The notes beneath the pieces were generated by a model. It worked only from the letters and a program-made list of their open reading frames with translations. It searched no databases and had not been told where the DNA came from. Below, one piece after another: positions 1-64,000 of a stretch of DNA of 64,000 nt. Position numbers and translations under genes: made by a program. Numbering within the stretch: the stretch's first letter is position 1; every line of letters begins with the position of its first letter. The DNA lies in NCBI GenBank assembly GCA_050084515.1, contig CM114271.1, positions 22,134,001 to 22,198,000 of the forward strand. Reading direction: 5' to 3'. The stretch is from Blasia pusilla. Its lineage: Eukaryota.

Positions 1-1289
1 AGGCAATTTTTAGGGTTAAATTGTTCAAACCCTAAACCAGCCGCCACACCGGAGGCGGCCGTCGTTGTCATAGTCACCATCAATGGTCAATGGTCAATCA
101 TCACTGTTGACGGTCAATTGTTACCATCAACGGTCTGTCGTCACCATCAACGATCAACCGTGACCGTCAACAGTCCACCGTCCAGCGTTGTTGTCCCCTA
201 GCGCTGCTCAAAGCTGCATTCAGACGTTGTCCACCCTTTGGTTGCCATTGCCGCCATTACAAAGTGGAGGGTCTTCCACGACCACCGTTGATTCTATGAC
301 TTGCGCCGCCTCTACCTACTTTGGTTTGGCCGCCACCGTCATCGCAATTTGGTCATCAACTAGTGATGGCCGGTGACCTCGGATTATGGTGTTTGAGTTT
401 TCATTTCATGTTGCTATGTTGGGATTGGTAGCCGCTCGACGATAATCGAGTACCGTGCGGTGACGCCCGTAGCCGCAACGCGCCGCCAATTTCCGCGCCA
501 TGCCGCATGTGGCCGCACCGCACCGTCTCGATCGCGGAGCTGCTCCTTCACTAAGGTGCAGAGCATGTGAATTGCTGATTCAGGAGGGTATGCCACCAAG
601 TGCCGTGCCCTTTGTAGCCGTTCCGTGCTGCACCGCACCACTGGACCTGCACCGCACATCAAGGAGGTTTGAGCAGCGTCAGTACGAGAGGAGTAAACTT
701 GCTGATTGGAGGAGTTGTCTTCACAACCGAGTTGGGGTGGAGATTTGCAGTTGATGAGGAGCGATATCGACATTATTGTCAAGTTACCCATTATGGTCTC
801 TTAACTTGCAAGTGTGAGGGATTTTTGGATATTGGGAAGTTATTTGGGATATTGGGTTTCGTGTTGATCCTAGTAGCATCGATGACGTATGGTGTTTAGG
901 GGACATAGACGTGCGTGGGATGTCCAGAGTTGAGGATGGTTTATCGATGAGACGATAGATCGGTTGATTTTCCGCACCACGCTACTTATTGCCGCACAAC
1001 ATACGTCTCAATGAGAGAGTGTAGATTGAGTGTCACATGTTTAGTTTGATTACTCACGAGATTGAGAGTGATCGTGTGAGAGGGGCACGAGGGCCATCAC
1101 GGCCTCCTTTCGGGATTTTGAGAGCCAAGGTAGTGGACCTGAGAGTAGCTATGGAGGGTTTACCCGGAGTGGTGCGAGGTTTCGAGGGTCTCCACGTGAG
1201 AGACCACTTGGATCTCCTTCTGTGTTGTCTTCTGACAAGAGTGAGCGTGTAGAGGAGTGTGTTAGTGATCCACCGTACACTTTGAGTGG

Positions 1290-2900
1290 TCCTACCAGTT
1301 GGGCATACGAGATGGAGGACCACGCAGATTTTTGGATGTTGTAGGCACTATAGAGCTACACGACTTGATTGTGGAGTTTAGGAGTTGGTGTGACTTACAA
1401 CGGGCTAGGAACTCTAGCGAGTTCAACCCCGTTTAGAGCATGGAACGGTATGTTCTAGAATTTAGAGGGGGCGCCCATGGACGATTACCATGAGTTCTCC
1501 CACAGATATGCCCATGAGGTTGAGGCATGGCAACTCTACTATGACCCACAATATGTGTCATAGACGGATCGGTTTCCAGATGAGGAGGAGGAGTCAGGAG
1601 AGGCTACTTCCTCTTCCACTAGTGATGTTTTAGGAGGGGTCAGTCGCACAAGAGCAGTTGGACCATCTAGTTGGGTTCGTCCCAAGTTCAACCGCGTGGT
1701 TCAGTTCCTTGTTGAGTTGAGGGCGAGCTACTAGAGGGTACGGACGGAGAAGTTACAGAGCATCCACGACTTCTAGAGGCGTGCGGGTAAGAGTTTGCGT
1801 GAGGTTTACACTCGCTTGCGCCGGTTGATCAACGTCACTCAAGGGTGACGGAGGCTTAGGCTATCCAATCATGGTACGGGATGTTGGACTGTGTGGACAC
1901 GGGTGCGGGAGAGGGTGCTTCTGATGAACACCTCCCCTACTTTGAGAGATGTTCTTAGGACCACCAAGAACATTGAGTGCAACATGGCGGAGGAGAGCGT
2001 AGCTACCATGGGTTCTGGGCGAGAGCAGTCACGATTGTCTGCACCACCTGTTCAGCAACGTGGACTCCGAGATAGGTTGATTGTGGCACCACGAGCTTAG
2101 GGAGGATACTGGGAGGCCATGCCACAGAGACTTGCGCTTTCATATGCGGCTTAGCAGCAGCCATCATCTGGTGGAGCCCATCATCAACGCGATTGCACTC
2201 GTCAGGGTCATGGACGTGTGCCTCAGCATGGAGGAAGAGATGGTGTTGCACTAGGAGGTTATAAGTGTGACTATTTTAAGAGGTATGGTCATACACGCGC
2301 CAGGTATTTCAGTTTACATCCTGAGTTACATCCGGACCGAGGGCCAGAGAGGGCACCAGAGCGAGTTGCTGGTCCGGGTGGGGCCAGAGGTCGTGCACCA
2401 GGTGATCCCGTTGGGGGACAAGGAGATGGAGTTTCCCAATAGGGTGGTGGAGCTGCGCGTGGAGGAGGTAGAGTCCCACCACCTAGACGTGTCGAGGGAG
2501 ACGCCAAGCGTGAGGCTGGGATGGCTGCTGAGATACAGCAGCTACACGAGCAGATTTTGGCTATGGCATTGAGGTTACCCGATGTCGGATCCGTGGCGTT
2601 GACATCATATGGAGCAGCTAGAGACATGGAGGATCCTGGTTGGATGTGCGGGGTTGGCTAAATGGAGGCCGTCGTAGTTGTGACGTGTGGAGCAGCTCCA
2701 AAGTGGGATCCATAGCGAGGGGAAGCCAGGAAACACACTAGGCTTCCTCAGTCTTTCACGTTGTCTGAGGCGATGAGGACCCCATCAATGGGTCTTGATC
2801 AGAGTTCCTGGAGAGTTGGTGATTTTGTTGGTGTGCAGGCATAGAGAGTGATGGCAGAAGCGAGTGCGACTACTCCTATTGCTGATGCTTAGGAGGGGCA
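1290..2900 (+). pseudogene. gag-like region with two degenerate CCHC knuckles (copy 1)
   Basis: Matches gag of copies 2 and 3 (GTIEL..F..EF, LR..F.R..GESLRE..TRLRRLI, CDYF..YGH...YF). Many stops. Boundaries approximate. Confidence 0.7.
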
Positions 2901-3275
2901 TGTGTCCAACAAATTGTTAAGGGCGGCCACCGTTGTGTATCGAACTCCTTTATTTTTTGCTTCCGATGTTACCACGTTGGGAGGTACGCCCGCCGAGGTT
3001 TTTCGGCTGGCCGGTACGCTATGTGAGTGTGGAGTTCGAGTTCCTATATCACGTTCAGAGGTGATTGCAGAGGAGATGATGGACCTGCCCTTGGAGCCGA
3101 TGCTTGGGCCGTCCACGTCAGATTCATGGGAGGCTGAGGCACTGAGCATGTGCAAACCGCGTGGAGCGAGACATTTGCACTAGAGTGTGACGGGTCACAG
3201 GAACCCAAGGTAGGCAGGAGTGCTGCTATGACCCCTTTGGACACCATCTCGATTGTGTGGTGCATCCCACAGAAG

Positions 3276-4240
3276 GGCATTCGGGTGTTGGATCTCTTTG
3301 GAGGGATCAACACTAGGTTAGCTGTTGTTTTGCACGTTGGAGTGCACATTCAGCAGAACCTCTATGTGGAGATTGATGATGTTGCGAGGCGCTTCACTTC
3401 ACCATGTTGAGTTGTTACGCCTCCATTTTCCCGACTTGTTGTTTGCGTCCACCATTCAGGGTTACCAGAGTTCTCTACCAAGGGACATTTCATTGTTGGG
3501 GGTGCAGGACTTGGATCGGGTAGGGACCATAGACTTGGTCATTGCTGGTTGGCCGTGTCAGGGCCAATCGAGTGATGGACGAGGTAGCGGGTTAGCTGAC
3601 ACTCGGTCGAGGTTATTTAGGGAGATGATGCGGATCTTGCGATATTTACAAGTGCATCAGTCTCATTCTCCAACATACATTTTGGAGAATGTGCCAATTT
3701 TGGGCAATTTGAGGTCCTGTGCGGTGACGAGTGCACATCAAGTGCGCGCATGGATCGGCCCAATAGCGTTGTTAGATGCGGCGAGTGTGGGTTCACGAGC
3801 ACAACGCCCGCATCTTTGGTGGACCAACTTGGTACCACATGAGGTATTGCGGAGGGCTTATGCGAGAGTGGAGCGTCCCTTGGTGGATTCTATATTGGAT
3901 CCGGGCCATCGATCACAGGCAGTAAGGCATGATGATCGACCGTCGTTGACTGAGGTCAACAAGATTGGCATGCCACGAGCCGCCTTTCCTTTCACATTGG
4001 TGAGTTTTCCCGCTTCCTATGCATTCAAGGAGGCTGGACCTAGCTTGCTTTGGGATGACTAGGTATAGAGGTTGGTGGAGCCCAATGACGATGAGCGAGA
4101 GCAAGCGATGGGATTCCCCACAAGAGTCACTATCGAAGGTATCACGACGTCATGTCTTGGATCAAGCAATGGACTTGAACTGCTTGACATGGATTTTCAG
4201 CTTGGGAGTAGCTGAGCGACTTCATTTGAGGATGCGATAG
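3276..4240 (+). pseudogene. C5-cytosine DNA methyltransferase domain within pol (copy 1), DNMT3-like motif order
   Basis: Motif I VLDLFGGI, II YVEIDD, IV DLVIAGWPCQG (catalytic PC intact), VI YILENV, VIII RAQRPHLWWTNL, IX EREQAMGFP, X SRRHVLDQAMD. Frameshift near 3400 and stop at 4060. Confidence 0.92.
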
Positions 4241-4619
4241 ATCACAAAAGTTACGTTGGTGAGCCCCATGCCTACCAATACGGTTGAGGCAATGGCTGGG
4301 GGCGAGACCCGAGGAGATTGACACACCATGGGTGATCGGGAGAGACACCCTTGGACTTCTTGAGATGTTTTGCAGGTATGCCAGGAGATGATAGCCACAA
4401 CATCAAGCGTGGTTCGGAGTACCGCACGTGGAGAGGGGAGTTCTATTGTCTGAGACGGGGTTGCATCATAGCAACCACCGACATCCGCGCCGAAGAGTCC
4501 TATCGTAATCACGAAGGAGACTTGGGATCCAGATATGGGCCCTAAGTTGACGAGAGGAGAGCGGCGTCGAATATACCAATTCCTTAGAAGTTATAGGAGT
4601 TGTTGTGCATTTAGTATGC

Positions 4620-5900
4620 ATGATTTGGGTACACTAAAGGGTCTAGGGATCCGCATTGAGTTGTTGAGTGACACGCCGATATTCTAATGACCCTAAGGTA
4701 TAGTGACATGGAGAGGACTCTGATTCATAGTAGGAGCCAAGACTTGGTTGGATCAAGACTAGTGAAGATGTTGCATGGAGAGTATGCATCTGCCACTGTC
4801 ATGCCCGCTAAGAAGGATGTGCATGGCAATTCAACGGATAGGCGAATGTGTGGAGATTACCGACCTTTCAATCGGCAGACAAAGGCCGATAGGTATGCCA
4901 TGCCCAGCCCTGAGGAGATCTTTGATGTTATTCGGCATGCAAAGGTCTTCAGTTCCTTGGATTTGCAAGCCGGATACCATCAACTGCCTATCAGATTTGA
5001 GGGCAGGCAGAAGACGGCATTTTGGGGCATCGATCCTCACAGGAAGGATTGTTTGTACCAGTGGCGGTTCTTACCATTCGGGTTAAAAGAACGCCCCGAT
5101 TGAGTTTCAGAGGGTCATGGATAGGATCTTGGCAGGTCTGGATTTTGCTAGGTGTTATATTGATGACATCGTAATCTTTAGCGCCAAGGTTGAGGAGCAT
5201 GAGCGACATCTAGAGGAGGTATTTCGACAATTGCAGTTACATGGGCTGAAGCTAAATCCAAGAAAATTCAAGTTCTTCTACGACCAGATTGAGTACTTGG
5301 ATCATACGATATACCTTGGGAGCCTTGGTGTGCAACATACAAAGGTAGAGGCTATTTCACACATTCCACGCCCTACAAATGTGAGTCGAGTTCGTGCATT
5401 CATGGGATTGGCAAACTTCTATCGACTATAGTCAAAGGTTTCAGTTTGATTGCGAAGCCGCTAACCTTGATGACCAAGGTGGATCAAGAGTGGCACTAGG
5501 GGATGAGCAAGAGAGAGCATTTCAAATGCTCAAGGACACATTGACGTCCGCGCCCATATTGAGGAGCCCGATCAAGGGTCGTCCTTTCCAGTTGCATACC
5601 GATTGGAGCATGTTGGGGCTTTGAGCCGTGCTCACCCAGCATGACGATAATGGTAGAGAGTTTGTGGTGGCTTATGCTAGTCACTTGAAAAACGCTGTAG
5701 AGATGAAGTATAGCTTGTATCAGGGTGAGTGCTTGGCTGCAATGTGGGTTGTCGTACATTTCAGATGTTATCAATTCGGCAATCACTTTACCATCATTAC
5801 TGACCATCAGCCACTTAAGTGGTTGATGCAGTCCAACAAGCTTACGGGGAAGCTTACAAGGTGGGCCCTTTTGTTGTAGGAGTATGACTTCCAGGTGGTG
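4620..5900 (+). pseudogene. Ty3/Gypsy reverse transcriptase and RNase H (copy 1)
   Basis: RRMCGDYRPFN, LDLQAGYHQ, KTAFW, LPFGLK, CYIDDIVIFS, FQLHTDWS, VAYAS, TDHQPLKWL. Frameshifted. Confidence 0.93.
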
Positions 5901-6239
5901 CATACACCTGGGACGCAGATGGTTTGAGCCGTAACCCATGCCTGAGTCAGCGAGATGCAACTAGAGCTCCTTGGCATGGTGAGAGTGATGAGGAGTTGGT
6001 GCCAGGATGGCATGTGTCAACCTATTTGGGCTTGTAAGTTATGGAGAGCGAGATTGCGGAAACTTTGATGGCGAGGTCTGATGGAGAGTCCTTAGAGGCC
6101 GGTAAGGAGACGACACGTGGCCGAGACATTCACGACGATGGAGTGGTCTTGGAGTACCTGCGTACTGACAACGTCGCAAGCACAGTGGATTCTAGAGAAC
6201 GGGATCGGATCCTACAAGGAGCCAGACGGTTCCGGTGGG

Positions 6240-7367
6240 AGGACACACATGTGTTGCAAGTGTGGGAGGATGGTAGAGTGCGTGTAGTGCCTCATCCTTC
6301 GTATCCTCCCACCAGAACCAAAGGCCTTAGACACTCCAACTCCACAGTTGCATCCACTTCCGATCATGGGTTTAGGTTATAGATGGTCAAGCACTTCTAG
6401 AAATGGATAGAGTTGGTTGCATTTCCTGACAAAGCAAGTGAGGGAGTTTCGTATGCCTTCCTAGATCGAGTGTTGAGTCATTACATCACACCAACTTGAG
6501 GTGTTGACAGACCAAGGTACAAAGTTCCACGTGGAGTTTCAGGCCTTGTGTGATCAGGCACTGATGGACCACCGCACTACTTCGCGAGATCATCCTGAGG
6601 CGGATGGACTAGCGGAGCGGGTTGTGCAGACAGTGAAGAGAGGACTACGCAAGTGTGGCTTGTAGCGAGGTTACCTCGGAGATTGGGACCTTCAGTTGCC
6701 GTGGTTGGCGATGGGATACAGATTCAGCAGGCAAGCATCCTTAGCGTCTTTCTCACCGTACTTGTTGCTTTATGGCCAAGAGCCAGATTTACCAGCGGCC
6801 ATTTGTCGAGATACTAGTGAGGTGTTGAAGCTTGATGACTCTGATGTATGGATGCGAGCATGTTCTGAGAGGGCTGAGTTGTTTCGGAGAGTGATGCCCA
6901 TGGCGTTTGAGAACTTGGCAATTGCGCAACACCAGGATACGTTGAGGTATGCGACTATTCAGGGAGGTGGTTATCAGCCTACTATCCGCGGGTTTCATCA
7001 GGGAGACTATGTCTACTTGCAGCAGACGGAACCCACAACCTTGGATGTGATTGCAGGGCACACCATCTTGAGAGTGCGTGAGGTTTTGCCATTCGATGTT
7101 CTCTTATTGGAGGGACGCGATGGTATGGTTTGGAAGGACCATGTGCGTAATTGTGCATCATGTCATCTTTCGAACATTGAGGTTATAGTTGATCCGAGCT
7201 TAGCAATAGTTCTTGCAGGATTGCGGTGTATGTTGTGTGGTTTCGCCTGTGGTGCAGCTACTATGCTAGTCTATGATGGGTGTTCGAGAGGATGGCATAT
7301 GACATGTTTGACGCCAACTCTCACTAGGGTTCCTTAGGGACGATGGATGTGTCCCAGATGTACATAG
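6240..7367 (+). pseudogene. DDE integrase remnant with C-terminal PHD finger (copy 1)
   Basis: TDQGTKF, HPEADGLAERVVQTVKRGL, SPYLLLYG. PHD CMLC...(C>Y)DGCSRGWHMTC...WMCPRC at 7227-7361. The HHCC part is deleted relative to copy 4. Confidence 0.88.
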
Positions 7368-7530
7368 AGTAGGTAGTTCCGACTTCTACATTCTGAATTG
7401 TGTCAAGAAGGCGACTAACGATGGGGCCACATGAGCACCCGACCTTCTTGCTCTTAGCGTCCGAGAGATGTATATCATGGTAGGTAGGGATAGATGGTTA
7501 TCTGGAGTTAGCGGGACCTAACCACCAACT

Positions 7531-7540
7531 AGGGGGGCGA
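7531..7540 (+). promoter_or_regulatory. Polypurine tract, copy 1
   Basis: AGGGGGGCGA directly before repeat B1. Equivalent tracts at about 25920-25928 and, on the minus strand, about 34055-34065. Confidence 0.8.
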
Positions 7541-8314
7541 TTGGAGATATTTTGGTACTTCTTGTCTCATTGTTTGGATGCCATGAGTTACCATGGGATT
7601 GTGTGTGTTTGTGTGTGTGTTCGGTGACAGCGATGTATGTTGTGTAGCGATGTGTGTACGCACGACAACTGTCACGTCTTTTAGGATAGATGGGTGAGAT
7701 CTAGTAGAGTGCGCTTGTGAGTAATGGAAGACGTGCTCAGTAGGTTGAGGATGACTTGTTGAGGCCCCGAGAAACCTGAGCGAGCAGGTTTCCCCTTCGT
7801 TTCGGCTGATTTGGAGCCATATTGAGGAACTTACTATTTTAGGTAAGTTCCATTTTGAGTATATGAACGACTTGATATTTTTGGTAAGTGACCCTTGACC
7901 TTCTACATCAGGTCAAGAGCCAAGGAGGTGACTTGAGAGCGTAGGTTACCATGGAGAGAGCTTGGGAGAGGGGAGGGGTATACCTCAAGGAGAGAGAGCT
8001 TGAGAGCTCATTCTCTCTTTGTTGAACCTCTTGGCATGAGGCAGCGGAGCTATGGTCTTGCTTGCCTTGTGTGTGTAATCCAAGCCTCATATTAGGAGAG
8101 TGGGTTTAGTTTGACATTGACAGACAAATGTGATAATGCACACATATGAGAACTATAGTGTTGTGAGAGAGATTTGATCTTATTTTATTCGAGATATTTT
8201 GGTACTTCTTCTCTTGTTGTTTGGATGCCATGAGTTAGCATGGGATCGTGCGTGTTTGTGTGTGTGTTCGTTGACAGTGATGTATGTTGTGTAGCGATGT
8301 GTGTGCGCACGACA
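7541..8314 (+). repeat. Split terminal repeat of copy 1: B1 (7541-7667), AC, A2 (7670-8187), B2 (8188-8314)
   Basis: B1 and B2 are 127-bp direct repeats (TTsGAGATATTTTGGTAC...GCACGACA). A2 starts TGTCACGTC and is homologous to 21538-22046 (minus) and 26059-26567. Confidence 0.92.
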
Positions 8315-8499
8315 TGCACGTACTCCAAGACCACTCCATCGTCGTGAATGTCTCAACCACTTGTCATCTCCTCACCGGCCTCTGGATCTAAGGACTCTCC
8401 ATCAGACCTCGCTATCGAAGTCTCAATAATCTGGCTCTCCATAGCCAACAAGCCCAAATAGGCTGAGGCATGCCATCTTGGCACCAACTCCTCATCACT

Positions 8500-9900
8500 C
8501 TCTCCATACCAACGAGCTCCAATCACATCTCGCTGACTCGGGCACGGGTTACGGCTCAAAATATCTGCATCTTGGTTGAACGTCCTAGATCTATGCACCA
8601 CTTGGAAGTCATACTCCTACAACAAAAGAGCCCATCTCACAAGCTTCCCTGTAAGCTTGTCGGACTCCATCAACCAATGGTTGATGATCAGTAATGATGG
8701 TAAAGGGGTTGCCGAATAAATAACACCTCAAATGTGCAACAACCCACGGTGCAACCAAACACTCACTCTCATACGAGCTATACTTTGTCTTTGCAGCGTT
8801 GTTTGAGCGACTAGCGTAAGCCACCATGAACTCTCTACCATCATCGTCATGCTTGATTAGCACAGCTCCAAGCCCCAACATGTTCCAATCGGTATGCAAT
8901 TGGAAATGACGTCCCTTGATTGGTCTCCTCAATATGGGCGCGGACGTCAATCTGTCCTTGAGAAACTCAAATGCTCTCTCTTGCTCATCTGCCCAATGCC
9001 AATCCGGATCCACCTTGGTCAGCAAGATTAGCGGCTTCGGAATCGAAGTGAAACCCTTGACATACCGTCGATAGAAGTTTGCCAATCCCATGAATGCATG
9101 AACTCGACTCACATTTATAGGGCGTGAAATGCGTGAAATAGCCTCTACCTTTGTCTGCTCCACACCAAGGCCACCTTGGTATATCGAATGACCTAGGGAC
9201 TCAATCTCGTCGTAGAAGAACTTGCACTTGCCTAGATGTAGCTTTAGCCCATGTAACTACAATCGTCGAAACACCTCCTCTAGATGTCGCTCATGCTCCT
9301 CAACCGTGGCGCTAAAGACTACGATGTCATCAATATACCTAGCAACATCCAGACCTGCCAAGATCCTATCTATGACCCTCTAAAACTGAGCCGGGGTGTT
9401 CTTTAACCCAAATGGTAAGAACCACCTGTGGTACAAACAATCCTTCCCGTGAGGATCGATGCCCCAAAATGCCATCTTCTGCCTATCCTCCAATCTAATA
9501 GGCAGCTAATGGTATATATCCGGCTCGAAGATCTAACAAACTGAAGACCTTTGCATGCCCAATAGCATCAAAGATCTCCTTAGGGGTGGGCATGGCATAC
9601 CTATCGGACTTTGTCTACCGATTGATAGGTCGGTAATCTCCACACATCCCCCTATCTATCTAGTTTCCATGCACATTCTTCTTGGCCGACATGATAGTGG
9701 CAAATGCATACTCTCCATTCGAGATCTCCACTATCTTGCTCCAACCAAGTCCTGGCTCCTACTCTGAATCAAAGCCCTCTCCATGTCACTATATTTGTAA
9801 GGTTGTGGAAAGAACGGCGTATCGCTCGACAACTCAATGCGGATCCCTGGACCCTTCAGCATACCCAAATCATGAATACTAAATGCAAAACAACTCCTAT
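8500..9900 (-). pseudogene. RT and RNase H (copy 2)
   Basis: ORF 8609-9163 FMGLANFYRRYVKGF, FQLHTDWN, VAYASRS, TDHQPL. YIDD near 9325-9337. Confidence 0.9.
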
Positions 9901-10289
9901 AACTCCTAAGGAACTAGTGTATCCGACACCGTCTCCTCTTGTTAACTTAGGGCCCATATGTGGCTCCCAAGTCTCCATTGAGACTACGGTAGGACTCTCC
10001 GGTTTGGATGTTGGTGGTTGCTATGGTGCAACCCCATCTCGGACAATAGAACTCGACTGCTCCCCTGCAACCAACTACAAACTTTGATCTTCACGTGTAG
10101 TACACGCAACGACACCTCAATGTTGTGGCTATCATCTCATGGCCTACCTGCAAAACATCCCAAGAAGTCCAAGGGTGTCTCTTTCGATCACCCCTCGTGT
10201 GTTGATCTCCTTGGGTCTTGCCCCCAGCCACTACCTCAATCGTCTTGGTAGGCATGGGGCTCACCAACGCAACAATTGTAATCTGTCGC

Positions 10290-11270
10290 AACCTCAAACA
10301 ACATTGCTCAGCTACTCCTAAGCTGAAAATCCATGTCAAGTAGTTCATGTCCATCGCTTGACCCAAGACATGACATCGTGATACCTCTGATAGTGACGGT
10401 ACTTCCGTCACTCCTATGGGGAATCCCATCGCTTGCTCTTGCTCATCAGCGTTGGGCTCCACCAACCGCTGTATTTGGTCATCCCAAACCAAGCCAGGTC
10501 CGGCCTCCTTGAATTCATAGGAAGTGAGAAAACTCATCAATGTGGAAAAGGCTGCTCATGGCATGCCTATCCTATGGACCACAATCAATAGTGGTCGATC
10601 ATCGTGCCTCATTGCCTCGGATCAACGATCTGGATCCAGAATAGAATCCACCAACGAATCGGAGGGGCGCTCCACTCTCGCATACGCCCTCCGCAAAACC
10701 TCATATGGCACCAAATTGCTCCACCAAAGACGCATGCGATGTGCTCATGAACCTACACTCGCGGCATCTAGCAACACTATGGGGCTGATCCATGCATGCA
10801 CCTGATGTGCACTGGTCACCACGCGGGATCTTATATCGCCCAAAATCGACACATTCTCCAGAATGTATGCTGGAGAACGAGATTGATGCTCTTGTAAATG
10901 TCGCAAGATCCGCATCATCTCCCAAAATAACATGGACCGAGAGTCAGCTAACCCGCTATCCCGTCCAACACTCGACTGGCCGTGACACAGCCAACCAGCA
11001 ATGACCAAATCTATGGTCTCTACCCGCTCCAAGTCTTGTGCCCCCAGCAATGAAATGTTCCTCGGTAGGGAAATCTAATACCCCTGGATGGCATACGCAG
11101 AAAAAAAGTTGAGAAACCCAAGACGTAACTGCGCAAAATGGTGAAGTGAAGCATGCCTTGCAATATCATCAATCTCAACGTTTATACCACTGCACACGCA
11201 CTCTTGCCTGCAAAACAACAGCTAAATCAGTGTTGATCCCTCCAAAGAGATCGAGAACGCGTATACCCTC
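10290..11270 (-). pseudogene. C5 DNA methyltransferase domain (copy 2)
   Basis: VLDLFGGI near 11235-11260. DLVIAGWLCHG (PC mutated to LC), YILENV, LLDAASVGS, EQAMGFPIGVT, SRCHVLGQAMD. Confidence 0.9.
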
Positions 11271-11443
11271 CTCTGGGATGCATCATTCAATCGGGTGGTG
11301 TCCATAGGGATCATAGTAGCACTCTTGGCTACTTTAGGTTTCTCTGACCCATCACGCTCTAGTGCAAACATCTCACTCCACACAGTCTACACATGGTCAG
11401 CGGTTTAGTGCAAAGCAACTTACTCGAGCTCCACAATGGCACC

Positions 11444-11755
11444 TATGAAGATTGACTTATAATCAAGCTCATGAGACACCTGAATTGCTACATTTTACTC
11501 ACACGAAGTAGGGAAGATTAATCTTGGTTAGTCACTTAAGCACGATTATCTTAACTAGGGTTAGTTAATCACAATTAGTCTAACTCGAGACTATGGTTAA
11601 GGTTAGGGTTATGTTTGCTTGTACATACCCTACATAATTGAGAAGGGGATGAGTCTCCACTCATTATCTCATTGCAAATTTGTTCTCCATGATGGTGTGT
11701 GTGTGTGTGTGTGAGCCGTTTCCCACCAATTATGCTTCTTTAGCAGTTTTCCACA
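11444..11755 (+). repeat. Copia 5' LTR
   Basis: Direct repeat of 16899-17210, followed by the PBS. Confidence 0.93.
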
Positions 11756-12271
11756 TGGTATCGGAACGATAGGAGAACATCACTTGAAATTCTTGGTGTT
11801 TGAGGAGAGAAGAAAGGCAACAGAAGGCACAATTTCAGTTTGGGAGAAGGAAATTTGGTTCAGAACTCAGTAGGTGCAGATTTCAGGTAGAGCTTTAACA
11901 GTGATAAAACTTTGGAGGTATTTTTTAGGGCTTCCAAGTCGATTAAGTTATCTGGGTCCGCGGTAGCTAGAACGATGCTAAAGGCTTCTTATAGACTTCT
12001 TGTAGAGCTCTTAAAGAGCTTTCCAACACATCCAAAATCGCTCAATTCTGACATTCTGAGCTCCTGCAATAGCAATTTTAGTGTAGGAAAGTGCAATTAG
12101 TGAAGAATAGTTGTGTTGTTTGCTCTGTACATGCCAATTTCGACTAGTTCTTTCATATATTTGATCAATTTTGGAAAATTTCATATCGATTTCTGTGTAG
12201 GAGTGATCTATGCTTCAATTGGAGCAGTAGGAGAGCTTGAAATTATATTTTTGTGAGTGAAATAGTTCGTT

Positions 12272-15200
12272 ATGGAGTATTCCTCTACAACAATCATAGG
12301 CGAGAAGCTAGATAAGCAGAATTACAATATCTAGAAGTTTCGCATGAAAAAATTTCTCATGGGTCAAGAACTATGGGAGCTTGTCATATATGATGAGGCC
12401 AAGCCAGAAGGTGACTCTCCAGACTTGAATGTTCGTGCCTGGAACAAACGCGCAAGACAAGTAATCCACTACATTTCAATAACGATCAGTTTTCCAATGA
12501 TATGTCATATTCAAGATGTTGATACTTTGAAGAAGACCTGGGATGCATTGGAAAAGCTGTTCCACACATCTACCAAGACCAGAAAGGTTTAATTGAAACA
12601 GCAATTGAACGAAGTGAGGAAAGGATCTTGGAGCATCAATGATTATATTTTGAGTATCAAACACAATGTTGATCAGTTGAATAACATTGGACTGACAGTA
12701 GAAGATGATGATCTCATTTTGTTCACTCTTCAAGGCCTTCCAAAGGATAACAAGTCCTTTGAGACCTCTATCTCTGTAAGAGAAAAGTATCCAACCTTTC
12801 AAGAGTTAGTTCCTCTGTTAATCACTGAAGAGATGCGCCTAGTAGGCAGCGGTATCTCGTCTAGTCTGCAAGAGAGTGCGATATTTGCAAGTTATGGATC
12901 AAACAAAGGTAGGGGTTATGGCAAAAATTTTTGTGGTCATGGTGGATATCAAGCATATGGAGGAAGAGGCACTCAATATAACGTCCCTCAATCAACTACG
13001 AACCAGTACTAGACATAATCACAAAGTGGTGATGGTGGAAATCGTAGAGGTCAAGATCAGCAGCAAAGGGTCCTTGGATCTTGCAATTATTGTGGGATAA
13101 AAGCTCACTATGCAAAGTTTTGCTTCAAGAAGAAGGCACATATGAGAATAGGAGCCTTACAACGACAAAACTATGTGGAGCAACAACACCAAGAGTAGTA
13201 CCAAGAACAACAACATTCACAAACGGAACATATCTTGGTCATGACTCGTCATATGGGAGCAATGGTCAAGAAAGACTCGACAACAGATTGGTACATTGAC
13301 TCTGATGCATCAAATCACATGACCTCACAAGCTAAATGGTTCAGTAGTTTGGAGCCGGTGAATGATCCTTCAATTGTTCTCATAGGAGATGACACTCAAC
13401 ATCATATCATGCATACCGGTAAAGCTCCAATAGCATCATATGGTCTTCGGGCTTTTGGAAATGTTCTCTATGTTCCTACCATTGCAAGAAACCTGATCTC
13501 TATAGGAGAGATAGTAGAACAGGATTATCAAGTGAAGTTTAACACAGATTGTTGTTTCATTCAAACAATGGATGACTAGACTACGATAGCCAAAGGAACT
13601 AGATCTGGAAGAATGTTCAAATTAGATGTTTCTATGCTAAAGATTCAAATAGCAATGTATGGTCAAACCAACCAACAAGTCACAAATCTAAATGTGTGGC
13701 ATAAAAGAATTCGACGTATGAATCTTCAAAGATTACAGAGTCTTTCATCATCTAATATAGTAATATGACTCCCTAAATTAGCAAGTCTTGCTACGTTAGA
13801 GGTATGTCCTGCTTGCTAATTTGGAAAACAAACTAGATTTCCTTTTCTAAAGCAAGATAGAAGAGCATCCAGGATATTGGAGTTGATCCACAGTGACAAC
13901 ATCACAACATAGCCTTAGTGGTTGCCAGTACTATCTTTCATTTATTGATGACTTCTCTAGGTATATATGGGTATACTTTCTAAAAGCTAAGTCAGAGGTA
14001 TTCTCAATGTTCCAAACATTGAAAGTTCTAGTAGAGAAGCAAACTGGAGAACACATTCTGAAATTGGAGGAGAGTATGTCATGACCATACGGATTATGTC
14101 GTAGAGTATAGTGTGCTAGTAGAGGCCATATCTTATGTAGGGCCGCAGTCTCTAGGTAGAGATGCGATTTCATACATAGGGTTGGGGGTTACTCAGTTGA
14201 GGGTGACTTTTCCAGTAGGGCCCGCTCTTAGGTTGGAGGATATAAGGTGGAGTACACTCAAAGAACAGTTAGTTCTTTGAGTTGAGCCTGTTGCGTTGGG
14301 AGTTAGCCTTGGTAGTGAGTAGAGCTCTTGGCTATGGTGTTTTCCGCAAGCTTCGACCTAGATTCTCCCATCGTGGAGTGGGTTTGGCTTGATTCTATGT
14401 GATTCTATACGTGTTTTATGAGAGTAGGTCTTTCACGAATTTCTAGTTGTGGTACACTTGTGTTTGTGGATGCTCTCGTCTATGTTATGTATGTATGTGA
14501 GTATGATATGTCAGCGATGTATGTTGTATGACGATGTGGACTCGCACGACAAGTATCTTTCAATAGAGTTTGATGACTATTTACTTCAGAATGGCATCCA
14601 ACGTCAAGTGACTTGTCGTTATACTCCACAAGAAAATGGAGTGGCTAAGAGAAATAATCAACATATTTATGAGGTGGCACAAGCTATGCTCAATGAGAAG
14701 AACATACCTAAGGTGTATTAGGCAGAGGCTATAGCATGTGTAGTCTTCTTAATCAACCAAACTCTAACAGTAGGAGTTCATGATAAAACTCCATTCGAAG
14801 TCTTCATAGGAAGTAAACTTGATTTTTCCTTCTTGAAAGTTTTTGGTTGTATTTATTATGCTCATGTTCCTTGTGAGAGACATTAAAAATTAAACCCCAA
14901 GTCTAAAAGATGTATCTTCATTGGCTATGCTGATGGAACTAAGAGGTGTAAGTGCTACATTCCATCCTCTAGGCAGCTTATTATTAGTCAGGATGTTGTC
15001 TTTGATGAGCTAAAGTCATGGTATGCTCCATCTGAGCCTATTCCATCTCTAAACTTGACTATTGAGGGGGAGAATATGACTTTAAACCAACAGACATTGT
15101 CTTCAACTTTCCCAAGTACTAGTACAGGATTAGGAGAGGCCCACGATTCTTCAGTTAAATCTATGAGTCTATGGACGGGAAGAGTACGTATTCAGACTCT

Positions 15201-16911
15201 TGACACTAATCAGAGCTTGAATCAGGTGTCAGAGGCATCTACCTTCAAACAACAACTTCGTAGATCAAGTAGAGTTACACATCCAATTCATAGATTCATA
15301 AATGAACGTTTCATTGCGATACATCATGCATATATAATAACTACCCTTCAAGAATAGGAGTCGAGTTGTTTTGAAGAAGCTGCAAGTAAAGTCGAATGGA
15401 TTGAAGCTATGGAGGAAGAGCTTGCTGCATTAAGACATCAACAAACATGGGAGCTTGTTGATATACCTTCTGATAAATAAGCTATTGGTTGCAAATGGGT
15501 TTACAAAATCAAGCGCAATCAAGATGATACAATTAACACGTACAAAGTGAGATTGGTGGCTAAGGGCTATGCACAATAATATGGCATCGATTATGAAGAA
15601 ATATTTAGCCATGTTGCAAAGATGGCGACTACAAGAACAATGGTTGCAGTTGCAGTAAGTAAGAGGAGGAGATTACATCACATGGACGTCAAGAATGCCT
15701 TCTTGAATGGAGAACTATACGAGGAGGTATATATGACTCAACCACCTGGATACGAGCATCCCAAGTTTCCATTTCGCGTATGCAGGTTGAAGAAAACTCT
15801 ATACGGGATCAAAGAAGCTCCAAGAGCTTGGTATGGCAAGATTACATACGTCCTACAAGAATTGGATTTTAGGGTATGTGATTCAGACTCCTCGTTATAT
15901 GTCTTGAGGACAAGATCATAAGATTCTCATTGTGTTGTATGTTGACGATCTCCTGATTATTGGGAGTACTGAAGAAATGGTACAACAAGTCAAGCTTAAG
16001 TAACAAGCAAAATTTGATATGAAGGACTTGGGAGAACTCAAGTACTTCCTTGGTATAGAGTTTATCAAGGTTGGAGAAAGCATGTGCTTACTGCAACGAC
16101 TATATGCTCTTTATATGCTTTCAAAATATGGTATGACGACTTATAAGCCAATCTCTACACCGTTGGACCAGAGTATGAAGCTAAGAATGGATGAAGGAGA
16201 GTTGATTGCAGATTCTAATATGTATAGGCGCATGGTTGGAAGTTTCATCTATCTAACTATAACTAGACCAGATTTGAGCTATGTTGTTGGCCTAGTGAGC
16301 GAGTTTATGCAAGCACCTTGAAAACCTCACCTTGATGTTGTGAGGAGGATTATGCGATATGTGAAATTCTCTATTCAATTCGGGCTTCAATTTGAACCTT
16401 CTCCGAGTTTTCAATTACAAGGTTTCACAGATGCTGATTGGGCAGGAAGCGTGTCTGATCGACACTCCACATATGGTTATTCATTTACTTTGGGAAGCGT
16501 AGCTATAAGTTGGGCTTTAAAGAAGTAACCTACAATTGCTTTATCTTCAACAGAAGTTGAGTACATAGGAGCAACCAATGCAACATATGAGGCAGTGTGG
16601 CTTCATCGATTACTTGTTGAGATTGGTGTTAGTAACTTAGGACTAGTGTAATATATGCAGAAAATATTAGTAGCATCAAGCTTGCTAATAACCATGTGTT
16701 TCATGCTCGTACAAAGCATGTTGAGGTGCACTATCATTTTATCAGAGAGAAAGTGCTTGCACGAGAAATTGATCTTGTGTATATAGGTACAGATCAGCAA
16801 ATTGCTGACATCTTTACAAAAGCATTGTCTAGAGATAAGTTTGAGATGTTTAGAAATGATTTAGGCGTTAGAGTTATCGATATGAGCTTGAGGGGGAGTA
16901 TTGAAGATTGA
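12272..16911 (+). pseudogene. Copia gag-pol polyprotein (stops and frameshifts; integrase interrupted at 14077-14551)
   Basis: ORF fragments 12344-13579, 13893-14084 and 14552-16911 with Copia motifs. Confidence 0.92.
14077..14551 (+). mobile_element. Solo A+B terminal unit of Gypsy-DNMT family II, inserted in the Copia integrase
   Basis: TGTCATGACC...GCACGACA, homologous to 33478-33950 (minus). Flanked by AGTA/AGTA. Removing it with one TSD copy restores Copia IN GGEYLSIEF. Confidence 0.93.
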
Positions 16912-17210
16912 GTTACAGCTAAGCTCATGAGACACCTGAACTGCTATATTTGGTACTCACACGAAGTAGGGAAGCTTAATCTTGGTTAGTCATTTAAGCA
17001 CGATTATCTTAACTAAGGTTAGTTAATCACAATAAGTCTAACTCGAGACTTTGGTTAAGGTTAGGGTTATGGTTGCTTGTACATATCCTATATAATTGAG
17101 AAGAGGACCAGCCTCCACTCATTCTCTCATTGCAAATTTTGTTCTCCATAGTGGTGTGTGTGTGTGAGAGCTGTTTCCCACCAGTTATGCTTCTTTAGCA
17201 ATTTTCCACA
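16899..17210 (+). repeat. Copia 3' LTR
   Basis: Follows the PPT, direct repeat of 11444-11755, ends ...TTCCACA. Confidence 0.93.
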
Positions 17211-20200
17211 ACACCTCTCCTCCACAGAATGATGCGGCTACCATGATACTCCTCTCCATAGAAATTTCAAGAACAGGAGCGTCCTTTGCATGGACTGTCC
17301 CTCAATCAAATCACTAGGCCAAGTGATGGCGCTGCTAAATGTTGCTAAGATCGCCATCTCTCCTAGCCGTCGCTCGATCACTCCACCGATGAATTGAACA
17401 AGAAATAAGCTAAGGCGCCCTTCACCTAACTGCCATCTTGGTCTGTAGGATGCTAACTCCTCCCTGTAATCCAGGGAAATCCATATCGGGTACAATACTG
17501 CGCCACCAACCAAGACGTCGTAGGACTCTCCATCGGTCACTATCGCCTTGGCTCGCACCAGGCCCTCATCTGTAGGATGTGTCGGGAGAATCCTCACCAA
17601 AACCTGCTATCGGGTGATATATTGTGTGGTACTCATTCCATCCAAGGATATCTGTATTCGGAATGGACAATGCTCCACATGCGCTCTCGTCAAGCCCAAT
17701 CCTCTGAATGACACTTTCCCCAACATCAGGGATTGCGCTCCTTAATCCAACAAGATGCGCAGCGGACTAAGAACACTACCTCCTGGACTCACCAACTCAA
17801 AGACCTCTCCCCGGTTATCCAGCAATACAACATGAGGAGAAGCCATGGCACGCTCTATCGTGGATCTAGCGAGCATCTCCGCCATCCTAGCTGTCGCGGC
17901 CCGACCTGGACGGCCCGAGCATAGGCTCCAAGGGCAGGTTCATCACCTCTTATGCAATCACCCCTGAGTGTGACGCAAGAACACCAACTCTTTGGTCACA
18001 TAGCGTATACATAGCGGCGAGCTGAAAAACCTCCGCGGGCATTTCTCCCAACGTCATAACATCGAAAGCAGAAAATAAAGAAGCACGGTATAGAAGAGTG
18101 GCCCTCCCCAACAACGTGCTCGACAGATGCTCTTCCTGAGCATCAGAAATAGGGGTCGTTGCACTAGCTTCTCCCATCGCCCTCCGTGCCTGCACACCAA
18201 TAACATCACCAACTCTCTGGGAACTCTGATCAGGACCCATCAATGGGGTCTTCATCGCCTAAAACAATGTGAAAGATTGAGGAAGCATGGTCTGTTTCCT
18301 TGCTTTCCCCCTCTGTGGATCCAACTCGGCAACGGCTCCACGTGTTACAACAGCGGCGGCCTCCATTTGGGAAACCCCGCACATCCAACCAGGATCCTCC
18401 ATATCTCTGGCTGCTCCATATGACGTCGATGCCAGTGATCCAGCATCGGATAGTCTCAATGCCATAGTGGCAATCTGCTATTGTGGCTTCTGTATCTAAG
18501 CAACCATCCTAGCTTCACGCCCGGCGTCTACCTTGACGCGTTTAGGTGGTGGAACTCTACCTCTTCCACGGGCAACTCCACCATCCCCTCGGGAAACTCC
18601 AGCTCCTCGTTCCCCAACGGGACCACCTAGTGCATGAACCCTGGGCCCACCATGACCGGCAACTCGCTAGGGTGCCCTCTTTGGCCCTCGGTCCGGACGT
18701 AACTCAAGGTGTAGGCAGAAATACCTGGTGTGACCGAACTTCAGACAATAGTCACACTGATAACCTCCTGATGCAGCACCATCTCCTCCTCCCTGCTCGG
18801 GCGCGTGTCCATGACCGTGACGGGTGCAATCGCACTGGTGATGGGCTCCGCCACATGCCCAACAAACAATCGTAGGCAGTTGCTGCTGAGCCGCATATGA
18901 GGGCGCATGTCTCTGTGGCACGGCCTCTCGATATCCTCCCTGAGCTTGTCGTGCCACAAACCTATCTTGGAATCCACGTTGCTGCCCTGGTGGTGCAGAC
19001 AGTCGTGACTGCCCTCGCCCAAAACTCATGGCTACGCTCTCCTCCGCCATGTTGCACTCAATGTTCTCGGTGGTCCTAAGAACATCTCTCAACGTAGGTA
19101 AGGTGTTCATAAGAAGCACCCCCTCCCATACATGTGTTCGCAGGGTTCGATCCAGCATCGCCTAGCATGATTGGATAGCCTAGGACTCTTTCACCTCCTC
19201 AGTGATGTTAATCAACCAGCATAAGCGGGTGCAGGTCTCACACAAACTCTCACCCGGGCGCCTCTAGAAGTCGTGGATGCTCCGCAACTTCTCCATCCCT
19301 ATCCCCTCGTAGTTCGTCCGCAACTCAGCAAAGAACTCAACCACGGGGTTGAACCTGGGATGAACCCAACCCGACTGGACGGTGCAACTGCTCCAATGAG
19401 ACTTATCCCTCCTAAAACATCATTGGTGGAAGAGGAAGTTGCCTTTTCCTCCTCATATAGGAACGGCTCCGTCCATGACACATAGTGTGGATCATAGTAG
19501 AGTCGCCATACCTCAATCTCAGAGAACTCATGGTAATCGTCTATGGGTGCCCCCTCTAGGTGCTAGAACATACCGCTCCATGCTGTGAATAGGTTGAACT
19601 CTCTAGAATTCCTAGCCCAGTGTGAGTCACACCAACTCCTAAACTCCGCAATGAAGTCGTAGGCTCTATAGTGCCAATAGCACCCGTAAACCTATGTGGT
19701 CCTCTACCCCAATCTTCCATCTCATACGCCCAACTGGTAGGACCACTCAATGTGTGTGGTGATGTACTAACAAACTACTCTACACTCTCCCCCTTGTCTG
19801 AAGACGACACAAAAGGAGATCGAGGTGGTCCCTCACATGGAGACCCTCGAAACCTCACGCCACTCCGCATTAACCCTCTAGAGCTACTCTCAGGTCCACC
19901 ACCTCGCCTCTTAAAATTTTGAAAGGACGTCGTGATGACCCTCGTGCCCCTCTCACGCAATCACTCTAAATCTTGCGAGTAATCACTCTATCACTCAACT
20001 AAAATGCGGCACTCAATCTGCACTCTCTTAGTGAGACGTGTGGTGTGCCGCAACAAGCGGCGTGGTGCGGCAAATCAACTACTATTGTCTCATCAAAAAA
20101 ACATACCCTCAACTTTGGACATCCCACACACGTGTATGTCCCCTAAACCATACATCAATGATACTCTCTCCATCAACACGAAACCCAATATCCCAAATAA

Positions 20201-21537
20201 CTACCCAATACCCGGAAATCCCTAACACGTGCACGGAAAAAGACCATGATGGGTAACCTGAAAATAATGTCGATGTTGCTCCTCAGCAACCGTAAATCTT
20301 GACCACAACTCGATTGTGAAGACAAACTTCTCCAAATAGCACGTTGTACTCCCCTGGTAGTGACGATGCTCAAATCTCCTTGATGTGCGGTGTGGGTCCA
20401 ACGATATGGTGCGGCACTAGCGGCACGAAATGGCTACAAACGGCTCGGGAATGGGGTGCGGCACTCAACGGCATATCCTCCTCAACAGTAATACAAAATC
20501 TGCGGTGAGGGTGCAGCTCCATGATAGAGATGGTGCGGTGCGGCCACGAGCAGTAGGACGCGGAAATCTCCTGCGCGTTGCGACTACGGGCTTCCACCTC
20601 AAGACATAGCAAGCCGGGAAGAGAAATGCGACCCCATCAATCCAAAAAGGTCACCGTCCAATTAACAACGGTGAAGAACGCCGTCGACGGCGGCCAACGG
20701 ACGGAGCAAGGACGGCCCCTATGGACAATGAAAGTCAATAGTAATTACAATATCTTTCATGTGGGTAAAAATGGTTCTACTTTGGCCTTATTCAAAAATT
20801 GAAAGTTCTTTGTTTTTTCCCACTCCACTAACTCCTTAAACTAAGGGTCAACTCACTAAAATTACTCACATTTAGCTTATACTCCACTAAGCCCTATAAA
20901 TATTGGGTCAACACCCACTAAATAAAGTTTCCACTCACTTTAACCTCAAGATCCTAAGTTTCACTTGTCCTTTCTCCACTAATAAAAGATATTTTTTAAA
21001 ATTTTCTACCTCACCTAAAAATTTACCAAGAATTTTGAAATTTGCTCCTTCCTCATACGGTGGCTATGGCAGCTCCACAAAAATGATCATTACTTCTTGC
21101 TCCCATGTTCAAATTGTGCATAGTTTCCCAATCTACAACATTGTTAAATCAGCTTCTTCATACAACCTTCCAATAAAAACTCACAAGGATTGTCATGCAT
21201 CCCTTCAATCTGCACTCCTACAAAAACTTCAATAGCGCTTCCGCGCTGATTTCTCCCAACAAAAATTGCAAACCTGTAAACACAACAACCAGCAAGCTAG
21301 AAGGTACTCCCAAGAGCACTAGCATGGGACAAAAAATCCCCATACTCAATTTCTAACAAAATTTTGGCAACGCTTCCGTGTGCCACTCTCCCGTACAAAA
21401 AATCATCAAAGGAATCAGCAAAATTGAGCGGCTCTTGCTCTGGTGAGCACTCCCATGAACTGCTGAATGGGGAATACAGTCCCCAACCTGCAACAAGAGC
21501 GAGTGACCAGCAAGCTCCCCCATTGAAACTCTCTTTG

Positions 21538-22046
21538 TAAATCAAGTAGATCTCTCATCAACATCTCACACCAAGCTCTCCTTGGTATACACTCTCTCTC
21601 ATGTCAAACCAAACCCACTCTCCTAATGAGAGGCTTAGGTTACACACACAAGGCAAGGAGGACCATACCTTCGCCGCCTCATGCCAAGAGGTTCAACAAA
21701 GAGAGAATGAGCTTTGAAGCTCTCTCTCTTGGAGATATACCCCCTTCCCTCTCTCAAGCTCTCTCCTCGGTAACCTATGCTTGCAGGTCACCTCCTTGGC
21801 TCTTGACTAGCTATAGCGGGTCAAAGGTCACTTCCCAAAGTGGAAAGTCAACTATACTCCAATGGAAACTTACTCGAAATAGTGAGTTTCTCTATATGAC
21901 TCCAAATGCACCAAAAAAAAGGGAAAACCTTATGTCTCAGGTTACCCGTGGCCTCAGCAGATCCTCCTCAACCTCTTGAGGCTCTTCTCTAGTATCTCTG
22001 AAGGCGCTCTACTAGATCTCGCTGATCTATCCTAAAAGTGGTGACA
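21538..22046 (-). repeat. 5' terminal repeat A1 of copy 2 (no B segment)
   Basis: Homology to A2 of copies 1 and 4 stops at ...TGATTTA, exactly where B2 begins in those copies. Confidence 0.9.
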
Positions 22047-22833
22047 CAAGACTAGTGGAGATGTTGCATGGAGAGCATGCATGTGTTAATGTCATGCCTG
22101 CCTAGAAGGATGTGCATGGCAACTAGACGGATAGGCAGATGTGTGGAGATTACCGCCCTATCAATCCGCAGACAAAGTTCAATAGGTATGCCATGCCCAC
22201 CCGTGAGGAGATCTTTGATGCTATTGGGCATGCAAAGGTCTTCAGTTTGTTAGATCTTTGAGCCAGATACCATCAAGTGCTTACCAGATTGGATGATAGG
22301 CAGAAGACGGTATTTTGGGGCATTGATCCTCACGGGAAGGATTGTTTGTACCAGTGGCTTACTATTTGGGTTAAAGAACACTCCGCTTGAGTTTCAAAGG
22401 GTTATGGATAAGATCTTGGTAGGTCTGGATTTTTCTAGATGTTATATTGATGACATCGTAGTCCTTAGCGTCACGGTTGAGGAGCATGAGCGACATCTAG
22501 AGGAGGTGCTTCGACGATTGGAGTTACATGGGTTCAAGCTACATCCATGCAAGTGCAAGTTCTTCTATGACCAGATTGAGTACCTAGGTCACACGATATA
22601 CCTAGGTGGCCTTGGTGTGCAACAGATGAAGGTAGAGGCTATTACACGCATTCCATGCCTTACAGATGTGAGTTGAGTTTTTGCATTCATGGGATTGGCA
22701 AACTTCTATCGATAGTACGTCAAGGGTTTCAGTTCGATTGTGAAGCCGTTGTCTTTGCTGACCAAGGTGGATTAGGAGTGGCAATGGGAGGATGAGTAGG
22801 AGAGAGCATTTGAGCTGCTCAAGGACACATTGA

Positions 22834-24195
22834 CACTAGTACAATACCCCCTTCTGGATGACTTTTAAAAATGACTAGATGTTACTCAAACTGGGCTTTT
22901 GTGACTAAGTAATTACTTAACCAGACTATAGTAATAAAAATTACTCCTAGTCATATAAGTTTTTATTGAAACCGAGGGTAGTCATATCTGAGTCTCATTT
23001 TTGTTACTCAACATTGTCACTAAATATGACTTCACCTAGTCATTTTTTATGACAAGGTTAAGTCATAGAAAATTACTAGACGAGTGATAAAGAATGACTC
23101 GTCTTGTCATAAAGAGTGACTGGACGAGTAATAAAGAATGCCTAGACAAGTCATAAATAATGACTAGATGATTCATTGAGAATGACTAGACGAGTCTTTA
23201 AGAATGACTAGACGAGTCTTTAAGAATGACTAGACGAGTTATTAATAATGACTTGACGAGTCAGTAAGGGTGACTACTCAAAGTAACAAATAATGACTTC
23301 ATGCGTCACAAAAGAATGACTCAGAGTCATTAAAATGACTTTTCCATGTCATTTACAATCCTGTTCACTAACAAACAATATGCAAATAACAACTATATTA
23401 GTCATTATGTATGACAGGCTTGCTTTATTGTTAACAAAAATATGTACATAAAATTGGCATTTTTGTCCATTTTGTATCCATGAATATGAATTACTCCTTC
23501 CCACCTATCCTCCCTACACCTATCACTACTTCTCTTACATCCAGGAAATGGAGATGCCATTCTATATCTATTATACAATCCTAATGCTACCAGCATCGTG
23601 TGAAAACATACAAGCACATTACTCATGTACCAACCCACCCTTGTTGTAGCATCTAATAAGATGAGTTTTTCACAGTAAAAAATCCTTATCTGTTGAAAGA
23701 TAGAATTAGAAATGCTTCTTACATCCAATTGTGGCCATAAGTCGAAAGCTACAAAGTGTATCCATACATCCTGAAATGGACTATTTACTTACATGAGAAG
23801 AATTGCCTAGTGAATTATAGTGAATGATGCTTTCTATACTAAATGGAGACTTACATTAAAATCACGCCCGAGTTCTTTGATATAAAACCTGATATTATAT
23901 AGTTTTGCAATTAAGGCCGCTCGATCAATATTTCAAAAGATTGGAACTCTCAAAATCATAGGGTAGGTAACGACGAGTCTCTATATGAAGTCATACTAGC
24001 TATCTAGTAAGCATGTTTAGAGCCTCGACCCTCTTTGTATAAGAAGTGCCTACCCTGCAATCTCCACCAAAATGCCACGGACAACTGTTCAGACAAGAAT
24101 CTCTCATCCGCCAACCTGAAAATAAAATCCAAGAAATATAATCTCTCAAAGGAGTTTGAAGCATGGGATCAACTTTGTGGTGGTAGCAATAGAAC
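22834..24195. mobile_element. Truncated CACTA (En/Spm) DNA transposon end
   Basis: Starts CACTAGTACAA, interrupting copy 4 RNase H. Dense subterminal repeats. No matching opposite TIR; right boundary approximate. Confidence 0.72.
23070..23345 (+). repeat. Tandem subterminal repeats of about 22 bp (AAGAATGACTAGACGAGTCwTw)
   Basis: About a dozen degenerate copies, near-perfect at 23179-23240. Confidence 0.85.
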
Positions 24196-26699
24196 CACCA
24201 CCTATCCTTTGGGCTTGTTGGCTATGGAGAGCCAGATTGCTGAGACTTCGATGAGGAGGTCTGATGCAAAGTCCTTAGATCGAGAGGCGGGTGAGGAGAA
24301 GATAGATGACCGAGACATTCACGAGGATGGAGTACTCTTGGAGTACCTACGTATTGGCAGCGTCGCGAGCACAATGGGCAGTAGAGAGCGGGATCGGATC
24401 CTATAGCGAGCCACACGGTTTCGGTGGGAGGGGACACATGTGTTGCGAGTTTGGGAGGATGGTAGAATACGTGTAGTGCCTCATCCTTTAGAGAGAGCAC
24501 GTTTGGTGCGTCATGCCCACAAGGAGTTTGGTCATTTTTTAGTGAAGCGGACGTACAACTTGCTCTAGATACAGTATTAGTAGCAAGGTATGGAGATTGA
24601 CATTCAGCAGTTTGTTCCCAGGTGCGTGGTTTGTAATAGGGTGTGGGCATCGTTCAATGCTCTGACTCCATAGTTGCATCCACTTTCGATCATGGGTTTA
24701 GGTTATAGATGAATTTTGGATTTTGGAGGACCCTTACCTTTCACGGAGCGCCATAGTTGTTATGTTTTGGTGATGGTCGAGCACTTCTCAAAGTGGATAG
24801 AGTTGGTTGCATTGCTTGACAAAGCGAATGAGGGAGTCACGTATGCCTTCCTAGATTGAGTGCTGAGTCATTACAACGCCCCAGATGAGGTGTTGAAAGA
24901 ACAAGGTACGGAGTTTCACAAGAGTTTCAAGCCTTGTGTGATTAGGCGCTGACTGACCACCGCACCACTTCGCGAGATCATCCTAAGGCGGATGGACTAG
25001 CGGAGAGTGTTGTACATACGGTGAAGAGAGGATTACGCAAGTATGGATTGCAGAGAGATCAACTAGGAGATTGGTACCTTCATTTTTTGTGGTTAGCGAT
25101 GGGATACACATTGAGCAAGCAGGCATCCTTAGCGCCTTTTTCACCGTACTTGCTGCTTTATGGCCGAGAGCCAGATTTACCTGTAGCCATTCGTCGAGAT
25201 GTTGGTAAGGTGTTAAACCTTGATGACCCGGATGTATGCATGGATGCAAGCATGTTCTCACACGACTGAGTTGTTTAGGAGAGTGATGCCCATGGCATTT
25301 GAGAACTTGGCGATTGCGCAACATCGAGATACTTTGAGGTATGCCACTATTTAGGAAGGTGGTTACGGCCCTACTATCCGTAGGTTTCATAAGGGAGACT
25401 ATGTCTACTTGCAATAGATGGCACCCATGATATTGGATATAATTGCACGACACACTATCTTGAGAATGCGTGACATTTTGCCATTTGGTATTCTCTTATT
25501 GGAGGAACGCGATGGTATGGTTTGAAAGGACCATGTGCGTAACTGTGCGCCATGTCACCTTCCAAACATTGACGGTACAATTGATTTGAGCTTAGCAGTA
25601 GTTCCTACAAGTTTGCAATGTATGTTGTGTGATTCCGCCCGTTGTGCAGCCACCATGCTAGTTTGTGATGGGTGTTCGAGAGGGTGGCATATGGCATATA
25701 TGTCTGACACCACCTCTCATGAGGGTTCCTCGGGGATGATGGATGTGCCCCAAATGCACATAGAGTAGGTAGTTCTAGATTTCGACTTGCGTCTATGACA
25801 TGGATGACAAGAAGGCGACATGAGCACCCGACCTTTTTGCTCTTAGCGTCCGAGAGATGTATGTCATGGTAGGTAGGAATAGATGGCTATCTGGAGTTAG
25901 AGGAACCTAACCACCAGCTAGGGGAGCAATTGAAGATATTTTGGTACTTCTCATCTCGTTGTTTGGATGCCATGAGTTAGCATGGAATCATGTGTGTTTG
26001 TGTGTATGTTTGATGACAACGATGTATGTTGTGTAGCGATGTGTATGCGCATGACAGTTGTTACGTCTCTTGGGATAGATCAACAAGATCTAGTAGAGCG
26101 CCTTTGAAGATACATGAGGACATCCTCAAGAGGTCGAGGATGACTTGCTGAGGCCTCGGGTAACGTGCGAGAGCAGGTTTCCCCTTCGTTTCGGCTCATT
26201 TGGAGCAATGTTGAGGAACTTACTATTTTGAGTAAGTTTCCATTTGTGGCATAGTTGACTTTCCACTTTTGGAAGTGGCTCTTGACCCGCTACAGCTCGT
26301 CAAGAGCCAAGGAGGTAACCTACAAGCATAGGTTATTGAGGAGAGGCCTTGGGAGATGGAAGGGGATATACCTCCAACAGAGAGAGCTTGAGAGCTCATT
26401 CTCTCTTTGTTGAACCTCTTGGCAAGAGGCGACAAGGTTATGGCTCTCCTTACCTTGTGTTTGTAACCCAAGCTTCTCATTAGGAGAGAGGGTTTGGTTT
26501 GACATGAGAGAAAGTGCACACCATGGAGAGCTTGGTGTGAGATGTTGAGAGAGATTTGATTGATTTATTGGAGATACTTTGGTACTTCTCGTCTCTTTGT
26601 TTGGATGCTATGAGTAAGCATGGGATCATGAGTGTTTTTATGTATGTTTGGTAACAGCAATGTATGTTGCGTAGCGATTTTATATGCGCACGACAAGGC

Positions 26700-27110
26700 A
26701 CTACTCAACGATAGAATACGTGGATATCATGACAAGGAGAAATATTAGTCTAGGCTTGGATTCATCTCCATTTAGAAAGCTTGATAGTGGATCCCCACAC
26801 TTTCTCCTCCACTTCACTTGAGGCTTTCCCTTTCCTTCTCTCTCTATTTCCCACAAGTACCCTAGTTTGGAGATCCTGTTGCACATTGGGAGGACCTTCA
26901 TACATAATTTGCCATGATGAATATCTTGATTCCCATTCTTTTTCTTTCATCTATCTTTTGAAAAATGCTCCATCATCCATGTGCTATGATATGTTTTCAT
27001 CAAATAGAAACAACATTTGCACTGCCATTTGCTTTATGTTTCACTTTCCACTTGTATTTCTCCCCAATATTCCTTCATGATCTTTTGGAGTTCTTTGGCT
27101 TTGGTCACGA
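26700..27110 (-). pseudogene. Possible hAT transposase N-terminal BED zinc-finger remnant
   Basis: My own translation of the minus strand: KWQCKCC..MKTYHSTWMMEHF...HGKLCMKVLP, resembling the BED spacing C-x2-C...R..H...C. Contains a stop. Confidence 0.35.
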
Positions 27111-27384
27111 CTATAAGTAAATACTATCCCCAACTAAAAAATATTGAGTAATTTGCAATAATTTTACAAGCTCAATAATTAGATATCTTGACCTATGAAA
27201 TATATGCAAACTACACCATATATTGTTTGTGAATGCTCCAATAGCAACCTTAGAACACTCGTTATGAACAAGAAAGATCAATATGCTAACCATGATAACC
27301 AAGATATCTTAAATTATCAAGGTTATCAAGTGGCAAAACATAGTCTCACTTATTAAGTTCACCTATCTACTGAAAAAAACTTAT

Positions 27385-27387
<3 letters not shown>

Positions 27388-27438
<51 letters not shown>
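27388..27438 (+). repeat. (AG)n microsatellite
   Basis: About 25 uninterrupted AG units. Confidence 0.97.
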
Positions 27439-27441
<3 letters not shown>

Positions 27442-30400
27442 GGGCGAGTTTATATAGGGGAGGATGGAAGGAAGGAAATTAACCCTTAATTTTTTTTCCT
27501 TATCTATCCCCACGGACTATTAATGCCTAAAAAAACTCCACATAAGCACGTAGCGCATCTTAATTTTTTCTCCTAATCCCAAACCTTTTTTTTAACTATC
27601 CTAACTTCCTCACCCACTTCTTTTACAACTAACCTATTCTCTAATATAACGACCCTATTCACTAATACTCTTACCTTCCCCTTTCCTCTCCATCTTTGAA
27701 TTCCACTCACGTGGCCTCAAGAACTAACCATACCTAGAGTTTCCCCTTGATTTTTGCTCACGATCCCCATACAAACCTTATGCTTAAGCCCTCATGAGGC
27801 CTCCATTTAAGCCCGCATCTAGCCTGGCCTAAGTCTAGGCGAGCAGCGAGCTTGCATATCCTGAGGTTGGGCGTGGACCCACGAGGTGACAAGGGCTTGC
27901 ACAAGCTGGCAAGGAGTCCTACTCGGGCCCATGCCAAGCTTGTGTTATCCCCACATCTTGGCTCTGTCAAACCTCCAACCCACATGCTTATCGCTCCTTG
28001 GCCCGCATAATTTGTTCAAGCCTACACCTATTCCCACGTCCAAAGCCCGCGTAGGCGACTTGGGCACCAAAAAGACCAGGGTGGGGGTCTCATTTGACAT
28101 ATATATTCCATGGATGAACTTGTTTATTTCCATGTAACCTTACCATCTCTTTAAATTTGTCGTACCAAGGAAAGTATATTATCCCTAATAAGGAAATTTT
28201 CTCATCGTTTCGAATGAAGATGCTTTGCTAGGCCTTTGAGTATGGTATGGTTGCACACCAACTTCCCCTCAATGTCAAGTGTATAGTAATCATGAAGAAT
28301 TTATTCCTAACAATAACCTCCCTCCTCATCCCCATATTAACATGTAGTACTCTCCAGCAAAATTTCTTAACCGCCCATAACAATTTCCACATTGTCCATG
28401 TTCAAGTATGCAACCAAATTCCTTGACAAGAATGAGTTTTTGGTTGTGTGAACCACACCAAAAATCTCTTCAACATTTGCTATATGTGGTTTCTGTTGAA
28501 TGGGACCCTCTTAGTTTCATTTACCTTCCTTCCTCCATTTCCTATATCCTCATTCAGACCAATGTGAGTACCCTCTGGTGGAACTATGTCCAATAGATCT
28601 AAAATGCAGATCGAAGGCCTAAACCATAACATCCACTTGCGATCCATTTGATTCATAGTTTCCATCATATTCCTCCTTCCCAAAGGTCTGCATGTTGTAT
28701 GTTGAGCAGGTTTTCTTAGTGGATTTTTAGGTTGTTCTTACTATCCCTCTTTACCACTATTTCCTCCACACAACGTGGTATTGTCACTTCAATCACAAGT
28801 TCGTCCCCTTCTATTTTCCCAAAAAAATCCTCTTCCTGGTCTTGCTTAATTAGCTATTTGATATGAATGTGCAAATGTGGTCGGCTAAGCTTTTAGTACA
28901 TCTAGTGAACATGCCAGGAATTTAGGGATGATGATTTTGGCCGCATCCACATATCCATATGGACCTCGGTATGGACTATTATTTGGGACACTGTTACGAT
29001 TGGATTTAGCAACTAGGTGTAGAACCTGCATCAAAAGACAAATAAAATCCACACTGCCATTCCACATCAGCAAGGTCTAAATCTAGCAGGGTGGCACGGG
29101 TTTGAAAAAGTTCCTCAAAGAAAATTGGTGCAAACAACTTATGCTTATTCTTACCTCTATACTTGGTGAATAAATGGACTTATGCCTATTCTCCAAAACT
29201 TCATCTAGTAGATGTATAAGCTGCATCAAAATACAATTAAAGTCAATAGTGCAAGGTCTAAAGCTAGCACTTGAGATAAATCACCCATGAGTACTCCATG
29301 GCCAATCGTATGTGCAAGGCATCAAGATGGAGTCCAAAAAGTTCATCAAAGAACAAACTACGTGATGCCCACTCCAATGTCCATGCCTTTAGGTAGTATC
29401 TCTACACCAACAAATCTAGAATTCACTCCACAGGTTTAGTTTTAGGCTTATCATTTGCTAAAGAAGTGGGAATCAAAAAAAGTGAAATCTACCGAGGGAG
29501 AATCATTGTGAAGAAAATCTACAAGGTGAGACATGAACAACCTTCTAAGATTGTCACCAAGTGCGAGCTAATTGCATTATGCTATGGCTTTGGAAGGAAG
29601 ATAACTTGGACATAAAAATCCGAAACCACTTTTACATTTACATATGTTACATATTTCTAAGCTCCTTGATATCAAATTTCATCCATGTGACTTAATGATA
29701 GTTCTTTGAGCTACGTTAAGTTCACTAGCGATTGATTTTAGTGACGAGTCAATTCTGAGTGCATTCTTTGGATTAAGAGTAACTAATCACCATCTACCTA
29801 AGCTTACAAGAGCATACTTGTGTGAAGCAAACATCCTCGTCTATAAAGTTGATTGCTTCAAGATGACAAATTAATCTTCATGTGTCCAGAAGTTAACAAG
29901 AAAATCCAAATGCACACAATGAGCTAAAACCAAAACTCTTATTTTTCTCCACGGCACTTGAATGGGTTGAAATATTTTTGACCTAGAGCATCTTTTAGTT
30001 GAATGTGTAGTTCTATGGTAAAACTCTCCAAACTTCAAGTATGTTTATGCTAATCTTGAGAGATATATGGGTTACCAACCATAAGTAGAATTTGTCTCCA
30101 AAGATGTGGATAATAGTTACAAATTTTCTCCTTCTCATGAATTTTGATTAGTATTTCTTTGTAGATTTCAGTATAGCCCTTCTAGAATACATTGGAGCAC
30201 TCTTTTTAAGGTTCCAAGTATCATAGAGGGGTAGGATCTTTGGCTCTCAAAGGGATGGGAGGCTTGGTTGAGCTCTCTTCCTAAGGATGTCTATGAGCTT
30301 TAGTGGTGCATACATTTAAGTTTTATACTTGTGTGAGCTTTGAAGACTAGATAAACTATTTATTTCTTGTATGATTATGGGATTCTTTTTGAGAGTATGT

Positions 30401-30691
30401 TAGGTTATAACTTGGAAACCCATCTTAAGGATTCTCTTTCTACAAAGTGGAGGAGATTTTCTTCATGATTTTGGTGTCCAAGTGGCATGAAAGAAATGGA
30501 AAACATCAAGCTTGAAGTATTCTAAGTGTTGGCTTATGTTGGAAGGATGGGAAAAGAAAATTTTACCAAATGCAAACAAAATGGCATGATCTCGATTGCA
30601 TGGGAAAGAAATAGAAATAGAAATTCACTAGAAAATAGAAAATTATTGATTTACCGAACATGAAACGGATGAATATTAAATTTATCAAAAT

Positions 30692-31132
30692 AAATCTATA
30701 TTATTATGGGAGAGTGCTTTTTTATTTTCAAACACCTCTCACCTCTATGTTTGACACGTGGCACGTGTGCGGCAAGAAAAAAAATTAGAATTTGTGTACA
30801 ACATCATTAATCTCTTCCCCTCACGAACTACACACTTACATTAGTCCCTTCCCTTCACGAGCTATTCATTAATAAAAACTCTTAAACACTTTTTCATTTT
30901 CGCACATGGACACTTTACTAATTTTCTTTTAAAATACTAGTGGATAGCTATGCACAAGAATGATGGAAAATCTTTTTTTTATTAAAATACTAGTGGGCAG
31001 CCATGCACAAGAATGATGGAAAATCTTTTTCTTACTGCCCGGAAAAAAAAACATTTTGTTACGACTAGGTTTTCGCGTGTAAAAGAAGATGTTCACAAAT
31101 AAAAAAGCACTCCCCATTACTACTATAGATTT
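30692..31132. mobile_element. Small non-autonomous element(s): inverted ~30-bp ends and duplicated Helitron-like 3' ends
   Basis: AAATCTATAtTAtTAtgGGagAGTGCTTTTTT at 30692 is inverted at 31101-31131. Tandem ~52-bp unit TACTAGTGG.AGC.ATGCACAAGAATGATGGAAAATC at about 30935 and 30987. Confidence 0.5.
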
Positions 31133-34100
31133 AACAATAGGTCCCGAGAGCAATATACATTATCATGCATGATATTAAAATTTACCAGAGAGAAATGTAA
31201 GGAATCAGTTCGTCACTAGGTCCGCACGTTGGTCTCCTAACAGACTCGCCGAGCTACTGTCGCAGTGCCGCCACCCGAGCATTGCCACGTAGCAGCGCAA
31301 CCACGGTGCCACCTCCTTCCCACGTCTCCCATGAGTCCTGACCCGCCCTCGATGCAACTCCCTGAGTTCCCGGAAGGTCTGCAACCCTCCTGTCGGTTTC
31401 CCGTCCCGTGAAAGCCCCGCGGGAAGACGCCGACGGTTACCAAATATGAGTTATTCTCCTTGCTAGGAACTTTCGCCGACTAAGTCTTACCGGCACCCAG
31501 TCACTTTCAGGAATATAACGACCGGGACGGCCGGCTACAAGAACCACATGTTTCGTCCTTTCGGAATCCGTGCCGGAGCTTGGAAGCCGCGATCGGGACT
31601 TATCGTTTTCTCCCGGCTAGCTGAACATAGAAGTCCGACTCTAGCGGACTATGGGATGGAGACGTCAGAAGTTTAGGTGGATGGATTCATCCCGCACAGT
31701 CGCATGACCAGGTATCTGGCCAGCTTTCGGTCTTGGAGCCTTCGACCCTTGCGCCTTGGTGATTGAATGTACCTACACGCAGGGAATTTATCTTGTCAGC
31801 CTCGCGTTACGTAGGTACGGTAGCCCCCCACAAGAAGGGCCAGGGATTCTATGTCAGTGTGGACCCCGCCATTTCAGTAAAGTACTCGTTCTTTACTCAA
31901 ATTCCTTCCCATCTTTGGGGACGTGATTTGGACCTTTACTTTTCGTGCGACAAAATATTCGAAGTTCGAACGGATTCCATTCGCCGTGCTTCGTCAAGTC
32001 GATGTAAAATGCTTCTGTTGCCCCGGCGTTGGCTACGCTTTAGTGCGCCGTGGGACACTACCGTTAGTGTCCCACAACCGGTAGATGCACACTCGTGATC
32101 CTTTAGTGGGCGATCTGTTTCATATCTATTTCGTAATCTTATCACAATTAGTCTAACTAGTCGTGAACTAATACTTGTTATACTTCTTTTAAAATTACAC
32201 CAGAGAAGAATTTGTGTGGAATGCATCCTGAATATCTTTTTAATAACACTAGTGAGAATGCGTCAATTTTTAGTACATAAAACTCCCTCGTTACTCAGTT
32301 TGGGCTTTTCTCTTTTCATCGAGGAGTGGGAAGTTTACACACGTCGAGGGAGAACCTTTAATTAGGTCTCTGCCCATTGGAGATAATGAAACAGAGTGAT
32401 AGAAACAACTTTTTTGTACTGAATTGAGTTGTTTGGGTGGTATCTCGAACAGCAGGCAGCTTGCTCGAAGGTGAAAGTTGAGTTGTTCTTGCAACGTAGT
32501 ATTGGAAACCTTGTAAGTATTCAAACAATGAGCACCTTTCGTCTAGAACTACCGCCCAAAGCTTCGTGATTCATTGGCCTCAATTGGCTGGAAGCGTAGA
32601 CTTTTACCGTTGCACGGGCATTCTCACTCTAGTAAGAATGGCCGTGCGATGCACCGGCATCAAAATTTAGCATATACAAAATTAATCATATCAATTTTTT
32701 TTCAATGGATGAAGTATTACAAAGTCTAAAAAGCATGCCAATATAACACTTGACACATGTAATGTTATTTTAATTTTAATTTAGCACTTCATTATATACA
32801 ACATTCCTAGTGTAAATACCTATTTTGTTAATAGCCTTTTCATTATCTGTCATAATATGAATAGAATTCCTCGAGCCTACTCTTGACAAGGCAACATACA
32901 ATTGCCCATGAGAAAATACTGGATTAGGCAAGTAGATACCAACTCTATCTAATGTTTGACCTTGAGACTTGTTAATCGTCATTGCAAAAGCAGGACGTAT
33001 AGGAAATTGAAATCGTCGCAAATCAAATGGTAGGCAAGAATCAGACGCAATCAATGGAATGCGTGGAATGAAAACTCGAGCTCCGATGTTTTTTCTAGTG
33101 ATGATTTTTGCATCTATAAGATGTCTACTAAAGCCAGCTATCACCAGCCGAGTCTCGTTTGCTTGTCCCTTGGCTCCATTCATATTCCGTAATAGCATTA
33201 TCGGAGCTCCAATCTTCAAAGTCAAACAATGAGGTGGCAGTCTAGATGGTAAACATGTGTTCAAAAATTCTGTTGGATAAACAAGTCTCATCTCATCGTC
33301 GGAAACGGTATCAGCACTCAAGAAAGTATGCTCTTGCAAAAACAATATAAATCATTAATGATAAGAGCGATGATAGAAAAATGTAGCAATAGGTAATGAA
33401 AATATAATAATGATATTCAAGAACATAAATATTACCTCTCCTGGAAATCGAGACATGATTTCCGCATTTATAATATCTGTCGTGCGAATCCACATCGTCA
33501 TACAACATACATCGCTGACATACCATACTCACATATATACATAACATAGACGAGAGTATCCACAAACACAAGTGTACCACAATTGAAATCCGTGAAAGAC
33601 CTATTGTCATAAAACACGTTTACAATCACATACAATCGAGCCAAACCCATTCCACGATGGGAGAATCTAGGTCAAAGCTTGCGGGAAACACCATAGCCAA
33701 GAGCTCTACTCACTACCAAGGCTAACTCCCAACGCAACACGCTCAACTCAAAGAATCGTTGTTGTTCTTTGAGTGCACTCCACCTTATATCCTCCAACCT
33801 AAGAGCAGGCCCTCTTTGGGAAAGTCACCCCAACGAGTAACCCCAACCCTATGTATGGAACCGCATCTCTACCAAGCCACTACGGTCCTACATAAGGAAT
33901 GGCCTCTACTAGCACACTATACTCTCGACATAATCCGTATGGTCATGACAATTGTCGTGCGAATCCACATCATCATACAACATACATCGACATATCATAC
34001 TCACATACATACATAACATAGAGGCGAGTATCCACAAACACAAGTGTACCACAACTCGCCCCCTAATCGGCGGTTAGGTCCCTCTAACTCCGGTAGCCCT

Positions 34101-34224
34101 ATACATCTACTACATGCTATACACCTTCTTGGGTGCCGAATCGAAGGCCGGGTGCTAGGTTGCCCCATCATTAGTCGCACATCGTAATCCATATCATGCA
34201 AAGATCAAGTCATCTACCTCTCCT

Positions 34225-35500
34225 AAGTACATCGAGAACAAACCCACCTTCCAGAGGAACAACATCCATACGTGAGTCAAACACATCATGTGCCAACCCC
34301 TAGAACACCGATCACACACCAACATACGGGCTGCGTTACCAGCAGACCCACACAACATGCACCTCAAGCTAGCATGTATCATGGCTAAGCTTGGGTCAAC
34401 AGTACCATCCACATTTGGAAGATGACATGGCGCACAATTACGCACATGGTCCTTCCAAACAACTCCATCACGACCCTCCAACATGAGAACTCCAGAAGCT
34501 AACACCTCGCGCACTCGTAAAATAGTGCGGCATGCCGTCACATCCAACGTTGTCGGTGCAACTGCTGCAAATAGACATAGTCCCCACATGGAACCTCTGA
34601 ATCGATGGTCGATAACCTCCACCCGAATGGTTGCATACCGCAACGTATCCTGTGTTGAGCAATGGCAAGATTCTCAAAGGTCGTTGGCATAACTCTCCGA
34701 AAGAGCTCCGTCCGCTAAGAACACACCCTCATCCACATCTCGGGTCATCAAGGTTCACCACCTCACTAGACTCCCACAATTGTTCTTTGGCAAGTTTGGA
34801 TCTCGGCCGTATAACAGAAAATAAGGTGAGAAGGAAGCCAAGGATGCTTGGCGATCGAACCTATACCCCATGGCTAACCATGGCAACTCGAATATCCAGT
34901 CTCAAGATGCCCCTTCAGAGGCCATACTTGCGCAATGCCCTCTTCACCGTCTGAACCACACACTCGGCCAAACCATCGCCTCTGGATGATCTCGAGGCGT
35001 GGTCCGATGATCAATCAACGCCTTGTCACACAAGACCTGAAACTCACCTTGAAACTCTGACCTGGTCGGTCAAGCACTTCATTTGGTGCACCAAAATGAC
35101 TAAGCACTCTATCCGAAACGCATCGCCGTTCCTCACTTTCCTTGTCCGTAATGCCACCAACTCAATCCACTTGGAGAAGTGTTCCACCATCACCAACACA
35201 TATCGATGATGTAAATACCAGTCCATGATATGATCCTCCATAAAGTCCACACTCCAACGGTAACCCAACCCCATAATAGGCAAGGGGTGTAATTGTGGTG
35301 TAGGGGCATTAAATGATGCCCTCACCCGGTCATAAACCATACAACGTGACACCAAGCTGCTGCACCTGAGTATGCATGCCACGCCACCAATCTTGGCCAA
35401 GGAGTACGCTATACGACGCTTTACCCCAAAATGTCCCAACTCCTCATGGGCATGTCGCACAATGCGCTCTCTCGAGCCAAATGTGGCACTACTCGTACTC
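34225..35500 (-). pseudogene. Integrase plus PHD finger (copy 3)
   Basis: RHAHEELGHFG, WSVDF, VEHFSKW, TDQ. PHD CMLCGSAGNAARMLVCDRCSRGWHMMC. Confidence 0.9.
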
Positions 35501-36232
35501 TACCATCCTCCCACACGCGGAGAATATGTGTTCCCTCAATCGATACCTCTTAGCACGTTGAAGAACACGGTCTCGCTCCTTGGCACTCACTATGCCCGGA
35601 ACCCTCTTGGTCCGTAGGAACTCCAACACCAACACATCATCATGAATATCACGCTGATCCGTACACCATCTCCAACCTTAGGATCGAAGGTGGCCATCTA
35701 TCCTCGACTAGAGTAAGATATCATGTGGTCCTCCATACTAGAGTCCACACCGACCAACATAAAAGGCGGATGCATGCCAACCTGGCACCATTTCCTCATC
35801 AACCTCGCCATGCCATCTAGCCCGTTGTATCCTCTTGGCTAGTACATGGGTTCCTACTCAACCCATCAAAGCATCAAGGTTGGCAACTCAGGTCTATGTA
35901 CCACCGGAAGTCATACTCTGTAAGATAAGAGCCCACCTGCAAGCTTCCCCTCGTCAAAGCTTGTCCGACTCGATCAACCACTTGAGCACTCTCCCTCATA
36001 TGTGGTGATCGATAGAAAGGACAAACTCCATGTGGGTGCCAAACAAGTAACACCTAAGTGCAATAGCCTCCACCTTTGCTTGCTGAACTCCCAAACCACT
36101 TGGATAGATCACATGACCCAAGTACTCAACATCCTCATGGAAGAACTTACACATCAGTACTCGGATAAACACTCCCAAACCATGGAAGAACTTTCAACTT
36201 TCATGGGATCAAAACCATGAGCTTTCAACCGC

Positions 36233-36718
36233 TCAAAACCATCTGCAAATGTATCGATGCTCCTCCACCGTGTTCTTGAACACCAAGATATCATCAATGT
36301 AACACCGAACAAAATCCAACCCCGCTAGGATCCTGTCCATCACTCTTTGAAACTCGGCAGGGGCATTCTTCAACCCAAAGGGTAAGAATTTCCACTGGTA
36401 AAAACAATCCTTGCCATGAGAGTTGACACCCAAAAATGTTGTCTTGGCCTTGTCACTCTCCCAAATCGGCAATTGATGGTATCCTGCCCGAAGATCCAAA
36501 GTACTGAAAATCTTTGCCTGTCCCACCACATCAAAGATCTCCTCAGGTGTAGGCATGGCATACCTATCGACCTTGGTTTGCCGATTAATAGGACGGTAAT
36601 CTCCACACATCCGCCTATCCATGTAATTGCCATGCATATCCTTTTTAGCAGGCATGATAGTGGCTGATGCATACTCTCCATGCGACAACTCCACTAATCC
36701 AGCCTCCAAAAGGTCCAA
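36233..36718 (-). pseudogene. Reverse transcriptase core (copy 3)
   Basis: RMCGDYRPIN, LDLRAGYHQ, LPFGLKNAPAEFQ, CYIDDILVF. Confidence 0.95.
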
Positions 36719-36819
36719 CGTCCTACTCTAAGGATGCAAAATACTACTCTCCTCGCCCCCAGCCGATGCCTCTACCGTCCCGGTAGCCATCGAGCTCATT
36801 ACAAGGGGTGGAAGACCCA

Positions 36820-37800
36820 CAGACATAGTCCGAAGTCGACGCTGCTCGGCCATACCAAGACTCAAAATCCAAGTCAAACAATTCAGGTCCATGGCCTGAC
36901 CCAACACATGACGTCGTGAAGCCTCAGAAATAGAAGCAACCATTGTCACACCAGTAGCAAATCCCATCGCACGCTCTCTCTCATCAACATTAGGCTCCAC
37001 CAACTGTCGCACATGAGAATCCCATACAAGCCCCGGACCACCTTCCCTGTAGGCATATGACGAGGGAAAACTCACAAATGTGGGTAGTGCATCCTAGGCT
37101 GGCCCACACGGTTCACCACTGCCATGGGTGACCGATCAATAACCCTCACCACTTGAGAAAGTCGCCCAAGATATCAAGATACTATCCATTGTAAGGCGAG
37201 GATCATTTGCCTTTGCATCATATGCTCGATGTAGAACCTCCTAGGCAACAAGTTTGTCCACCACAAGCGTGGGCGATGTGCCGTGAGCCAACTCGTTGCA
37301 TCCAACAACACCGCTGGTCCAATCCAAGACCGCACCTCATGAACACTCGCCATCATCCGGTCCGAGTACCCAACAATGGAACATTCTCGGAATGTAAGCT
37401 AGAGCACGTGCTCGATGAACTGAAGATGTCGTAACACCCGTAACATCTCCCAAAACAATCGAGACCTAGGGTCATGTAATCCCTCACCACGACCAAAGAC
37501 GTGTATGACCCCACGATATGGCCATCCAAAGCAATCACCAAATCCAGAGGACCAACCCTCTCAAGGTCCTGCGCCCCCAACAATGCAATGTGTGATGGTA
37601 AAACGCTTTGGTACCCTGAATAGCTGATGGCGACAACAACTCAAGATATCTCGCATCAATCGACCAATATGTCGGGATGAGACTCTGGGCCGTCTCATCT
37701 CGCTCCACATACACGTATCTCCTCAAGACAGAATACCGGCTGCAACATCTGACCAAACCAAGTGCTAATCCCACCAAAGAGATCTAACACACAAATGCCC
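36820..37800 (-). pseudogene. C5 DNA methyltransferase domain (copy 3), frameshifted
   Basis: VLDLFGGIST, YVYVERD, GPLDLVIA, ENVPLLG, AHRPRLWWTNL, ERERAMGFATG, SRRHVLGQAMD. Confidence 0.9.
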
Positions 37801-38064
37801 TCCAGCAGATCTTTGCCATACAATGGGTGTAGTATCCAAAGGGGATAACCTAATGGACCAGAAGTAAGAGTCCGCGTGGGGCCTCCTCTTCCTCGTGAGG
37901 TATAACATGACCTCACACCAAGCCTCTGCACTAGGCGTCGCCTCTTGCCGTAGTGCACCGCCTAAACTCCAAAGTGGCACATCCAACGATGAGGATGCCC
38001 TTTGCTGCAAAAATAGGGACCTCCTCTACCTCCTCATGCACGGGAGAATCCATAAGCAGAAACA

Positions 38065-39009
38065 TTACCCTCCAAAAGTCTCTGGCCAAGTGACTACTCC
38101 ACTAAAACCAGCCACAGATGCTAACACTCTTGGGGAAGACCCTCCTGGTCGAGCCCCAGAAATAAATCTCACAGGAACTTGGCTCATACGTCTATCCTCG
38201 GATTTCCAACCAGGTCTATAAGATGCTGTCTCAGTCCAGTAATCCATCTGAAAACCCATCAGGTACAATACTGCTCCTCCAACTAGTACATCATACGACT
38301 CGGCTGATGTGACTACCGCAGATACTCCCAACCGGGAGCTATCAGTCGCATGATCTGGTCTCAACTGTACAGAAAACTTCTCCCGTGTCATGAATTGAGA
38401 CCTATCATTGGCTCCTCCAAGTGATGTTTGAATCTGGAATGGGCAAGGCTCAAGCTCTGACCTCCGAATACCCAAACCAATACATGCCGCCTTTCCCAAC
38501 ATCAAAGGTTGGGCACCAGAGTCTAACAAGACTCTATCTGGTCTATACACCTGTCCTATAGGACTCACCAATCGGAAGATCCCACTCCGGTTGTCCAACA
38601 TACATACACCAAGTGTAAGCCTCTCACGATCAATGGCTGGCCGGGCTGGTAATGCATCCATCTTCGTCGCTGTTGCCTGCCAAGTAGCACTAGTACTCAA
38701 TGCTACACTTGACATAGAGGGTCGCTCCACCGCAACATCCTCATCCACCTCAACACGTGTAGCAATAACACCCCCACGTTCACACAACGTGGCTGCTAGC
38801 TGAAATACAGGAGCTAAGTCAACTCCTAAAGCCATCAGCTCCGTGGCCGAAAATAATGGGGATCCCAACACTGAAGTTGCTATCCGCAATACTGCACTGG
38901 ATGCTGCATCTGTGTCTACTACACGCAATGTAGATGCCTCAGTCCCCACTGTCGGCTCAATAGGCTGCATAGGAACCATGGATGGAGTCCTAAGCACCTC
39001 AGACAACAA
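38065..39009 (-). CDS. Retrotransposon aspartic protease-containing ORF (copy 3)
   Basis: VLLDSGAQPLMLG (D-S-G active site) and YDVLVGGAVL; 314-aa open frame. Confidence 0.85.
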   Translation of the reverse strand: MLSEVLRTPSMVPMQPIEPTVGTEASTLRVVDTDAASSAVLRIATSVLGSPLFSATELMALGVDLAPVFQLAATLCERGGVIATRVEVDEDVAVERPSMSSVALSTSATWQATATKMDALPARPAIDRERLTLGVCMLDNRSGIFRLVSPIGQVYRPDRVLLDSGAQPLMLGKAACIGLGIRRSELEPCPFQIQTSLGGANDRSQFMTREKFSVQLRPDHATDSSRLGVSAVVTSAESYDVLVGGAVLYLMGFQMDYWTETASYRPGWKSEDRRMSQVPVRFISGARPGGSSPRVLASVAGFSGVVTWPETFGG

Positions 39010-39043
39010 GAATGACTAGGGAAGCCTAGCCTGCCTCCCAACC

Positions 39044-40666
39044 TCACCCCTCTGTGGGTCCAACTCCACAGTAGCACCATGTGGCTCGACCGCTCGAGTG
39101 GCTCCTCTCGTAATGGTGATGCCTCAACTTTGTCTTTGCTTTTCGCCATATAAGAGAGATCATCCCCTCCATAAGAGGTGGAAGCCCCTGCTCCCGAACT
39201 GATCTATCTTTGGATACCGACCATAGTAGCCAACTCGCTCCAATCTGCTCAATCCTGGCAGCCATAGTTGACTCTGTCGTAGTGGTAGGGGTAGCCACCG
39301 TAGGCTCTCCAACCACTGGTCCACCTCTACCACCCCTACCACCTCTACCACCTCGGCCTCTCGGAGCTACTCCACCACGGCCACGGCCTGATCTCAACTC
39401 TGGATGAAGATCAAAGCAACGCTCTCGAGGATGACCGGGTCTCCCGCAATGATCACACTGAGTTGGGGCCGACTGAGGCCCATCCTCCAAAGTCCGTCTC
39501 CCATCCTCTTGGCGACAAAACTTCCTAACATGATCACCTCCGCATGTTTAACATGACTGTCCTTGCTGCGGGGCAGCAAATGAAGGCAATGGTCTCTGCG
39601 CAAGTGTCCCTCTAGGACTTGACTGAGGTCGTATGTACCCCCCACGACTCCCACTACTACTACCACCACCACTACTACGAGACTGTGAGGTGGGCGGCTG
39701 AACACAAGAAGTAGTAGTTGTATCCCTACTGAAAGCGGATGTCACCACTCTCTCCTTCACCATGTTAAGCTCAATCTTCTCAGATAGAGCAAACACATGG
39801 GTCAATGTGGGTGAATCATCACTCATAAGAGTAGCATCACGTACCCTACGACGCAAATCTCTATCCAAGATCCCATACCAAAACTGGACTGCCTGATCCT
39901 CAATCACTCCCTGGGTAACTTAAATCAAGCGTCGCATACGAGTGTATGCCTCACGAAGACTCTCACCAGTCTTTTGCTCAAAGTCCTGAAGATTCCTCAA
40001 CTTCTCCGTCTTCACTCCCTGATAGTTCTTCTTCAACCTCTTGAAGAACTCTGCAACCGGGCTGAACGATGGTGGGGCACTAGTACCTCCACTAGTACCC
40101 CCACTAGTACCTCCACTGGTATCCCCACTCCAGCTCGTACTCGTACCACTCAACGTCGGGCTGGCTGGCATAGTAGGAGCACTACTACCAATACCACCAT
40201 GGGTGATAGACACATAGCCTGGACACCAATATTGTCTCCACGCCTCAATCTCAGCAACATGGTCTTTCCTAAACTCATGGTAATCATCCATGGGTGGTCC
40301 TTCAAGTCTTTGAAACAACCCCTTCAAGCCAAGAAGGGTGTAAACAACGTGGCGTTCATAACATCGCATATCACACCACGTATCAAACTCCTGCATAAAG
40401 TCCTCCAACTCAATGGTGCCCACTGCACCCGAGTATCGTCGTGGGCCCTTCATGGCCCCATATCCACCGTCCATGTCCCAAATCAATGGAGCTGCAACAC
40501 TCGATAACAACGTAGAAGACTCGGTGTTTGGAACACCCTCGTCCTCCTCTTCATCAACTGTCGAAAGTGGAAAAGGTAGCCGATACCTAAATCCACTCCG
40601 TGTGAAACCACCACTGTCCGCACCACGGTCCCCAACCAGACCACCCGACAGCTCCGTGATGACCAA
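39044..40666 (-). pseudogene. gag (copy 3)
   Basis: YSGAVGTIELEDFMQEFDTWC, FEQKTGESLREAYTRMRRL, CCHC knuckles, RGG repeats. Confidence 0.8.
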
Positions 40667-43600
40667 CGCCGATGCCGCACCACCACTAAGTAACCAAGTG
40701 ACGTCGATGTCGCTATACTATTCTAGCTCTACTAGCTATGGGTGTAGGCAACCTAACTTTTCATCACCACAAGAAGTCTCCCACGGTCTACTCGTCATCC
40801 CTCCAGCCTCACTACCGGTAGCACACAGGAGTAACACTACTCTGGAAATCAGCGTCAACCCTAACAATGGGCGCACAAGCAAGAAGCACCGATGGAGGGG
40901 ATCCAAACACAGGAAGTCCAACGACAACCCTCCAATCGCAAATGGAAATCAAGGTAACATAATCCACCAAACGTGGTGCCCCCTGAATCCACAAAACCCA
41001 CCACACAATTCTAACGCAATAGCTACTCCACCGCGGGTCGATAACGTGCTAGTCGAACTCGCAGTACCTGAAAATATCACCTGCATGGAGAGGCTACACC
41101 GTACTATGCGCTAGAGGTACATCAACCAAAAACCTGAGATGCATAAAGCGCCTAACACATCTCCGAACAACACCAAATGAGCTACAACAGTGTGTACACT
41201 GGCATAGTTAAGAACTCAGCAGTTAAGCGTCCTCCAGGCATAATAGCCCAAAGATGGGTGACCAGTTATGCAACACTCAAATCCCAAATCCTGCAAAAAT
41301 TGCCCCACGCCCAAGCAAGCAAGCTTGCTTGCTTGCTCCTTGCTCCTTACTCCGCCTCTCACGCCCACTCGCCCCGAGCTACCACGAGTTGAATCAAATC
41401 TGTTTCGACCAGAATTCAATTGACCACCATAGCTATCTCTCCACAAAAAATCAGCTACAACCGAGCTCTGTACTCCGAGCTAAACATCAGACAAACTTGT
41501 TGTCCATACACCTCCAGAATCGCAAATCCGACAACGCTTCCGCCAAGTTCCATGCAAGCACAAATCCGCAACGCTCCACACACTCGAGTAGATAGCTTCA
41601 CATGAGATCACAATACAATTAGCAACAGGAACCTCTCACCCGATCTGGATGAACTTCAACAGAGTTTCCGCACTCCAAGCTCTCCACATCAGAAAACCGT
41701 CGAACACTAACTAGAATCTTCAATCCTTGATAATTTCCAACTCCCTTGACGAAATCCGGCGATCTAAAGCGCGTTGGAAAGCTCTCAGCATGGCGCTTCT
41801 TTCCCAACCAACACCGCATCAGATTCACACCTCCAAAATAGGCCACAAGCCACAAACATCCACGGCTGAGTACACAATCAGCCCTAACCAGATCCTACTG
41901 ATCTACAATCGAAGCTACCATCGATCTACTGCAGTTCTTTGAGTGAAATCCCTGAAAGACCTACTGTCATAAAACACGTATACAATCACATACAATCAAG
42001 CCAAACCCACTCCACGATGGGAGAATCTAGGTCGAAGCTTGCGGGAAACACCATAGCCAAGAGCTCTACTCACTACCAAGGTTAACTCCCAACGCAACAG
42101 GCTCAACTCAAAGAACTGACTGTTCTTTGAGTGCACTCCACTTTATATCCTCCAACCTAAGAACGGGCCCTACTGGGAAAGTCACCCCCAACTGAGTAAC
42201 CCCCAACCCTATGTATGGAACCGCATCTCTATCAAGCCACTATAGTCCTACATAAGGAATGGCCTCTACTAGCACACTATACTCTACGACATAATCCGTA
42301 TGGTCATGACATATCCACGATTGTATTCTTGGTTGACAAAATGGATGTACCCCTCAAGAAATCAATGTCACTCCACTTATTAACATCGTGTCCATAAACA
42401 ACGTCAATGAGATCATTCATCCTTGTCATTTTTACAATTATCGCATCCGGAACTTCTATAAAATCCTCTCCAAGGTCCAAATGTAATGGCACTCAACCCT
42501 CTCCTATCTCTAATAACCACGTTGCAAACGCTTCTTGCTCTTCTCGTGCATATCCTACGAAAAATATAAGATCAAGAAATGAGTACATATTAAAAATTTT
42601 AAAAAAACACATGAAATGAAAAAGGAAAAATATTAGGTTAATTCTTAAATACCTTGTAAAGTATTAACTCTCATGTTGCTAGTGAGTTTCAATACTCTCA
42701 CGTCAGACCAAATAAGAGATCTCCTCAATGTTGCACGCACAATTGTAGCACGATATCCACGACGAACAACTGGAGGAAGTTGTCAAAAGTCACCACCGAA
42801 TAAAATGATCTTCCCCCCAAAAGGCAAGTCTCGTAATCGACTATCCATCAAACCCATGATATCTTGGAAAGTACGATTAACGACCTCGAATGCATGACGA
42901 TGGGTCATAGGAGCTTCATCCCACACGATCAACTTCACCTTTTGTATAAGGCGGGCCATATGACTATTGATCGATAGGCTAGAAAATAGATAACAAAATA
43001 ATATGTGAGGAACATTTATGAAGGATAAATCTAAGAATATATCAATAATATGCATGCCATAATTATAAAGTAAAAGGAACCAAAATCTTAAATCTAGACG
43101 TACTTGCAAGTGGAGCTTTCATGTACTTGAATAGGAATCTTGAATCGAGAATGAGCAGTACGACCTCCATCCAATAATAAAGCGGAAATTCCTGAAGATG
43201 CAAGTGCAAGAGCTATATGACCCTCGCTTCGTACCATTGCAAGAAGAAGGTTGTACAAAAAGGTTTTTCCCGTTCCGCGAGGACCATCGATAAAGAAATT
43301 TTTTTCCTAAAAATCCATATTTTTAGTGACAAAAATGCACTTTAAAAAGAAAAAAACTTAAAGAGATTTAAAGAGTAAAAAAGTCATCTTAAAATTTACT
43401 ATGCATAATATCCACTTACAGAAGGTGGCGCATCTTGTAAGACATCGCGAAAAGCATTACAAATAACTTCCCAAACAGCTCGTTGTCCATCATTTAAAGA
43501 TATCTCTCTTGCTCTCACACGTTCACAAAGCATATCATGATCGTAGCAGAGCTCTTCCTCTTCTAGACGCGAAATAGATAAATTACGAGTTTGGAAATCT

Positions 43601-46600
43601 GGTTGAGGCATGTCGAGGATGTCCGCCATACTCTTATCATGATCTTGAAGATGGTAATGGATCTCCAATAACGCAAGATTAATAATATGAACAACCAATG
43701 GAAGGGTCGGAATACCAATTCTCTATTACAAGGAACAAATATAGAAGTTAAAACATAAATAAAATACATTAAAAAACTCGTAAGAGAAAAATGAACTTAA
43801 CAAAAGGCATGCATATTACCTCACGCTTTTGATGTAGAAGATCTTCAGTTAATGGAACCAAAAAATGTTCCCACACTATAGCCGGAAGAGAAGGTATATT
43901 ATATAGAAGACTGATGGCAAAGAGTAGACATAATGAATAGCCAGTGCGAATGACAACCGCCTCTTCAAAGCAAGAAAAGATCTCTCTATCGTCCTCCAAA
44001 AGTCCCATTTGAATAGCAGTCTCTTTGAAGGTAGGATAAACTACACCATCGATAGTTCTCAAATCTTGATATGATTGAGCTCCTCTCACATGATGGAGAA
44101 GTAATCGTAACCAATGATCCTCCCCTTCAGCTAGGATTAGCCAAAAAAGAAATATTAGGAAGAAAGCACAAATGTGTTTGTAACTTTAACTAAAATTTTG
44201 CCTTAATAATTGTAATCTAACAGAGAATAGAAATTTTACCTGGGTTTGTCATATACAAACGTCCAATAGGATGTCCACATCCTTTTCTTGCACGTTTGCG
44301 CAAGTGCCATTGCTTCTTATTCCAAGAGTAATGAGAAGGGAACTCCAAATAAAGATATTGTCACGCAGTTGAATCAGAAACATTTGTTGCAAACCATTGA
44401 GTGAGAGTGGTTTCCTTACTTCGCTCCAGAATATTACCCAATGAATCTTGCCCATGAAAATATACCATTTGACTGTCTGGAAGATGAACAATCAATCTCA
44501 CAATACTTGGTTGCTCTGCATGTAGACTAAACTTGAAGATTCGCCAACATGCTTTTGAAGAAGAAACATACCTTCATACCACAGGATATAAATATTGTTA
44601 GGCTCCCACATAATATCATAGGAAAAAATAGGGAGATATTGAAAGATAGAAGGATCAAAATACCTTGCATAAAGATATAATGATGTCTCATCAATAGTAT
44701 CCTCCCATGATGTAGTATTTGCCAAGGTATATGATATGGCATCAGATCCCTTGTATACATACTTATAAAAGTACTTTACAGCCAAGATGCTATTTGTTAT
44801 CTCCAAATTTATATGACAATCAAATAAAGTACATAGCATTGGATTGTATGGAACCACCCAACGATTATCGAAGTCATGATTTGACTTATTAATCAATCTG
44901 CCATTATCACGCCTGCATTAACACATATAGAGCTTATTAGTAGTTGAGGACATACATAGCACACTAATAAAAGAGCATTAAATCATGAAATAAACAACAA
45001 AACCAATGAATTACCTCTTATAAATAGGATATCCATCCTCATTCTCCATTGTCATTGATGCAAACAGCATTGGGTATCCTTTGGAACATATTTTTTTCGT
45101 TTTATCCGTGCAAGGTGCAGTTGGATGTGCTACTCCACACGGACCATGAATCATACAATTTCTTACAGTAGAATATAGCCTAGGATGAGTGATAGGATTG
45201 GGGATCTCAGCAGATATAATATCATCAAAATCGGAGGTTGTCCTTGGCTTATCCTCAGAAGCAAGAATAATTAGGATATGCACATGTGGTAGCCCTCTCT
45301 TTTGGAACTCGACAACATGAATGCATCCTACTACTCGACCCAAAATATGCTTATCCAATATAAGTCTCAATAACTCCTTCTTCTTTTGTTAGAAAACACG
45401 TACAACCAGGTCAGGACGATCAGACGTTGATTGCCCATGAAGCAGAGCACCAGTAATCTCAGGCCATTTAGGGTTGCAAGTCATAGTCAAAAAGTAGTCT
45501 GGCTTCCCAAAATGTCTCACAATGGCCATAGCATCATGGTACAATTGATGCATATGACGGGGTCCTCCTATGAAAGACGAAGGTAAGATAATACGTCTCC
45601 CTAAGCCTTGACCGTTCATATCATGCCGAGTCATGGCATCTCTGACACCTTGGTATAAATCAGCTCTCAACTCTTTTTGATGCAATCGTATCCAAGTTAG
45701 CCGCTGCATTTCAATAGTCGCATACATATCCACCATATATTCTTGAGTAAGACGACCAAACCTCAGCAACCGATTATTATCCATAGCGTTAGCTCACATT
45801 TGAAGTCTAAATGAAGCAAATTGTAGTAATGGTCTTTGAACTCGCCTCATGAGTGGTAACTTCACCTTGCACTCCTCCTTGTACAATATCATCTTCATCC
45901 TCCTCCATGATAGCATCCCCTCTTAACGGCGCATCATGTCTATGATCATGTTGCACTTGCAAAGGTATCCTTGGATGCCAACCTGCTTCATCATAAACAA
46001 AAGGCAAAACAAAGTGCAATGGGATATAGGCTTCATTCAGATCTGATAGACGACGAATCCCTCCTCCATGTAAGCGAACAATAATATCACGTCCTTCTAC
46101 TGGCTCACTCCCATCTCCCGGCAAGATAGCTGCAATCTCTGAAGCAACAGGCCTGGTGTATCGTTTGGCATCGAGACCTCGCTTACTACCCTTAAGAACA
46201 ATATGGAAGTCAGAATTACATGGATCAATAGCCACATTTCGAAATAGAGCCACATATGGATTATGGGCATGTAAGATATCTTGTAATCCCCTTAAGATCT
46301 CTGGCCTCAATTGATCCCGATAATCTCCATTCATAATCCTTCTTCTATATTTCATCTGATGCTCATCATCATGAATATAAATCTGCGCAAATTGTGGAGG
46401 AGCACCACTTTCAGCATGAAGAGGTCCAATAGAATGATATACACCACCTTGAATCCTAAAGTTTCCTATACCACCTCGTTGCTCTGTCACATGGGCGCCA
46501 GTAGATGCCAATTGAAGAGCACTATTATAGGCACATGCATTGCGCAAAAAATGAAGACTATTTGAACTCCTACCAGAAAGTAATTCTGCTAGTATAGAAG

Positions 46601-49600
46601 GTGAAGTTGTCAAATATGGTAATTGAATCTTACCATGCCCACAACACACACCAAAAGGCGAGCTTATAAACCTATTATACTTCACTCTCTCACACTTCCA
46701 ATGTAGAGCATTGCAACTCGGACAAATAACATTCATAAGTCCAACACTAAAACGGCCAGTCATACTATCAATATGGTCTCCCAACCTAAGAATTCGAATG
46801 TGCTTTTCTTCAAAGTTAGGAATACGTGCAATATTATGCAACTTTTTCAAGTTCACAACCCTTCTGGATCCCACATTTGGAATTGAGGCATGTACATTGT
46901 CTTCATTTCCTTCACAATTGGCTCCAGTGGCATCACTCCTTATCAACAGATCGCCAACATGTGCAATCTCATGTACTTCATCCGAAAAAGATCCCACATT
47001 TGGAATCGAGGCATGTACATCCTCTTCATTCACTTCCATGTGGCCTTCACGATTAGATCCATTGGCATCACTCCTTATCAACGGATCGTTAACATCTGTA
47101 AACTCATGTACTTCATCCAAATGAGCACGTCTTCTTCTTTGGCCCTTAGCTCGAGCTACTTGACGCATGTGACATAATCGTAGAGGATTGGTAGGAACTC
47201 GAAGACTGCAAGTAGAGGTTAAGAAATTAATATATATGATTATAATAAAAACAAATATACATACAAACATATCTATATTATAATTTGAATATACAATTTA
47301 GAAATATACATTGGAGATGGTACGACCACAATCCTAGAGTTTGGAATAGCTTCAACTTCATGATGTACCATTATTGGCCTGCAAAAAATGTTGTTATTAG
47401 AAATCATTCATAAAAATTTAAGACCACCTTATAAATTTAAGCATACCTTATATTAGCTTGAGCATGAAAGTCATTAGTAGTCATGGCCTCGACTTCTTCT
47501 GTAGGAAGAAGATTGTGCCTCCTTCTCTGGCCTTGTGCTCTTGCAACTTGAAGCATAGCATGTAATCCTCGGGGGTTGGACGGAAGTGGTAGACTGAGAA
47601 AAAAATATTTATAAAAATCAAGTCATAATAATTATATTAAAAAATTCAACTTCAAAAAAGACCAATCAAAAATAAGAAATTGATAAGTGGAAGAAACATA
47701 CATGGGAGATGATGTAGTGTCTATTGAAGAATGAAGATTGTCATTGGTAGGTGTTGCTCCCAACCTGGACAAAGAATAAGAAAAGTCAAAATAGGAAATA
47801 TACTTCTGAATATATTCATAAGAAATGGTAGAAATGTTATACATAAATAAATACCTTCTACTATTTATGGCAGATGAGTCATCGATAATGGGTGGTTGTA
47901 ATTCTTCCATCGAAGCAACATTCACAATAGCTTCAGTAGATCTCAATTGAACTAATTTAGCATGTCTTTGCTTTTGTCCTTGAGCTCTCACAATTTGATG
48001 TATATCATCTAACCGTTGCGGGTTCCATGGATTTGGAAGTCTATAGCACAAACATGAAAGATATTAAAGTCACACAACAAATCTAGAGTGTGCACATATA
48101 GTTACGATATCATTATATTATCATAATGCAAAGCATCCTTACAGTGGAGATGACAAAGTCGTTGAATGAGTTACGAATCGCATATCCTAAAGCGCCCTTC
48201 TCTTTCTTTGAGATGCAACCCTTCTAGCCTTCTTATATGCAAGATTCTCTGTTTCCTCCGAAATCCGCTTAGAAGATGGTGGACTACATGAAATGTGATG
48301 ATCATGCTCCACATTAGGTAAAAAGACTACATTGGTAATATCTGCGAATGGTCTTTTTTCATTCCGCCTCAATGGTTCCTCTTGACATTCATCCATCTTG
48401 TGACAAAATCAACCATCCAAGAAAAATATGTATTGACAATATATCAAAAAATATTAGAAAAAATAAGAAAAAAAAAATTTACCAAAAAGCTTAAACTCAA
48501 GTCTTGGTACGTGAATATTATATTCTATATAAAAAATAGAGCAACACATAACTTAAGTTTTAATAAAAATCTGAAATGGGAAAATCATTCTAACGGGCAA
48601 TGAGACTCAGCCGTACTCATCTCACTTGAGTCCTCCAAGCAAATTGTATGACAGTCACTAATTTCCCATGACCCCGACCCGCAACAATCACGTACAAATG
48701 AATGGCTAGATGCTATAGGGTCCGAGGAAGGGATGCAATCATGTGTGGAATCTGTATCTTCTTCTCCCTCCTGACCTCCAACTACTCCTTGTGAAATAGA
48801 ATGATGATTCACCACGGGCGTGGTTAAAATCCTAGATGCAATCTCATCATAACTACAACTATGATCATTTCTCAAAGGGCTAATACTAACATTAGGAGCA
48901 TTAATCCCATTTTCAAAAATCGGCAATGGTACATAGCTAGGACTTGAAGCCTTATCCCTATTTTCAAAAATCGGTGATGGAACATAGCCATGACTTAAAG
49001 CATTATTCCTATTTTCAATGATCGGCGATGGAACATACTCCGGACTTGCTATTTGTATTACCTCTACAATGTCGACATCTATAGGTGTATAATCCCTTTC
49101 TTGTTCATCAAGAGGAACGTAGAACTCACCATCGCTAAAGCGTAAATCTTCAACACTCATTTATAGAGTATCCTGCATTATCCATATAATTATTTTAATA
49201 AAATAAATATTTAAAATAATAAAATAAATACTCAATAGAAAAGGATACTAAATTTCCACACATGAATATTAGTACACAAGCAGAGAAAACTTACTTTTTT
49301 GAGTCACTCCACTCCCAAAGAAATGAAACTTGATCGTTTGCTCAACTCAGCAATCTCAAACACACATATCTGAAAATAAAACGAAGATGGGTTTTTGATG
49401 ATTCATTGAATATAAAAAATATATAATACTCTTTTGGCTACTTATCTCCAATATCTCGACTATCGTCACTAATGTCTAAATCCGCATAATCCACACGCCT
49501 ATATTCCAGGTCGAACTCATCACCAACATACCATCCCTCTGAATCATAGACGGAAGTAGAAGAATATTCCCCATCGTCAAGATCTTCAAGAGGGCAACTA

Positions 49601-50650
49601 TCTATAGAGTAACTCTTATTACTATTGAGAGTTATCAAAATTTCCTGGCCTATTGAGACTTCTCTAACCTCCTCAGTCTCATTGAAACCATTTGAAATAG
49701 CAGCAGAAAAAATTTAGAGTCCACATCAAAAAAAATTCATTTTCGTTGTGAGCGAGATAATGAAAATCTATGCTCATCTCTCTCTACCACATATTCAGGA
49801 CTCGTAATTATTACAATTTCTTTCACAATTAACGGCCTCTTGTAGCTCAATGAGGGAGTTGACATGCCGTAAGTTAGGCTCAATCCAACACTGCAAATTT
49901 AACAAGAGCAGATTAAATTATCAATATAAATTAGATATTTCAAGTAAGAAAAACGTAACTATAATTTCATAAAGCTCACCTAAAACAATCGCTATGATAT
50001 TTGTAAGAGAACAAGATCTGGGCACAGAAAAAACTAACACGGCTGGGATGGCGTAGGTCATTCCAGCCGCTTGGCATGGAGTGGTCATCCGCATAGCAAT
50101 GATTCAGGGCCGGAGGAGCCAATGGCAACGACGATGACGTGGATGCGGGACAGGAACATCAGTAGATGAAGGACAGGGAATAGCGATGGTGCAATTTGTT
50201 AAGGACGTCTCATGTCCCTTAGCACCACCTAAGGGAGAGGTTGTTGATCAGTGGAGAATAATCTCTGTTTATGTTACGTCGGCCATCAGAGTGCACCAAG
50301 AGAAACCTGAATAAGTGACAAGGACGGACGCCCGAGTTAGCGCTGTTGTAAGCGAAGTGAGCGCGGCGCCTAACAGTTAGAAAGAGACGCCCTTCCTACT
50401 GCACAGATGGTTGGTAAACGGAAGAGGGGCATCGGTGGGAGTCGACTGGCCGTTGAAACCTGGCACGCAGAGTTCACGACTATGCACCCACGCGTCGGAG
50501 GCGTTGACCGGATGGATCTAAGACGACCGGCAGACAGGGAGGTGGGGAGCGAGGGAGGGAGCAACTTCGACCTTTGGTAGGGACGGTTTACTTTTTGCTC
50601 CCAGTAGTGAACGCGATCCAATTTCCGACTTCGCTCACGAAAAGTCTAAA

Positions 50651-51865
50651 TTGCGAGTTGTGAGTTTGGCTGATAATGGTCTTAGTGGAGAAATACCAAC
50701 CTGGTTGTGGAGCTTGGAGCAGCTGGAAGTGTTGAACCTCGCCTTGAACAAGTTGGAGGGTCGAATTCCTAGTAATGTGTCGCAGTTGAGTAAGTTTCTG
50801 AGTAATGATTCCGAATCCTCCGTCCAGGATCCCATTGAAGGCGCGACCAGCAAAAGCAGGCTGTATTACCTTTTATTCCTGGATCCCCGCCATTATATCA
50901 AGGACAACAAGATTACACATCATTGGTACGGCTACTACCTCATCGTGTACAAAGCCCTCGATCTATCAAACAACAACTTCTCGGGTGAAATTCCATGGGA
51001 GCTGGAGACTCTGCAGGGTTTACAATTTGTCAACCTGCGCAACAATAGCCTAAAGGGAAACTTGAATGTGAGCTTTGTCAAGATCAACTCTCTTCAAATT
51101 TGGCATCAAGCAGCGTATTGGCGTATCTTGCCCTGAATGACAACCAGTTCAGTGGACCAATTAGGCTCGATTTCAAAGAGCATTCGCTGCAAATCTTATC
51201 GTTAAATGGCAACAACTTTACGGGAGGAAGCCCTGGTTCACTGGAGTTGTGCGATGGGCTTGGTGATTGATTTCAGCAAAAACAACCTTTCGGGCGTCTT
51301 GCGAAGTTTCCCAGGGCTCTGCCGCTCGGCGATCTTGAAACTGACATCAAACGCATTCGGGGGAGAAGTTACGAGTTGGGTATAGAATCTGAAAGCGCTG
51401 CAAGTCTTGGATCTCTCAATGAATCAGTTTACTAGAAGTCTTCCGAATGATCTCAACAACCTTACTGGTTTCATGCGCGCATCCAGCGCTGGTCCGAAAG
51501 CGGCGGGTAGTCCTGTTGGCATTTCGGTGAAGTTTGAAATGTCGTTGTGGGGCAAAGGATCCCGGTTGAACTTCTCGTACATCGTGGAAACGTTTTCTTT
51601 AATGGATCTTTCGCAAAATATGTTCTCTTCGGAGATCCCTTCAACGGTATGAACGCTTAGCCAAATGCGTATCCTCAATTTGTCGTAGAATGCATTCAGC
51701 AGGGTGATCCCGAAAAGCTAGGGTTGATCACGACGCTAGAATCCTTGGATCTCTCGAGCAACAAGCTGAACGGCAGCATTCCGATTAGACTCGCCGAGCT
51801 GGATGGGCTTCAAGTTCTGAAGCTCTCCCGCAACAATCTCTCGGGCCGAGTTCCCACCGGGTGAC
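50651..51865 (+). pseudogene. Plant extracellular LRR receptor-like protein/kinase fragment
   Basis: Repeated LxxLxLxxNxLxGxIP motifs (LADNGLSGEIP, LDLSNNNFSGEIP, DLSQNMFSSEIP). Frameshifts and stops; no N-terminus. Confidence 0.88.
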
Positions 51866-54800
51866 TTGTTGAGCATGTCACCGCCCCTGGTAACCTGGGA
51901 GTTGGTACGTGCGAGCGAAGATGTCTGATCATGAAACCAAGATCCATGACATGACATGACATTTCTCGCTCTCTCAGAAACGTGAATCTTAATAATTCAG
52001 GATCCAGGGGGAACTGATCGCCAGCAACACCAAAAACTTTCGTTCTTATGAGTTGTTGGTTTCCTGCGCTTCGGCAAGTATAGGAAACGTGGCTAGGAAA
52101 AGAACTGCTACAACATATCTATCACCTATACACAGCGCACAAACATCATCTAATCCGAAGAGCTTCCCACATTTTCCCACGTCCCGCGATACTGTAATTG
52201 TTCACAACACTACTATTCGATCTTTGGATCTACCCAGCACATGGTAATTGCAGCCCGTGTGTGCATGCCATTGAAATCGATCTGACAGTCTCATCGTCGA
52301 CATCACAGGTTGAAACCACCAATCCATGTTGTCTGGATTTTTTAATTAATATGACTGAATCAGGTAATGATCTTAGTGGAATATGATTGCGCATTACAGC
52401 TCTATCAGGGTAGCTAGCACATCATGATCAGTCTTCTTTGACAGTCCCTTGGCTTTGCCATGGGATTGGGCCAAGAAAATTTCTCCGGCTAGTGCATCAC
52501 GATCGTCCGTATACACTACCGGGTTTCGTCACGTTTGCGCCCCATTCTCAAGCGCTTTCGCTGGGATCCCTGCTCTGTTCAGGAGGGACCAAGGACCTGA
52601 CCCTTCGGATGATTCACAACCCCATCATCATCAATGGATGATGTCACGAGCGAGCCCATTTTCACAAGAAAGGAAGTCAATGAGGTCGATGAAAAGGATG
52701 GAAAGCAAAAGGTCACTCGATTGTCTGCACCGAGTTTTGCTACTCTAACAGAGTTCACTCTCTTCTTGTCGTGGCCCAAGTGCACTGCTTTAGCATTGGC
52801 GACACTTGATGTGAAGGATTCTCACGAAAGTTTACCCCAGAATTATCCATAAATGCAGAAAGAAAGAGGAGGACCAGAATCATTCTTACCGCGATCAATA
52901 TTGTGATGAATGCGTGAAGTGGACGTGCTACAGATTTGCAGTGGACGGGCTGCAGAGTTAAGGCGGACGTGCTCCAGATTGAGGAAAATTTGACAAGGTG
53001 CAAATCATCCTCCACCTCCCCGCTTCTTGCTCGGATCTTCTCCCCGCTCCTTCCTACTTGGCGCGCCTCTTTGGAGGAGAGAGGGAAGTAACAAATATTT
53101 AACTGCATTCAAAAAATTCGAACATCAGCATGTGTCTCCACGTAACAGGTCCTTACTATGTTTATGTGCCAGATGTCTCAAACAAATGCCAAGCAAGGCA
53201 CGATTAGAGCATAATGCGAGATCTGATAGAAATAGGCCGAGATCGAATATAGAAGTTGACAAACATTGTGAAAAGAAAAACCCAACACCCTCGTAAGATC
53301 CACTTTCTTTTTTCCCTTTTGAGTAACCACCCTCTCGGTTAAAAATAAGGCCGTCTGAATAAAATCTGATGCAAATCTTTTTAACTTTTTCTCACAAGAG
53401 GACATTTCAGATGACCACTTGTGGAGGAGCTTCACTTCTTTGGGAACGGGGAGTTACCAAAAGAAGTAACCCCCCCTCCTCACATTATAGTATAGATATC
53501 ATACAACTTGTTTTTTTTCCCTTCATAAGTAAAGTGGTATTTGGACAATGATTACAAATTTTTTATGCAAGTGAAATTGTAGACTTTCCCTCTCATCTAG
53601 AACAGAATTCTTTACATATTTAAATTTTGTAGTAATATTTAAAATATATACACTATTTTTACCATAAATACCATATTTGTATGGATGATGACCACTACCA
53701 ATCATCATATCAATAATACATTTAACACCTACATTACATAACACAATATGTAGTTGATGATGTGAAAGTGTATCTTTGTTTGTTTCCTGAAGTTTGACAT
53801 GGAGATTTGTAAATGATCATAAGAAATTGAAATCTTTCCAACCAAACACGTGACTTGGAAGCAAGGCTAAGCTAAATGCTAAAACTCCAGCTCCTCTGCT
53901 CTTTATTTACGATCCTTGTCATTCTCCATATCTATTACATGTGGACTAAATCCATGAATCACCAAGTAGGTTCCTGTAGCTTTACACCATTTCTATTTTG
54001 TAATAATATCATTATAGCACAAAATCTTCTAAATCAATTTCATACTGTTATGTGGAGGCTAGCCAAAAAATAAATATGTGTTTGAAGACACCCGAGTGAA
54101 TGTGTCCTCATTTTTCCCCAAAATACTTCTATGATACGTGATCCAAAATTTACATTCCTCAACACAACGTATGTAACAATAACTCAGGTTAAGAGACTAA
54201 TAGTCTATTGTAGTGAATCTTGAATGTTTCGTAAAAGCATAAGGCGGGGCGACTTAGAGTAAAAAAGAAATTCCTCTCAAATATTTCATGAGTACAAGAA
54301 TAAATAAGTATGAAGAATTCATGATGAGAAATGGAATTGTAATTCTTCCATTTGTTAACTCTGGCGGTGAAATTATGCCGCGAACTCAAATTTTCACTGG
54401 CGGGGTGCACTAGGGAAATTCTAAAATAATTCATGAAAGGTCCATTATATTCGAAAAGAGACATGGCACTTGCTTAGTAGAGTTGAGGACACAATCTTTT
54501 TGTCCAAGGTAACCAAATCCTATTCAGTTCGCGTTCCGACTTAGGTGTCACTACCTAGTAGGATGGTGTTGACGGTGCTTAGAGACTAGGATAAAGTGCC
54601 GATGTTAAGTAGGTCACTAGTGGAGTATGACGGCTGATGTGTTACACTTGAAGTGTGATCATCTTTGATTGATGAGATGGTCCAAGACCATGGCTGTTCC
54701 TCCCCTTAGATAGTGAGAAAAAAACGGTTATGTTTGAAGTTAAAAGTCCATTTTTCGAAGGCCAAGTCGACACCTCCTCTGGATTGTGCACTTTACTGCA

Positions 54801-55639
54801 TCTCGTGAGAGCAATTTACACCAGAGAGAAGGAAACGGCATCCATTCACCGAAGCTCAGGAATCCTAACCTCACCTCATAATGCAACACAAGCTTTCACA
54901 CAGCTAAAGAATGACTTGCAAAGGCAGACTCGTCTGTCAGATTTGATGCAGGAATCGGCCATGGAAATCCATTGCACGATAGCTTCACAGAATCAAAACT
55001 GGATTTCTTCGCTACACTCCTTGGCTTCATTGTTACTACCCAGCACCAAAAGAAAGCATGAGGCATGCTGCAAATTTTAAAACAACCATGTGTCAAGGGG
55101 GACTACCTTGTTGCTTGACTGACGCCCAAAAGTAGACCAGAACTCTGATTCATGATGGTGGCAAGAAATACTCTGCAGAATTTCCCAGTGACTGCTTGAA
55201 GTATCTCAGTAAAAATCAAGATCTACTTTCACTGGATCAGGACATACGCTGTCCTTCAATATTCAAGATAAAACTTGTTTAGCTACACACCCATATTCAC
55301 AGAATACATCTGGATTTACAACCAGATTATAACTCTTGTGAGAAAACTATTCACAAGATTCATACATGCTGGTTTTATAACATTCCTCTCTTCCCAGGTT
55401 TCAGTTGAACATTCCCACCCAGGGCTTCTGCATCCACTTAATCGTCTCCCATTTACGAGCACTTACACTTCCCAATTGCCACTTGCCACTTGCAGCTTAC
55501 TTGATTCCTCGTCCAACAAGAAATACTTTCACCACCACAGGAAATTAAAACAATCCGTCATGCTATGATCAGCTTCAGAAAATAAACAACGTATTCAAAA
55601 CACAAAAGTTAAACAAGACAGTTTGAGACGCACCAGCTG

Positions 55640-58600
55640 TCATGTAGTTTCTATCTTTGCAAGTTGACCAGCAGAGAGTTGATATGTCCCAGGTTCAGAG
55701 ATATGATAATTTCCACCCCCCGGTGCACTATAAAAACAAACAGAACATCCAAATCTGCTGAGGACAGTGGTTCCCAGGTCATCACATTTCTCTCTCAGAA
55801 AGTCAGACTTTCAGAGCAAGAAAATTAGACAATCTCAAGCCATCTACCAGTCCCAAGCCTGGATTCAACAAATATCCTTGACACAGAAGTTACAAACTAT
55901 GATGATAAGAATAGTCCGCAAAGCTCTATCCAACTGATTCCAGCTATCCAAAGTCGATAATAAGAGGTTGAAAAATGAATACTTATTACCCGTCCCATAC
56001 GCCTTTCCCATCATTGAGAACAAACTCCACAGTTGACGCCTGAATGGTCAACACCTGCATGAATTCTCAGGGCATCACATAACTCCCTGTTGGACTGACC
56101 TCACAACTGTCACTCTTATGGAGAAGACAAACTCCCGACATCCTTTGTGAAAGGGTAACCGACATGTACTAATTTGCCATGCCAAGTACAGGCAAAGAGT
56201 CCAAACCACTATTGTGGCTTAATTCTTTCGAGATTTCCGAAACCAATATGTGCGCCTACCAGCTCAAAAGAATAAGTTTTATTTTGCACTTCAGTACTGA
56301 ACTTCACACGCTCCTACCTGATTCAACTTTCAGGATTTCTCAAATGCACCTACTATCTTGATGAACTTGCATCAGAACAAGAAGATTTTCATTTATGCTG
56401 GTGTTCTCCAACAAGCCATGCAGTTCACCATGATTTCAAGGAACATCAAGAGTGCATCAAGACCAGCTTGTACCTTACCTTTACATTGATACCTATCGCA
56501 TCTACACAATTTTGCATCAATACACCAGGGGCTTCTGTCCACCTGTATTCAAGCACAAGAAGTTAGAGTCTGTGAAAAAAAATGACAGAACAAGCTTCTG
56601 CACACTTAAATATTTGTCGTTCTGTAATGTACAGATATCAGAATATCTGTGTTTGCAGGCACAAGCTCCCAGGATACTACTTAGACAACTACCACTACAT
56701 TTGTTCAGAAAATCCTGTAGAGACCCTTTTTCTGAAGCCTTATGACATAATTAAAGATAGCCTAGAATGTCCCTTCACAGAGGTTGAAACATCTCCATGA
56801 ATAGTTTCTTCTCAGGTTGGCGGTGGAACCTAATTCCGTTTGATATACCTATACCTTAACCCTTTTTTTGTCAGTTTTTTTTTGTGAATTTGGTTTTTTC
56901 CTATTTTTTCAGTTTTTTCCTGTCAGTTTTTTCTTTTCTTTTCTGACAGTCCGAGGCCCTGTCTGACAGTCCACAAGGACCACGGACAGAGAGGGACACA
57001 ACAAAAGCAGGACACTGCATATCAGAAGAGAACAGCCAGGGCCACGTCTCAGATCAACAAAGCTGAGTTAGCTGACTTATCTGGCCAGCTAATCTCAAGC
57101 TTTTCCGATGGAGTTTCTTCTGAATCTAAATACCTCCAAAAAAGTCCAAATAACTGCCTTCGCACTTTGAAGGGTAACAACAAGTGTGGGTATATCCTTA
57201 ATGAAGAACGCTTACTTTATCTGATAGTACAGTTCGCAGGGGAAGACCATATGTCTTCCTCTTCCATACTCTACATACTCTGTTTGTCCTCAAAATAATG
57301 ACAGTTTCTCTCATTGTCAGAAATTTGCACGTCCTGACTGTTCTGCCATTTTACTATCTTGCATGTGCGAGATTTGGAGAGTTTATGCTCGTTCTTGCCA
57401 GGCGACCTTCCCGCAGATGTAATTTCTGTGTATCTAGCACTATATCCATGACCACCCTAAGCGCTGCCAACTTGATGCTACTGAAACAAGATTTGTCAAC
57501 AGGATTATCATGGTCCGTTCTTGCTAAGTGTAGGAGCCCAGTTAAAAAAAAAGATATTTCATTGGATCATAGCAAAGCAGAAGAAGGTTTTACCCTGAAT
57601 CATCTGCTTTGAAATGAAGATATGCCCATTCCCAGCTGGTCTCATACTGAAGAATGACTGTGTGCTTCACCTCCTGTTCCATTTTCCTCCCATCACCTGC
57701 TGACATGAATTTTTCAGCAGATCATTCGGTATTTACAACTTCAGTTTCTATTTTTCAACCTTCAGATCTCGAGCAATTGCATGTCCAAATCAACATAATT
57801 ACTTATATGAGGTAATCAAGAGATGACAACTTTGATTGAAATAAAAAAAAAGATATTAGGCACATGACAAGCAGCTTTCAGCTCATATTATCAAAACCAG
57901 TTAAATCTGGTAAATCTGTGGTTTCCTTACCGCTAAAAAGTGCCAAGTTGCTGTTCACTGACATTTCTGAAGTCTTTTTTTCACCAAGCCAGTCGGGCTC
58001 CAACAACCTGCTGCCCGGATTGTCGATCTTTTCACTTTCCTGCTTTATTAGTTGAGCCATAATGGCAAAAAAATTCTCAAGAGCAGATATCCTTTGACCT
58101 GACGAGAGTGCACCTTGCAGATTCTCGACTTCCCTTCCAACTTTTGCCAAGCTAGACTTTACGCCCTCTGCTTCGGCTTTTGCTAATTCAGCCATCTCCT
58201 CTGCGGCTCGTTTAGTGAGCTCTAGTGATTCATTCTCTTCTTGCAGCTTTGCCACTTCCTGTACAAGACTTGCTGCCTGTGCGTCACTCCTCTCCTTTGC
58301 GCGGGCTGACTGTATCATCTGAGCTATCAGCAATCTCACTGTCACCAGAGAAGACTCCTTTTCCTTAGCTCTGATACGATCAGCTTTTTCCACACTCTCC
58401 CGAACTCTAGTCAACTCTTGCTCCAGTATCTTCACTTTCTGTTGTGCCTCAAGAAGCTGTGCACGTTCCATAGTTCTCTTCTTTTGCACAGACGCTAACC
58501 TTCCCTTCACACTTTTCAGCTCAATTTCAAGACCTTCCCTTAGAGTCCTCCACTCTTCCTGCTGTTGTACTAGCAATATCTCTTTCTTCTCTAGTTCCAG

Positions 58601-61600
58601 ACTCAGACTAATGGCTCGATGTTGAACCATTTCCAGTTCTTTTTCCACCTCCCCTACAGCATGACTGATGGCAGCCTCCATTTCCTCTACAGAAACTCGT
58701 CTCGCAATATCACCTGTAAGCTCTCTTACCTTCACATTTTGACAAATCCAAGAAATCAATATGAATTCAGAGTTTGGAACATACTCATTCAGTGGGTGGA
58801 CGGGGCATAGTCATAGAATCTTCTGTTCCTTTGGAGGGTAACATAACATCTAGACTTTGAAGACCAAATTTGGAGTAAACTGTCTGGTACGAAAACAGTA
58901 GTAATAATGTACCCTAGAGAGAACATTCAAGCTTTAAATGTTTTTAGCAGAAATAAATTGACAATCAGGCCATTTCTCTTGCTGCACATTCCCAAGAATA
59001 ATTTAGGAATTAACAAGGTCTGTAATGAAAGAAGCCCATGAACTTAGCCACTAGACTCACCCGTTGCACAAGCTTCTCCTGTTCAGCGAGCATAGTCTTT
59101 TTCACTGCCTCCAGCATCGCTTCTTTCTCCCTCACCTCACCAGTAATTTGGAGAACTCTAAGTCTTGCTTCAGATAAAGAATTACGCACATTCCGCACCT
59201 AAGGAGATGGAAGAACCAAGAATCTTATTGAGTAAAGAAACTACAGCAGCCATTTGAAAATCTTCACTGATGTGTCCTAAGAGGTAAGAGGTAAGAAAAT
59301 GTAGCGGAACATATCTTAATTAGTTGGAACTTTGACAATTTTAAAAACTCATGAACCATATTTAAAACACACCATCTGCTCATGGACTCCCAAAGGAATG
59401 CTCTTGGCCAGATCCAGCTCAAGTTGTTGAAGTCTATTCTCTGCCACATCAGCCCTCAGACTGACTCGATTCAAGCTCATAATTTCTTCTCTCATAGACA
59501 CCAAGTTCCTGCTCAAGCTTTCTGTAACTGTGGAATCCAGAGCTGTTTCCATGTATTCCGTAGGACCAACGCTTGACGGATCTGCAGCACTGTTTCCAAT
59601 CTTGCAACGTTCAGTTTGAATAACAGTAAAATCAAAGCATCTCTTCGGGTAGCTATGCAATAAAAGTAGCCATAGCAACCTGGGACTCATCAGATATGAG
59701 TGCATGATGAAAATGTGATGCATGCAAAATAAGGAGGTTCAAATACCCGATCACAATTTCTTCATTGACCTGGAAGCCACTTCCGTCCAAGAGTTTTTCA
59801 TCTGCTTGTTCCCCTGCTGTGGTTTCTTTCTGCACAAATTCATGATAAGCACAAAATTTGTCTGTCAGTGAAAAAGTTTGAAGTCAAGCCCAAACAACAA
59901 GAAGAAATCTTTCTAACTCAATTTGCGGATAGATTTTACAGACACTCTGATAAGTCTTGTGATTCTAGAGAGTCATTGGCTGCTTCTTTGTAGTAATAGC
60001 AAAGAGTTTTTCTTAAGTGGCCAAACATGGTAATGGATGGACAGGCCTCAGGAACCCGCCACTTTCTCATGCATATCATCTAAGGATCAACTTCGCTAGA
60101 GTCAATGTTTGATATTCATCACTGCCACCTTCTATACTCCGTTCATTTTTTAAGCAAAGTAAAGAATCACTGGCCGAGTAGACCATTTCCAACTTTGTAA
60201 TGTTTCTGAAAAGTGCTAAACGTGATGCAGTAACTTTGAAAAGAAAACTTGTGATGGTTTAAAACGGTGGGTTAACTAGCAGACTTGCAACCAGCAGTCA
60301 TGCTCTGATGAATCTTGATTGAACCACATTACCTGATCACCTATTTGACTTGTATTTAAAGAAGGTAGAAGTGGTTTCTCAGGAAGAGTTGCAATTGCAC
60401 CAGATGTTCTTCCTCCTCTATCCTGTCTTTTATTGGCAAGCTGCAAGAAGAAAGGAAGTAAATGAGAAGGGAACAAACAACTCCGAAAAACATCAACTGA
60501 ATTTGCAAACTCTGAAAGAACTGTGGACGAAGTACTACCTGCTCCATGACCCGTCTTTCTATTTCTGCCCGGAAAGCCGCGAGGGGAGAAGAACCCTAAC
60601 AATCATTGGTACCAAACCAAGAAAGCAGCACGATCAGTAACGTACATGAGTGAAGGGAATTGGAGAAACAAGTACAATCTGTTAAGGAATTCCGAAAGTG
60701 ACTTTAGAGCGCCTAAAAATGTAGAAACACGTAAACCAGATCCTACTAACAATGTCCTTCAATCTTATTTCTTTGTAAAAATCTTGCTGATACGATGAGT
60801 ACGAGTGTGTACAGACAAACACAGCTTGTGATGCATGCGGTTAAGGACGTACTAGTTAACGGCTGACAAATCTTAGTGTATCATTAACGCAAAAGGTGGA
60901 CCCAATACCGCAAACTTCTTTATTCCGTCGAAATGCATGTTGAGAGGAGGTAACATGGAGACCAAGCAAGGCCCGAAACTTTCAGCAGTGGTCAAGAAGC
61001 AATTGCGAGCACAAAGTGGAGCTGATCAAGTCCGAGCCCTCGTGAGCCTAGGCACTAAACTTTTACCTGACTAGCAGGTGATGACATGATGTACTTGGGA
61101 AGACTTTTCACAGACCGCAATGCGCTCTCACGTATCAGGGATTGAAAAACTGCTGCCTTCGGTTTGGAATCCTCCAGATCAAGTCTGTCCACCACATCAT
61201 CACGCGTAGCAGATGAACTCACTTCAGACTCAAAGTTGGACAAGGTGGGTGCCGCTTCCATGGCCAGGCGAACAATGTTCTCAAGAGATCCATGCTCTCG
61301 CTGTAACGACTGCACAACCAAGGGGATCAGCTTCGTCATAATTTCGTACGTTTCAAGTAGTTCAGAAAGTTCATTTAAAGCCTTGAATTGCCAAAACTTA
61401 AGTGCTGCGGACTTGCACATACTTATGAGACACAGACAACAGCCATGGAAGCGTAATACCTGCCAAAGTGGGAAACAAGAATGGCATGTCCCATAGAAAG
61501 AGTAGCTGACAATGGTAGAAATTGTCATGAAACCAACAACTCTTTATCTGAGGTTCATGACATCTGCGATTAACGATTTTCCATGAGATAGTGATATTTC

Positions 61601-62574
61601 TCCCTTTATTTCCGCGGAGACGCGGCAGTTCGTTGTCAAAGGGGATGAACTCAAACGGTTCAATTTCAACGATGATGGTAAGCATGAGCTTAAGTTAACA
61701 GTTGAAGGCGATTGCAAAGATGAGTCCCTCTCGAACTTTCATTCTCGCTAAGCACCGTAGAGAATTTTGAAAAACGTGACGTGGTTTCTATAGGTTCGGT
61801 TCATAATACTTGGAAAGATATTATGTCTTCAACTGGTTCATGTGGATATCCAAAAAAGTCGAGCAATTGATCATTTCTATATAGGATATCATCGAAACCG
61901 CGTGCAACACAGAGTAAGGTGGCTGTGACGAAGCCTTTAAAAAACTTGAATTTATCCTAGTTGAGACAGTTCATAGATATTCACTCCAGCTGAAGGGAGA
62001 AAAAAAATACAACGATCAAAGGTGATAGAATTACTCTAAGAGTTGCGGTGAGCTGATTAGGAATGCGGCTACCACCGGCGAGAGCTCGATCAGCTGACTG
62101 TTGGAGAACAATGACACGATCATATAGCCTATCCACCCTATCTCGCATTTCGGGGCCAACAGCTCGATATCCCGTAATAATTACACGTTTAAGAGAATTC
62201 AAATTCTCGACCAAATCAGCAATTTCCTTTACGGTGGCCTCTCTCTCCTGCGCCCGCGCGTCGACTGATCGCGGTAATCGGTACTGCGCCCTTCCATGAC
62301 GCCTTCCACTCCTTCTATGACATAAAACAAATTGCCACGAGCCTCTCGAGAATCCATACTCGCCAAAAAACGCTGCCCTCGCTCGGTCCGAGCAAGAGGC
62401 TGGATTATTTGAATCACCGCAAGAAGAATCACAAACCTCCGAACGAGCTCTTAATCTAATTGCTGCTAGACTGCTTCCACAGATCTCACGACCCCGAGAT
62501 TCCAAGGACGCTGTGGAAATCGATTGCCAAGCGCCAGAGCTCGCCGCGCTATAAGCTCGAGGCATGGCTGCCAT
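55640..62574 (-). CDS. Multi-exon gene: putative plastid transit peptide, long coiled coil and C-terminal CBM25-like starch-binding module
   Basis: Predicted exons: 62574-62035, ~61382-61067, 60440-60333, 59829-59770, ~59600-59373, 59198-59061, ~58729-57931, 57696-57594, 56542-56479, 56054-55990, 55727-55640. The last five have GT-AG sites with matching phases. The C-terminus reads YETSWEWAYLHF..WTEAPGVLM..VEFVLNDGKGVWD.APGGGNY..PGTY. Confidence 0.82.
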
Positions 62575-62779
62575 TCTCTTTTCCTTCAACCCGTCGCCGT
62601 ACGCTCCCGCTGCCCTGCCACGATATTCACCAGATCCGAGCCTGTGGGTTCGGAATCACCGAGCCTCCCGCTCGTCAACCCATGCGAAATAGCCCGCCAA
62701 TAGGCATTCTGCTGTGGCGCAAAGGGATTGAACGTCGCTACAAACAAATGGAGCTAAATTCAAACGTTCTTCTTAAGAG

Positions 62780-64000
62780 CTAGATGAACGCTTAATGGAA
62801 GGTGCAATGCACGAAAAATTCAAACAAATTTTACTATTAAGAGAGGTGCTTGCGCGATAAGAGAAACACATGAAAAAAACTTTTCTATAAAGAGCATAAA
62901 AAATATACAAGATTTTTATTTCATAAAAAGAAATTTATACACAACATTTCGAGTGTAATTACCTTTTTCATTGGAATGTGTATCACTACCCGTATCATTA
63001 TATGAATTGAATTCTTTTCTCCTACTCTAGATGATGCAACATATAACTGCCCATGAGAAAGTACAGGTATGGGTAAAACATATTCCAACCTTTCATAAAG
63101 TTTGACCTTGTGATTTATTAATAGTCATAGCAAAAGTTGGACGGATAGGGAATTGGAATCTACGTAAATCAAAAGGCAACCATGAGTAAGAAGCAATCAA
63201 TGGAATATGCAAAATGAAAATTTGATCTCCAATGTTCTTCCATGTAATAATTTCAGCATCAATAATATGTTGCATGAATCCACGCATGATTAGCCGAGTG
63301 TCATTCGCTTGTCCTTTTGCCCAATTCATATTCCGTAAAAGCATAATTTGTGCACCAATCTTCAAACACAAACGATGTGGAGGCAATCCAGAAGGTAAGC
63401 AAGTATCAAGAACTCTGTTGGATAGATATAACTCATTCCCTCATTTGGAACAGAATCAATACTAAGATAAATATGCTCATGTATATAACACAAATTTGTT
63501 AGAAAATATATTCCCAAAAACTTAGTCTAAATTTGTTAAAGTAGACAAAATGAAGTCATTTTCGTTAAGAGTAAGAATAGTAAGAGAAAAAATTAGTACC
63601 TCTCCAGAAAATCGAGACATGACTTCCATATTTATGTCATCAATATCTCTGTTTCTTGGTGTGAGAATGGCCGTATCTCTTAAAAAGTTGATGGCATTAA
63701 ACCTTTGAAGATCATTCTCATGTATCATATGAATAAGATCATTTACATTCTTGCTATGAACAACCATGTTAAACTGCACGGATCATATCTTCTCCCAAAG
63801 AAGTGTGTAATGGCACATGACCCTCTCCAACCTCCAATAACCAATCAGCAAAAGCTTGTTAATCAAAACGCATATGCCCTTCTAAATTTTGAACTCTCAT
63901 GTTGTAGTAAGCTTCATCACCTTTATATGGGACCATAAATTAGATCTTTTTTAAGTGGCTTGGATAATTTTAGGATGATCCCCATGACGAATGATAGGTA
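62780..64000 (-). mobile_element. Second Helitron, 3' part (helicase C-terminus), running off the window
   Basis: ILTPRN, PPHRLCLKIGAQIMLLRN, QFPIRPTFAMTINKSQGQTL. Same intron position as Helitron 1. Candidate hairpin 62802-62812 and CTAG 62780-62783. Confidence 0.85.

What the first reader, a model, noticed from the sequence alone, without database searches (positions are those of the whole stretch)
3276..4240. LTR retrotransposons encoding their own C5 DNA methyltransferase inside pol, in two distinct families
Seen: a full ordered set of DNMT motifs (I DLFGGI, IV GWPCQ, VI ENV, VIII HRxRLWWTN, IX/X MGFP...RHVLGQAM) lies immediately upstream of RT in three copies: here, 10290-11270 and 36820-37800. 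In the two copies that keep a protease it sits between protease and RT. The copies fall into two families with unalignable A repeats, so the domain is an inherited part of the element and not a one-off capture. Known: the motif wording resembles DNMT3-type de novo enzymes (AHRARYFWGN, FGFPVHYT), and retrotransposon-borne DNMTs have been reported in dinoflagellates and charophyte algae. I do not know of a characterised land-plant family. Inference: the enzyme would be packaged in the particle and could methylate the cDNA or target site, giving self-silencing, camouflage or a mobile source of de novo methylation.
Basis: partly seen in the sequence, partly recalled or inferred. Interest (0 to 1): 0.92.

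Follow-up and report, generated by a model that had tools for sequence, protein, structure and literature searches.

The report
Dead retrotransposon copies carrying a DNMT3-like methyltransferase
Three decayed copies of a plant jumping gene each carry a DNA cytosine methyltransferase domain built into their replication protein, a rare arrangement already described in a green alga and here extended to what looks like a bryophyte genome.

Summary
Three Ty3/Gypsy-type copies (A +, B -, D -) each carry a C5 cytosine methyltransferase domain between protease and RT (PF00145 E 1.6e-9 and 3.4e-8; tblastn to Marchantia polyproteins E 1e-79 to 1e-101). They form two families with unalignable terminal repeats. 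All three domains are broken by frameshifts and stops. Copy D has lost the catalytic Cys, and copy A has lost one Arg of motif VIII.

The domain is an inherited pol module. It sits in the same position in Marchantia, Calypogeia and Sphagnum proteins. dN/dS between A and B is 0.33. The catalytic Cys, Glu and Arg-x-Arg are kept in 148-149 of 149 relatives. Its best solved relatives are DNMT3A/B/C, by profile (1.2e-20) and by fold.

Sister copies are numerous in the host DNA and are transcribed in sense.

The closest known system is KnitGypsy-Dnmt3 of Klebsormidium (PMC5890265). It shares the odd A-coding-B-A-B repeat layout. Later papers already speak of 'streptophyte Gypsy-DNMT3'.

Verdict: a new member of a known kind, with decayed copies here. 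What the enzyme does is still an inference.

The parts
462..8325 (+). Copy A, family 1: gag-PR-DNMT-RT-RH-INT-PHD plus 3' repeats; 5' terminal repeat not in the window
   Evidence: blastn self-comparison with copy B (462-3119 vs 20594-17903; 3142-6161 vs 11400-8316) and with copy C. tblastn with P0009, P0005 and P0043 gives the domain order.
3222..4369 (+). Copy A DNMT3-like domain (the finding, 3276-4240), broken
   Evidence: PF00145 E 1.6e-9. Frame changes near 3384 and 4127-4132; stops at 4060, 4066 and 4238. Motif IV GWPCQG is intact; motif VIII reads QRPHLWWTN.
4523..5915 (+). Copy A RT and RNase H
   Evidence: RVT_1 E 7.2e-16 for ORF 5087-5431. RT_RNaseH E 8.9e-26 for ORF 5625-5879. tblastn with P0005.
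6666..7337 (+). Copy A integrase C-terminal part with PHD finger
   Evidence: PHD E 0.0018, 18.7 bits, below the cut-off of 24. Collinear with the INT-PHD region of P0039: 40% identity, E 5e-44.
7540..8314 (+). Copy A 3' repeat block B1 (7540-7667), A2 (7668-8186), B2 (8187-8314), preceded by the purine tract TAGGGGGGCGA
   Evidence: B1 vs B2 K2P distance 0.083.
8316..11400 (-). Copy B, family 1, 3' piece: DNMT-RT-RH, truncated in RH/INT
   Evidence: RT_RNaseH_2 E 6e-27 for ORF 8609-9256.
10124..11270 (-). Copy B DNMT3-like domain, broken
   Evidence: PF00145 E 3.4e-8. Frame change near 11180; stops at 11077, 10747, 10624 and 10558. Motif IV reads GWLCHG.
17903..22046 (-). Copy B 5' piece: A1 repeat (22046-21538), leader, gag and protease (20594-17903)
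22047..26706 (+). Copy C, family 1, 5'-truncated at RT (no DNMT); 3' block B 25929-26056, A 26059-26567, B 26567-26694
33478..42311 (-). Copy D, family 2, full length: A1 42311-41944, coding part, B1 34054-33953, A2 33950-33584, B2 33582-33478. 4-bp target duplication GATA at 42312-42315 and 33474-33477.
   Evidence: A1 vs A2 K2P distance 0.079.
36665..37848 (-). Copy D DNMT3-like domain, heavily broken
   Evidence: Two overlapping tblastn frames with many frame changes; stops at 37786 and 37563. Motif IV reads GWPYRG (Cys lost) and ENV is lost. The C-terminal part (ORF 36728-37093) is intact with MGFA...RHVLGQAMD.
38065..39015 (-). Copy D protease region
   Evidence: ORF holds the aspartic protease motif LLDSGA and aligns to the PR region of P0009 and P0005. 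No Pfam hit.
34194..34673 (-). Copy D integrase C-terminus with PHD finger
   Evidence: PHD E 2.8e-5, 24.5 bits against a cut-off of 24. 37% identical and collinear with P0038 residues 1558-1684, E 9e-24.
14077..14551 (+). Solo A-B unit of family 2, with 4-bp duplication AGTA (14073-14076 and 14552-14555)

Best explanation
These are decayed genomic copies of a Ty3/Gypsy-type LTR retrotransposon lineage whose Pol polyprotein carries a DNMT3-like C5 cytosine methyltransferase. The domain order is gag(CCHC)-protease-DNMT-RT-RNase H-integrase-PHD.

Shown: the domain is a stable, selected module of the element. It is shared by two families in this genome and by relatives in liverworts and a moss. 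The three copies in the window are pseudogenes. Sister copies are numerous and are transcribed in sense.

Inferred (about 40% likely, by analogy with SymbioDIRS-Dnmt3, which methylates CG de novo in yeast, PMC5890265): in intact copies the DNMT is translated as part of Gag-Pol, released or kept fused next to RT by the element's protease, and held in the particle with the new cDNA. There it methylates that cDNA before or at integration. A new insertion would then enter the genome already carrying host-like methylation, which the maintenance enzymes propagate. Whether this serves camouflage, protection of the cDNA or self-restraint is open.
For: - Domain and position: PF00145 hits. tblastn collinearity gag-PR-DNMT-RT-RH-INT in copies A, B and D.
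- Relatives: 43 proteins at E<=1e-3 among 2660 candidates. 18 carry an organism name: 15 Marchantia polymorpha, 2 Calypogeia fissa, 1 Sphagnum fallax. P0005 has DNMT, RVT_1 and RNase H in one protein.
- Family size: 12590 cluster representatives at E<=1e-3 and 498 at <=1e-30.
- Selection: A-B dN/dS is 0.325 for DNMT (315 codons, bootstrap 0.23-0.46, Fisher p 1.8e-10), against gag 0.51, RT 0.45 and RH 0.39. Between families pN is 0.35 with saturated pS of 0.73.
- Catalytic residues in 149 relatives of <80% mutual identity: motif IV Cys 148, motif VI Glu 149, motif VIII Arg 148 and Arg 148, Asn 149.
- DNMT3 affinity: P0009 vs PDB gives DNMT3A 1.7e-8 and HaeIII 1e-3. Profile A1 gives DNMT3A 1.2e-20, DNMT3B about 1e-17, DRM 8e-14 to 1e-10, HhaI 1e-6. 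The AF2 model (pLDDT 64, pTM 0.69) has all listed Foldseek matches, to rank 50, in DNMT3A/B/C, E 9e-15, TM 0.75 on the target. Motif order I-IV-VI-VIII-IX-X is not rearranged.
- Abundance and expression: one WGS run laid at >=90% gave 44811 reads, of which 316 are >=99% alike. Summed depth in the DNMT bins is 122-271. Three stranded RNA runs gave 1918, 2435 and 2005 reads, with 5 to 10 or more times as many first mates on the - strand as on the + strand, meaning sense transcripts. Summed depth in the three DNMT bins is 0-6.
Against: - No copy in the window is intact, so nothing here shows that an active enzyme is made in this genome.
- RNA reads are 90-99% alike and come from other copies whose reading frames I could not see.
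- No formal phylogeny against plant DNMT3, DRM, CMT or MET1, or against the Klebsormidium elements, could be built. No such sequences were obtainable with the tools, and the best 150 profile hits are all retro-element DNMTs.
- The dN/dS alignment was guided by a protein, which favours conservative readings, although all domains were treated alike.
- The AF2 model is of middling confidence.
- The substrate (DNA or RNA) and the timing of methylation are pure inference.
Confidence: 0.8

Rival explanations
1. The methyltransferase-like domain is kept for something other than DNA methylation. It could be an RNA m5C methyltransferase acting on the genomic RNA, or a DNA- or SAM-binding module used in particle assembly or targeting.
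For: PMC5890265 (Discussion) raises RNA methylation for the LINE-borne DNMT, which did not methylate DNA in yeast. An earlier scan note reports a catalytically dead DNMT fold between RNase H and integrase of a diatom Gypsy (not checked here). Many relatives have Glu instead of Pro before the catalytic Cys (WECQ).
Against: Cys, Glu-Asn, Arg-x-Arg and the motif X Gly are kept in 144-149 of 149 relatives, as expected for a working C5 enzyme. The best sequence and fold matches are DNA enzymes of the DNMT3 family; DNMT2 (tRNA) scores only 3e-5 against 1e-20.
Confidence: 0.12
2. The domain entered Gypsy elements more than once. The bryophyte PR-DNMT-RT form, the chlorophyte RT-RH-DNMT-INT form and KnitGypsy-Dnmt3 would be convergent captures of host DNMT3 genes, not one ancient acquisition followed by a move within pol.
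For: The domain sits at two different places in pol: 45 proteins show the PR-side order, 104 the RH/INT-side order and 56 DNMT alone, of 205 with a DNMT match. The literature stresses recurrent capture (PMC5890265; 2026 preprint passages).
Against: The two forms are 33-38% identical over about 330 residues (E 1e-46 to 1e-59), far closer than either is to DNMT3A. They share derived wording (GW[PE]CQ, HRxRxxWTN, EPNxxERExAMG). The integrase C-terminus and PHD finger are collinear between them (E 5e-44 and 9e-24). In the DNMT tree, one branch (SH-aLRT 98) separates all 22 PR-side rows from all 46 RH-side rows. The tree has no outgroup, so a double capture from closely related donors is not excluded.
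Confidence: 0.2
3. The domain is a one-off capture or an assembly or annotation chimera: a host DNMT gene fragment lying next to TE fragments.
For: The window is a dense nest of TE fragments.
Against: The same order and junctions occur in three copies of two families 65% identical in DNA, and in proteins of three other bryophyte genera. dN/dS is below 1. Copy D has a 4-bp target duplication around the whole unit.
Confidence: 0.02
4. The methyltransferase derives from a bacterial or viral Dcm-type enzyme, not from eukaryotic DNMT3.
For: The ESM Atlas feature search lists phage-rich PF00145 clusters at the same score (0.96) as a streptophyte cluster. No rooted tree was made.
Against: The profile E-value is 1.2e-20 for DNMT3A against 1e-6 for M.HhaI and 1e-5 for M.HaeIII. 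The listed Foldseek matches, to rank 50, are all DNMT3. PMC5890265 places the Klebsormidium elements inside Dnmt3 (passage).
Confidence: 0.07

Closest known systems
KnitGypsy-Dnmt3 of the charophyte Klebsormidium nitens (de Mendoza et al. 2018, PMC5890265; passages and Discussion read)
   Same: An LTR Gypsy element with a non-rearranged Dnmt3-type domain inside the Pol ORF. Purifying selection acts on the domain (they report Ka/Ks < 0.2; here 0.33 between two decayed copies). [quoted passage not shown]
   Different: The host here looks like a land plant: the nearest named relatives are liverworts and a moss. Two families are present, with numerous copies. I could not see their figure, so I do not know where the domain sits in their Pol or whether a PHD finger is present. 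No K. nitens sequence was available for direct comparison.
Unnamed chlorophyte and metagenomic Gypsy elements with the order RT-RH-DNMT-INT-PHD (for example hypothetical proteins of Monoraphidium neglectum and Scenedesmus sp.)
   Same: A homologous DNMT (33-38% identity) and a homologous integrase C-terminus with PHD finger.
   Different: The DNMT lies between RNase H and integrase, not between protease and RT. The two orders fall on opposite sides of one branch of the DNMT tree.
SymbioDIRS-Dnmt3 of Symbiodinium (PMC5890265)
   Same: A Dnmt3-type domain inside the Pol of a retrotransposon, shown by those authors to methylate CG de novo in yeast. This is the only functional precedent.
   Different: It is a DIRS element with a tyrosine recombinase, in an unrelated host. 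Here the integrase is a DDE (rve) type and a 4-bp target duplication is present.
Host DNMT3A/3B/3C (solved structures)
   Same: Best sequence and fold match. Motif order I, IV, VI, VIII, IX, X, with RxR..W.N after motif VIII as in AHRARYFWGN.
   Different: About 21% identity. Motif IV is GW(P/E)CQ rather than SPCN. There is no PWWP or ADD domain next to it, and it is embedded in a polyprotein.

Membership tests
Gypsy-DNMT3 retrotransposons (KnitGypsy-Dnmt3 type) | Ty3/Gypsy pol set: aspartic protease, RT, RNase H, DDE integrase in that order | tested here: met
   DSG motif; RVT_1, RT_RNaseH and rve hits; order by tblastn.
Gypsy-DNMT3 retrotransposons (KnitGypsy-Dnmt3 type) | C5 DNMT domain inside the Pol reading frame | tested here: met
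   Collinear in copies A, B and D, though the frames are broken. Relatives P0005 and P0012 carry PR, DNMT and RT in one predicted protein.
Gypsy-DNMT3 retrotransposons (KnitGypsy-Dnmt3 type) | DNMT belongs to the DNMT3 clade | tested here: inconclusive
   Best profile and fold matches are DNMT3A/B/C. No tree with plant DNMT3, DRM, CMT or MET1 could be built.
Gypsy-DNMT3 retrotransposons (KnitGypsy-Dnmt3 type) | Split direct repeats A-coding-B-A-B | tested here: met
   Found in both families. No B unit follows the 5' A unit.
Gypsy-DNMT3 retrotransposons (KnitGypsy-Dnmt3 type) | [quoted passage not shown] | tested here: met
   omega 0.325, bootstrap 0.23-0.46; catalytic residues kept in 148-149 of 149 relatives.
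Gypsy-DNMT3 retrotransposons (KnitGypsy-Dnmt3 type) | Direct sequence kinship with the K. nitens elements | not testable with these tools
   No hit carries a Klebsormidium name, and no K. nitens sequence was on hand.
PF00145 C5 cytosine DNA methyltransferase (active enzyme) | Motif IV catalytic Cys, motif VI ENV and motif VIII RxR all present in an open frame | tested here: not met
   Copy A: Cys and ENV are kept, RxR is lost, plus 2 frame changes and 3 stops. Copy B: Cys is kept, the neighbouring Pro and Gln are changed, plus 4 stops. Copy D: Cys and ENV are lost. The feature is met in intact relatives.
DRM (domains rearranged methyltransferase) | Motifs VI-X precede motifs I-IV | tested here: not met
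   The order is I, IV, VI, VIII, IX, X. DRM matches only the I-IV part, at weaker E-values.
DIRS retrotransposons | Tyrosine recombinase instead of DDE integrase | tested here: not met
   rve and Integrase_H2C2 in the window and in relatives; 4-bp target duplication.
Chromoviruses | Chromodomain at the integrase C-terminus | tested here: not met
   A PHD finger is found instead. No chromodomain hit appears in the Pfam scans.

The most novel reading that the evidence does not exclude
A single Gypsy lineage marked by a PHD finger after its integrase acquired a DNMT3-like enzyme before chlorophytes and streptophytes split. It moved the domain once within pol, from the RH-INT side to the PR-RT side or the reverse. 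It has persisted into land plants, where in this host it still has tens to hundreds of copies and sense transcripts. That would make it a mobile, element-owned source of de novo cytosine methylation in a land-plant genome. Its A-coding-B-A-B layout would reflect an unconventional replication or integration route, for example integration from a circle junction.
Probability: 0.3. Interest if true: 0.75.

Novelty: new member of a known kind. Interest (0 to 1): 0.55.

Why it matters
Cytosine methylation is the host's main weapon against transposons, so a transposon that brings its own de novo methyltransferase inverts the usual picture. Until now this has been described in text only for dinoflagellates and one charophyte alga.

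This work shows that the same kind of element exists in several families in bryophyte-type genomes, including the model Marchantia. It is under selection, abundant and transcribed. That gives a genetically tractable setting, with Marchantia methylation mutants and transformation, in which to ask what such an enzyme does.

It also warns annotators. Many 'DNA methylase' hits in bryophyte and green-algal gene sets are transposon Pol fragments, not host epigenetic genes.

Tried and rejected
- Whole-genome search of the window's own assembly: no genome is held. Intact copies could therefore not be sought or counted directly.
- Formal phylogeny against host DNMT3, DRM, CMT, MET1 and bacterial Dcm: not possible. 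The one exhaustive profile search returned only retro-element DNMTs in its best 150, and PDB sequences cannot be exported.
- ESM Atlas look-ups: these gave only generic PF00145 clusters (one streptophyte, two phage-rich) at equal scores. They do not help classify the domain.
- The listing of cluster members for 10 distant relatives: no organism names.
- Earlier notes of this scan on this genome or on this sequence: none.
- RNA holders in the run index: no RNA holder was listed. The raw RNA runs were laid instead.
- Literature: eight full-text searches found no paper that describes a DNMT-bearing LTR element in a liverwort, moss or other land plant. Neumann et al. 2019 (PMC6317226, passages) mention neither Marchantia, a methyltransferase nor a PHD finger. 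The Marchantia MET1 preprint (10.1101/363937, passages) and PMC11982613 (passages) say nothing on TE-borne DNMTs. Supplements were closed. The supplementary data of PMC5890265 and PMC12344493 may list land-plant members.
- Canonical LTR models for the A-coding-B-A-B layout (LTR = A-B or LTR = B-A): neither reproduces the observed order. I therefore leave its origin unexplained; a permuted two-LTR-circle model is only an idea.
- Pfam did not recognise the protease; I rely on the DSG motif and on homology.
Full report
**What is there**

The window is a nest of transposon fragments from a eukaryote; no whole genome is held for it. Self-comparison and tblastn with three bryophyte polyproteins found by homology search resolve four related Ty3/Gypsy-type copies.
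- Copy A (+, 462-8325).
- Copy B (-), in two pieces: 11400-8316 and 20594-17903, plus a 5' repeat at 22046-21538. The pieces are separated by a nested Copia-like element at 11446-17210 (LTRs 89% alike; Copia gag and Pol_BBD hits).
- Copy C (+, 22047-26706), which begins at RT.
- Copy D (-, 33478-42311), a full-length element of a second family.

In A, B and D the order is gag, protease, methyltransferase, RT, RNase H, integrase.

**Is it a methyltransferase, and is it more than chance?**

Pfam PF00145 scores E 1.6e-9 (38.1 bits, cut-off 22) on ORF 3322-4062 and 3.4e-8 on ORF 10745-11074. tblastn to the Marchantia protein P0009 gives E 7e-79, 5e-101 and 2e-50 for A, B and D.

Motifs I, IV, VI, VIII, IX and X follow in the normal, non-rearranged order.

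All three copies are pseudogenes.
- Copy A has two frame changes and three stops, and reads QRPH for the RxR of motif VIII.
- Copy B has one frame change and four stops, and reads GWLCHG in motif IV.
- Copy D has many frame changes, reads GWPYRG (catalytic Cys lost) and has lost ENV.

Copy-specific changes are dominated by C>T and G>A: 23 of 47 in A, 18 of 43 in B and 31 of 51 in C, in a three-way aligned RT stretch. Where copy A differs from most genomic reads of the family, it has A or T against G or C at 389 places, and the reverse at 85. This is the decay expected of methylated repeats.

**Inherited module or capture?**

The search for longer homologues returned 43 proteins at E<=1e-3 among 2660 candidates. 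Eighteen bear an organism name: 15 Marchantia polymorpha, 2 Calypogeia fissa and 1 Sphagnum fallax, at 46-62% identity. Pfam on six of them shows, for example, DNA_methylase, RVT_1 and RNase H in one Marchantia protein (P0005).

A profile of ten methyltransferase-only fragments plus the window ORF (A1) was scored against 1.84 billion cluster representatives. It found 12590 proteins at E<=1e-3, 2286 at <=1e-10 and 498 at <=1e-30. The best 150 all have E<1e-71, and many are polyproteins of 1000-3456 residues.

In 149 relatives thinned to below 80% mutual identity, the catalytic residues are almost invariant.
- Motif IV Cys: 148.
- Motif VI Glu: 149; Asn: 141.
- The two Arg of motif VIII: 148 each.
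- The Asn after motif VIII: 149.

I also ran a protein-guided Nei-Gojobori comparison of copies A and B.

| Domain | Codons | dN/dS | Bootstrap | Fisher p |
|---|---|---|---|---|
| DNMT | 315 | 0.325 | 0.23-0.46 | 1.8e-10 |
| gag | 237 | 0.51 | 0.34-0.80 | 0.00094 |
| RT | 180 | 0.45 | 0.29-0.72 | 0.002 |
| RH | 141 | 0.39 | 0.23-0.75 | 0.0014 |

Between families, synonymous sites are saturated (pS 0.73) while pN is 0.35. The guide protein biases such alignments towards conservation, but all domains were treated alike. Part of the divergence is also neutral decay after insertion, which raises the ratio rather than lowering it.

The two families are real. Their A repeats find only their own family by blastn, and their DNMT regions are 65% identical in DNA. 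In a tree of the domain, A and B are sisters (SH-aLRT 100), while D groups with the Marchantia and Calypogeia sequences to their exclusion (94). All three lie inside an 11-row clade (99). That tree had 106 rows: 103 of the 148 thinned relatives (all 22 PR-side rows, all 35 of unknown order, every second one of the 91 RH-side rows) plus the three window copies read with X at breaks. It was a quick IQ-TREE search under LG+G4, without outgroup. The families therefore separated before or around the divergence of those liverwort genera.

**What kind of methyltransferase?**

The intact Marchantia relative P0009 finds DNMT3A best among solved structures (1.7e-8), far ahead of M.HaeIII (1e-3) and DRM (2.6e-3). 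Profile A1 gives the following.

| Solved protein | E-value |
|---|---|
| DNMT3A | 1.2e-20 |
| DNMT3C | 5e-19 |
| DNMT3B | about 1e-17 |
| DRM | 8e-14 to 1e-10 |
| M.HhaI | 1e-6 |
| DNMT2 | 3e-5 |
| DNMT1 or chromomethylase | none at E<=1 |

An AlphaFold2 model of fragment P0008 with A1 (mean pLDDT 64, pTM 0.69) has all its listed Foldseek matches in the PDB, down to rank 50, in DNMT3A/B/C (E 9e-15, TM 0.75 on the target, about 21% identity).

This agrees with the published placement of the Klebsormidium elements inside Dnmt3 (PMC5890265, passage). I could not build the tree against plant DNMT3, DRM, CMT and MET1 that would settle it.

**The element backbone**

The integrase ends in a PHD finger. 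In copy D it scores E 2.8e-5, 24.5 bits against a cut-off of 24. In copy A it is weaker, at 18.7 bits.

Local BLAST classification of all 205 fetched proteins with a DNMT match gives three groups.
- 45 have the PR-side order seen here.
- 104 have the order (PR-)RT-RH-DNMT-INT-PHD.
- 56 show DNMT alone.

The only organism names among the second kind are the chlorophytes Monoraphidium neglectum and Scenedesmus sp.; that search returned 116 proteins at E<=1e-10 among 7276 candidates.

The two kinds share the DNMT (33-38% identity over about 330 residues) and derived motif wording. They also share a collinear integrase C-terminus with PHD finger (E 5e-44 and 9e-24). They sit on opposite sides of one branch (SH-aLRT 98) of the DNMT tree, with no exception among the 22 and 46 rows of known order. 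The simplest reading is one acquisition and one move within pol. Without an outgroup, two captures from related donors are not excluded.

**Terminal repeats**

Both families have the layout A-coding-B-A-B.
- Copy D: A1 42311-41944, B1 34054-33953, A2 33950-33584, B2 33582-33478.
- Copy A: B1 7540-7667, A2 7668-8186, B2 8187-8314.
- Copy C has the same 3' block.
- No B unit follows the 5' A unit.

Copy D is flanked by a 4-bp duplication (GATA). A solo A-B unit at 14077-14551 is flanked by AGTA. The termini are inverted (TGTCATG...CACGACA), as expected for a DDE integrase. A purine tract (TAGGGGG(G)CGA) conserved between the families lies just before B1. The B1|A2 junction (ACA-AT-TGTCA) looks like two element ends joined.

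The legend of Fig. 4c in PMC5890265 describes the same repeat structure for KnitGypsy-Dnmt3. This ties the families together structurally. How a DDE-integrase element regenerates this layout is unexplained. A form derived from a two-LTR circle opened at a B|A junction would fit, but that is only an idea. Genomic reads also show forms with the A-B unit missing (skip of 647 bases) or present once more (going back 647 bases).

**Abundance and expression in the host**

Runs labelled with one coded organism hold parts of the stretch. I laid one WGS run and three RNA-seq runs on 1-8400 at >=90% likeness.
- WGS: about 1 in 100 of the run was read and 44811 reads were laid. Of these, 316 are >=99% alike, 4444 are 95-99% and 40051 are 90-95%.
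- Summed depth is 122-271 in the DNMT bins, up to 1251 in RT and about 2750 in the A repeat.
- If the >=99% class (about 6-fold) bounds single-copy depth, the DNMT part exists in tens of copies or more. This is a rough inference.
- Several of copy A's frame-breaking indels are absent from most reads, so sister copies are less damaged at those places.
- RNA: 1918, 2435 and 2005 reads were laid, of which only 5, 6 and 8 are >=99% alike.
- First mates lie 5 to 10 or more times as often on the - strand as on the + strand. In the usual stranded libraries that means transcripts of the coding strand.
- Summed RNA depth is 0-6 in the three DNMT bins (3361-4200) and about 16-170 from integrase (6161 on) to the repeats.

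The family is therefore transcribed, mostly from other copies. Whether any transcript has an open frame is unknown.

**Comparison with what is known**

The phenomenon was described in 2018 for dinoflagellates and for the charophyte Klebsormidium nitens (PMC5890265). That text does not mention Marchantia, liverworts or mosses as carriers.

[quoted passage not shown] A 2026 preprint lists 'streptophytes (Gypsy-DNMT3)' among known TE-borne DNMTs (10.64898/2026.05.21.726589, passage).

Eight full-text searches found no description of a land-plant family. Supplements, which may list such members, were closed.

That is the same position as the chlorophyte form. I did not check it.

**Verdict**

The copies in this window are fossils. 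The finding is a new member of a known kind: Gypsy-DNMT3 elements extended to a bryophyte-type genome, in two families. Three added points appear to be undescribed: the PHD-bearing backbone, the two alternative positions of the domain in pol, and the conserved A-coding-B-A-B layout with target duplications.

Noticed in passing
7480-8325; 25870-26706; 33478-34110 and 41880-42315: Both families have split direct repeats A-coding-B-A-B with 4-bp target duplications. A conserved purine tract lies just before B1, and the B1|A2 junction looks like two joined element ends. Neither LTR = A-B nor LTR = B-A reproduces this under canonical reverse transcription. Reads also show forms lacking the 647-bp A-B unit or carrying an extra one.
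   Followed up: partly
32776-33351 (-), 42783-43118 (-), also 62935-63481: PIF1-type helicase fragments (Pif1_2B E 2e-14; PIF1 E 4e-17), as in Helitron-like elements, lie on both sides of copy D on the same strand. Copy D probably inserted into such an element. A third related stretch lies at 62935-63481 (73% identical in DNA).
   Followed up: partly
11446-17210, with 14077-14551 inside: A Copia-like element (LTRs 11446-11755 and 16902-17210, 89% alike; Copia gag and Pol_BBD hits) is nested in copy B. It was itself hit by a solo A-B unit of family 2, giving three layers of nesting.
   Followed up: partly
1-8400 (copy A) and RT stretches of copies A, B, C: There is a strong excess of C>T and G>A among copy-specific changes (389 against 85 places versus the family's reads; 23/47, 18/43 and 31/51 in a three-way alignment). 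CpG observed/expected is 0.60-0.73. Several inactivating changes in the DNMT motifs are of this kind.
   Followed up: partly
462-8325, 33478-42311 and other Gypsy copies: The coding strand of these elements is markedly G-rich over C (GC skew about +0.13 to +0.23 on + strand copies and -0.2 to -0.3 on - strand copies). The surrounding AT-richer sequence is not. The cause is unknown.
   Followed up: no
relatives P0037-P0040, P0290, P0314 and many unnamed contigs: A large sister group of Gypsy elements carries the DNMT between RNase H and integrase, with the same PHD finger. Named members are from the chlorophytes Monoraphidium and Scenedesmus. Many read WECQ instead of WPCQ in motif IV. I found no description of these in the texts searched.
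   Followed up: partly
7482 to 7977: A joint skipping 494 bases is seen in all three RNA runs (4, 8 and 9 reads) and in none of the DNA reads. The ends are not GT..AG. It may be a splice-like event, a template switch at a G run, or an expressed variant copy.
   Followed up: no
1-461: The first 461 bases do not match copy B's leader upstream of gag, although WGS depth there is as high as over the element. This may be a different repeat or a diverged leader.
   Followed up: no

Follow-up and report, generated by a model that had tools for sequence, protein, structure and literature searches.

The stretch at positions 7227–7367 (plus strand) of the window, by which we mean the whole 64 000-nucleotide sequence of Blasia pusilla analysed here, is the decayed C-terminal PHD finger of a retrotransposon integrase of the Gypsy-DNMT3 type. 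In the lineage to which the element belongs the finger is functional and under purifying selection between subfamilies, and we lean, with confidence a little above even, towards regarding it as an integrase-tethered reader of unmethylated H3K4. The element concerned (copy 1) begins 1014 bases before the window, ends at position 8314 and has the order A1, gag, protease, DNMT, reverse transcriptase (RT), RNase H (RH), integrase (IN), PHD, B1, A2 and B2, where A and B are repeats. Its features, and those of the insertions around it, are as follows (positions are those of the window).

1014–514 bases upstream of the window (L031:8986–9487): 5' repeat A1 of copy 1
462–3140, plus strand: gag-protease (PR) region, decayed, limits approximate
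3385–4266, plus strand: C5 cytosine DNA methyltransferase, DNMT3-like, decayed, with PC and ENV motifs present
4696–5918, plus strand: RT and RNase H, frameshifted
6200–6974, plus strand: zinc-binding and core region of a DDE integrase, decayed, limits approximate, with matches to Ty3 and foamy virus integrases
6975–7181, plus strand: SH3/Tudor-like C-terminal barrel of the integrase (model residues 147–215), with ~20 linker residues between it and the PHD
7227–7364, plus strand: PHD finger of copy 1, broken (from Pfam, model and translation); terminal stop at 7365–7367
7531–7539, plus strand: purine run, polypurine-tract-like, directly before B1
7540–8314, plus strand: 3' repeat block of copy 1, ending in GACA (B1 7540–7667; 2-nt spacer 7668–7669; A2 7670–8186; B2 8187–8314)
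8315–8318, plus strand: 4-bp target site duplication TGCA of copy 1, with its counterpart at the 5' end, ahead of the window
8315–22046, minus strand: copy B, from the same lineage as copy 1, into which copy 1 and the Copia element inserted; extends upstream of the window
11446–17210, plus strand: Copia LTR retrotransposon, used as control (LTRs 11446–11755 and 16902–17210)
14077–14551, plus strand: solo A-B unit of the copy 3 subfamily within the Copia element, target site duplication AGTA
22047–26695, plus strand: copy 2, 3' part, into which copy B inserted; frameshifted PHD at 25618–25763
33478–42311, minus strand: copy 3, second subfamily, A-coding-B-A-B, inside a Helitron-like element, target site duplication GATA
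34225–34362, minus strand: PHD of copy 3, frameshifted

The translation of 7227–7367 is a PHD-type stretch ending in WMCPRCT and a stop. An earlier note on this DNA had claimed that a C4-H-C3 finger ending in W-x-C-P-x-C terminates pol here, and had named a PF00628 search and a structure prediction as checks; both bear out the family and the fold. PF00628 matched the copy 1 finger, scanned as a short piece with X at stops, with 35.2 bits (E = 1.3e-08) and a 277-aa piece of the copy 1 integrase (P0001) with 29.9 bits, both exceeding the 24 bits of the Pfam gathering cut-off, and W-x-C-P-x-C occurs twice in the window against 0.11 expected per shuffled window (100 shuffles). The finger model (built on 101 sequences) has a pLDDT of 91–96 across the finger, and its top structural match is the ATXR5 PHD–H3 complex (5vab; Z = 8.7, rmsd 1.5, 50 aligned), a score that is the best obtained with VIA and barely exceeds the background range stated for that tool. 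By pLDDT and this match the model has the cross-brace PHD fold, and the finger is of the canonical C4-H-C3 type. The part of the claim that fails for copy 1 is the integrity of the pattern: Tyr replaces the third Cys (7272–7274), and an in-frame TAG at 7335–7337 ends the open frame ahead of the WxCPxC tail, so that the copy 1 finger is a true PHD by fold and family but is broken. The finger noted at 25618–25763 is likewise present in copy 2 (PF00628, 15.8 bits for the first half), but there it is frameshifted after the His and has a stop ahead of its tail, and the frameshifted tail reported for copy 3 was found, the shift lying after the fifth Cys. None of the three window copies has all eight Cys4-His-Cys3 zinc ligands within one open frame; such fingers are found in 7/30 own-genome loci, without a stop, and in relatives.

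The finger stands directly behind the integrase barrel at the end of pol. The note had described this as the place of the chromodomain in chromoviruses, and the arrangement is indeed that of a chromovirus from the same genome (L054), which has SH3_Tf2-1 at 159–220 and Chromo at 246–295. The barrel matches, among others, the C-terminal domain of the foamy virus integrase (PFV, 4bac; Z = 6.5), the linker from barrel to PHD measures 19–21 aa in the 173 relatives measured, and rve and H2C2 domains were detected in copy 3 and in relatives. In REM1 the PHD reportedly occupies a separate antisense frame. At the end of the barrel (window 7140–7170) there is also a HxxNCAPCHL motif, in which one Cys is invariant and Pro, His and Leu are nearly so and which is possibly an extra metal site or a structural clasp.

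A PHD is present in 210 of 223 relatives, ranging from liverworts to chlorophytes, a share that is biased upward because the query contained the PHD (the 223 comprise 81 and 150 partly shared matches and 2 cluster members). The PHD and the SH3 barrel each have a dN/dS of 0.14 between subfamilies, compared with 0.16 in the integrase core and 0.22 in the DNMT; within a subfamily the values for PHD, barrel, core and DNMT are 0.69, 0.56, 0.46 and 0.70. The pairs compared are non-independent (106 pairs for the DNMT) and synonymous sites are near saturation between subfamilies. A functionless passenger, or a Cys-rich tail arisen by chance, describes dead copy 1 alone, and for the lineage we consider it highly improbable. 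It could draw on the three window copies being all broken and on the Tyr at the third Cys in 12 of 41 own-genome matches, yet it is contradicted by the dN/dS between subfamilies and by the retention of the finger among relatives. The Tyr itself appears to result from decay after insertion, since the change falls on a CHG-context site and its carriers (13 of 32 copies) are unclustered (permutation P = 0.22) in a star-like tree; a sub-lineage spreading with a broken finger was rejected on the same absence of clustering. Copies of subfamily 1 are ~10% apart and carry transitions at rates of 0.124 (CG), 0.136 (CHG) and 0.032 (CHH), and the repeats of copy 1 differ from each other at 40/517 and 10/128 positions: copy 1 is an old, methylated, dead insertion.

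Among named relatives, the closest belong to the liverworts Marchantia (74%), Calypogeia and Riccia; named carriers include Coleochaete, Pleodorina and Tetrabaena, and relatives also occur in Sphagnum. In a quick integrase tree of 87 rows, which has neither a true root nor labelled references and in which 43 of 82 inner branches are open, support is 95 for a group of the own copies with Calypogeia and Riccia and 93 for one of the terminal-PHD types, and the PHD lineage (SH-aLRT 92) stands apart from one own-genome chromovirus family (99). Across 40 stretches of 10 kb, spaced evenly along C1–C8 of the 390-Mb genome, the lineage accounts for 19.8 ± 5.1% of the sequence and is strongly clumped, 4 stretches being nearly pure and 19 without a DNA match (L071–L110). 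The same genome holds 1636 candidates for chromodomain elements, of which 150 were scored, all above the cut-off (L051–L070). Relatives of the element are transcribed in the sense direction over the whole element: three stranded RNA runs (one study, of an organism that is possibly another species) each gave 5133–5665 reads on window 1–8400, mostly 85–95% alike and about nine in ten sense, covering all 30 bins, and 5–8 reads per run were 99% alike to that interval. Several annotated DNA methylase or PHD 'genes' of Marchantia and Sphagnum are pieces of this lineage (P0289–P0293, P0003, P0298).

What the finger would read can be judged from its neighbours and its residues. Its sequence neighbours in the PDB are CHD4, PHF12, KAT6A, DPF3, KDM5 PHD1, ATXR5 and PHF21A, whose PHD fingers are mostly readers of unmethylated K4. 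In readers of K4me3 the cage Trp stands two positions before the His; among the 184 of the 210 PHD-bearing relatives that could be scored, this position is Gly in 166 and Trp in 1. Asp follows the third Cys in 173/184, and the PxGxW loop is present in 142/184. The finger thus shows the features of an H3K4me0 reader, namely no cage Trp, the Asp after Cys3 and a PxGxW pocket for H3A1. The fold, the Asp, the PxGxW loop and the lack of Trp two before the His are shared with the fingers of ATXR5/6, KDM5 PHD1 and the KAT6A/DPF type; the finger of the window lineage differs from these in being fused to an integrase and in mostly lacking the second acidic contact to R2, the position after the fourth Cys being Asp in just 16/184 relatives and Ser in 38 of 41 own-genome matches. 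The PHD of ATXR5 is described as recognizing unmethylated K4 through contacts that include the H3R2-binding Asp44 (PMC5499861), which by residue numbering would correspond to this very position.

The methyltransferase lies upstream. PF00145 matched the DNMT region of copy 1 with 37.3 bits, its best PDB match is DNMT3C (weak, E = 0.0034, with HhaI close behind), and the motifs PC and ENV are mostly kept across rows. An in-frame TAG followed by CARYYA (window 4469–4477, plus strand) separates gag-PR-DNMT from RT-RH-IN-PHD; the stop is conserved in 24/24 rows and the full CARYYA in 23 (two rows, L014 and L042, are one place). As CARYYA is described as a read-through motif (PMC4132726, PMC3441728), the TAG-CARYYA is a likely read-through stop, which would probably place the methyltransferase at Gag-level dose. 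From the observed fold, family, position and selection of the finger, its co-occurrence with a DNMT and the conserved stop context, we give slightly better than even credence to the following mechanism, in which an integrase obtained by read-through docks via its PHD on K4-unmethylated nucleosomes and avoids active promoters. In the active ancestor, read-through of the leaky stop behind gag-PR-DNMT would have yielded RT-RH-IN-PHD, from which the protease would release the integrase together with the PHD. The PHD, if it behaves like the fingers it resembles, would bind the free, K4-unmethylated N-terminus of H3 and tether the integration complex to nucleosomes away from promoters marked by H3K4me3. 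It would work in the manner of a chromodomain, yet would sense the absence of an active mark. Only a weak site bias is to be expected, since the K4-unmethylated state covers most of the genome.

The note had further proposed that one element encodes both a chromatin reader and a DNA methylation writer, by analogy with the PHD-like ADD reader of DNMT3 enzymes. Their presence in one element stands: PF00145 lies upstream of the finger, and 40 of 41 informative PHD-bearing polyproteins carry a DNMT. Their coupling is weakened by the leaky stop and by the type of the finger. An ADD domain combines an all-Cys GATA-like knuckle with a PHD-like finger on the methyltransferase chain; this identity was rejected, as the finger is C4-H-C3 and a stop, RT, RNase H and integrase lie between it and the DNMT. 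We therefore regard as improbable a reader–writer module in which the PHD would steer or activate the DNMT of the element in ADD-like fashion, so that cDNA or insertion would be methylated only in H3K4-unmethylated chromatin. Such a module would accord with the co-carriage, with the selection on the DNMT (dN/dS 0.22) and the retention of its motifs, and with the ATXR5 finger, which is reported to act largely on cofactor binding of its enzyme and not on nucleosome binding (PMC5499861), an observation that also tells against the preferred tether reading. Of 64 relatives spanning RT to integrase, moreover, 37 have their DNMT placed after RNase H and before the integrase, 36 of them (36/64) with the PHD in the same frame; in 5 it precedes RT, in 21 the sequence begins too far downstream for a call, and 1 is without a DNMT. 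However, the conserved stop parts the DNMT from IN-PHD, so that most DNMT would be made without the finger, and 23 of 24 DNMT matches in the protein search are to proteins that have no RT. The two DNMT placements are 26–40% identical to each other, a range overlapping that within placements, which fits one domain that moved; because the distance from finger to barrel is fixed while the DNMT occupies two different places, the finger appears to travel with the integrase. In addition, the long relative P0203 has a PHD without a DNMT, and the similar decay at CG and CHG sites, with CHH lower, fits ordinary host silencing. With the C4-H-C3 finger and the conserved leaky stop between it and the DNMT, ADD-like coupling is not the simplest reading. 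The DNMT may methylate cDNA, a role that de Mendoza et al. proposed for the elements they described.

In algal-type relatives (P0022, P0049, P0071 and others), which have the DNMT between RNase H and integrase, a second methyltransferase-like domain (DPWxGxG, SPWF) follows the PHD. Its Atlas neighbours are N6-methylase-like at 0.93–0.95, and the profile matched 76 of 86 long tails. There are 33 proteins with DNMT, PHD and this second domain, an EpiLTR-like set with PHD replacing the chromodomain.

Insertion sites bear on the preferred reading of the finger as an H3K4 reader that tethers the integrase. According to the note, every window insertion with an identifiable target sits in another transposon, and this is confirmed: copy 1 lies in copy B (interrupting its integrase; the PHD of copy B is upstream of the window, the copy being read from 22046 to 8315), copy B in copy 2, copy 3 in the Helitron-like element and the solo A-B unit in the Copia element. 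The Copia element and a 1.37-kb AT-rich insertion are, however, nested in transposons as well, and the use of nesting as a sign of heterochromatin targeting does not survive a control. Flanks of the family fall in detectable repeats in 23 of 41 cases against 165 of 400 random windows (one-sided P = 0.04), whereas those of Copia, in which no reader was seen, do so in 16 of 29 (Fisher P = 1.0 against the family); CpG observed/expected is 0.54 for the family and 0.55 for Copia in this comparison. Given the equal share in Copia, the enrichment needs no targeting: selection against genic insertions would suffice to explain it. No self-preference was seen (8 of 41 flanks in the own family against a background of 21.5%), nor any target sequence preference among the 41 target 4-mers, and an NCGN preference as in Phygy (PMC6317226) was not supported, CG, CA or TG standing in the middle of 6/41. 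Repeats were detected against ~765 kb of sequence, all shares being lower bounds. The 41 flanks come from 81 terminal rows after removal of duplicate fetches, window-adjacent junctions, internal-like junctions, rearranged nests and second ends; in the Copia control two rows are ends of one element, and its Pfam scan covered pieces only. The flank test, which is small and has chromatin marks outside its scope, removes the nesting argument for targeting and does not exclude targeting itself.

These sites are also what a non-selective tether would give, that is, a finger that stabilizes the complex or binds DNA, a host protein or any nucleosome, and raises efficiency without steering. We hold this to be possible, if clearly the less probable reading. 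Insertion sites indistinguishable from those of Copia, the lack of a preferred 4-mer and the missing second R2-binding acidic residue all agree with it, and the motif just ahead of the linker, with one Cys invariant and Pro-His-Leu nearly so, points to an additional structural role. It leaves unaccounted for the lineage-wide conservation of the H3 N-terminal pocket residues and the nearest structures, which are H3 complexes; the flank test, for its part, is blind to the marks concerned.

Among known systems, the element is best filed with Gypsy-DNMT3 by domain content and repeats. It has a DNMT3-like domain under purifying selection, the A-coding-B-A-B arrangement and the order gag-PR-DNMT-RT-RH-IN with a DDE integrase. 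KnitGypsy-Dnmt3 of Klebsormidium, described as a lineage-specific capture (de Mendoza et al. 2018, PMC5890265), is reported to share the DNMT3-like domain within Gypsy, the A-coding-B-A-B repeats and the purifying selection on the DNMT; as far as its description goes, the window element differs in occurring in a land plant, at ~20% of the sampled genome, and in its C-terminal PHD and the leaky stop behind the DNMT. The term 'PHD' is absent from the searchable main and supplementary text of that paper (figures aside). No match named as Klebsormidium was obtained in the protein searches, in which most matches are unnamed; a Coleochaete match reached 64%.

The statement of the earlier note that PHD-bearing Gypsy elements are known from green algae holds for Gypsy-7a_cRei of Chlamydomonas, whose Gypsy polyprotein includes a PHD finger (Craig et al. 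2023, PMC9940879). For this element the authors suggest targeted insertion or selection, with a 2.6-fold value for intergenic sites. By its description it has near-normal LTRs, and its legend names no methyltransferase, whereas the window element has split repeats and a DNMT. PHDs have been called widespread in retrotransposons (PMC6673714, PMC8557442). Chromoviruses, as characterized by Neumann et al. 2019 (PMC6317226) and Novikov et al. 2012 (PMC3350952), resemble the window element in that pol ends with a histone reader, putative in the window element, placed after the SH3 barrel of the integrase. The window lineage has no chromodomain (PF00385 was absent from the lineage sequences scanned with Pfam), its integrase falls on a separate long branch of the quick tree, and the split repeats, DNMT and leaky stop are not part of chromoviruses as described; its finger probably senses the absence of K4 methylation, whereas a chromodomain reads a methyl mark. 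The element would work like a chromovirus; we do not claim it to be one. EpiLTRs (bioRxiv 10.64898/2026.05.21.726589), reported to carry a chromodomain, DAM and a DNMT4-sister enzyme, similarly unite a chromatin reader and a DNA methyltransferase in one LTR retrotransposon; the window element differs from that account in its PHD and DNMT3-like enzyme and in having no adenine methyltransferase, the profile of the second methyltransferase finding no match in the own-genome loci examined.

Termini in the lineage are TGTC..GACA, and among 15 two-ended insertions the 4-bp duplication is exact in 10, has one mismatch in 3 and is unmatched in 2 (rearranged nests). A DIRS element with a tyrosine recombinase was rejected in view of the rve and H2C2 integrase, the TG..CA ends and the 4-bp duplications. 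A tRNA primer site, sought by eye after A1, was not evident. The internal B1-A2 junction is GACA-NN-TGTC (window 7664–7673 and 40 other rows), with a 2-nt spacer in 39 of 41 rows, some copies being counted twice: AC in 16, GT in 9, AT in 5 and GC in 5. AC and GT being reverse complements, and AT and GC mixtures of the two, the spacers hint at a junction remade from two mismatched 2-nt ends. Copies of the form A-B-A-coding-B, predicted if a circle were cut at either junction, were absent among the recovered 5' ends, of which complete A starts were available in only 5 of 20 stretches, both B1-ended copies having interrupted 5' ends.

The separate ingredients are published, in KnitGypsy-Dnmt3, Gypsy-7a_cRei and EpiLTRs as far as these are described; the finger is a known kind of add-on, and copy 1 is dead. 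In the openly accessible literature we found no PHD–integrase fusion in a DNMT-bearing or split-repeat land-plant Gypsy element, and no account of the integrase-PHD, leaky stop or land-plant abundance of this lineage; the available text of the REXdb paper contains neither 'PHD' nor 'methyltransferase', and that of PMC3350952 no 'PHD'. PHD-guided integration of retrotransposons was proposed two decades ago (Kapitonov and Jurka 2003, as cited in PMC9940879 and PMC6673714), and no tests of it were found in the literature examined. Binding and chromatin-map tests would be direct in this lineage, whose integrase-PHD is conserved and well bounded, with genomic candidates in the thousands and annotated relatives in Marchantia (Mp7g09570, Mp4g09160 and Mp2g26090). 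It also takes the range of Gypsy-DNMT3 beyond a single alga, into land plants and chlorophytes, and such copies inflate counts of host DNMT and PHD genes. A joint reading, speculative and in our view unlikely to hold in full, would see here an ancient, green-plant-wide Gypsy lineage with an H3K4me0-reading integrase and a DNMT3-like writer of its own (joined in many algal-type members by a second, amino-methyltransferase-like domain), the writer being dosed over the reader by read-through and the DIRS-like split repeats having their B-NN-A junction remade in each cycle and resolved by a DDE integrase; such a lineage would choose and pre-silence its landing sites and would have built a fifth of a bryophyte genome.

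The rest of the window was mostly scanned by long open frames alone (22835–24207, 26700–33477 and 42314–64000). The Helitron-like element, with Pif1 helicase domains, is split by copy 3 (32776–33351 and 42314–49160) and has a related piece at 62935–63481, and the AT-rich insertion in copy 2 (22835–24207) contains short internal repeats. A leucine-rich-repeat fragment, receptor-like and apparently decayed, lies at 50522–51136, and coiled-coil-rich open frames on the minus strand (57878–58810 and 61981–62655) matched no family over the cut-off.

Follow-up and report, generated by a model that had tools for sequence, protein, structure and literature searches.

Split direct repeats on a DDE-integrase Gypsy retrotransposon of the liverwort Blasia pusilla, possibly an ordinary LTR element in rotated form

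Introduction

Split direct repeats in the order A1-internal-B1-A2-B2 are known from Ngaro/PAT/DIRS-type retroelements, which encode a tyrosine recombinase. Those of the PAT/Ngaro/TOC1 type are thought to integrate as circles, and DIRS, Ngaro and PAT elements are not known to create a target-site duplication (TSD) on insertion. The layout has a precedent on one algal Gypsy element: the legend of Fig. 4c in de Mendoza et al. 2018 (PMC5890265) ascribes to KnitGypsy-Dnmt3 of Klebsormidium nitens a DIRS repeat structure with a Gypsy domain composition, and the part of that paper cited here offers no mechanism for these repeats.

In retroviruses, the palindrome that integrase may meet forms where the two cDNA ends join, and this route is accessory at most. 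Cutting of such a palindromic LTR-LTR junction, in which viral ends are fused head to head, by a DDE integrase has precedent in foamy virus and in HIV-1 2-LTR circles, according to the sections of the two papers used here (PMC1180852, PMC1905944). In Tf1/sushi and Tcn1 elements, which have ordinary LTRs and a chromodomain, self-priming replaces the tRNA primer, and Tcn1 chromoviruses are present in mosses and club-mosses (Neumann et al. 2019, PMC6317226, in the portion cited here).

Here, we analyzed 64,000 nt of Blasia pusilla (GCA_050084515.1, contig CM114271.1, positions 22,134,001-22,198,000 of the forward strand), hereafter the window, together with related bryophyte-type metagenome contigs from other assemblies. 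Our analysis confirms that a very abundant liverwort Gypsy retrotransposon with a DDE integrase carries the A…B-A-B layout. A preliminary description had treated this layout as a hallmark of tyrosine-recombinase elements that is foreign to Gypsy; the layout does match theirs, but the legend on KnitGypsy-Dnmt3 had already recorded the combination (PMC5890265).

Results

Copy 3 reads, on the minus strand, TSD-A1-internal-PPT-B1-AT-A2-A-B2-TSD, where PPT is the polypurine tract, and its features are the following.

42312-42315, minus strand: 5' TSD GATA, supported by an empty-site joint skipping 8838 bases
41944-42311, minus strand: A1, the sole repeat at the 5' end, starting with TGTCATG and ending with CA
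42106-42118, minus strand: putative self-primer CAGTTCTTTGAGT in mid-A, complementary to the bases adjoining the A1 end; presumed R start
41932-41944, minus strand: putative self-priming primer binding site (PBS) ACTCAAAGAACTG, overlapping the last A1 base and base-paired to the 5' end in the minimum-energy fold (z -2.77)
34055-34064, minus strand: PPT AGGGGGCGAG, immediately upstream of B1, kept in family I and in metagenome loci
33953-34054, minus strand: B1, ending with CACGACA
33951-33952, minus strand: 2-base spacer AT, center of the B/A palindrome GACAATTGTC
33584-33950, minus strand: A2
33478-33582, minus strand: B2, the 3' terminus, ending with CACGACA
33474-33477, minus strand: 3' TSD GATA

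All coordinates first proposed hold; this copy has GATA at both ends. A1 and A2 are 93% alike and B1 and B2 92%; a single base (33583) lies between A2 and B2, and no B is found on either side of A1 at the 5' end. DNA contigs from two runs (two from X5 and one from X1) link 33472 directly to 42311 and thus confirm the boundaries of copy 3; the 8838 bases that they omit correspond to the 8834-base copy plus 4, five letters being assignable to either side.

The same arrangement, claimed for a second family in the preliminary description, is borne out there by two 3' ends and one 5' end, and the window also holds a solo A-B insertion.

7540-8314, plus strand: 3' end of family I copy 1, with B1 7540-7667, spacer AC, A2 7670-8186 and B2 8187-8314; PPT just upstream
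25929-26695, plus strand: 3' end of family I copy 4, with B1 25929-26056, spacer GT, A2 26059-26566 and B2 26567-26695
21529-22046, minus strand: 5' end of family I copy 2, with A1 only (21538-22046)
14077-14551, plus strand: solo A-B of family II within a Copia integrase gene, flanked by AGTA at 14073-14076 and 14552-14555

The A1 of family I copy 2 is preceded by internal sequence of another copy, and its primer site ACAAAGAGAG (21529-21538) has its complement, CTCTCTTTGT, in mid-A. Removing the solo A-B insert and one AGTA restores the frame of the Copia integrase. Although the A sequences of the two families are only about 49% alike, their B sequences share a conserved final stretch of 43 bases. 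B1 and B2 of a single element, like its A1 and A2, resemble each other no more than they resemble those of other copies; this star-like divergence looks like that of a burst, and it does not by itself show B2 being regenerated in each cycle.

A census over the window copies and the metagenome contigs found B at none of 16 distinct 5' ends and B-A-B at all eight complete 3' ends; the layout recurs in the two window families and in five distinct metagenome loci. Instead of the identical long terminal repeats at both ends expected of Ty3/Gypsy elements, these elements have A only at the 5' end and B-A-B at the 3' end. The recurrence excludes a chance or single local duplication, in agreement with the preliminary description, and neither copies with A and B at both ends nor complete 3' ends lacking B1, either of which would have spoken against its claim, were seen. 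Perfect 4-bp TSDs lie just outside the A-start and B-end in all eight two-ended copies (GATA, AGTA, AAGG, TCTC, CATA, TGTG, ATGT and CACA), with L030 counted on the assumption of one substitution in its terminal TG. Four further 3' ends run from PPT-B straight into the flank; one of them, L030, has the same flank as the B-A-B locus L052 and therefore fits a deletion between B1 and B2.

In copy 3, 13 nt of the PBS directly after A are complementary to mid-A; the match is 10 nt, of different sequence, in family I and 16 nt in L026, L029 and L033. Complementarity of at least 10 nt (range 10-16) occurs in 11 of the 18 5' ends tested. Folds pair the primer site with mid-A (z about -2.9 and -2.8). 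From these complementarities, the PBS is probably a Tf1-type self-primer site, its partner being the putative start of R. At the other end, a PPT of the AGGGGGGCGAG type adjoins B1 in every 3' end read.

The two internal junctions differ: B/A is constant and A/B is variable. At B/A, integrase-type ends TGTCATG…CACGACA face each other, always as CA-NN-TG, with a spacer of exactly 2 nt in eight of eight junctions (AT, AC, GT, GC, AT, TC, GC and AT) and flanking inverted repeats that are conserved across families. Among the ten A/B joints, seven have one extra base (A in three, G in two, T in two) and one has TAG. In L022 the joint holds 17 additional bases together with CGAG, the final 4 nt of that element's PPT; that of L035/L037 consists of the A-end, 9 nt of PBS, ATGC, TAG and then B; and one genomic contig reads …TTT-GAG-TTGTGG. 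Clear remnants of PBS or PPT are present in only two of the ten joints, one of these two copies being rearranged, and most A/B differences are single bases that could lie within the reach of ordinary mutation. The A piece ahead of the scar in L035 covers A positions 181-340 and leads into the PBS; this would be the extent expected for minus-strand strong-stop DNA after the 16-nt self-primer at 165-180.

The elements encode gag, protease, a C5 DNA methyltransferase (DNMT) domain, reverse transcriptase (RT), RNase H, DDE integrase and a PHD finger, as traced in the following regions.

39923-40717, minus strand: gag region of copy 3; weak Retrotrans_gag match, 65% identity to a gag-PR-DNMT protein of Marchantia polymorpha across 186 aa
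36800-38000, minus strand: decayed C5 cytosine methyltransferase-like region of copy 3 in the protease-RT interval; motifs I, IV and VI read by eye across frameshifts
36236-36727, minus strand: reverse transcriptase of copy 3; Pfam RVT_1, E 5.9e-19
35047-35499, minus strand: integrase of copy 3, covering the zinc-binding part and the first portion of the DDE core; Pfam rve match short of the cut-off (E 0.0012) and 37% identity (E 2e-20) to the P0040 integrase
34197-34673, minus strand: C-terminal ORF piece of copy 3 with PHD finger; Pfam PHD, E 2.8e-5
3322-4059, plus strand: open 246-aa DNMT-domain piece of family I copy 1, with PCQ and ENV motifs

In the window's own, decayed copies the integrase match is weak. 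Family I copy 1 matches DNA_methylase (PF00145, E 4.1e-8, in the region homologous to the decayed stretch of copy 3), RVT_1, RT_RNaseH (E 4e-30) and PHD, in the order RT, RNase H, PHD. The near-intact relative L001 matches zf-CCHC, DNA_methylase (PF00145, E 7.6e-13, sharing a reading frame with gag and RT), RVT_1 (E 6e-33), RNase H (E 6e-35), Integrase_H2C2 (E 3.6e-18) and rve (E 3.2e-4, the match being cut off by the contig end). It thus has the Ty3/Gypsy Pol order RT-RNase H-integrase, and in copy 3 RT likewise lies upstream of integrase. The H2C2 zinc domain (PF17921) and the DDE core (PF00665) occur together in P0040, and both are found across the relatives P0037-P0041. No Pfam match to a tyrosine recombinase (Phage_integrase) was obtained in the sense (E<=0.01) or antisense (E<=0.1) frames of copy 3, in the sense frames of family I copy 1 (E<=0.1), or among the L001 ORFs. 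These domain matches, taken with the TSDs, uphold the preliminary description of a Gypsy element with a DDE-type integrase and no tyrosine recombinase ORF. By Pfam, the C-terminal domain of copy 3 and family I copy 1 is PHD, with no chromodomain reported, and an Atlas look-up returned generic Gypsy clusters only.

An alga-like relative, L064/L065, has an LTR end adjoining an LTR start, with a G8 PPT ahead of the unit, an 11-nt self-primer site behind it and one CA-GC-TG palindrome 201 nt into the unit. If these are traces of the same rotated design, they would suggest that it is old.

Discussion

Compared by description only, the window elements resemble KnitGypsy-Dnmt3, as presented in the cited part of the paper, in being Gypsy LTR retrotransposons with a DNMT domain inside Pol and a DIRS-like repeat structure (PMC5890265). 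The algal element lives in a charophyte, in contrast to the liverwort host of ours, and the DNMT domain lies between protease and RT in the window elements and L001; in the alga-like polyproteins P0038-P0040 it follows RNase H and precedes integrase. Self-priming, with a PBS complementary to the presumed R start, would be common to our elements and to Tf1/sushi and Tcn1, which, as far as the cited text goes, lack the rotated repeats, the PHD finger in place of the chromodomain, and the DNMT found here (PMC6317226). With Ngaro/PAT/DIRS-type elements the window elements have the repeat order in common, and they differ from them in their DDE integrase, 4-bp TSDs, TG…CA termini, and PBS and PPT in LTR-element positions.

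The integration ends of this layout apparently sit within the repeat that reverse transcription produces, and our best reading is that the integrated copy is an ordinary cDNA rotated by one B. We give about even odds to the reading that these elements belong to a Ty3/Gypsy lineage, equipped with DNMT and PHD domains, in which the integrated copy is a rotated version of an otherwise ordinary LTR element. Because the PBS adjoins A and the PPT adjoins B, reverse transcription should yield a B-A LTR. The standard two-jump scheme would give a linear cDNA B-A-internal-B-A, in which the DDE integrase signals (TG…CA and a short terminal inverted repeat) would lie inside the LTR at B/A and not at the cDNA ends. 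Integrase would then open the upstream LTR at its B/A junction, with cuts staggered by 2 bases; the B end next to the PPT would be joined to the A end of the cDNA, either through prior circularization or through end joining once the B piece is released; and the A-start and B-end termini would insert with a 4-bp target duplication, leaving A1-internal-B1-A2-B2. The upstream LTR alone might be opened if it is the first to become double-stranded after the second strand transfer.

We infer the order of these events, the joining activity and the cutting of the internal site. A bolder version makes the cycle obligatory: the DDE integrase would use the internal CA-NN-TG palindrome of the upstream LTR in place of the reverse transcript's ends, which would instead be joined to one another. 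This version is tentative, and we hold it with somewhat less than even confidence. The palindrome of foamy virus and HIV-1 differs, since ours lies inside the reverse-transcribed LTR with a 2-bp spacer and its cutting would be obligatory. Moreover, a symmetric 2-LTR circle has two identical B/A sites, and opening the other one would give A-B-A-internal-B; this form was found at none of the 16 5' ends, so a simple circle model needs an extra asymmetry.

Such one-sidedness would come without any choice between identical sites if RT alone added B. The functional LTR would then be A, with B a 3' untranslated segment; the plus strand, on reaching the A end, would switch back to the PPT/B border and recopy B, and integrase would trim on either side at the CA of the B/A sites, with neither circle nor host end joining. 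Tf1-type integrases reportedly trim extra bases off cDNA ends, and B2 frequently begins 1-4 nt within the PPT end, as a border switch would produce. We nevertheless consider this unlikely: no homology between the A end and the PPT/B border would guide the switch, the recopied B would be single-stranded and require a second strand, the B remaining at the left cDNA end would have to be removed, and both the L035 joint, with its 9-nt PBS copy plus ATGC, and the 17-nt insert of L022 resemble joined ends more than a guided jump. More doubtful still is a DIRS/Ngaro-like reverse transcription coupled to a DDE integrase, with an RNA from A1 to B2, a minus strand started from the RNA 3' end in B2, and the missing left A copied from A2 after a template switch. 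It would account for a layout equal to that of Ngaro/PAT/DIRS-type elements (the SymbioDIRS legend, the part of that source used here, reads 'A-coding region-B-A-B'), B is GU-rich and by our own reading resembles downstream poly(A) elements, and one contig, from a run guessed to be RNA that may be DNA, spans A2-B2 into the flank. It gives no account, however, of the self-primer site at A1, which covaries between families and closes the fold, or of the conserved PPT at B1, and remnants of PBS or PPT at A/B are not among its predictions.

The repeat layout is also the one feature in favor of a tyrosine-recombinase element, or one trans-mobilized by such a recombinase, that integrates as a circle. 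This is very improbable and already contradicted by domain content (Phage_integrase matched none of the six frames of copy 3, and relatives have Integrase_H2C2 and rve), by the perfect TSDs of all eight copies and by the TG…CA termini. Least probable of all is a local accident or artefact, whether a single 3' LTR was tandemly duplicated, one insertion nested in another or the sequence wrongly assembled. The copies are indeed old and nested within each other, but the recurrence in two families and in loci of other assemblies, the empty site with its exact boundaries and the solo A-B with its own TSD already contradict it.

If the rotated cycle is true, split direct repeats would be the footprint of a joined-end cDNA opened at an internal site, and Ngaro/PAT-type elements would rest on the same topology. 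This lineage would then be a living link between the DDE-integrase LTR elements and the tyrosine-recombinase retroelements.

Split repeats in the window and across the lineage

A repeat search of 32-44 kb, a reading of the strands and BLAST with A and B as queries over the whole window bore out the split-repeat layout proposed in the preliminary description, together with all of its coordinates and its recurrence in two families. The terminal repeat of these Gypsy elements consists of two parts, A and B, with A1 at the 5' end and B1-A2-B2 at the 3' end:

33478-42311, minus strand: copy 3, complete family II element
41944-42311, minus strand: A1 of copy 3
33953-34054, minus strand: B1 of copy 3
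33584-33950, minus strand: A2 of copy 3
33478-33582, minus strand: B2 of copy 3
14077-14551, plus strand: third A-B pair (solo A-B)
7540-8314: B1-A2-B2 of family I
25929-26695: B1-A2-B2 of family I
21538-22046: A1 of family I, alone

The two A of copy 3 align in three blocks of 83-96% identity. On the minus strand, its 5' side reads gtg GATA, TGTCATGACC…GGATTTCA (A1), CTCAAAGAAC… and internal sequence, and its 3' side reads AGGGGGCGAG, TTGTGGTAC…CGCACGACA (B1), AT, A2, a single A, B2 and GATA ttat, with A2 beginning and ending as A1 does (TGTCATGACC…GGATTTCA) and B2 as B1 does (TTGTGGTAC…CGCACGACA). The whole-window BLAST found no further B near A1 of copy 3.

Scanning metagenome contigs with an alignment of pieces of the C5 DNA methyltransferase domain (DNMT) gave 77 related loci (L-numbers), many of which have terminal sequences in common with family II at the DNA level. 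A and B of L029, with the 150 bases after its A1 and the 150 before its B1, were mapped onto all loci, and loci sharing flanks were then removed.

Table. Terminal layouts at distinct metagenome loci (PPT, polypurine tract)
Complete A1 starts: 14 loci, each after different unrelated sequence; B before A1 in 0, A-B-A arrangement in 0
Complete 3' ends, PPT-B1-A2-B2 then flank: 5 loci (L018, L022, L029, L045, L052)
Cut 3' ends, outside the complete count: L003 (after A2), L012 (after B1)
3' ends, PPT-B then flank: 4 loci (L015, L021/L024, L025, L030)
Rearranged: 1 locus (L035/L037)

Taking window and metagenome together, B is present at 0 of 16 5' ends, and B-A-B at all 8 complete 3' ends; B is thus neither absent from the relatives nor joined to A at both ends, and the split-repeat layout is characteristic of the whole lineage. 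The short 3' end of L030 most likely arose by deletion through B1xB2 recombination, because its 3' flank is shared with the B-A-B locus L052. Direct insertion of a unit-length form was therefore dropped as the general explanation of such ends, and it could still apply to the other three loci. In a test of whether B2 is regenerated in each cycle, the B1/B2 and A1/A2 pairs within one element were mostly not each other's nearest relatives, since the copies look like a burst followed by independent decay.

The rearranged copy (L035 12380-13310, equal to L037) has a normal 4-bp target-site duplication (TSD), and its 3' part consists of an inverted A fragment, unrelated sequence, A 181-340, 9 nt of the primer binding site (PBS), ATGC-TAG and B2. 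Its structure suggests an aberrant reverse transcript that was nevertheless joined to B and integrated.

Insertion ends and target-site duplications

In DNA contigs from two sequencing runs (two from X5, with 90 letters on the shorter side, and one from X1), 33472 is joined directly to 42311; 8838 bases are skipped, and five letters fit either side. Since the skipped length equals the 8834-base element plus one 4-base duplication, the target also exists empty elsewhere in the DNA; the ends of copy 3 are true insertion ends. The solo A-B has AGTA on either side, and removing it with one AGTA restores the Copia integrase frame …GGEYLSIEFDDYLLQNGIQRQ…, as read by eye. A perfect 4-bp TSD flanks every two-ended copy in window and metagenome: GATA in copy 3, AGTA at the solo A-B, AAGG in L029, TCTC in L022, CATA in L045, TGTG in L030 (one substitution allowed in its terminal TG), ATGT in L025 and CACA in L035. 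A 5-bp TSD with the element beginning at G was ruled out, because the fifth base is unequal in L029, L022 and L045; thus, the TSD comprises 4 bp, and the element runs from TG to CA.

Coding content

The window copies are decayed, copy 3 having 147 stops within one sense frame. Its ORF pieces matched in Pfam Retrotrans_gag (weakly), RVT_1 (E 5.9e-19), PHD (E 2.8e-5) and rve (E 0.0012, below the Pfam cut-off). Family I copy 1, translated with X at stops, matched DNA_methylase above the cut-off (E 4.1e-8), RVT_1, RT_RNaseH (E 4e-30) and PHD. The DNMT escaped Pfam when the ORF pieces of copy 3 were taken singly, and it was found in family I copy 1 and L001 only. The latter, a near-intact relative with three ORFs in one frame and single stops between them, encodes zf-CCHC, DNA_methylase (E 7.6e-13), RVT_1 (E 6e-33), RNase H (E 6e-35), Integrase_H2C2 (E 3.6e-18) and the start of rve, where the contig ends. 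The DNMT piece of family I copy 1 (246 aa open, with PCQ and ENV motifs) matched 43 longer proteins, most of them from Marchantia polymorpha and Calypogeia fissa (50-62% identity) and one from Sphagnum; several are unnamed polyproteins with RVT_1, RNase H, DNA_methylase, Integrase_H2C2, rve and PHD. Similarly, the gag piece of copy 3 has 65% identity to a Marchantia gag-protease-DNMT protein, and its integrase piece 37% identity (E 2e-20) to the integrase of the related protein P0040. No tyrosine recombinase family was found in the six frames of copy 3 or in copy 1. These domain matches and the lack of a recombinase match identify a liverwort DDE-integrase Gypsy with accessory DNMT and PHD, and the assignment to a TSD-forming DDE-integrase Gypsy made in the preliminary description holds.

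The DNMT lies between protease and reverse transcriptase (RT) in family I copy 1 (3322-4059) and copy 3 (about 36800-38000). In the alga-like polyproteins P0038-P0040, it instead follows RNase H and precedes integrase. These unlike positions suggest either separate captures or rearrangement. Many of the named DNMT relatives are 'hypothetical proteins' of M. polymorpha and C. fissa, and an Atlas look-up returned generic Gypsy clusters only.

The lineage has a very high summed contig depth in the DNA runs analysed, a depth that gives no copy number, and its relatives occur among Marchantia and Calypogeia proteins and in metagenome contigs. Small shares also turned up in runs of air metagenomes and of other organisms, which the analysis leaves aside. 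Contigs of X11 and X16, runs guessed to be RNA that may be DNA, cover parts of the element and show no starts or ends. Insertions are nested at 8320-22046. Here a Copia element, whose 186-bp LTRs at 11496-11681 and 16954-17139 are 93% alike, interrupts family I copy 2 (minus strand, 5' end at 22046) and itself holds the solo A-B. Family I copy 1 ends at 8314 inside copy 2, and copy 2 lies inside copy 4, which resumes at 22047. Outside the elements studied, two 78-nt direct repeats, 86% alike and 135 bases apart, lie at 46909-47121.

Reverse-transcription signals

The bases adjoining A1 are complementary to a stretch in mid-A: over 13 nt in copy 3 (ACTCAAAGAACTG versus CAGTTCTTTGAGT at A position 194), over 10 nt of other sequence in family I (ACAAAGAGAG versus CTCTCTTTGT) and over 16 nt in L026, L029 and L033. 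The match is at least 10 nt in 11 of 18 5' ends, the remainder being decayed or variant, and the predicted RNA fold from mid-A to just past A is closed by this pairing (z -2.88 in L029, -2.77 in copy 3). The same PBS arrangement is described for the self-priming elements of the Tf1/sushi and Tcn1 groups (PMC6317226). Such a self-primer implies that R begins mid-A and that the 5' end of minus-strand DNA is the end of A. A PPT (AGGGGGCGAG, CTAGGGGGGCGAG or CTAGGGGGGCGAT) stands directly ahead of B1 in all 3' ends read, and none stands ahead of A2. Under standard retroviral reverse transcription, a PBS after A and a PPT before B1 predict a cDNA of the form B-A-internal-B-A, a form taken by 0 integrated copies.

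In a sub-variant, the stretch right after A1 is a different one, TTTGAAAAAC… in L030 (3890-4030) and TTCAAAGAAC… in L051 (about 4257-4340), with about 64-80 additional bases ahead of the common leader; a perfect complement to it was not found in A.

Integration signals and the two junctions

The termini of integrated copies, TGTCATG… and …CACGACA, are mutual inverted repeats (6 of 7) and are conserved between families (TGTCACG … CGCACGACA in family I), the last 43 bases of B being the only part of the repeat alignable between them. These termini stand face to face at the B1-A2 junction, and in 8 of 8 junctions a spacer of exactly two bases parts CA from TG (AT, AC, GT, GC, AT, TC, GC and AT); the site of copy 3 is a perfect palindrome, GACAATTGTC. 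If cut behind each CA, such a site would yield two ends, each with a recessed 3' CA-OH and a 2-nt 5' overhang, the usual processed substrate of a retroviral-type integrase.

The A2-B2 joint varies among the ten joints.

Table. Sequences at the joint of A and B
CA-A-TTG: copy 3, L029
TA-A-TTG: L052
CA-G-TTG: L045, L018
C-TAG-TTG: solo A-B
TTTA-T-TGG and TTTTA-T-TCG: family I
17 extra bases, then CGAG (last four PPT bases): L022
A-end, CTCAAAGAA (nine PBS bases), ATGC, TAG, B: L035/L037
…TTT-GAG-TTGTGG: one genomic contig

Remnants of PBS and PPT are expected where a completed reverse transcript has had its two ends joined, and this joint has the look of an end-joining scar. The A piece ahead of the scar in L035 is exactly A 181-340 plus PBS; minus-strand strong-stop DNA would cover the same stretch if a 16-nt primer lay at 165-180. 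Most of the variation, however, consists of single bases, and clear remnants are confined to 2 of 10 joints.

B is rich in TG/UG motifs (TGTGTTTGTGG, TATGTATGTG and GATGTATGTTGT, for example at 33478-33582 and 7540-7667). Besides providing the integrase end, B2 could, from its place downstream of A2, aid 3'-end formation at the 3' repeat only.

Discussion

Our data provide evidence that reverse-transcription ends and integration ends lie at different places in these elements. The integrated element would be a version of the normal cDNA that is rotated by the length of one B: the cDNA would have its A end joined to its B start, and integrase would open the B-A site of the upstream LTR, then insert the start of A and the end of B with a 4-bp stagger. 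Topologically, a closed 2-LTR circle would suffice. Such a circle carries two identical B-A sites, yet the mirror product A-B-A-internal-B is found in 0 of 16 cases, and the process must therefore be directional. A 1-LTR circle opened at the B-A site was dropped, as it yields A-internal-B only. During strand-displacement synthesis, once the second strand transfer has taken place, double-stranded DNA forms in the upstream LTR before the downstream one. One possibility is that integrase cuts the upstream LTR early and holds the freed B piece of about 115 bp, the loose ends being joined later. Alternatively, the reverse transcriptase itself might copy B once more at the A end.

Split direct repeats are described as a mark of Ngaro/PAT/DIRS-type elements. 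The liverwort elements differ from these in having TSDs and no recombinase that we could find, and they pass all tests for Gypsy but identical terminal repeats. The closest parallel in layout is KnitGypsy-Dnmt3, a Klebsormidium nitens Gypsy that carries Dnmt3 within Pol (de Mendoza et al. 2018, PMC5890265); the Fig. 4c legend describes a DIRS-like arrangement of its repeats. It shows the same oddity, and the text of that article mentions no PBS, PPT, TSD or mechanism. A 2026 preprint cites 'streptophytes (Gypsy-DNMT3)' and does not take up the repeats. The integrases of foamy virus and HIV-1 have been reported to cleave palindromic LTR-LTR junctions (PMC1180852, PMC1905944). Within the openly searchable literature, outside subscription journals and supplements, we found neither these liverwort elements described nor a mechanism by which a DDE element would acquire the layout. 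The layout itself is thus not new, having been recorded once before and barely described; what this analysis adds is the evidence for separate reverse-transcription and integration ends, the scar-like joint of A and B, and a testable model of replication.

An alga-like DNMT-Gypsy relative (L064 8970-9909 and L065 1-1720, about 34% identity in DNMT) has an 824-bp LTR unit with a second unit directly after it, a G8 PPT ahead of the unit, an 11-nt self-primer site after it and a single CA-GC-TG site 201 nt into it, with 8 of 10 flanking bases inverted. This relative may share the rotated design, and its tandem might stem from a loop in the assembly.

Both the definition of LTR retrotransposons and their detection by software rely on two identical terminal repeats. 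This lineage departs from that rule, and LTR finders may therefore mis-annotate such elements or split them. Their anatomy parts the ends that reverse transcriptase makes from those that integrase uses, which are normally the same. It thereby offers a natural system for asking how a DDE integrase picks its substrate, whether a cDNA that is circular or has joined ends can act as a productive intermediate, and how the split direct repeats of tyrosine-recombinase retroelements originated. Finally, as these elements carry their own cytosine methyltransferase and PHD finger, they bear on why retrotransposons capture chromatin enzymes.

Follow-up and report, generated by a model that had tools for sequence, protein, structure and literature searches.

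A split-repeat Ty3/gypsy-type family with its integration ends abutted inside the repeat, and a possible route of insertion from an end-joined LTR-LTR form

A Ty3/gypsy-type retrotransposon family with the layout A–internal–B–nn–A–B is represented in the 64-kb window analysed here (the whole stretch of 64,000 nucleotides) by four copies, all degenerate, and by one solo repeat. The family appears to separate two functions, in that the predicted ends of reverse transcription (B-start and A-end) are never the ends of integration, and the integration ends abut as a palindrome inside the repeat. The preliminary description had reported a split repeat B1-nn-A2-B2 with spacers AC, GT and AT at three places in the window, and this is confirmed at all three, the repeats by self-BLAST and repeat finding and the spacers, including the perfect palindrome around AT, by reading of the sequence; the observation is correct and general. 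We consider it somewhat probable that the integrated elements are circularly permuted relative to their reverse transcription product and arose by a circle-type route. The broader proposition, that for a whole streptophyte lineage of DDE-integrase retrotransposons an end-joined LTR-LTR form is the obligatory substrate of integration, with restriction-like cutting at a templated palindromic attachment site inside the LTR, strikes us as evenly balanced.

The window elements encode gag, protease, a C5-DNA methyltransferase, reverse transcriptase (RT), RNase H, a DDE integrase and a PHD finger. Pfam matches to Retrotrans_gag, RVT_1, RT_RNaseH, Integrase_H2C2 and rve follow one another in the order of a Ty3/gypsy pol, and the CCHC (gag) and DSG (protease) motifs are visible in the translations. 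The C-terminus of the integrase carries a PHD finger where Tf1/Sushi-type elements have a chromodomain. The methyltransferase domain (PF00145), matched in copy 1 and in metagenome locus L070, is in copy 1 56–62% identical to proteins of Marchantia and Calypogeia. The nearest named protein matches overall come from Marchantia, Calypogeia and Sphagnum, which points to a bryophyte-like host, and elements of this kind are also present in Marchantia, Calypogeia, Sphagnum and moss-type metagenomes. Coverage of the family is very deep in one DNA run, and its copies are very abundant in this genome; in run X11, presumed to be RNA, internal parts are covered at a low depth that has no bearing on expression. 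All copies examined are degenerate. The internal region of copy 3 holds many stops and frameshifts, its three-frame read-throughs (X at stops) gave only RVT_1 and PHD in Pfam, separate ORF pieces being more informative, and the methyltransferase match itself lies on copy 1.

The repeat layout in the window (Table 1) was established by self-BLAST and repeat finding, and the wider survey comprised 80 related metagenome loci together with reads in the form of Logan contigs from sequencing runs. Eleven B-nn-A junctions were found in the 80 loci, ten of them distinct (L063 is the same as L064). B is shorter than A throughout, with 102–128 versus 367–517 nt in the window and 113–176 versus 291–341 nt in the metagenome loci. 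Excluded from the counts were L037 and L040, in which a partial A is followed by B, and L021 and L024, which carry an inverted fragment of B with its polypurine tract (PPT) where A1 is expected and are taken as a rearranged copy.

Table 1. Split-repeat elements of the window and their parts (PBS, primer site; TSD, target site duplication)
Feature	Position	Strand	Remarks
Copy 3, complete but degenerate, A1-PBS-internal-PPT-B1-nn-A2-B2	33478..42311	-	8834 bp; self-BLAST
Copy 3, 5' TSD GATA (minus sense)	42312..42315	-	
Copy 3, 3' TSD GATA (minus sense)	33474..33477	-	
Copy 3, A1, start TGTCATGACC	41944..42311	-	93% identical to A2
Copy 3, TATA box in A1	42141-42149	-	
Copy 3, putative self-primer site CAGTTCTTTGAG in A1	42107-42118	-	
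Copy 3, predicted PBS CTCAAAGAACTG, directly after A1 end	41932..41943	-	complementary to 42107-42118
Copy 3, internal region: gag (CCHC), protease (DSG), C5-DNMT-like stretch, RT, integrase core, PHD finger	34057..41931	-	Pfam, translations
Copy 3, predicted PPT AGGGGGCGAG, adjoining B1	34055..34064	-	
Copy 3, B1, end ...CGCACGACA	33953..34054	-	92.4% identical to B2
Copy 3, spacer AT, centre of palindrome GACAATTGTC (33947-33956)	33951..33952	.	proposed integrase attachment site
Copy 3, A2	33584..33950	-	self-BLAST
Copy 3, B2 (33478-33582) and single A2/B2 junction base (33583)	33478..33583	-	
Solo A|B unit TGTC...GACA, inside a copia element	14077..14551	+	TSD AGTA 14073-14076 / 14552-14555
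Copy 1, 3' end: B1 7540-7667, spacer AC 7668-7669, A2 7670-8186, B2 8187-8314	7540..8314	+	5' end beyond window edge
Copy 1, predicted PPT	7531-7541	+	
Copy 1, C5 cytosine DNA methyltransferase domain in pol	3322..4062	+	PF00145, E 1.6e-9
Copy 2, 3' end: B1 25929-26056, spacer GT 26057-26058, A2 26059-26566, B2 26567-26694	25929..26694	+	
Copy 2, predicted PPT	25920-25930	+	
Copy R (nested fourth copy), A1	21539..22046	-	
Copy R, predicted PBS ACAAAGAGAG	21529-21538	-	complementary to CTCTCTTTGT at 21696-21705
Copy R, TATA-like box	21734-21741	-	

In seven of nine cases (copy 3, the solo unit and loci L022, L029, L065, L070 and L030) the A-start and the B-end are bordered by perfect 4-bp TSDs, while L064 matches in three of four bases and L072 has none. 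The empty site of copy 3 is represented by contigs in two DNA runs that join position 33472 to 42311, skipping 8838 bp, i.e., the element plus one TSD. The elements end in TGTC...GACA and carry rve and H2C2 integrase domains (Pfam), and the integrase ORF of L070 matches the Ty3 and PFV integrases; a tyrosine recombinase, sought in Pfam as a Phage_integrase match, was not found in the ORFs of the window, those of L070 and L022, or proteins P0039 and P0040, which represent related DNMT-Gypsy elements with the other domain order RT-RH-DNMT-IN-PHD. The 4-bp TSDs show insertion of the DDE integrase type at exactly the A-start and the B-end. Within one element the two A copies have diverged about as far as the two B copies (93.0% and 92.4% identity in copy 3, 92.1% and 93.8% in L029), and both pairs therefore date from the insertion. 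Two other delimitations of the element were rejected: A alone is not the LTR, given that the TSDs enclose B2 and that the solo unit consists of A|B, and a solo LTR inserted beside an A-internal-B element does not account for the layout, as the four nucleotides after B1 differ from the four before A1.

Inside the repeat, B always ends in ...ACA and A always starts with TGT..., with two bases between them. The junction reads GACA-AC-TGTC (7664-7673) in copy 1, GACA-GT-TGTT (26053-26062) in copy 2 and the perfect palindrome in copy 3. Variable spacer length had been named beforehand as evidence against an attachment-site reading; the length is 2 nt in 13 of 13 distinct junctions, three from the window and ten from the metagenomes, which cover two groups, one of them with two subfamilies. 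Contig X3 from a related organism likewise has GC between A-start and B-end. This spacing is not a matter of chance, because B-end and A-start are set independently by the outer, TSD-flanked ends of the element. The spacer letters (five GC, three AC, three AT and two GT) differ from GC by transitions only and therefore look inherited and decayed rather than newly made.

The positions of the priming sites bear on the expected product of reverse transcription. A G-run directly adjoins B1 upstream in all three window copies with a 3' end and in all ten metagenome loci read there, and is a predicted PPT next to B, as the earlier description had it. At the other end, the stretch of 10–16 nt that follows A1 without a gap can base-pair with a site 107–163 nt before the A end. 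The pairs of PBS and target differ by subfamily (CTCAAAGAACT/AGTTCTTTGAG, ACAAAGAGAG/CTCTCTTTGT and TCTAGAAAAACT/AGTTTTTCTAGA), and PBS and target covary across the three subfamilies. Complementarity of 12–16 nt was matched at its observed length in 0–1 of 2000 shuffles, and the 12-nt complement of copy 3 in none of 2000. A TATA box lies 27–34 nt upstream of the self-primer site, and the most likely transcription start is some 30 nt downstream of the box, inside A. The primer site that had been placed at the A end does adjoin it and, judged by this covariation, is a putative self-priming site of the Tf1 type and not a tRNA site.

These observations also bear on a reading in which a one-off rearrangement or a nested solo LTR was spread by segmental duplication instead of transposition. 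The window, a dense nest of old copies that are all degenerate, would suit it, but no relatedness is seen among the sequences that flank the 12 distinct complete 3' ends and the 22 distinct 5' ends, their TSDs differ, and they come from three subfamilies and at least two organisms; moreover, the family is covered very deeply in a DNA run, and the PBS covaries between subfamilies. Such duplication is highly improbable and already contradicted.

With the PPT adjoining B and the primer site adjoining the A end, the standard scheme of reverse transcription would give a cDNA with LTRs of the form B-nn-A and attachment-type ends lying internally; this expectation of the preliminary description follows from the positions of the two sites. 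The genomic copy is then a permutation of the B-nn-A product, which therefore requires that A-end be joined to B-start and that integrase cut the CA-nn-TG palindrome inside the repeat. The converse assignment, with A|B as the true LTR and B-nn-A as a ligated circle junction, was rejected: B never occurs at the 5' end, and PBS and PPT adjoin A-end and B-start.

We propose the following sequence of events. The transcript would start inside A, and its first 10–16 nt would pair with the site directly after A1, as in self-priming of the Tf1 type, while the G-run beside B would prime the plus strand. The resulting cDNA with B-nn-A LTRs would have blunt reverse transcription ends at B-start and A-end, and ligation of A-end to B-start, most simply in a 2-LTR circle, would create the A|B junction. 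In the upstream LTR copy, integrase would then cleave each strand of the templated palindrome (...GTCACGACA-GC-TGTCATG...) 3' of CA, leaving 2-nt 5' overhangs like those of processed retroviral ends, and the linearised molecule would be inserted with a 4-bp stagger to give A-PBS-internal-PPT-B-nn-A|B. Ty3/gypsy integrases are not known to cut DNA internally at a distance of more than 100 bp from its ends.

The circle as first proposed fits the layout, the PPT and PBS positions, the TSDs and the fixed spacer, but the alternative product of a symmetric circle is absent: among 22 distinct 5' ends, a search for A-B-nn-A-internal-B, predicted in the preliminary description, found none with B-nn upstream of A. 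Random cutting at one of two circle junctions is therefore ruled out, and polarity is needed. We guess that this polarity, with use of the upstream junction only, may be kinetic, in that the upstream LTR would be double-stranded long before the downstream one and a single intasome would assemble there. Of the 16 distinct 3' ends, 12 have the form B-nn-A-B. The second predicted product, a repeat-free A-internal-B, does exist as a form (4 of 16 distinct 3' ends), but its sole complete example, L030 with TSD TGTG, looks like a later deletion. Its 5' flank is common to L078 and its 3' flank to L080, a B-nn-A-B copy, and the shared insertion site makes a later B1xB2 deletion the simpler reading, although the interiors are 91.4% and the flanks 95–99% identical, a contrast not fully explained. 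We accordingly disfavour the view that a repeat-free A-internal-B molecule was integrated directly.

Polarity could also arise without a circle. In a linear-cDNA variant, integrase would double-cut the palindrome of the upstream LTR and insert the A-start together with the B-end of a putatively retained 105–176-bp stub, and host end joining would seal A-end to B-start. The product, the TSDs and the A|B features would be the same as from a circle, the polarity would fit if the upstream LTR were finished first, and B is indeed always the shorter piece. A chromosomal double-strand break would, however, be left at every insertion, and we regard this variant as unlikely.

The A|B junction consists of the A-end (set by the PBS), 0–1 nt and the B-start (set by the PPT), which agrees with the earlier view of it as a blunt join of two reverse transcription ends. 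Small insertions or replacements occur in 3 of 13 distinct A|B junctions, as in end-joined LTR-LTR junctions: L022 with 21 additional nucleotides that end in PPT letters, the solo unit with one, and L072. The difference between these 3 of 13 and the 0 of 13 B-nn-A junctions with indels is not significant and leaves a remaking of A|B in each cycle unsupported. Most A|B junctions are precise and uniform within a group, as would also be expected if A|B were inherited by copying in a DIRS/PAT-like replication, where a read-through RNA from A1 to B2 undergoes template switches via the B1-nn-A2 bridge and integrase only trims near-terminal junctions. Such replication would explain the fixed polarity, and the layout is the same as that of the split direct repeats described for the DIRS order in passages of PMC8969392 and PMC5890265. 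Against it, with minus-strand priming at the predicted site adjoining the A-end, the B2 part of any RNA would never be copied and A|B would not be heritable through RNA under standard rules; moreover, TSDs are present and the ORFs and proteins searched gave no tyrosine-recombinase domain match. We consider DIRS/PAT-like replication improbable, more so than the linear variant. Integration from a 2-LTR circle appears the simplest fit to the sequences, if not a proven one.

According to textbook accounts, LTR retrotransposons and retroviruses integrate as linear DNA with ends made by reverse transcription, and circles are dead ends. If the proposed route holds, an end-joined intermediate would be obligatory for a DDE-integrase retroelement, which would make natural and exclusive use of the old two-LTR-circle route and offer a natural system for the study of internal palindrome cleavage by integrase. 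Split repeats of the DIRS type would then be a topological result of junction-directed integration and not a property of tyrosine recombinases, and the family would represent a convergent, integrase-based solution to the topology of DIRS, PAT and Ngaro. In practice, such elements will be mis-annotated by programs that search for LTRs as two identical copies.

Among known systems, transposition of the IS3 family (IS911) also proceeds through a circle in which the ends abut around a short spacer and which is cut and inserted by a DDE enzyme. The IS3 family are bacterial DNA transposons with no reverse transcription and one junction per circle, and the resemblance of their circle-junction transposition to the window family is one of analogy only. 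Ordinary Ty3/gypsy elements have two identical full LTRs, one at either end, with the PBS behind the 5' LTR and the PPT ahead of the 3' LTR, whereas the window family has only A at its 5' end and a predicted PPT that adjoins B and not a TG end. In 2-LTR circles, the palindrome at the LTR-LTR junction is a cleavage site for the integrases of PFV and HIV-1 (PMC1180852 and PMC1905944), and internal cutting of a palindromic CA...TG junction into processed ends is what we propose for the window family. In retroviruses, ligation of the reverse transcription ends makes the palindrome, and circles play an accessory part at most, while the palindrome of the window family is templated in each LTR and the ligated reverse transcription ends would form a separate A|B junction that stays uncut.

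Tf1/Sushi elements are reported to prime themselves, and the same is predicted in plants for Tcn1 (PMC6317226); as in these elements, the predicted PBS of the window family directly follows U5 and is complementary to the (here predicted) transcript start. Tf1/Sushi and Tcn1 differ in having ordinary identical LTRs and a chromodomain; the repeats of the window family are permuted, and it encodes a PHD finger and a methyltransferase. Elements of the DIRS order (PAT, Ngaro, SymbioDIRS-Dnmt3) share the arrangement A1-internal-B1-A2-B2 and an integration site that equals the abutted B|A of a joined intermediate. DIRS-order elements with split direct repeats are described, in passages of PMC8969392, as encoding a tyrosine recombinase and making no TSD; the window family, in contrast, encodes a DDE integrase, has the termini TGT...ACA and a spacer of 2 nt, and is flanked by 4-bp TSDs.

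For split-repeat Gypsy elements, our literature search found no description of junction anatomy or mechanism, and the supplements of PMC5890265 may hold more. The layout itself is already in print for KnitGypsy-Dnmt3 of Klebsormidium nitens, one of the 'Gypsy-DNMT3' elements of streptophytes, which combines DIRS repeats (A-coding-B-A-B) with Gypsy domains (de Mendoza et al. 2018, PMC5890265, Fig. 4c legend); the mechanism was not, the main text of that paper being without junction anatomy, TSD, PBS/PPT or mechanism. Compared by its published description, KnitGypsy-Dnmt3 shares with the window family both a C5-DNMT in a Gypsy pol and DIRS-like repeats.

The retrotransposon family has the layout A1-internal-B1-nn-A2-B2, in which A and B are repeat halves, B ends in ACA, A starts with TGT and nn is a spacer. 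The three CA-nn-TG sites claimed in the preliminary description read as claimed, in sequence and position (see table), and by repeat finding and self-BLAST all three lie within a B1-nn-A2-B2 block that forms the 3' terminus of a long element. Copies 1, R and 2 form a nest of a sister subfamily (mutual identity ~85%, ~75% to copy 3), and all copies in the window are degenerate, full of stops and frameshifts. Copy R is interrupted by a nested Ty1/copia element with copia gag and SH3-like integrase matches, which itself holds a solo A/B unit (A/B denoting the join of A-end to B-start). Copy 3 is adjoined by a Helitron-like Pif1-type helicase fragment, and a 2062-nt contig from a run that we guess to be RNA spans this region at a depth of ~1600, far above neighbouring sequence. 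The only clearly non-transposon coding signal noted in the window is an ORF with plant-type leucine-rich repeats (LRR_1, LRR_8); the window's longest open frame had no Pfam match at E<=0.1.

Coordinates of the family members and other features (window positions unless stated)
Feature	Position	Strand	Detail
Copy 1	ends 8314, 5' end beyond window	plus	nested in copy R
DNA methyltransferase, copy 1	3322-4062	plus	PF00145
Pol with DNA methyltransferase, locus L070	9833-12373 of L070
B1/A2 spacer, copy 1	7668-7669		GACA-AC-TGTC
Ty1/copia element	11496-17139
Copia LTRs	11496-11681 and 16954-17139		186 bp
Solo A/B unit	14077-14551		within copia element
Copy R A1	21539-22046	minus	copy R nested in copy 2
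Copy 2	22047-26694	plus
B1/A2 spacer, copy 2	26057-26058		GACA-GT-TGTT
Presumed RNA contig	32654-33203
Helicase fragment	32776-33351	minus
Copy 3	33478-42311	minus	sole complete copy
Copy 3 B2	33478-33582	minus
Copy 3 A2/B2 junction base	33583		single base
Copy 3 A2	33584-33950	minus
Copy 3 B1/A2 junction	33947-33956		perfect palindrome GACAATTGTC
Copy 3 spacer	33951-33952
Copy 3 B1	33953-34054	minus
Copy 3 A1	41944-42311	minus
PBS copy in copy 3 A1	42119-42131		CTCAAAGAAC
Longest open frame	45807-47297	minus	496 aa
Leucine-rich repeat ORF	50522-51136	plus	204 aa

The ORF pieces match gag (Retrotrans_gag, CCHC knuckles), an aspartic protease motif, a C5 cytosine DNA methyltransferase (DNMT), RVT_1, RT_RNaseH, an rve integrase core and a C-terminal PHD finger, and the domain search gave no tyrosine-recombinase match among them. 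This gag, RT, RNase H and rve content identifies the element, as predicted from its ORFs, as Ty3/gypsy-type with a DDE integrase. The DNMT piece shares 56–62% identity with Marchantia polymorpha and Calypogeia fissa proteins, Sphagnum matches being weaker, which marks the host as bryophyte-like. A DNMT-alignment scan of metagenome contigs yielded 80 loci, which split into a group near copy 3 and a distant group (DNMT 37–40% identity) with the same domain order, DNMT-RT-RH and then rve-PHD. The complete layout is present in six loci (L022, L029, L064, L065, L070, L072), and B-nn-A or B-nn-A-B blocks in five more (L003, L018, L063, L068, L080). The L070 integrase ORF matches Ty3 (7q5b) and PFV (3l2q) integrases and its PHD finger WSTF-type fingers. 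In pol the DNMT follows the protease and precedes RT, with the PHD finger at the integrase C-terminus; in two more distant related proteins (P0039, P0040) the order is RT-RNase H-DNMT-integrase-PHD, which places the DNMT at two different positions among related elements.

The outer insertion ends are A-start and B-end, flanked by 4-bp target-site duplications (TSDs) that are perfect in 7/9 elements (GATA in copy 3, AGTA at the solo unit, TCTC in L022, AAGG in L029, GTGT in L065, GGTC in L070 and TGTG in L030), match at 3/4 bases in L064 and are absent in L072. Contigs from two DNA runs link 33472 to 42311, with 5 bases of ambiguity; the 8838 bases skipped equal the 8834-bp copy 3 plus one TSD and therefore mark an empty site. 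Since the A and B pairs are similarly diverged (identities 93.0% and 92.4% in copy 3, 92.1% and 93.8% in L029, 91.8% and 95.5% in L070), both pairs are as old as the insertion.

A G-run polypurine tract (PPT) stands directly 5' of B1 wherever that stretch was read, in 3 copies of the window and 10 metagenome loci. The bases right after A1 are not tRNA-like and are complementary to a site within A, 107–163 nt before A-end. The candidate self-priming pairs are CTCAAAGAACT(G/A...) with ...AGTTCTTTGAG in the copy 3 group (12 nt in copy 3, 16 nt in L029/L026), ACAAAGAGAG with CTCTCTTTGT in the copy R subfamily and TCTAGAAAAACT with AGTTTTTCTAGA in the distant group. Matches of 12–16 nt were reached in 0–1 of 2000 shuffles of A; more decayed copies have only 9–11 nt (reached in 8–24/2000) or none, several no-match results having had an A-end coordinate supplied a few bases off. 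A TATA box lies 27–34 nt upstream of the self-primer site in all three groups, and complementarity and TATA spacing together are the sequence signature of Tf1-type self-priming, with a predicted transcript start; Tf1/Sushi elements are described as priming in this way, and the plant Tcn1 clade is predicted to do so (passages of PMC6317226). The PPT abutting B and the primer site abutting A-end, both proposed earlier, are thus borne out, the latter as a self-complementary rather than tRNA-like site. Within the copy 3 group (copy 3 A1 and A of L029) the PBS sequence itself recurs ahead of the self-primer site in A, so that A contains a hairpin; the distant group is without it.

By reverse-transcription logic, then, the LTR is B-nn-A and the integration ends are internal and abutted, an anatomy put forward in the preliminary description and well supported by the landmarks and TSDs. 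The spacer between ACA and T(G/A)T is exactly 2 bases in all 13 distinct junctions (14 in total, L063 = L064), with no length variation. Its letters are GC (five), AC (three), AT (three) and GT (two), and a contig of a related organism (X3) also reads A-start/GC/B-end. All four spacers are purine-pyrimidine, and departures from GC are transitions only. A GC spacer gives the core CAGCTG, with cytosines in CHG context, and inter-copy differences are mostly transitions (A>G, T>C, C>T, G>A; window 25500–42500, copy versus other copies in the runs), which fits decay via deamination of methylated cytosines. On these grounds we infer that the spacer is probably an inherited GC decaying in dead copies rather than letters newly added each cycle. 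Both hypervariable junction positions, the spacer and the base at A/B, are in CHG context.

With the minus strand starting at A-end and the plus strand at B-start, the standard scheme would yield the cDNA B-nn-A-PBS-internal-PPT-B-nn-A, of which the genomic form, A-PBS-internal-PPT-B-nn-A/B, is a circular permutation. Two events would be required: joining A-end to B-start, and cutting both strands at one CA-nn-TG. A minus strand that begins at A-end would never copy the B2 part of the RNA, so A/B would not be inheritable via RNA; under this scheme it would have to be ligated anew each cycle. A/B reads as A-end, 0–1 nt and B-start (transitions allowed) in 10/13 distinct junctions, the others having small insertions or replacements: +21 nt ending in the last PPT letters in L022, +1 nt in the solo unit, and one base lost with a G gained from the PPT side in L072. 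The junctions fit ligation, and the contrast in indels (3/13 at A/B versus 0/13 at B-nn-A) is suggestive only. Palindrome geometry agrees with the earlier proposal that cleavage of both strands 3' of CA would produce recessed CA-3'OH ends and 2-nt 5' overhangs, and PFV and HIV-1 integrases cleave a palindromic 2-LTR circle junction (PMC1180852, PMC1905944).

A 2-LTR circle, as first suggested, is the simplest route but unproven, and its symmetric form is contradicted. Such a circle would carry two identical junctions, and cutting at the other one would give A/B-nn-A-PBS-internal-PPT-B; however, this product, anticipated earlier, is missing, with B-nn or A/B-nn upstream of the A preceding the internal region in 0/22 distinct 5' ends (26 in total, less the duplicates L026=L029, L044=L045, L072=L073 and L030~L078). 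The choice of junction is therefore polar. Polarity may arise from early completion of the upstream LTR: once second strand transfer has occurred, a few hundred copied bases would suffice to finish that LTR, whereas its downstream counterpart would become double-stranded only when the plus strand had traversed the full element. The first intasome would accordingly assemble on the upstream palindrome. A scheme with no free circle fits equally well: integrase would cut the upstream LTR of linear cDNA and insert stub and body held together, and host end joining would seal A-end to B-start.

The repeat-free form A-internal-B, also anticipated, is present: 16 distinct 3' ends read B-nn-A/B in 12 and B only in 4 (L015, L025, L030, L056), with L003 (truncated where its contig stops) and two rearranged pairs, L021/L024 and L037/L040, left out of the count. 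Yet L030, the only complete B-only element, is best explained by a B1 x B2 deletion after insertion, because its 5' flank is common to L078 and its 3' flank to L080, which has B-nn-A-B. At this shared insertion site the flanks of L030 and L080 are 95–99% identical and the element interiors only 91.4%, divergence falling with distance from the element. L021/L024 is a rearranged copy; at 6086–6325 an inverted PPT-B fragment replaces almost the whole A1, leaving its last ~14 nt.

KnitGypsy-Dnmt3 of Klebsormidium nitens has been recorded with a DIRS-element repeat structure and Gypsy domains (de Mendoza et al. 2018, Fig. 4c legend, PMC5890265), and passages of a 2026 preprint mention a streptophyte 'Gypsy-DNMT3' without discussing repeats. 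Literature on split repeats with integrase, DDE or TSD, on KnitGypsy and on the Marchantia DNMT3 Gypsy gave no account of junction, TSDs, priming sites or mechanism; the 2018 supplements, outside this scope, may say more. The published record thus covers the element type but not the mechanism that its anatomy implies. Elements of the DIRS order, which use a tyrosine recombinase and leave no TSD (passages of PMC8969392), show the same layout of split direct repeats as the Blasia family, which differs in having a DDE integrase and 4-bp TSDs.

What the first reader, a model, noticed from the sequence alone, without database searches (positions are those of the whole stretch)
41932..42148. No tRNA primer site: PBS complementary to the predicted transcript 5' end (Tf1-like self-priming) in both families
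Seen, family II: the 13 nt at the end of A1 (sense ACTCAAAGAACTG, 41932-41944) are perfectly complementary to CAGTTCTTTGAGT (42106-42118), which begins about 29 nt downstream of a TATAAA box (42142-42147). Seen, family I: ACAAAGAGAG (21529-21538) is complementary to CTCTCTTTGT (21696-21705), about 30 nt downstream of TATA (21736-21739). The sequences differ but the geometry is the same, which is covariation. Known: S. pombe Tf1 primes from its own first 11 nt in this way. This independently fixes the functional end of the 5' repeat at the end of A.
Basis: partly seen in the sequence, partly recalled or inferred. Interest (0 to 1): 0.72.

Follow-up and report, generated by a model that had tools for sequence, protein, structure and literature searches.

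The report
Self-primed split-repeat Gypsy retrotransposon
A family of plant jumping genes appears to start copying itself using the first dozen letters of its own RNA instead of a tRNA, and the marks this leaves suggest how it gets its unusual shuffled end repeats.

Summary
Both motifs are real. The elements are Ty3/gypsy retrotransposons with a DNMT3-like domain, a PHD finger and A-coding-B-A-B repeats, the published Gypsy-DNMT3 type (PMC5890265), whose priming I did not find described. The PBS pairs with the element's own sequence 30-32 nt after TATA in five different sequence pairs, from this genome and from metagenome relatives down to about 45% RT identity; no tRNA-type TGG lies at the LTR end. 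The window's family I copy has a deleted PBS: 10 nt left, 13-15 in intact copies. New support: the A2|B2 join is U5 up to the duplex plus the first base after a PPT that precedes B, and rare joins keep a copy of the primer. So the repeat made by reverse transcription is B+A, its ends are joined, and integrase cuts at the internal B|A site (4-bp TSD). Random use of a symmetric circle is refuted (1 vs 501). The TSS is unmapped; RNA-seq was inconclusive. Self-priming is known (Tf1/sushi, Tcn1); its use in this clade and the integration route look new. The scan reached a like reading before on another genome (e1-7226033).

The parts
42312..42315 (-). Family II element: 5' copy of the 4-bp target-site duplication
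   Evidence: identical to 33477->33474
41945..42311 (-). A1 (U3-R-U5); starts with TG at the left integrase end; ends at the base before the PBS
   Evidence: 92.7% identical to A2
42142..42147 (-). TATA box
   Evidence: 30 nt before the predicted +1 in 43 of 45 family II copies
42122..42132 (-). U3 hairpin arm: an 11-nt repeat of the PBS that pairs with the primer sequence when U3 is present
   Evidence: adding 28 nt of U3 drops the predicted primer:PBS helix from median 0.95 to 0.04
42106..42117 (-). Predicted self-primer, first 12 nt of the RNA (13 if +1 is 42118)
   Evidence: TSS inferred, not mapped
41932..41944 (-). Primer-binding site (12 nt plus a 13th base that pairs with position -1)
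38065..40717 (-). gag and protease region, broken into several frames
   Evidence: Retrotrans_gag weak hit E=0.0013; protease named by likeness to the intact relative L278
37019..37640 (-). DNMT3-like cytosine methyltransferase, broken
   Evidence: tblastn from the family I domain at 3322-4059; the relative's domain hits DNMT3A/B/C first
36236..36727 (-). Reverse transcriptase fragment
   Evidence: RVT_1 E=5.9e-19
35047..35499 (-). Integrase fragment (rve)
   Evidence: weak hit E=0.0012; intact zinc finger and D-D-E core in relative L278
34197..34673 (-). Integrase C-terminus with PHD finger
   Evidence: PHD E=2.8e-05
34057..34065 (-). G-rich polypurine tract, directly before B1 and not before A2
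   Evidence: same place in families I, III, IV and metagenome relatives
33953..34056 (-). B1, ends in CA
33943..33961 (-). Internal B1|A2 junction: right att + 2-nt spacer (33952-33951) + left att, an inverted-repeat pair
   Evidence: 1451 exact pattern matches genome-wide, 0 for the reversed control
33585..33950 (-). A2
33478..33584 (-). B2, joined flush to A2; its CA end is the right integrase end
33474..33477 (-). 3' copy of the target-site duplication
14077..14551 (+). Family II solo A-B unit with an exact 4-bp TSD
21539..22046 (-). Family I A1
21736..21739 (-). Family I TATA
21696..21708 (-). Family I predicted self-primer (13 nt)
21529..21538 (-). Family I PBS remnant, 10 nt, cut short by a deletion of about 18 nt
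   Evidence: compared with other copies
7540..8314 (+). Family I 3' end B1-A2-B2; exact 4-bp TSD shared with its A1, about 1 kb before the window start (L110)
25929..26695 (+). Second family I 3' end B1-A2-B2

Best explanation
A Gypsy-DNMT3 retrotransposon that works like Tf1 at priming and then permutes its ends. (1, inferred) Pol II starts about 30-32 nt after TATA in A1, at 42117. (2, pairing shown in sequence, use inferred) The first 12-13 nt pair with the PBS right after U5. (3, by analogy with Tf1) They are cut free and prime minus-strand DNA at the last base of U5. (4, inferred) The strong-stop DNA moves to R of A2; the RNA ends in A2. In most families a U3 hairpin hides the 3' copy of the primer so only the 5' copy is free. 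(5, position shown) Plus strand starts at the PPT before B1, so the product is B-A-coding-B-A: the true LTR is B+A. (6, inferred from joins) The two ends are joined head to tail, U5 end to B start, now and then with a copy of the unremoved primer between them. (7, ends and TSD shown, route inferred) The DDE integrase cuts at the CA/2-nt/TG att pair inside the repeat, at the copy next to the new join, and inserts A-coding-B-A-B with a 4-bp TSD. My odds: self-priming 0.85; end joining 0.7; why only one of the two att pairs is used is open (best guess, 0.4: the joined molecule is nicked or flapped and integrase is already held at the ends).
For: Pairing: family II positions 1-10 pair in 45 of 45 copies, 11-12 in 42-43, position 0 in 0; families I (18 copies), III (18), IV (14) pair over 13-15 nt; cross-family controls 4.6-6.1 of 12 against 10.8-11.9 own. 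Further distinct pairs in metagenome relatives L278 (RT 66%) and L307/L311-314/L317/L322 (RT 46-49%), same TATA distance. A two-sided change in L203. Family II copies with T at -1 have A at PBS position 13 in 8 of 17, against 3 of 26 with C (p=0.014, related copies). No TGG at the U5 end in 94 of 95 copies. Helix predicted from +1 (median P 0.95, 0.87, 0.76) and switched off by U3 (0.04, 0.06, 0.0). Family III joins lack the PBS's first base and start right after the PPT: 7 of 12 flush, 2 with one extra T. Primer copies at joins: 4 in family II genome-wide, one in a true A2|B2 join (L325), two exactly 12 nt in unrelated solos (L326, L327); L323 and L324; two longer ones follow the primer-side U3, not the leader (L328; one row). 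Exact 4-bp TSD around A1...B2 in 12 of 15 complete elements. RNA depth falls across the 3' part of A; A-to-B reads 1, 0, 5 against depth 81-193 over B. Tf1 cDNA keeps PBS sequence at its end (PMC11042837, passage).
Against: No TSS is mapped; no pile-up of read ends is listed at the predicted start, and one lies 33 nt upstream (window 42150 equivalent) in 2 of 3 runs. Flanking 'pretzel' duplexes do not clearly beat shuffles. In family VI the join keeps 3-4 more nt of the complementary tract (5 of 5 looked at) and there is no U3 hairpin. In family IIb the complement runs about 9 nt into predicted U3, and U3 does not switch the helix off. One-sided changes also occur (L223, L229). Copies were partly fetched by likeness to the motifs, and the pairing script allowed a 2-nt slip. 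The 1-versus-501 asymmetry is not explained by a plain covalent circle.
Confidence: 0.7

Rival explanations
1. The primer is the element's own U3-R sequence, but taken from the 3' repeat of the RNA or from transcripts that start further upstream, cut at the same place, rather than from the capped 5' end.
For: Join inserts that run 5 and 14 nt into U3; family IIb PBS complement extends about 9 nt into U3 and covaries there (L266 vs L271); the -1 base covaries in family II.
Against: The tract starts 30-32 nt after TATA in all families; the U3 hairpin blocks the 3' copy; two inserts stop at exactly 12 nt; longer inserts fit fold-back of the plus strand onto its own R.
Confidence: 0.12
2. DIRS/Ngaro-like replication: the RNA runs from A1 to B2, the internal B1-A2 junction templates the circle junction, and the self-complementarity is only an RNA structure.
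For: Same repeat order as DIRS-type elements (PMC5890265, section 9); a conserved B1|A2 junction.
Against: A conserved PPT before B1 and PBS after A1; the A2|B2 join is the fusion of exactly those two primer-defined ends; primer copies at joins; few reads cross A to B; no tyrosine recombinase hit, DDE integrase present.
Confidence: 0.08
3. Same priming, but integration from a symmetric covalent two-LTR circle using either B|A junction at random, with the other product lost.
For: The join looks like a two-LTR circle junction; HIV-1 integrase can cut a palindromic LTR-LTR junction in vitro (PMC3185514, passage, which adds that there is no evidence of this in cells).
Against: The alternative product needs A|B|A; 1 match against 501 for PPT|B|A, and that one is a B-A-B-A-B tail; 30 of 30 junctions have 3' UTR upstream.
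Confidence: 0.05
4. A tRNA or tRNA half primes, and the complementarity is a by-product of template-switch mutation.
For: Template switching does act here (L206 hairpin made perfect); host tRNAs were not compared.
Against: No TGG at the U5 end in 94 of 95 copies; five unrelated PBS sequences each match their own R; Phygy, the other moss non-chromovirus, has tRNA-Trp sites and these do not (PMC6317226 supplement).
Confidence: 0.03

Closest known systems
KnitGypsy-Dnmt3 / streptophyte Gypsy-DNMT3 (PMC5890265; named again in bioRxiv 10.64898/2026.05.21.726589)
   Same: Gypsy domain set with a DNMT3-like domain and DIRS-like repeat order.
   Different: The section and passages read give no PBS, PPT, TSD, att junction or replication model. 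Relatives named are liverworts and Closterium; no tree with the Klebsormidium element was built.
Tf1/Tf2, Tj1, Tf1/sushi group and plant Tcn1 chromoviruses (PMC10085805, PMC4600332, PMC6317226)
   Same: PBS directly after U5 complementary to the predicted RNA 5' end; primer copy can stay at the cDNA end (PMC11042837).
   Different: PHD finger, no chromodomain hit; no three-duplex structure detected; a U3 hairpin in most families; split repeats with att sites inside the repeat.
DIRS-order elements with split direct repeats (Ngaro, PAT; model recalled, not read)
   Same: A-coding-B-A-B order; probably a joined intermediate.
   Different: DDE integrase and no tyrosine recombinase hit; PBS, PPT and 4-bp TSD present.
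TAR/Houba/Osr-1 Ty1/copia (PMC6317226, passage)
   Same: Proposed self-priming in plants.
   Different: Other superfamily, ordinary LTRs.
IS3/IS911 circle junctions (recalled, no call)
   Same: A DDE enzyme acting on two abutted ends with a short spacer.
   Different: DNA transposons; here the abutted ends are inherited inside the repeat and the new join lies elsewhere.

Membership tests
Ty3/gypsy LTR retrotransposon | Order protease-RT-RNase H-integrase | tested here: met
   best solved match Ty3 Gag-Pol E=4.4e-98
Ty3/gypsy LTR retrotransposon | DDE integrase, TG...CA ends, target-site duplication | tested here: met
   D-D-E core read in intact relative L278; 12 of 15 exact 4-bp TSD
Gypsy-DNMT3 (KnitGypsy-Dnmt3 type) | DNMT3-like domain in the polyprotein region | tested here: met
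   PF00145; the top 29 solved matches are DNMT3A/B/C
Gypsy-DNMT3 (KnitGypsy-Dnmt3 type) | DIRS-like repeat order | tested here: met
Gypsy-DNMT3 (KnitGypsy-Dnmt3 type) | Groups with the Klebsormidium element in an RT or DNMT tree | not tested
   no Klebsormidium name among the 120 hits listed of 680; no tree built
Tf1/sushi/Tcn1 self-primed chromoviruses | PBS complementary to a 5' LTR tract and not to a tRNA 3' end | tested here: met
Tf1/sushi/Tcn1 self-primed chromoviruses | The tract is the mapped 5' end of the mRNA | tested here: inconclusive
   ordinary RNA-seq only; TATA distance fits
Tf1/sushi/Tcn1 self-primed chromoviruses | Three-duplex 'pretzel' around the PBS | tested here: inconclusive
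   flanking pairings 6.3-9.7 nt against 7.4-8.5 shuffled, none clearly above; a crude test
Tf1/sushi/Tcn1 self-primed chromoviruses | Chromodomain at the integrase C-terminus | tested here: not met
   PHD instead, no chromodomain hit
Tf1/sushi/Tcn1 self-primed chromoviruses | RT/RNase H-dependent cleavage that frees the primer (recalled) | not testable with these tools
   needs particles or purified enzyme
DIRS order (Ngaro/PAT) | Tyrosine recombinase | tested here: not met
   no hit in the two ORFs that fill intact L278 or in window ORFs
Phygy (moss non-chromovirus) | tRNA-Trp PBS, no extra domain | tested here: not met
   PMC6317226 supplement file 3

The most novel reading that the evidence does not exclude
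A whole clade of plant and algal Gypsy elements has separated the ends made by reverse transcription from the ends used by integrase: a self-primed B-A...B-A cDNA is joined end to end and a retroviral-type integrase inserts it by cutting a pre-formed att-att junction inside the repeat, as its normal route. A-coding-B-A-B repeats would then have arisen a second time, by a mechanism unrelated to DIRS.
Probability: 0.55. Interest if true: 0.8.

Novelty: new variant of a known kind. Interest (0 to 1): 0.6.

Why it matters
Its value is that it fixes where reverse transcription starts, and with the PPT that explains a published but unexplained oddity: Gypsy genes inside DIRS-like repeats. If right, an integrase of the retroviral type normally integrates an end-joined intermediate at an internal junction, an activity reported for HIV-1 integrase only in vitro. 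The family is abundant (at least 1451 junctions here), transcribed in the runs laid, and has relatives in Marchantia, so the model is testable. LTR finders that expect two LTRs bounded by a TSD would misplace these ends.

Tried and rejected
RNA-seq for the TSS: no RNA holder was listed; three raw RNA runs of one study, chosen by species label, and one contig run were laid. They show sense transcription but no start at the predicted site; the pile-up upstream coincides with a fall in depth, so I read it as fragment 3' ends or clipping, unresolved. Whether the runs are of the window's species is not established. tRNA: none in the window; the host tRNA set was not compared, so half-tRNA priming is untested. 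Pretzel duplexes: not above shuffles. The distant metagenome group was first taken for Tcn1 as a control; it proved to carry DNMT, PHD and split repeats. 'Family IV' shares its primer with family III, so it is not an independent pair. Indels in the family II hairpin loop between A1 and A2 were considered as a strand-transfer hotspot and set aside: the set was picked by likeness to such a copy and the changes resemble long-read errors. One search used wrong coordinates and was ignored. One search gave 3 matches with 2 in the control; one row is interpretable and its context was not fetched. A full tally of join lengths over all loci held was not done, so the rate of flush against altered joins rests on counts by eye (29 of 30 flush, a set biased by its query). 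Remnants of the PPT at joins were not searched.

Full report
1. Observation. Both complementarities are in the sequence at the stated places, on the minus strand. In family II the 13-nt match is reached by 0 of 20000 base shuffles of the LTR; in family I the 10-nt match by 69 of 20000. The family I copy in the window is defective: other copies carry about 18 more bases there and pair over 13-15 nt, and only the intact ones are predicted to form the helix.

2. What the elements are. Self-comparison shows the order A1-coding-B1-A2-B2. The coding region holds gag, protease, a C-5 methyltransferase, RT, RNase H, integrase and a PHD finger; an intact metagenome relative, L278, confirms this order, has a D-D-E integrase core and gives no tyrosine recombinase hit. 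Its methyltransferase hits DNMT3A/B/C before any bacterial enzyme. Named RT relatives are from Calypogeia, Marchantia and Closterium (120 of 680 hits listed). This is the architecture published for KnitGypsy-Dnmt3: Gypsy domains in DIRS-like repeats (PMC5890265; I read passages and section 9; its three held supplement files were searched, did not contain the element's name, and figures are not held).

3. Test of self-priming. I gathered 5' ends from the own genome and scored pairing base by base, anchoring on flanking sequence and allowing a 2-nt slip. Family II: 45 copies from 60 loci; positions 1-10 pair in 45, 11-12 in 42-43, 13 in 29, 14 in 1, and the base on the U5 side in 0. Family I: 18 copies from 30 loci, 11-18 of 18 over positions 1-15. 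Family III: 18 from 20 loci, 16-18 over 1-14. Family IV: 14 from 19 loci, 11-14 over 1-14; it shares the family III sequence. Cross-family pairing is 4.6-6.1 of 12 against 10.8-11.9. Part of this conservation is built in, since several queries held the motifs; the PBS side was not selected in L161-L190 or family IV. The tract's A lies 30 (43 of 45), 31 (12 of 18), 32 (17 of 18) and 32 (14 of 14) nt after the TATA T, and TGG is absent from the U5 end in 94 of 95 copies, which excludes pairing with a CCA end there. Among 80 metagenome loci kept of 522, 34 were scanned for inverted repeats: a family II-like group (7 5' ends), L278 with a fourth sequence pair, and a group at 46-49% RT identity with a fifth (7 5' ends), which also has DNMT, PHD and split repeats. 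Within families, L203 has a two-sided change (1 of 20 loci), while L223 and L229 have one-sided ones; the -1 base and PBS position 13 covary in family II (8 of 17 vs 3 of 26, p=0.014, copies not independent), and both variants appear at similar shares, unphased, in RNA reads. Folding from +1 gives the helix with median P 0.95, 0.87, 0.76; with 28 nt of U3 it falls to 0.04, 0.06, 0.0; L278 behaves alike, but L312 and L271 do not. Flanking duplexes of the Tf1 three-duplex kind (described in PMC10085805, passages) were not clearly above shuffles.

4. The ends. The 4-bp TSD encloses A1 through B2: exact in 12 of 15 complete family II elements, one mismatch in 1, none in 2, with 4 of 19 stretches too short; also exact for the window's element, its solo and a family I element. 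So the integrase ends are the start of A and the end of B, and the internal B1|A2 junction is those two ends abutted with a 2-nt spacer: 1451 exact matches, control 0. The PPT lies before B1 in every family looked at. The A2|B2 join is U5 up to the base before the PBS, followed by the first base after the PPT; family III shows this without overlap (7 of 12 flush, 2 with an extra T, 2 deleted, 1 unparsed). In family VI the join keeps 3-4 more bases (5 of 5), so the primer there would be 11-12 nt of a 15-nt tract. Rare joins keep PBS sequence: 4 in family II genome-wide, for a pattern that needs at least 4 such bases. L325 is a true A2|B2 join with 4-5 nt; L326 and L327 are solos in different flanks with exact TSDs and 12 nt (13 if the next base is counted), and since both have T at -1 a 12-nt primer starting at 42117 fits best; L328 is complex and copies 14 nt of primer-side U3. 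L323 keeps 10 nt and L324 13 nt followed by a fold-back. One row continues 5 nt into U3, not into the leader. Inserts that follow the primer side cannot come from deletion of a genomic PBS. Tf1 cDNA likewise keeps PBS sequence at its end (PMC11042837, passages).

5. RNA. On a locus holding 3' UTR-B-A-PBS (L009), 769, 981 and 795 reads were laid from three runs of one study. They are mostly sense; depth is 81-193 over B, falls across the last 120 nt of A, and is 9-29 in the leader; A-to-B joined reads number 1, 0 and 5. This fits an RNA that ends in A2 and lacks B2. It does not map the TSS: no pile-up is listed at the predicted start, and one 33 nt upstream (30 and 26 molecules in two runs) coincides with a drop in depth.

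6. Mechanism. Shown: positions of TATA, tract, PBS, PPT, att pair, TSD and join. Inferred: transcription start, cleavage of the primer (analogy with Tf1; PMC4600332, passages), a B-A-coding-B-A product, head-to-tail joining, and cutting at the internal att pair. A symmetric circle cut at either junction predicts A|B|A inserts; family II has 1 against 501 PPT|B|A, the one being a B-A-B-A-B tail, and 30 of 30 unselected junctions have 3' UTR upstream, 26 then reading A-B, 1 A-PBS and 3 interrupted. So the att pair next to the new join is the one used; how is open.

7. Against what is known. Self-priming is established for Tf1/sushi and predicted for plant Tcn1 and TAR, 12% of elements in a plant survey (PMC6317226, passages; supplement file 3 rows: Phygy tRNA-Trp, Selgy tRNA-Ala); one lycophyte Tcn1 showed no evidence of it (PMC2864245, passage). 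These elements work like Tf1 at priming but are not chromoviruses, and look like DIRS in repeat order but are not DIRS. Seven searches of the held library found the architecture in one paper and the name Gypsy-DNMT3 in a preprint (10.64898/2026.05.21.726589, passages; its supplements are closed), and no account of priming or integration; subscription papers and Repbase notes are not covered. An unchecked scan note from another genome reached a like reading; it came after my own tests and is not independent evidence.

8. Verdict. Observation confirmed, interpretation supported with corrections. New variant of a known kind. Interest 0.6; 0.8 if integration through the internal att junction is confirmed.

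Noticed in passing
L278:5083-5085; L243:9743-9745: A single in-frame stop separates the gag-protease-DNMT frame from the RT-integrase frame in two relatives; possible read-through, placing DNMT on the abundant side.
   Followed up: no
L206 (family III A1): The U3 hairpin has become a perfect long palindrome at the cost of the TATA box, a sign of template-switch correction.
   Followed up: no
L009, L028, L062, L135: Tandem-type junctions 3' UTR-B-A-PBS, one A shared between two units.
   Followed up: partly
window 33951-33952 and one search list: The 2-nt spacer of the att pair is nearly always purine-pyrimidine; the variants fit deamination of methylated CHG on either strand.
   Followed up: no
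L326, L327, L323, L324; window 14077-14551: Solo A-B units with exact TSDs; four carry primer copies at the join. Some solos could be directly integrated, self-joined plus-strand strong-stop DNA rather than recombination products.
   Followed up: partly
L009:1662 (window 42150 equivalent): Pile-up of read ends just before TATA in 2 of 3 RNA runs, unexplained.
   Followed up: partly
L009:1818 to 1530: RNA reads in all three runs jump back 289 nt inside A (4, 9, 5 reads): a partly duplicated copy or a circular RNA.
   Followed up: no
window 32776-33351 and 62935-63481: Two related fragments that look by eye like a PIF1/Helitron helicase C-terminus (recalled, not scanned); the family II element sits just beside the first.
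   Followed up: no
family II hairpin loop, L143-L159: A1 and A2 of one element often differ in the loop; may be long-read error at methylated sites or a real hotspot.
   Followed up: partly
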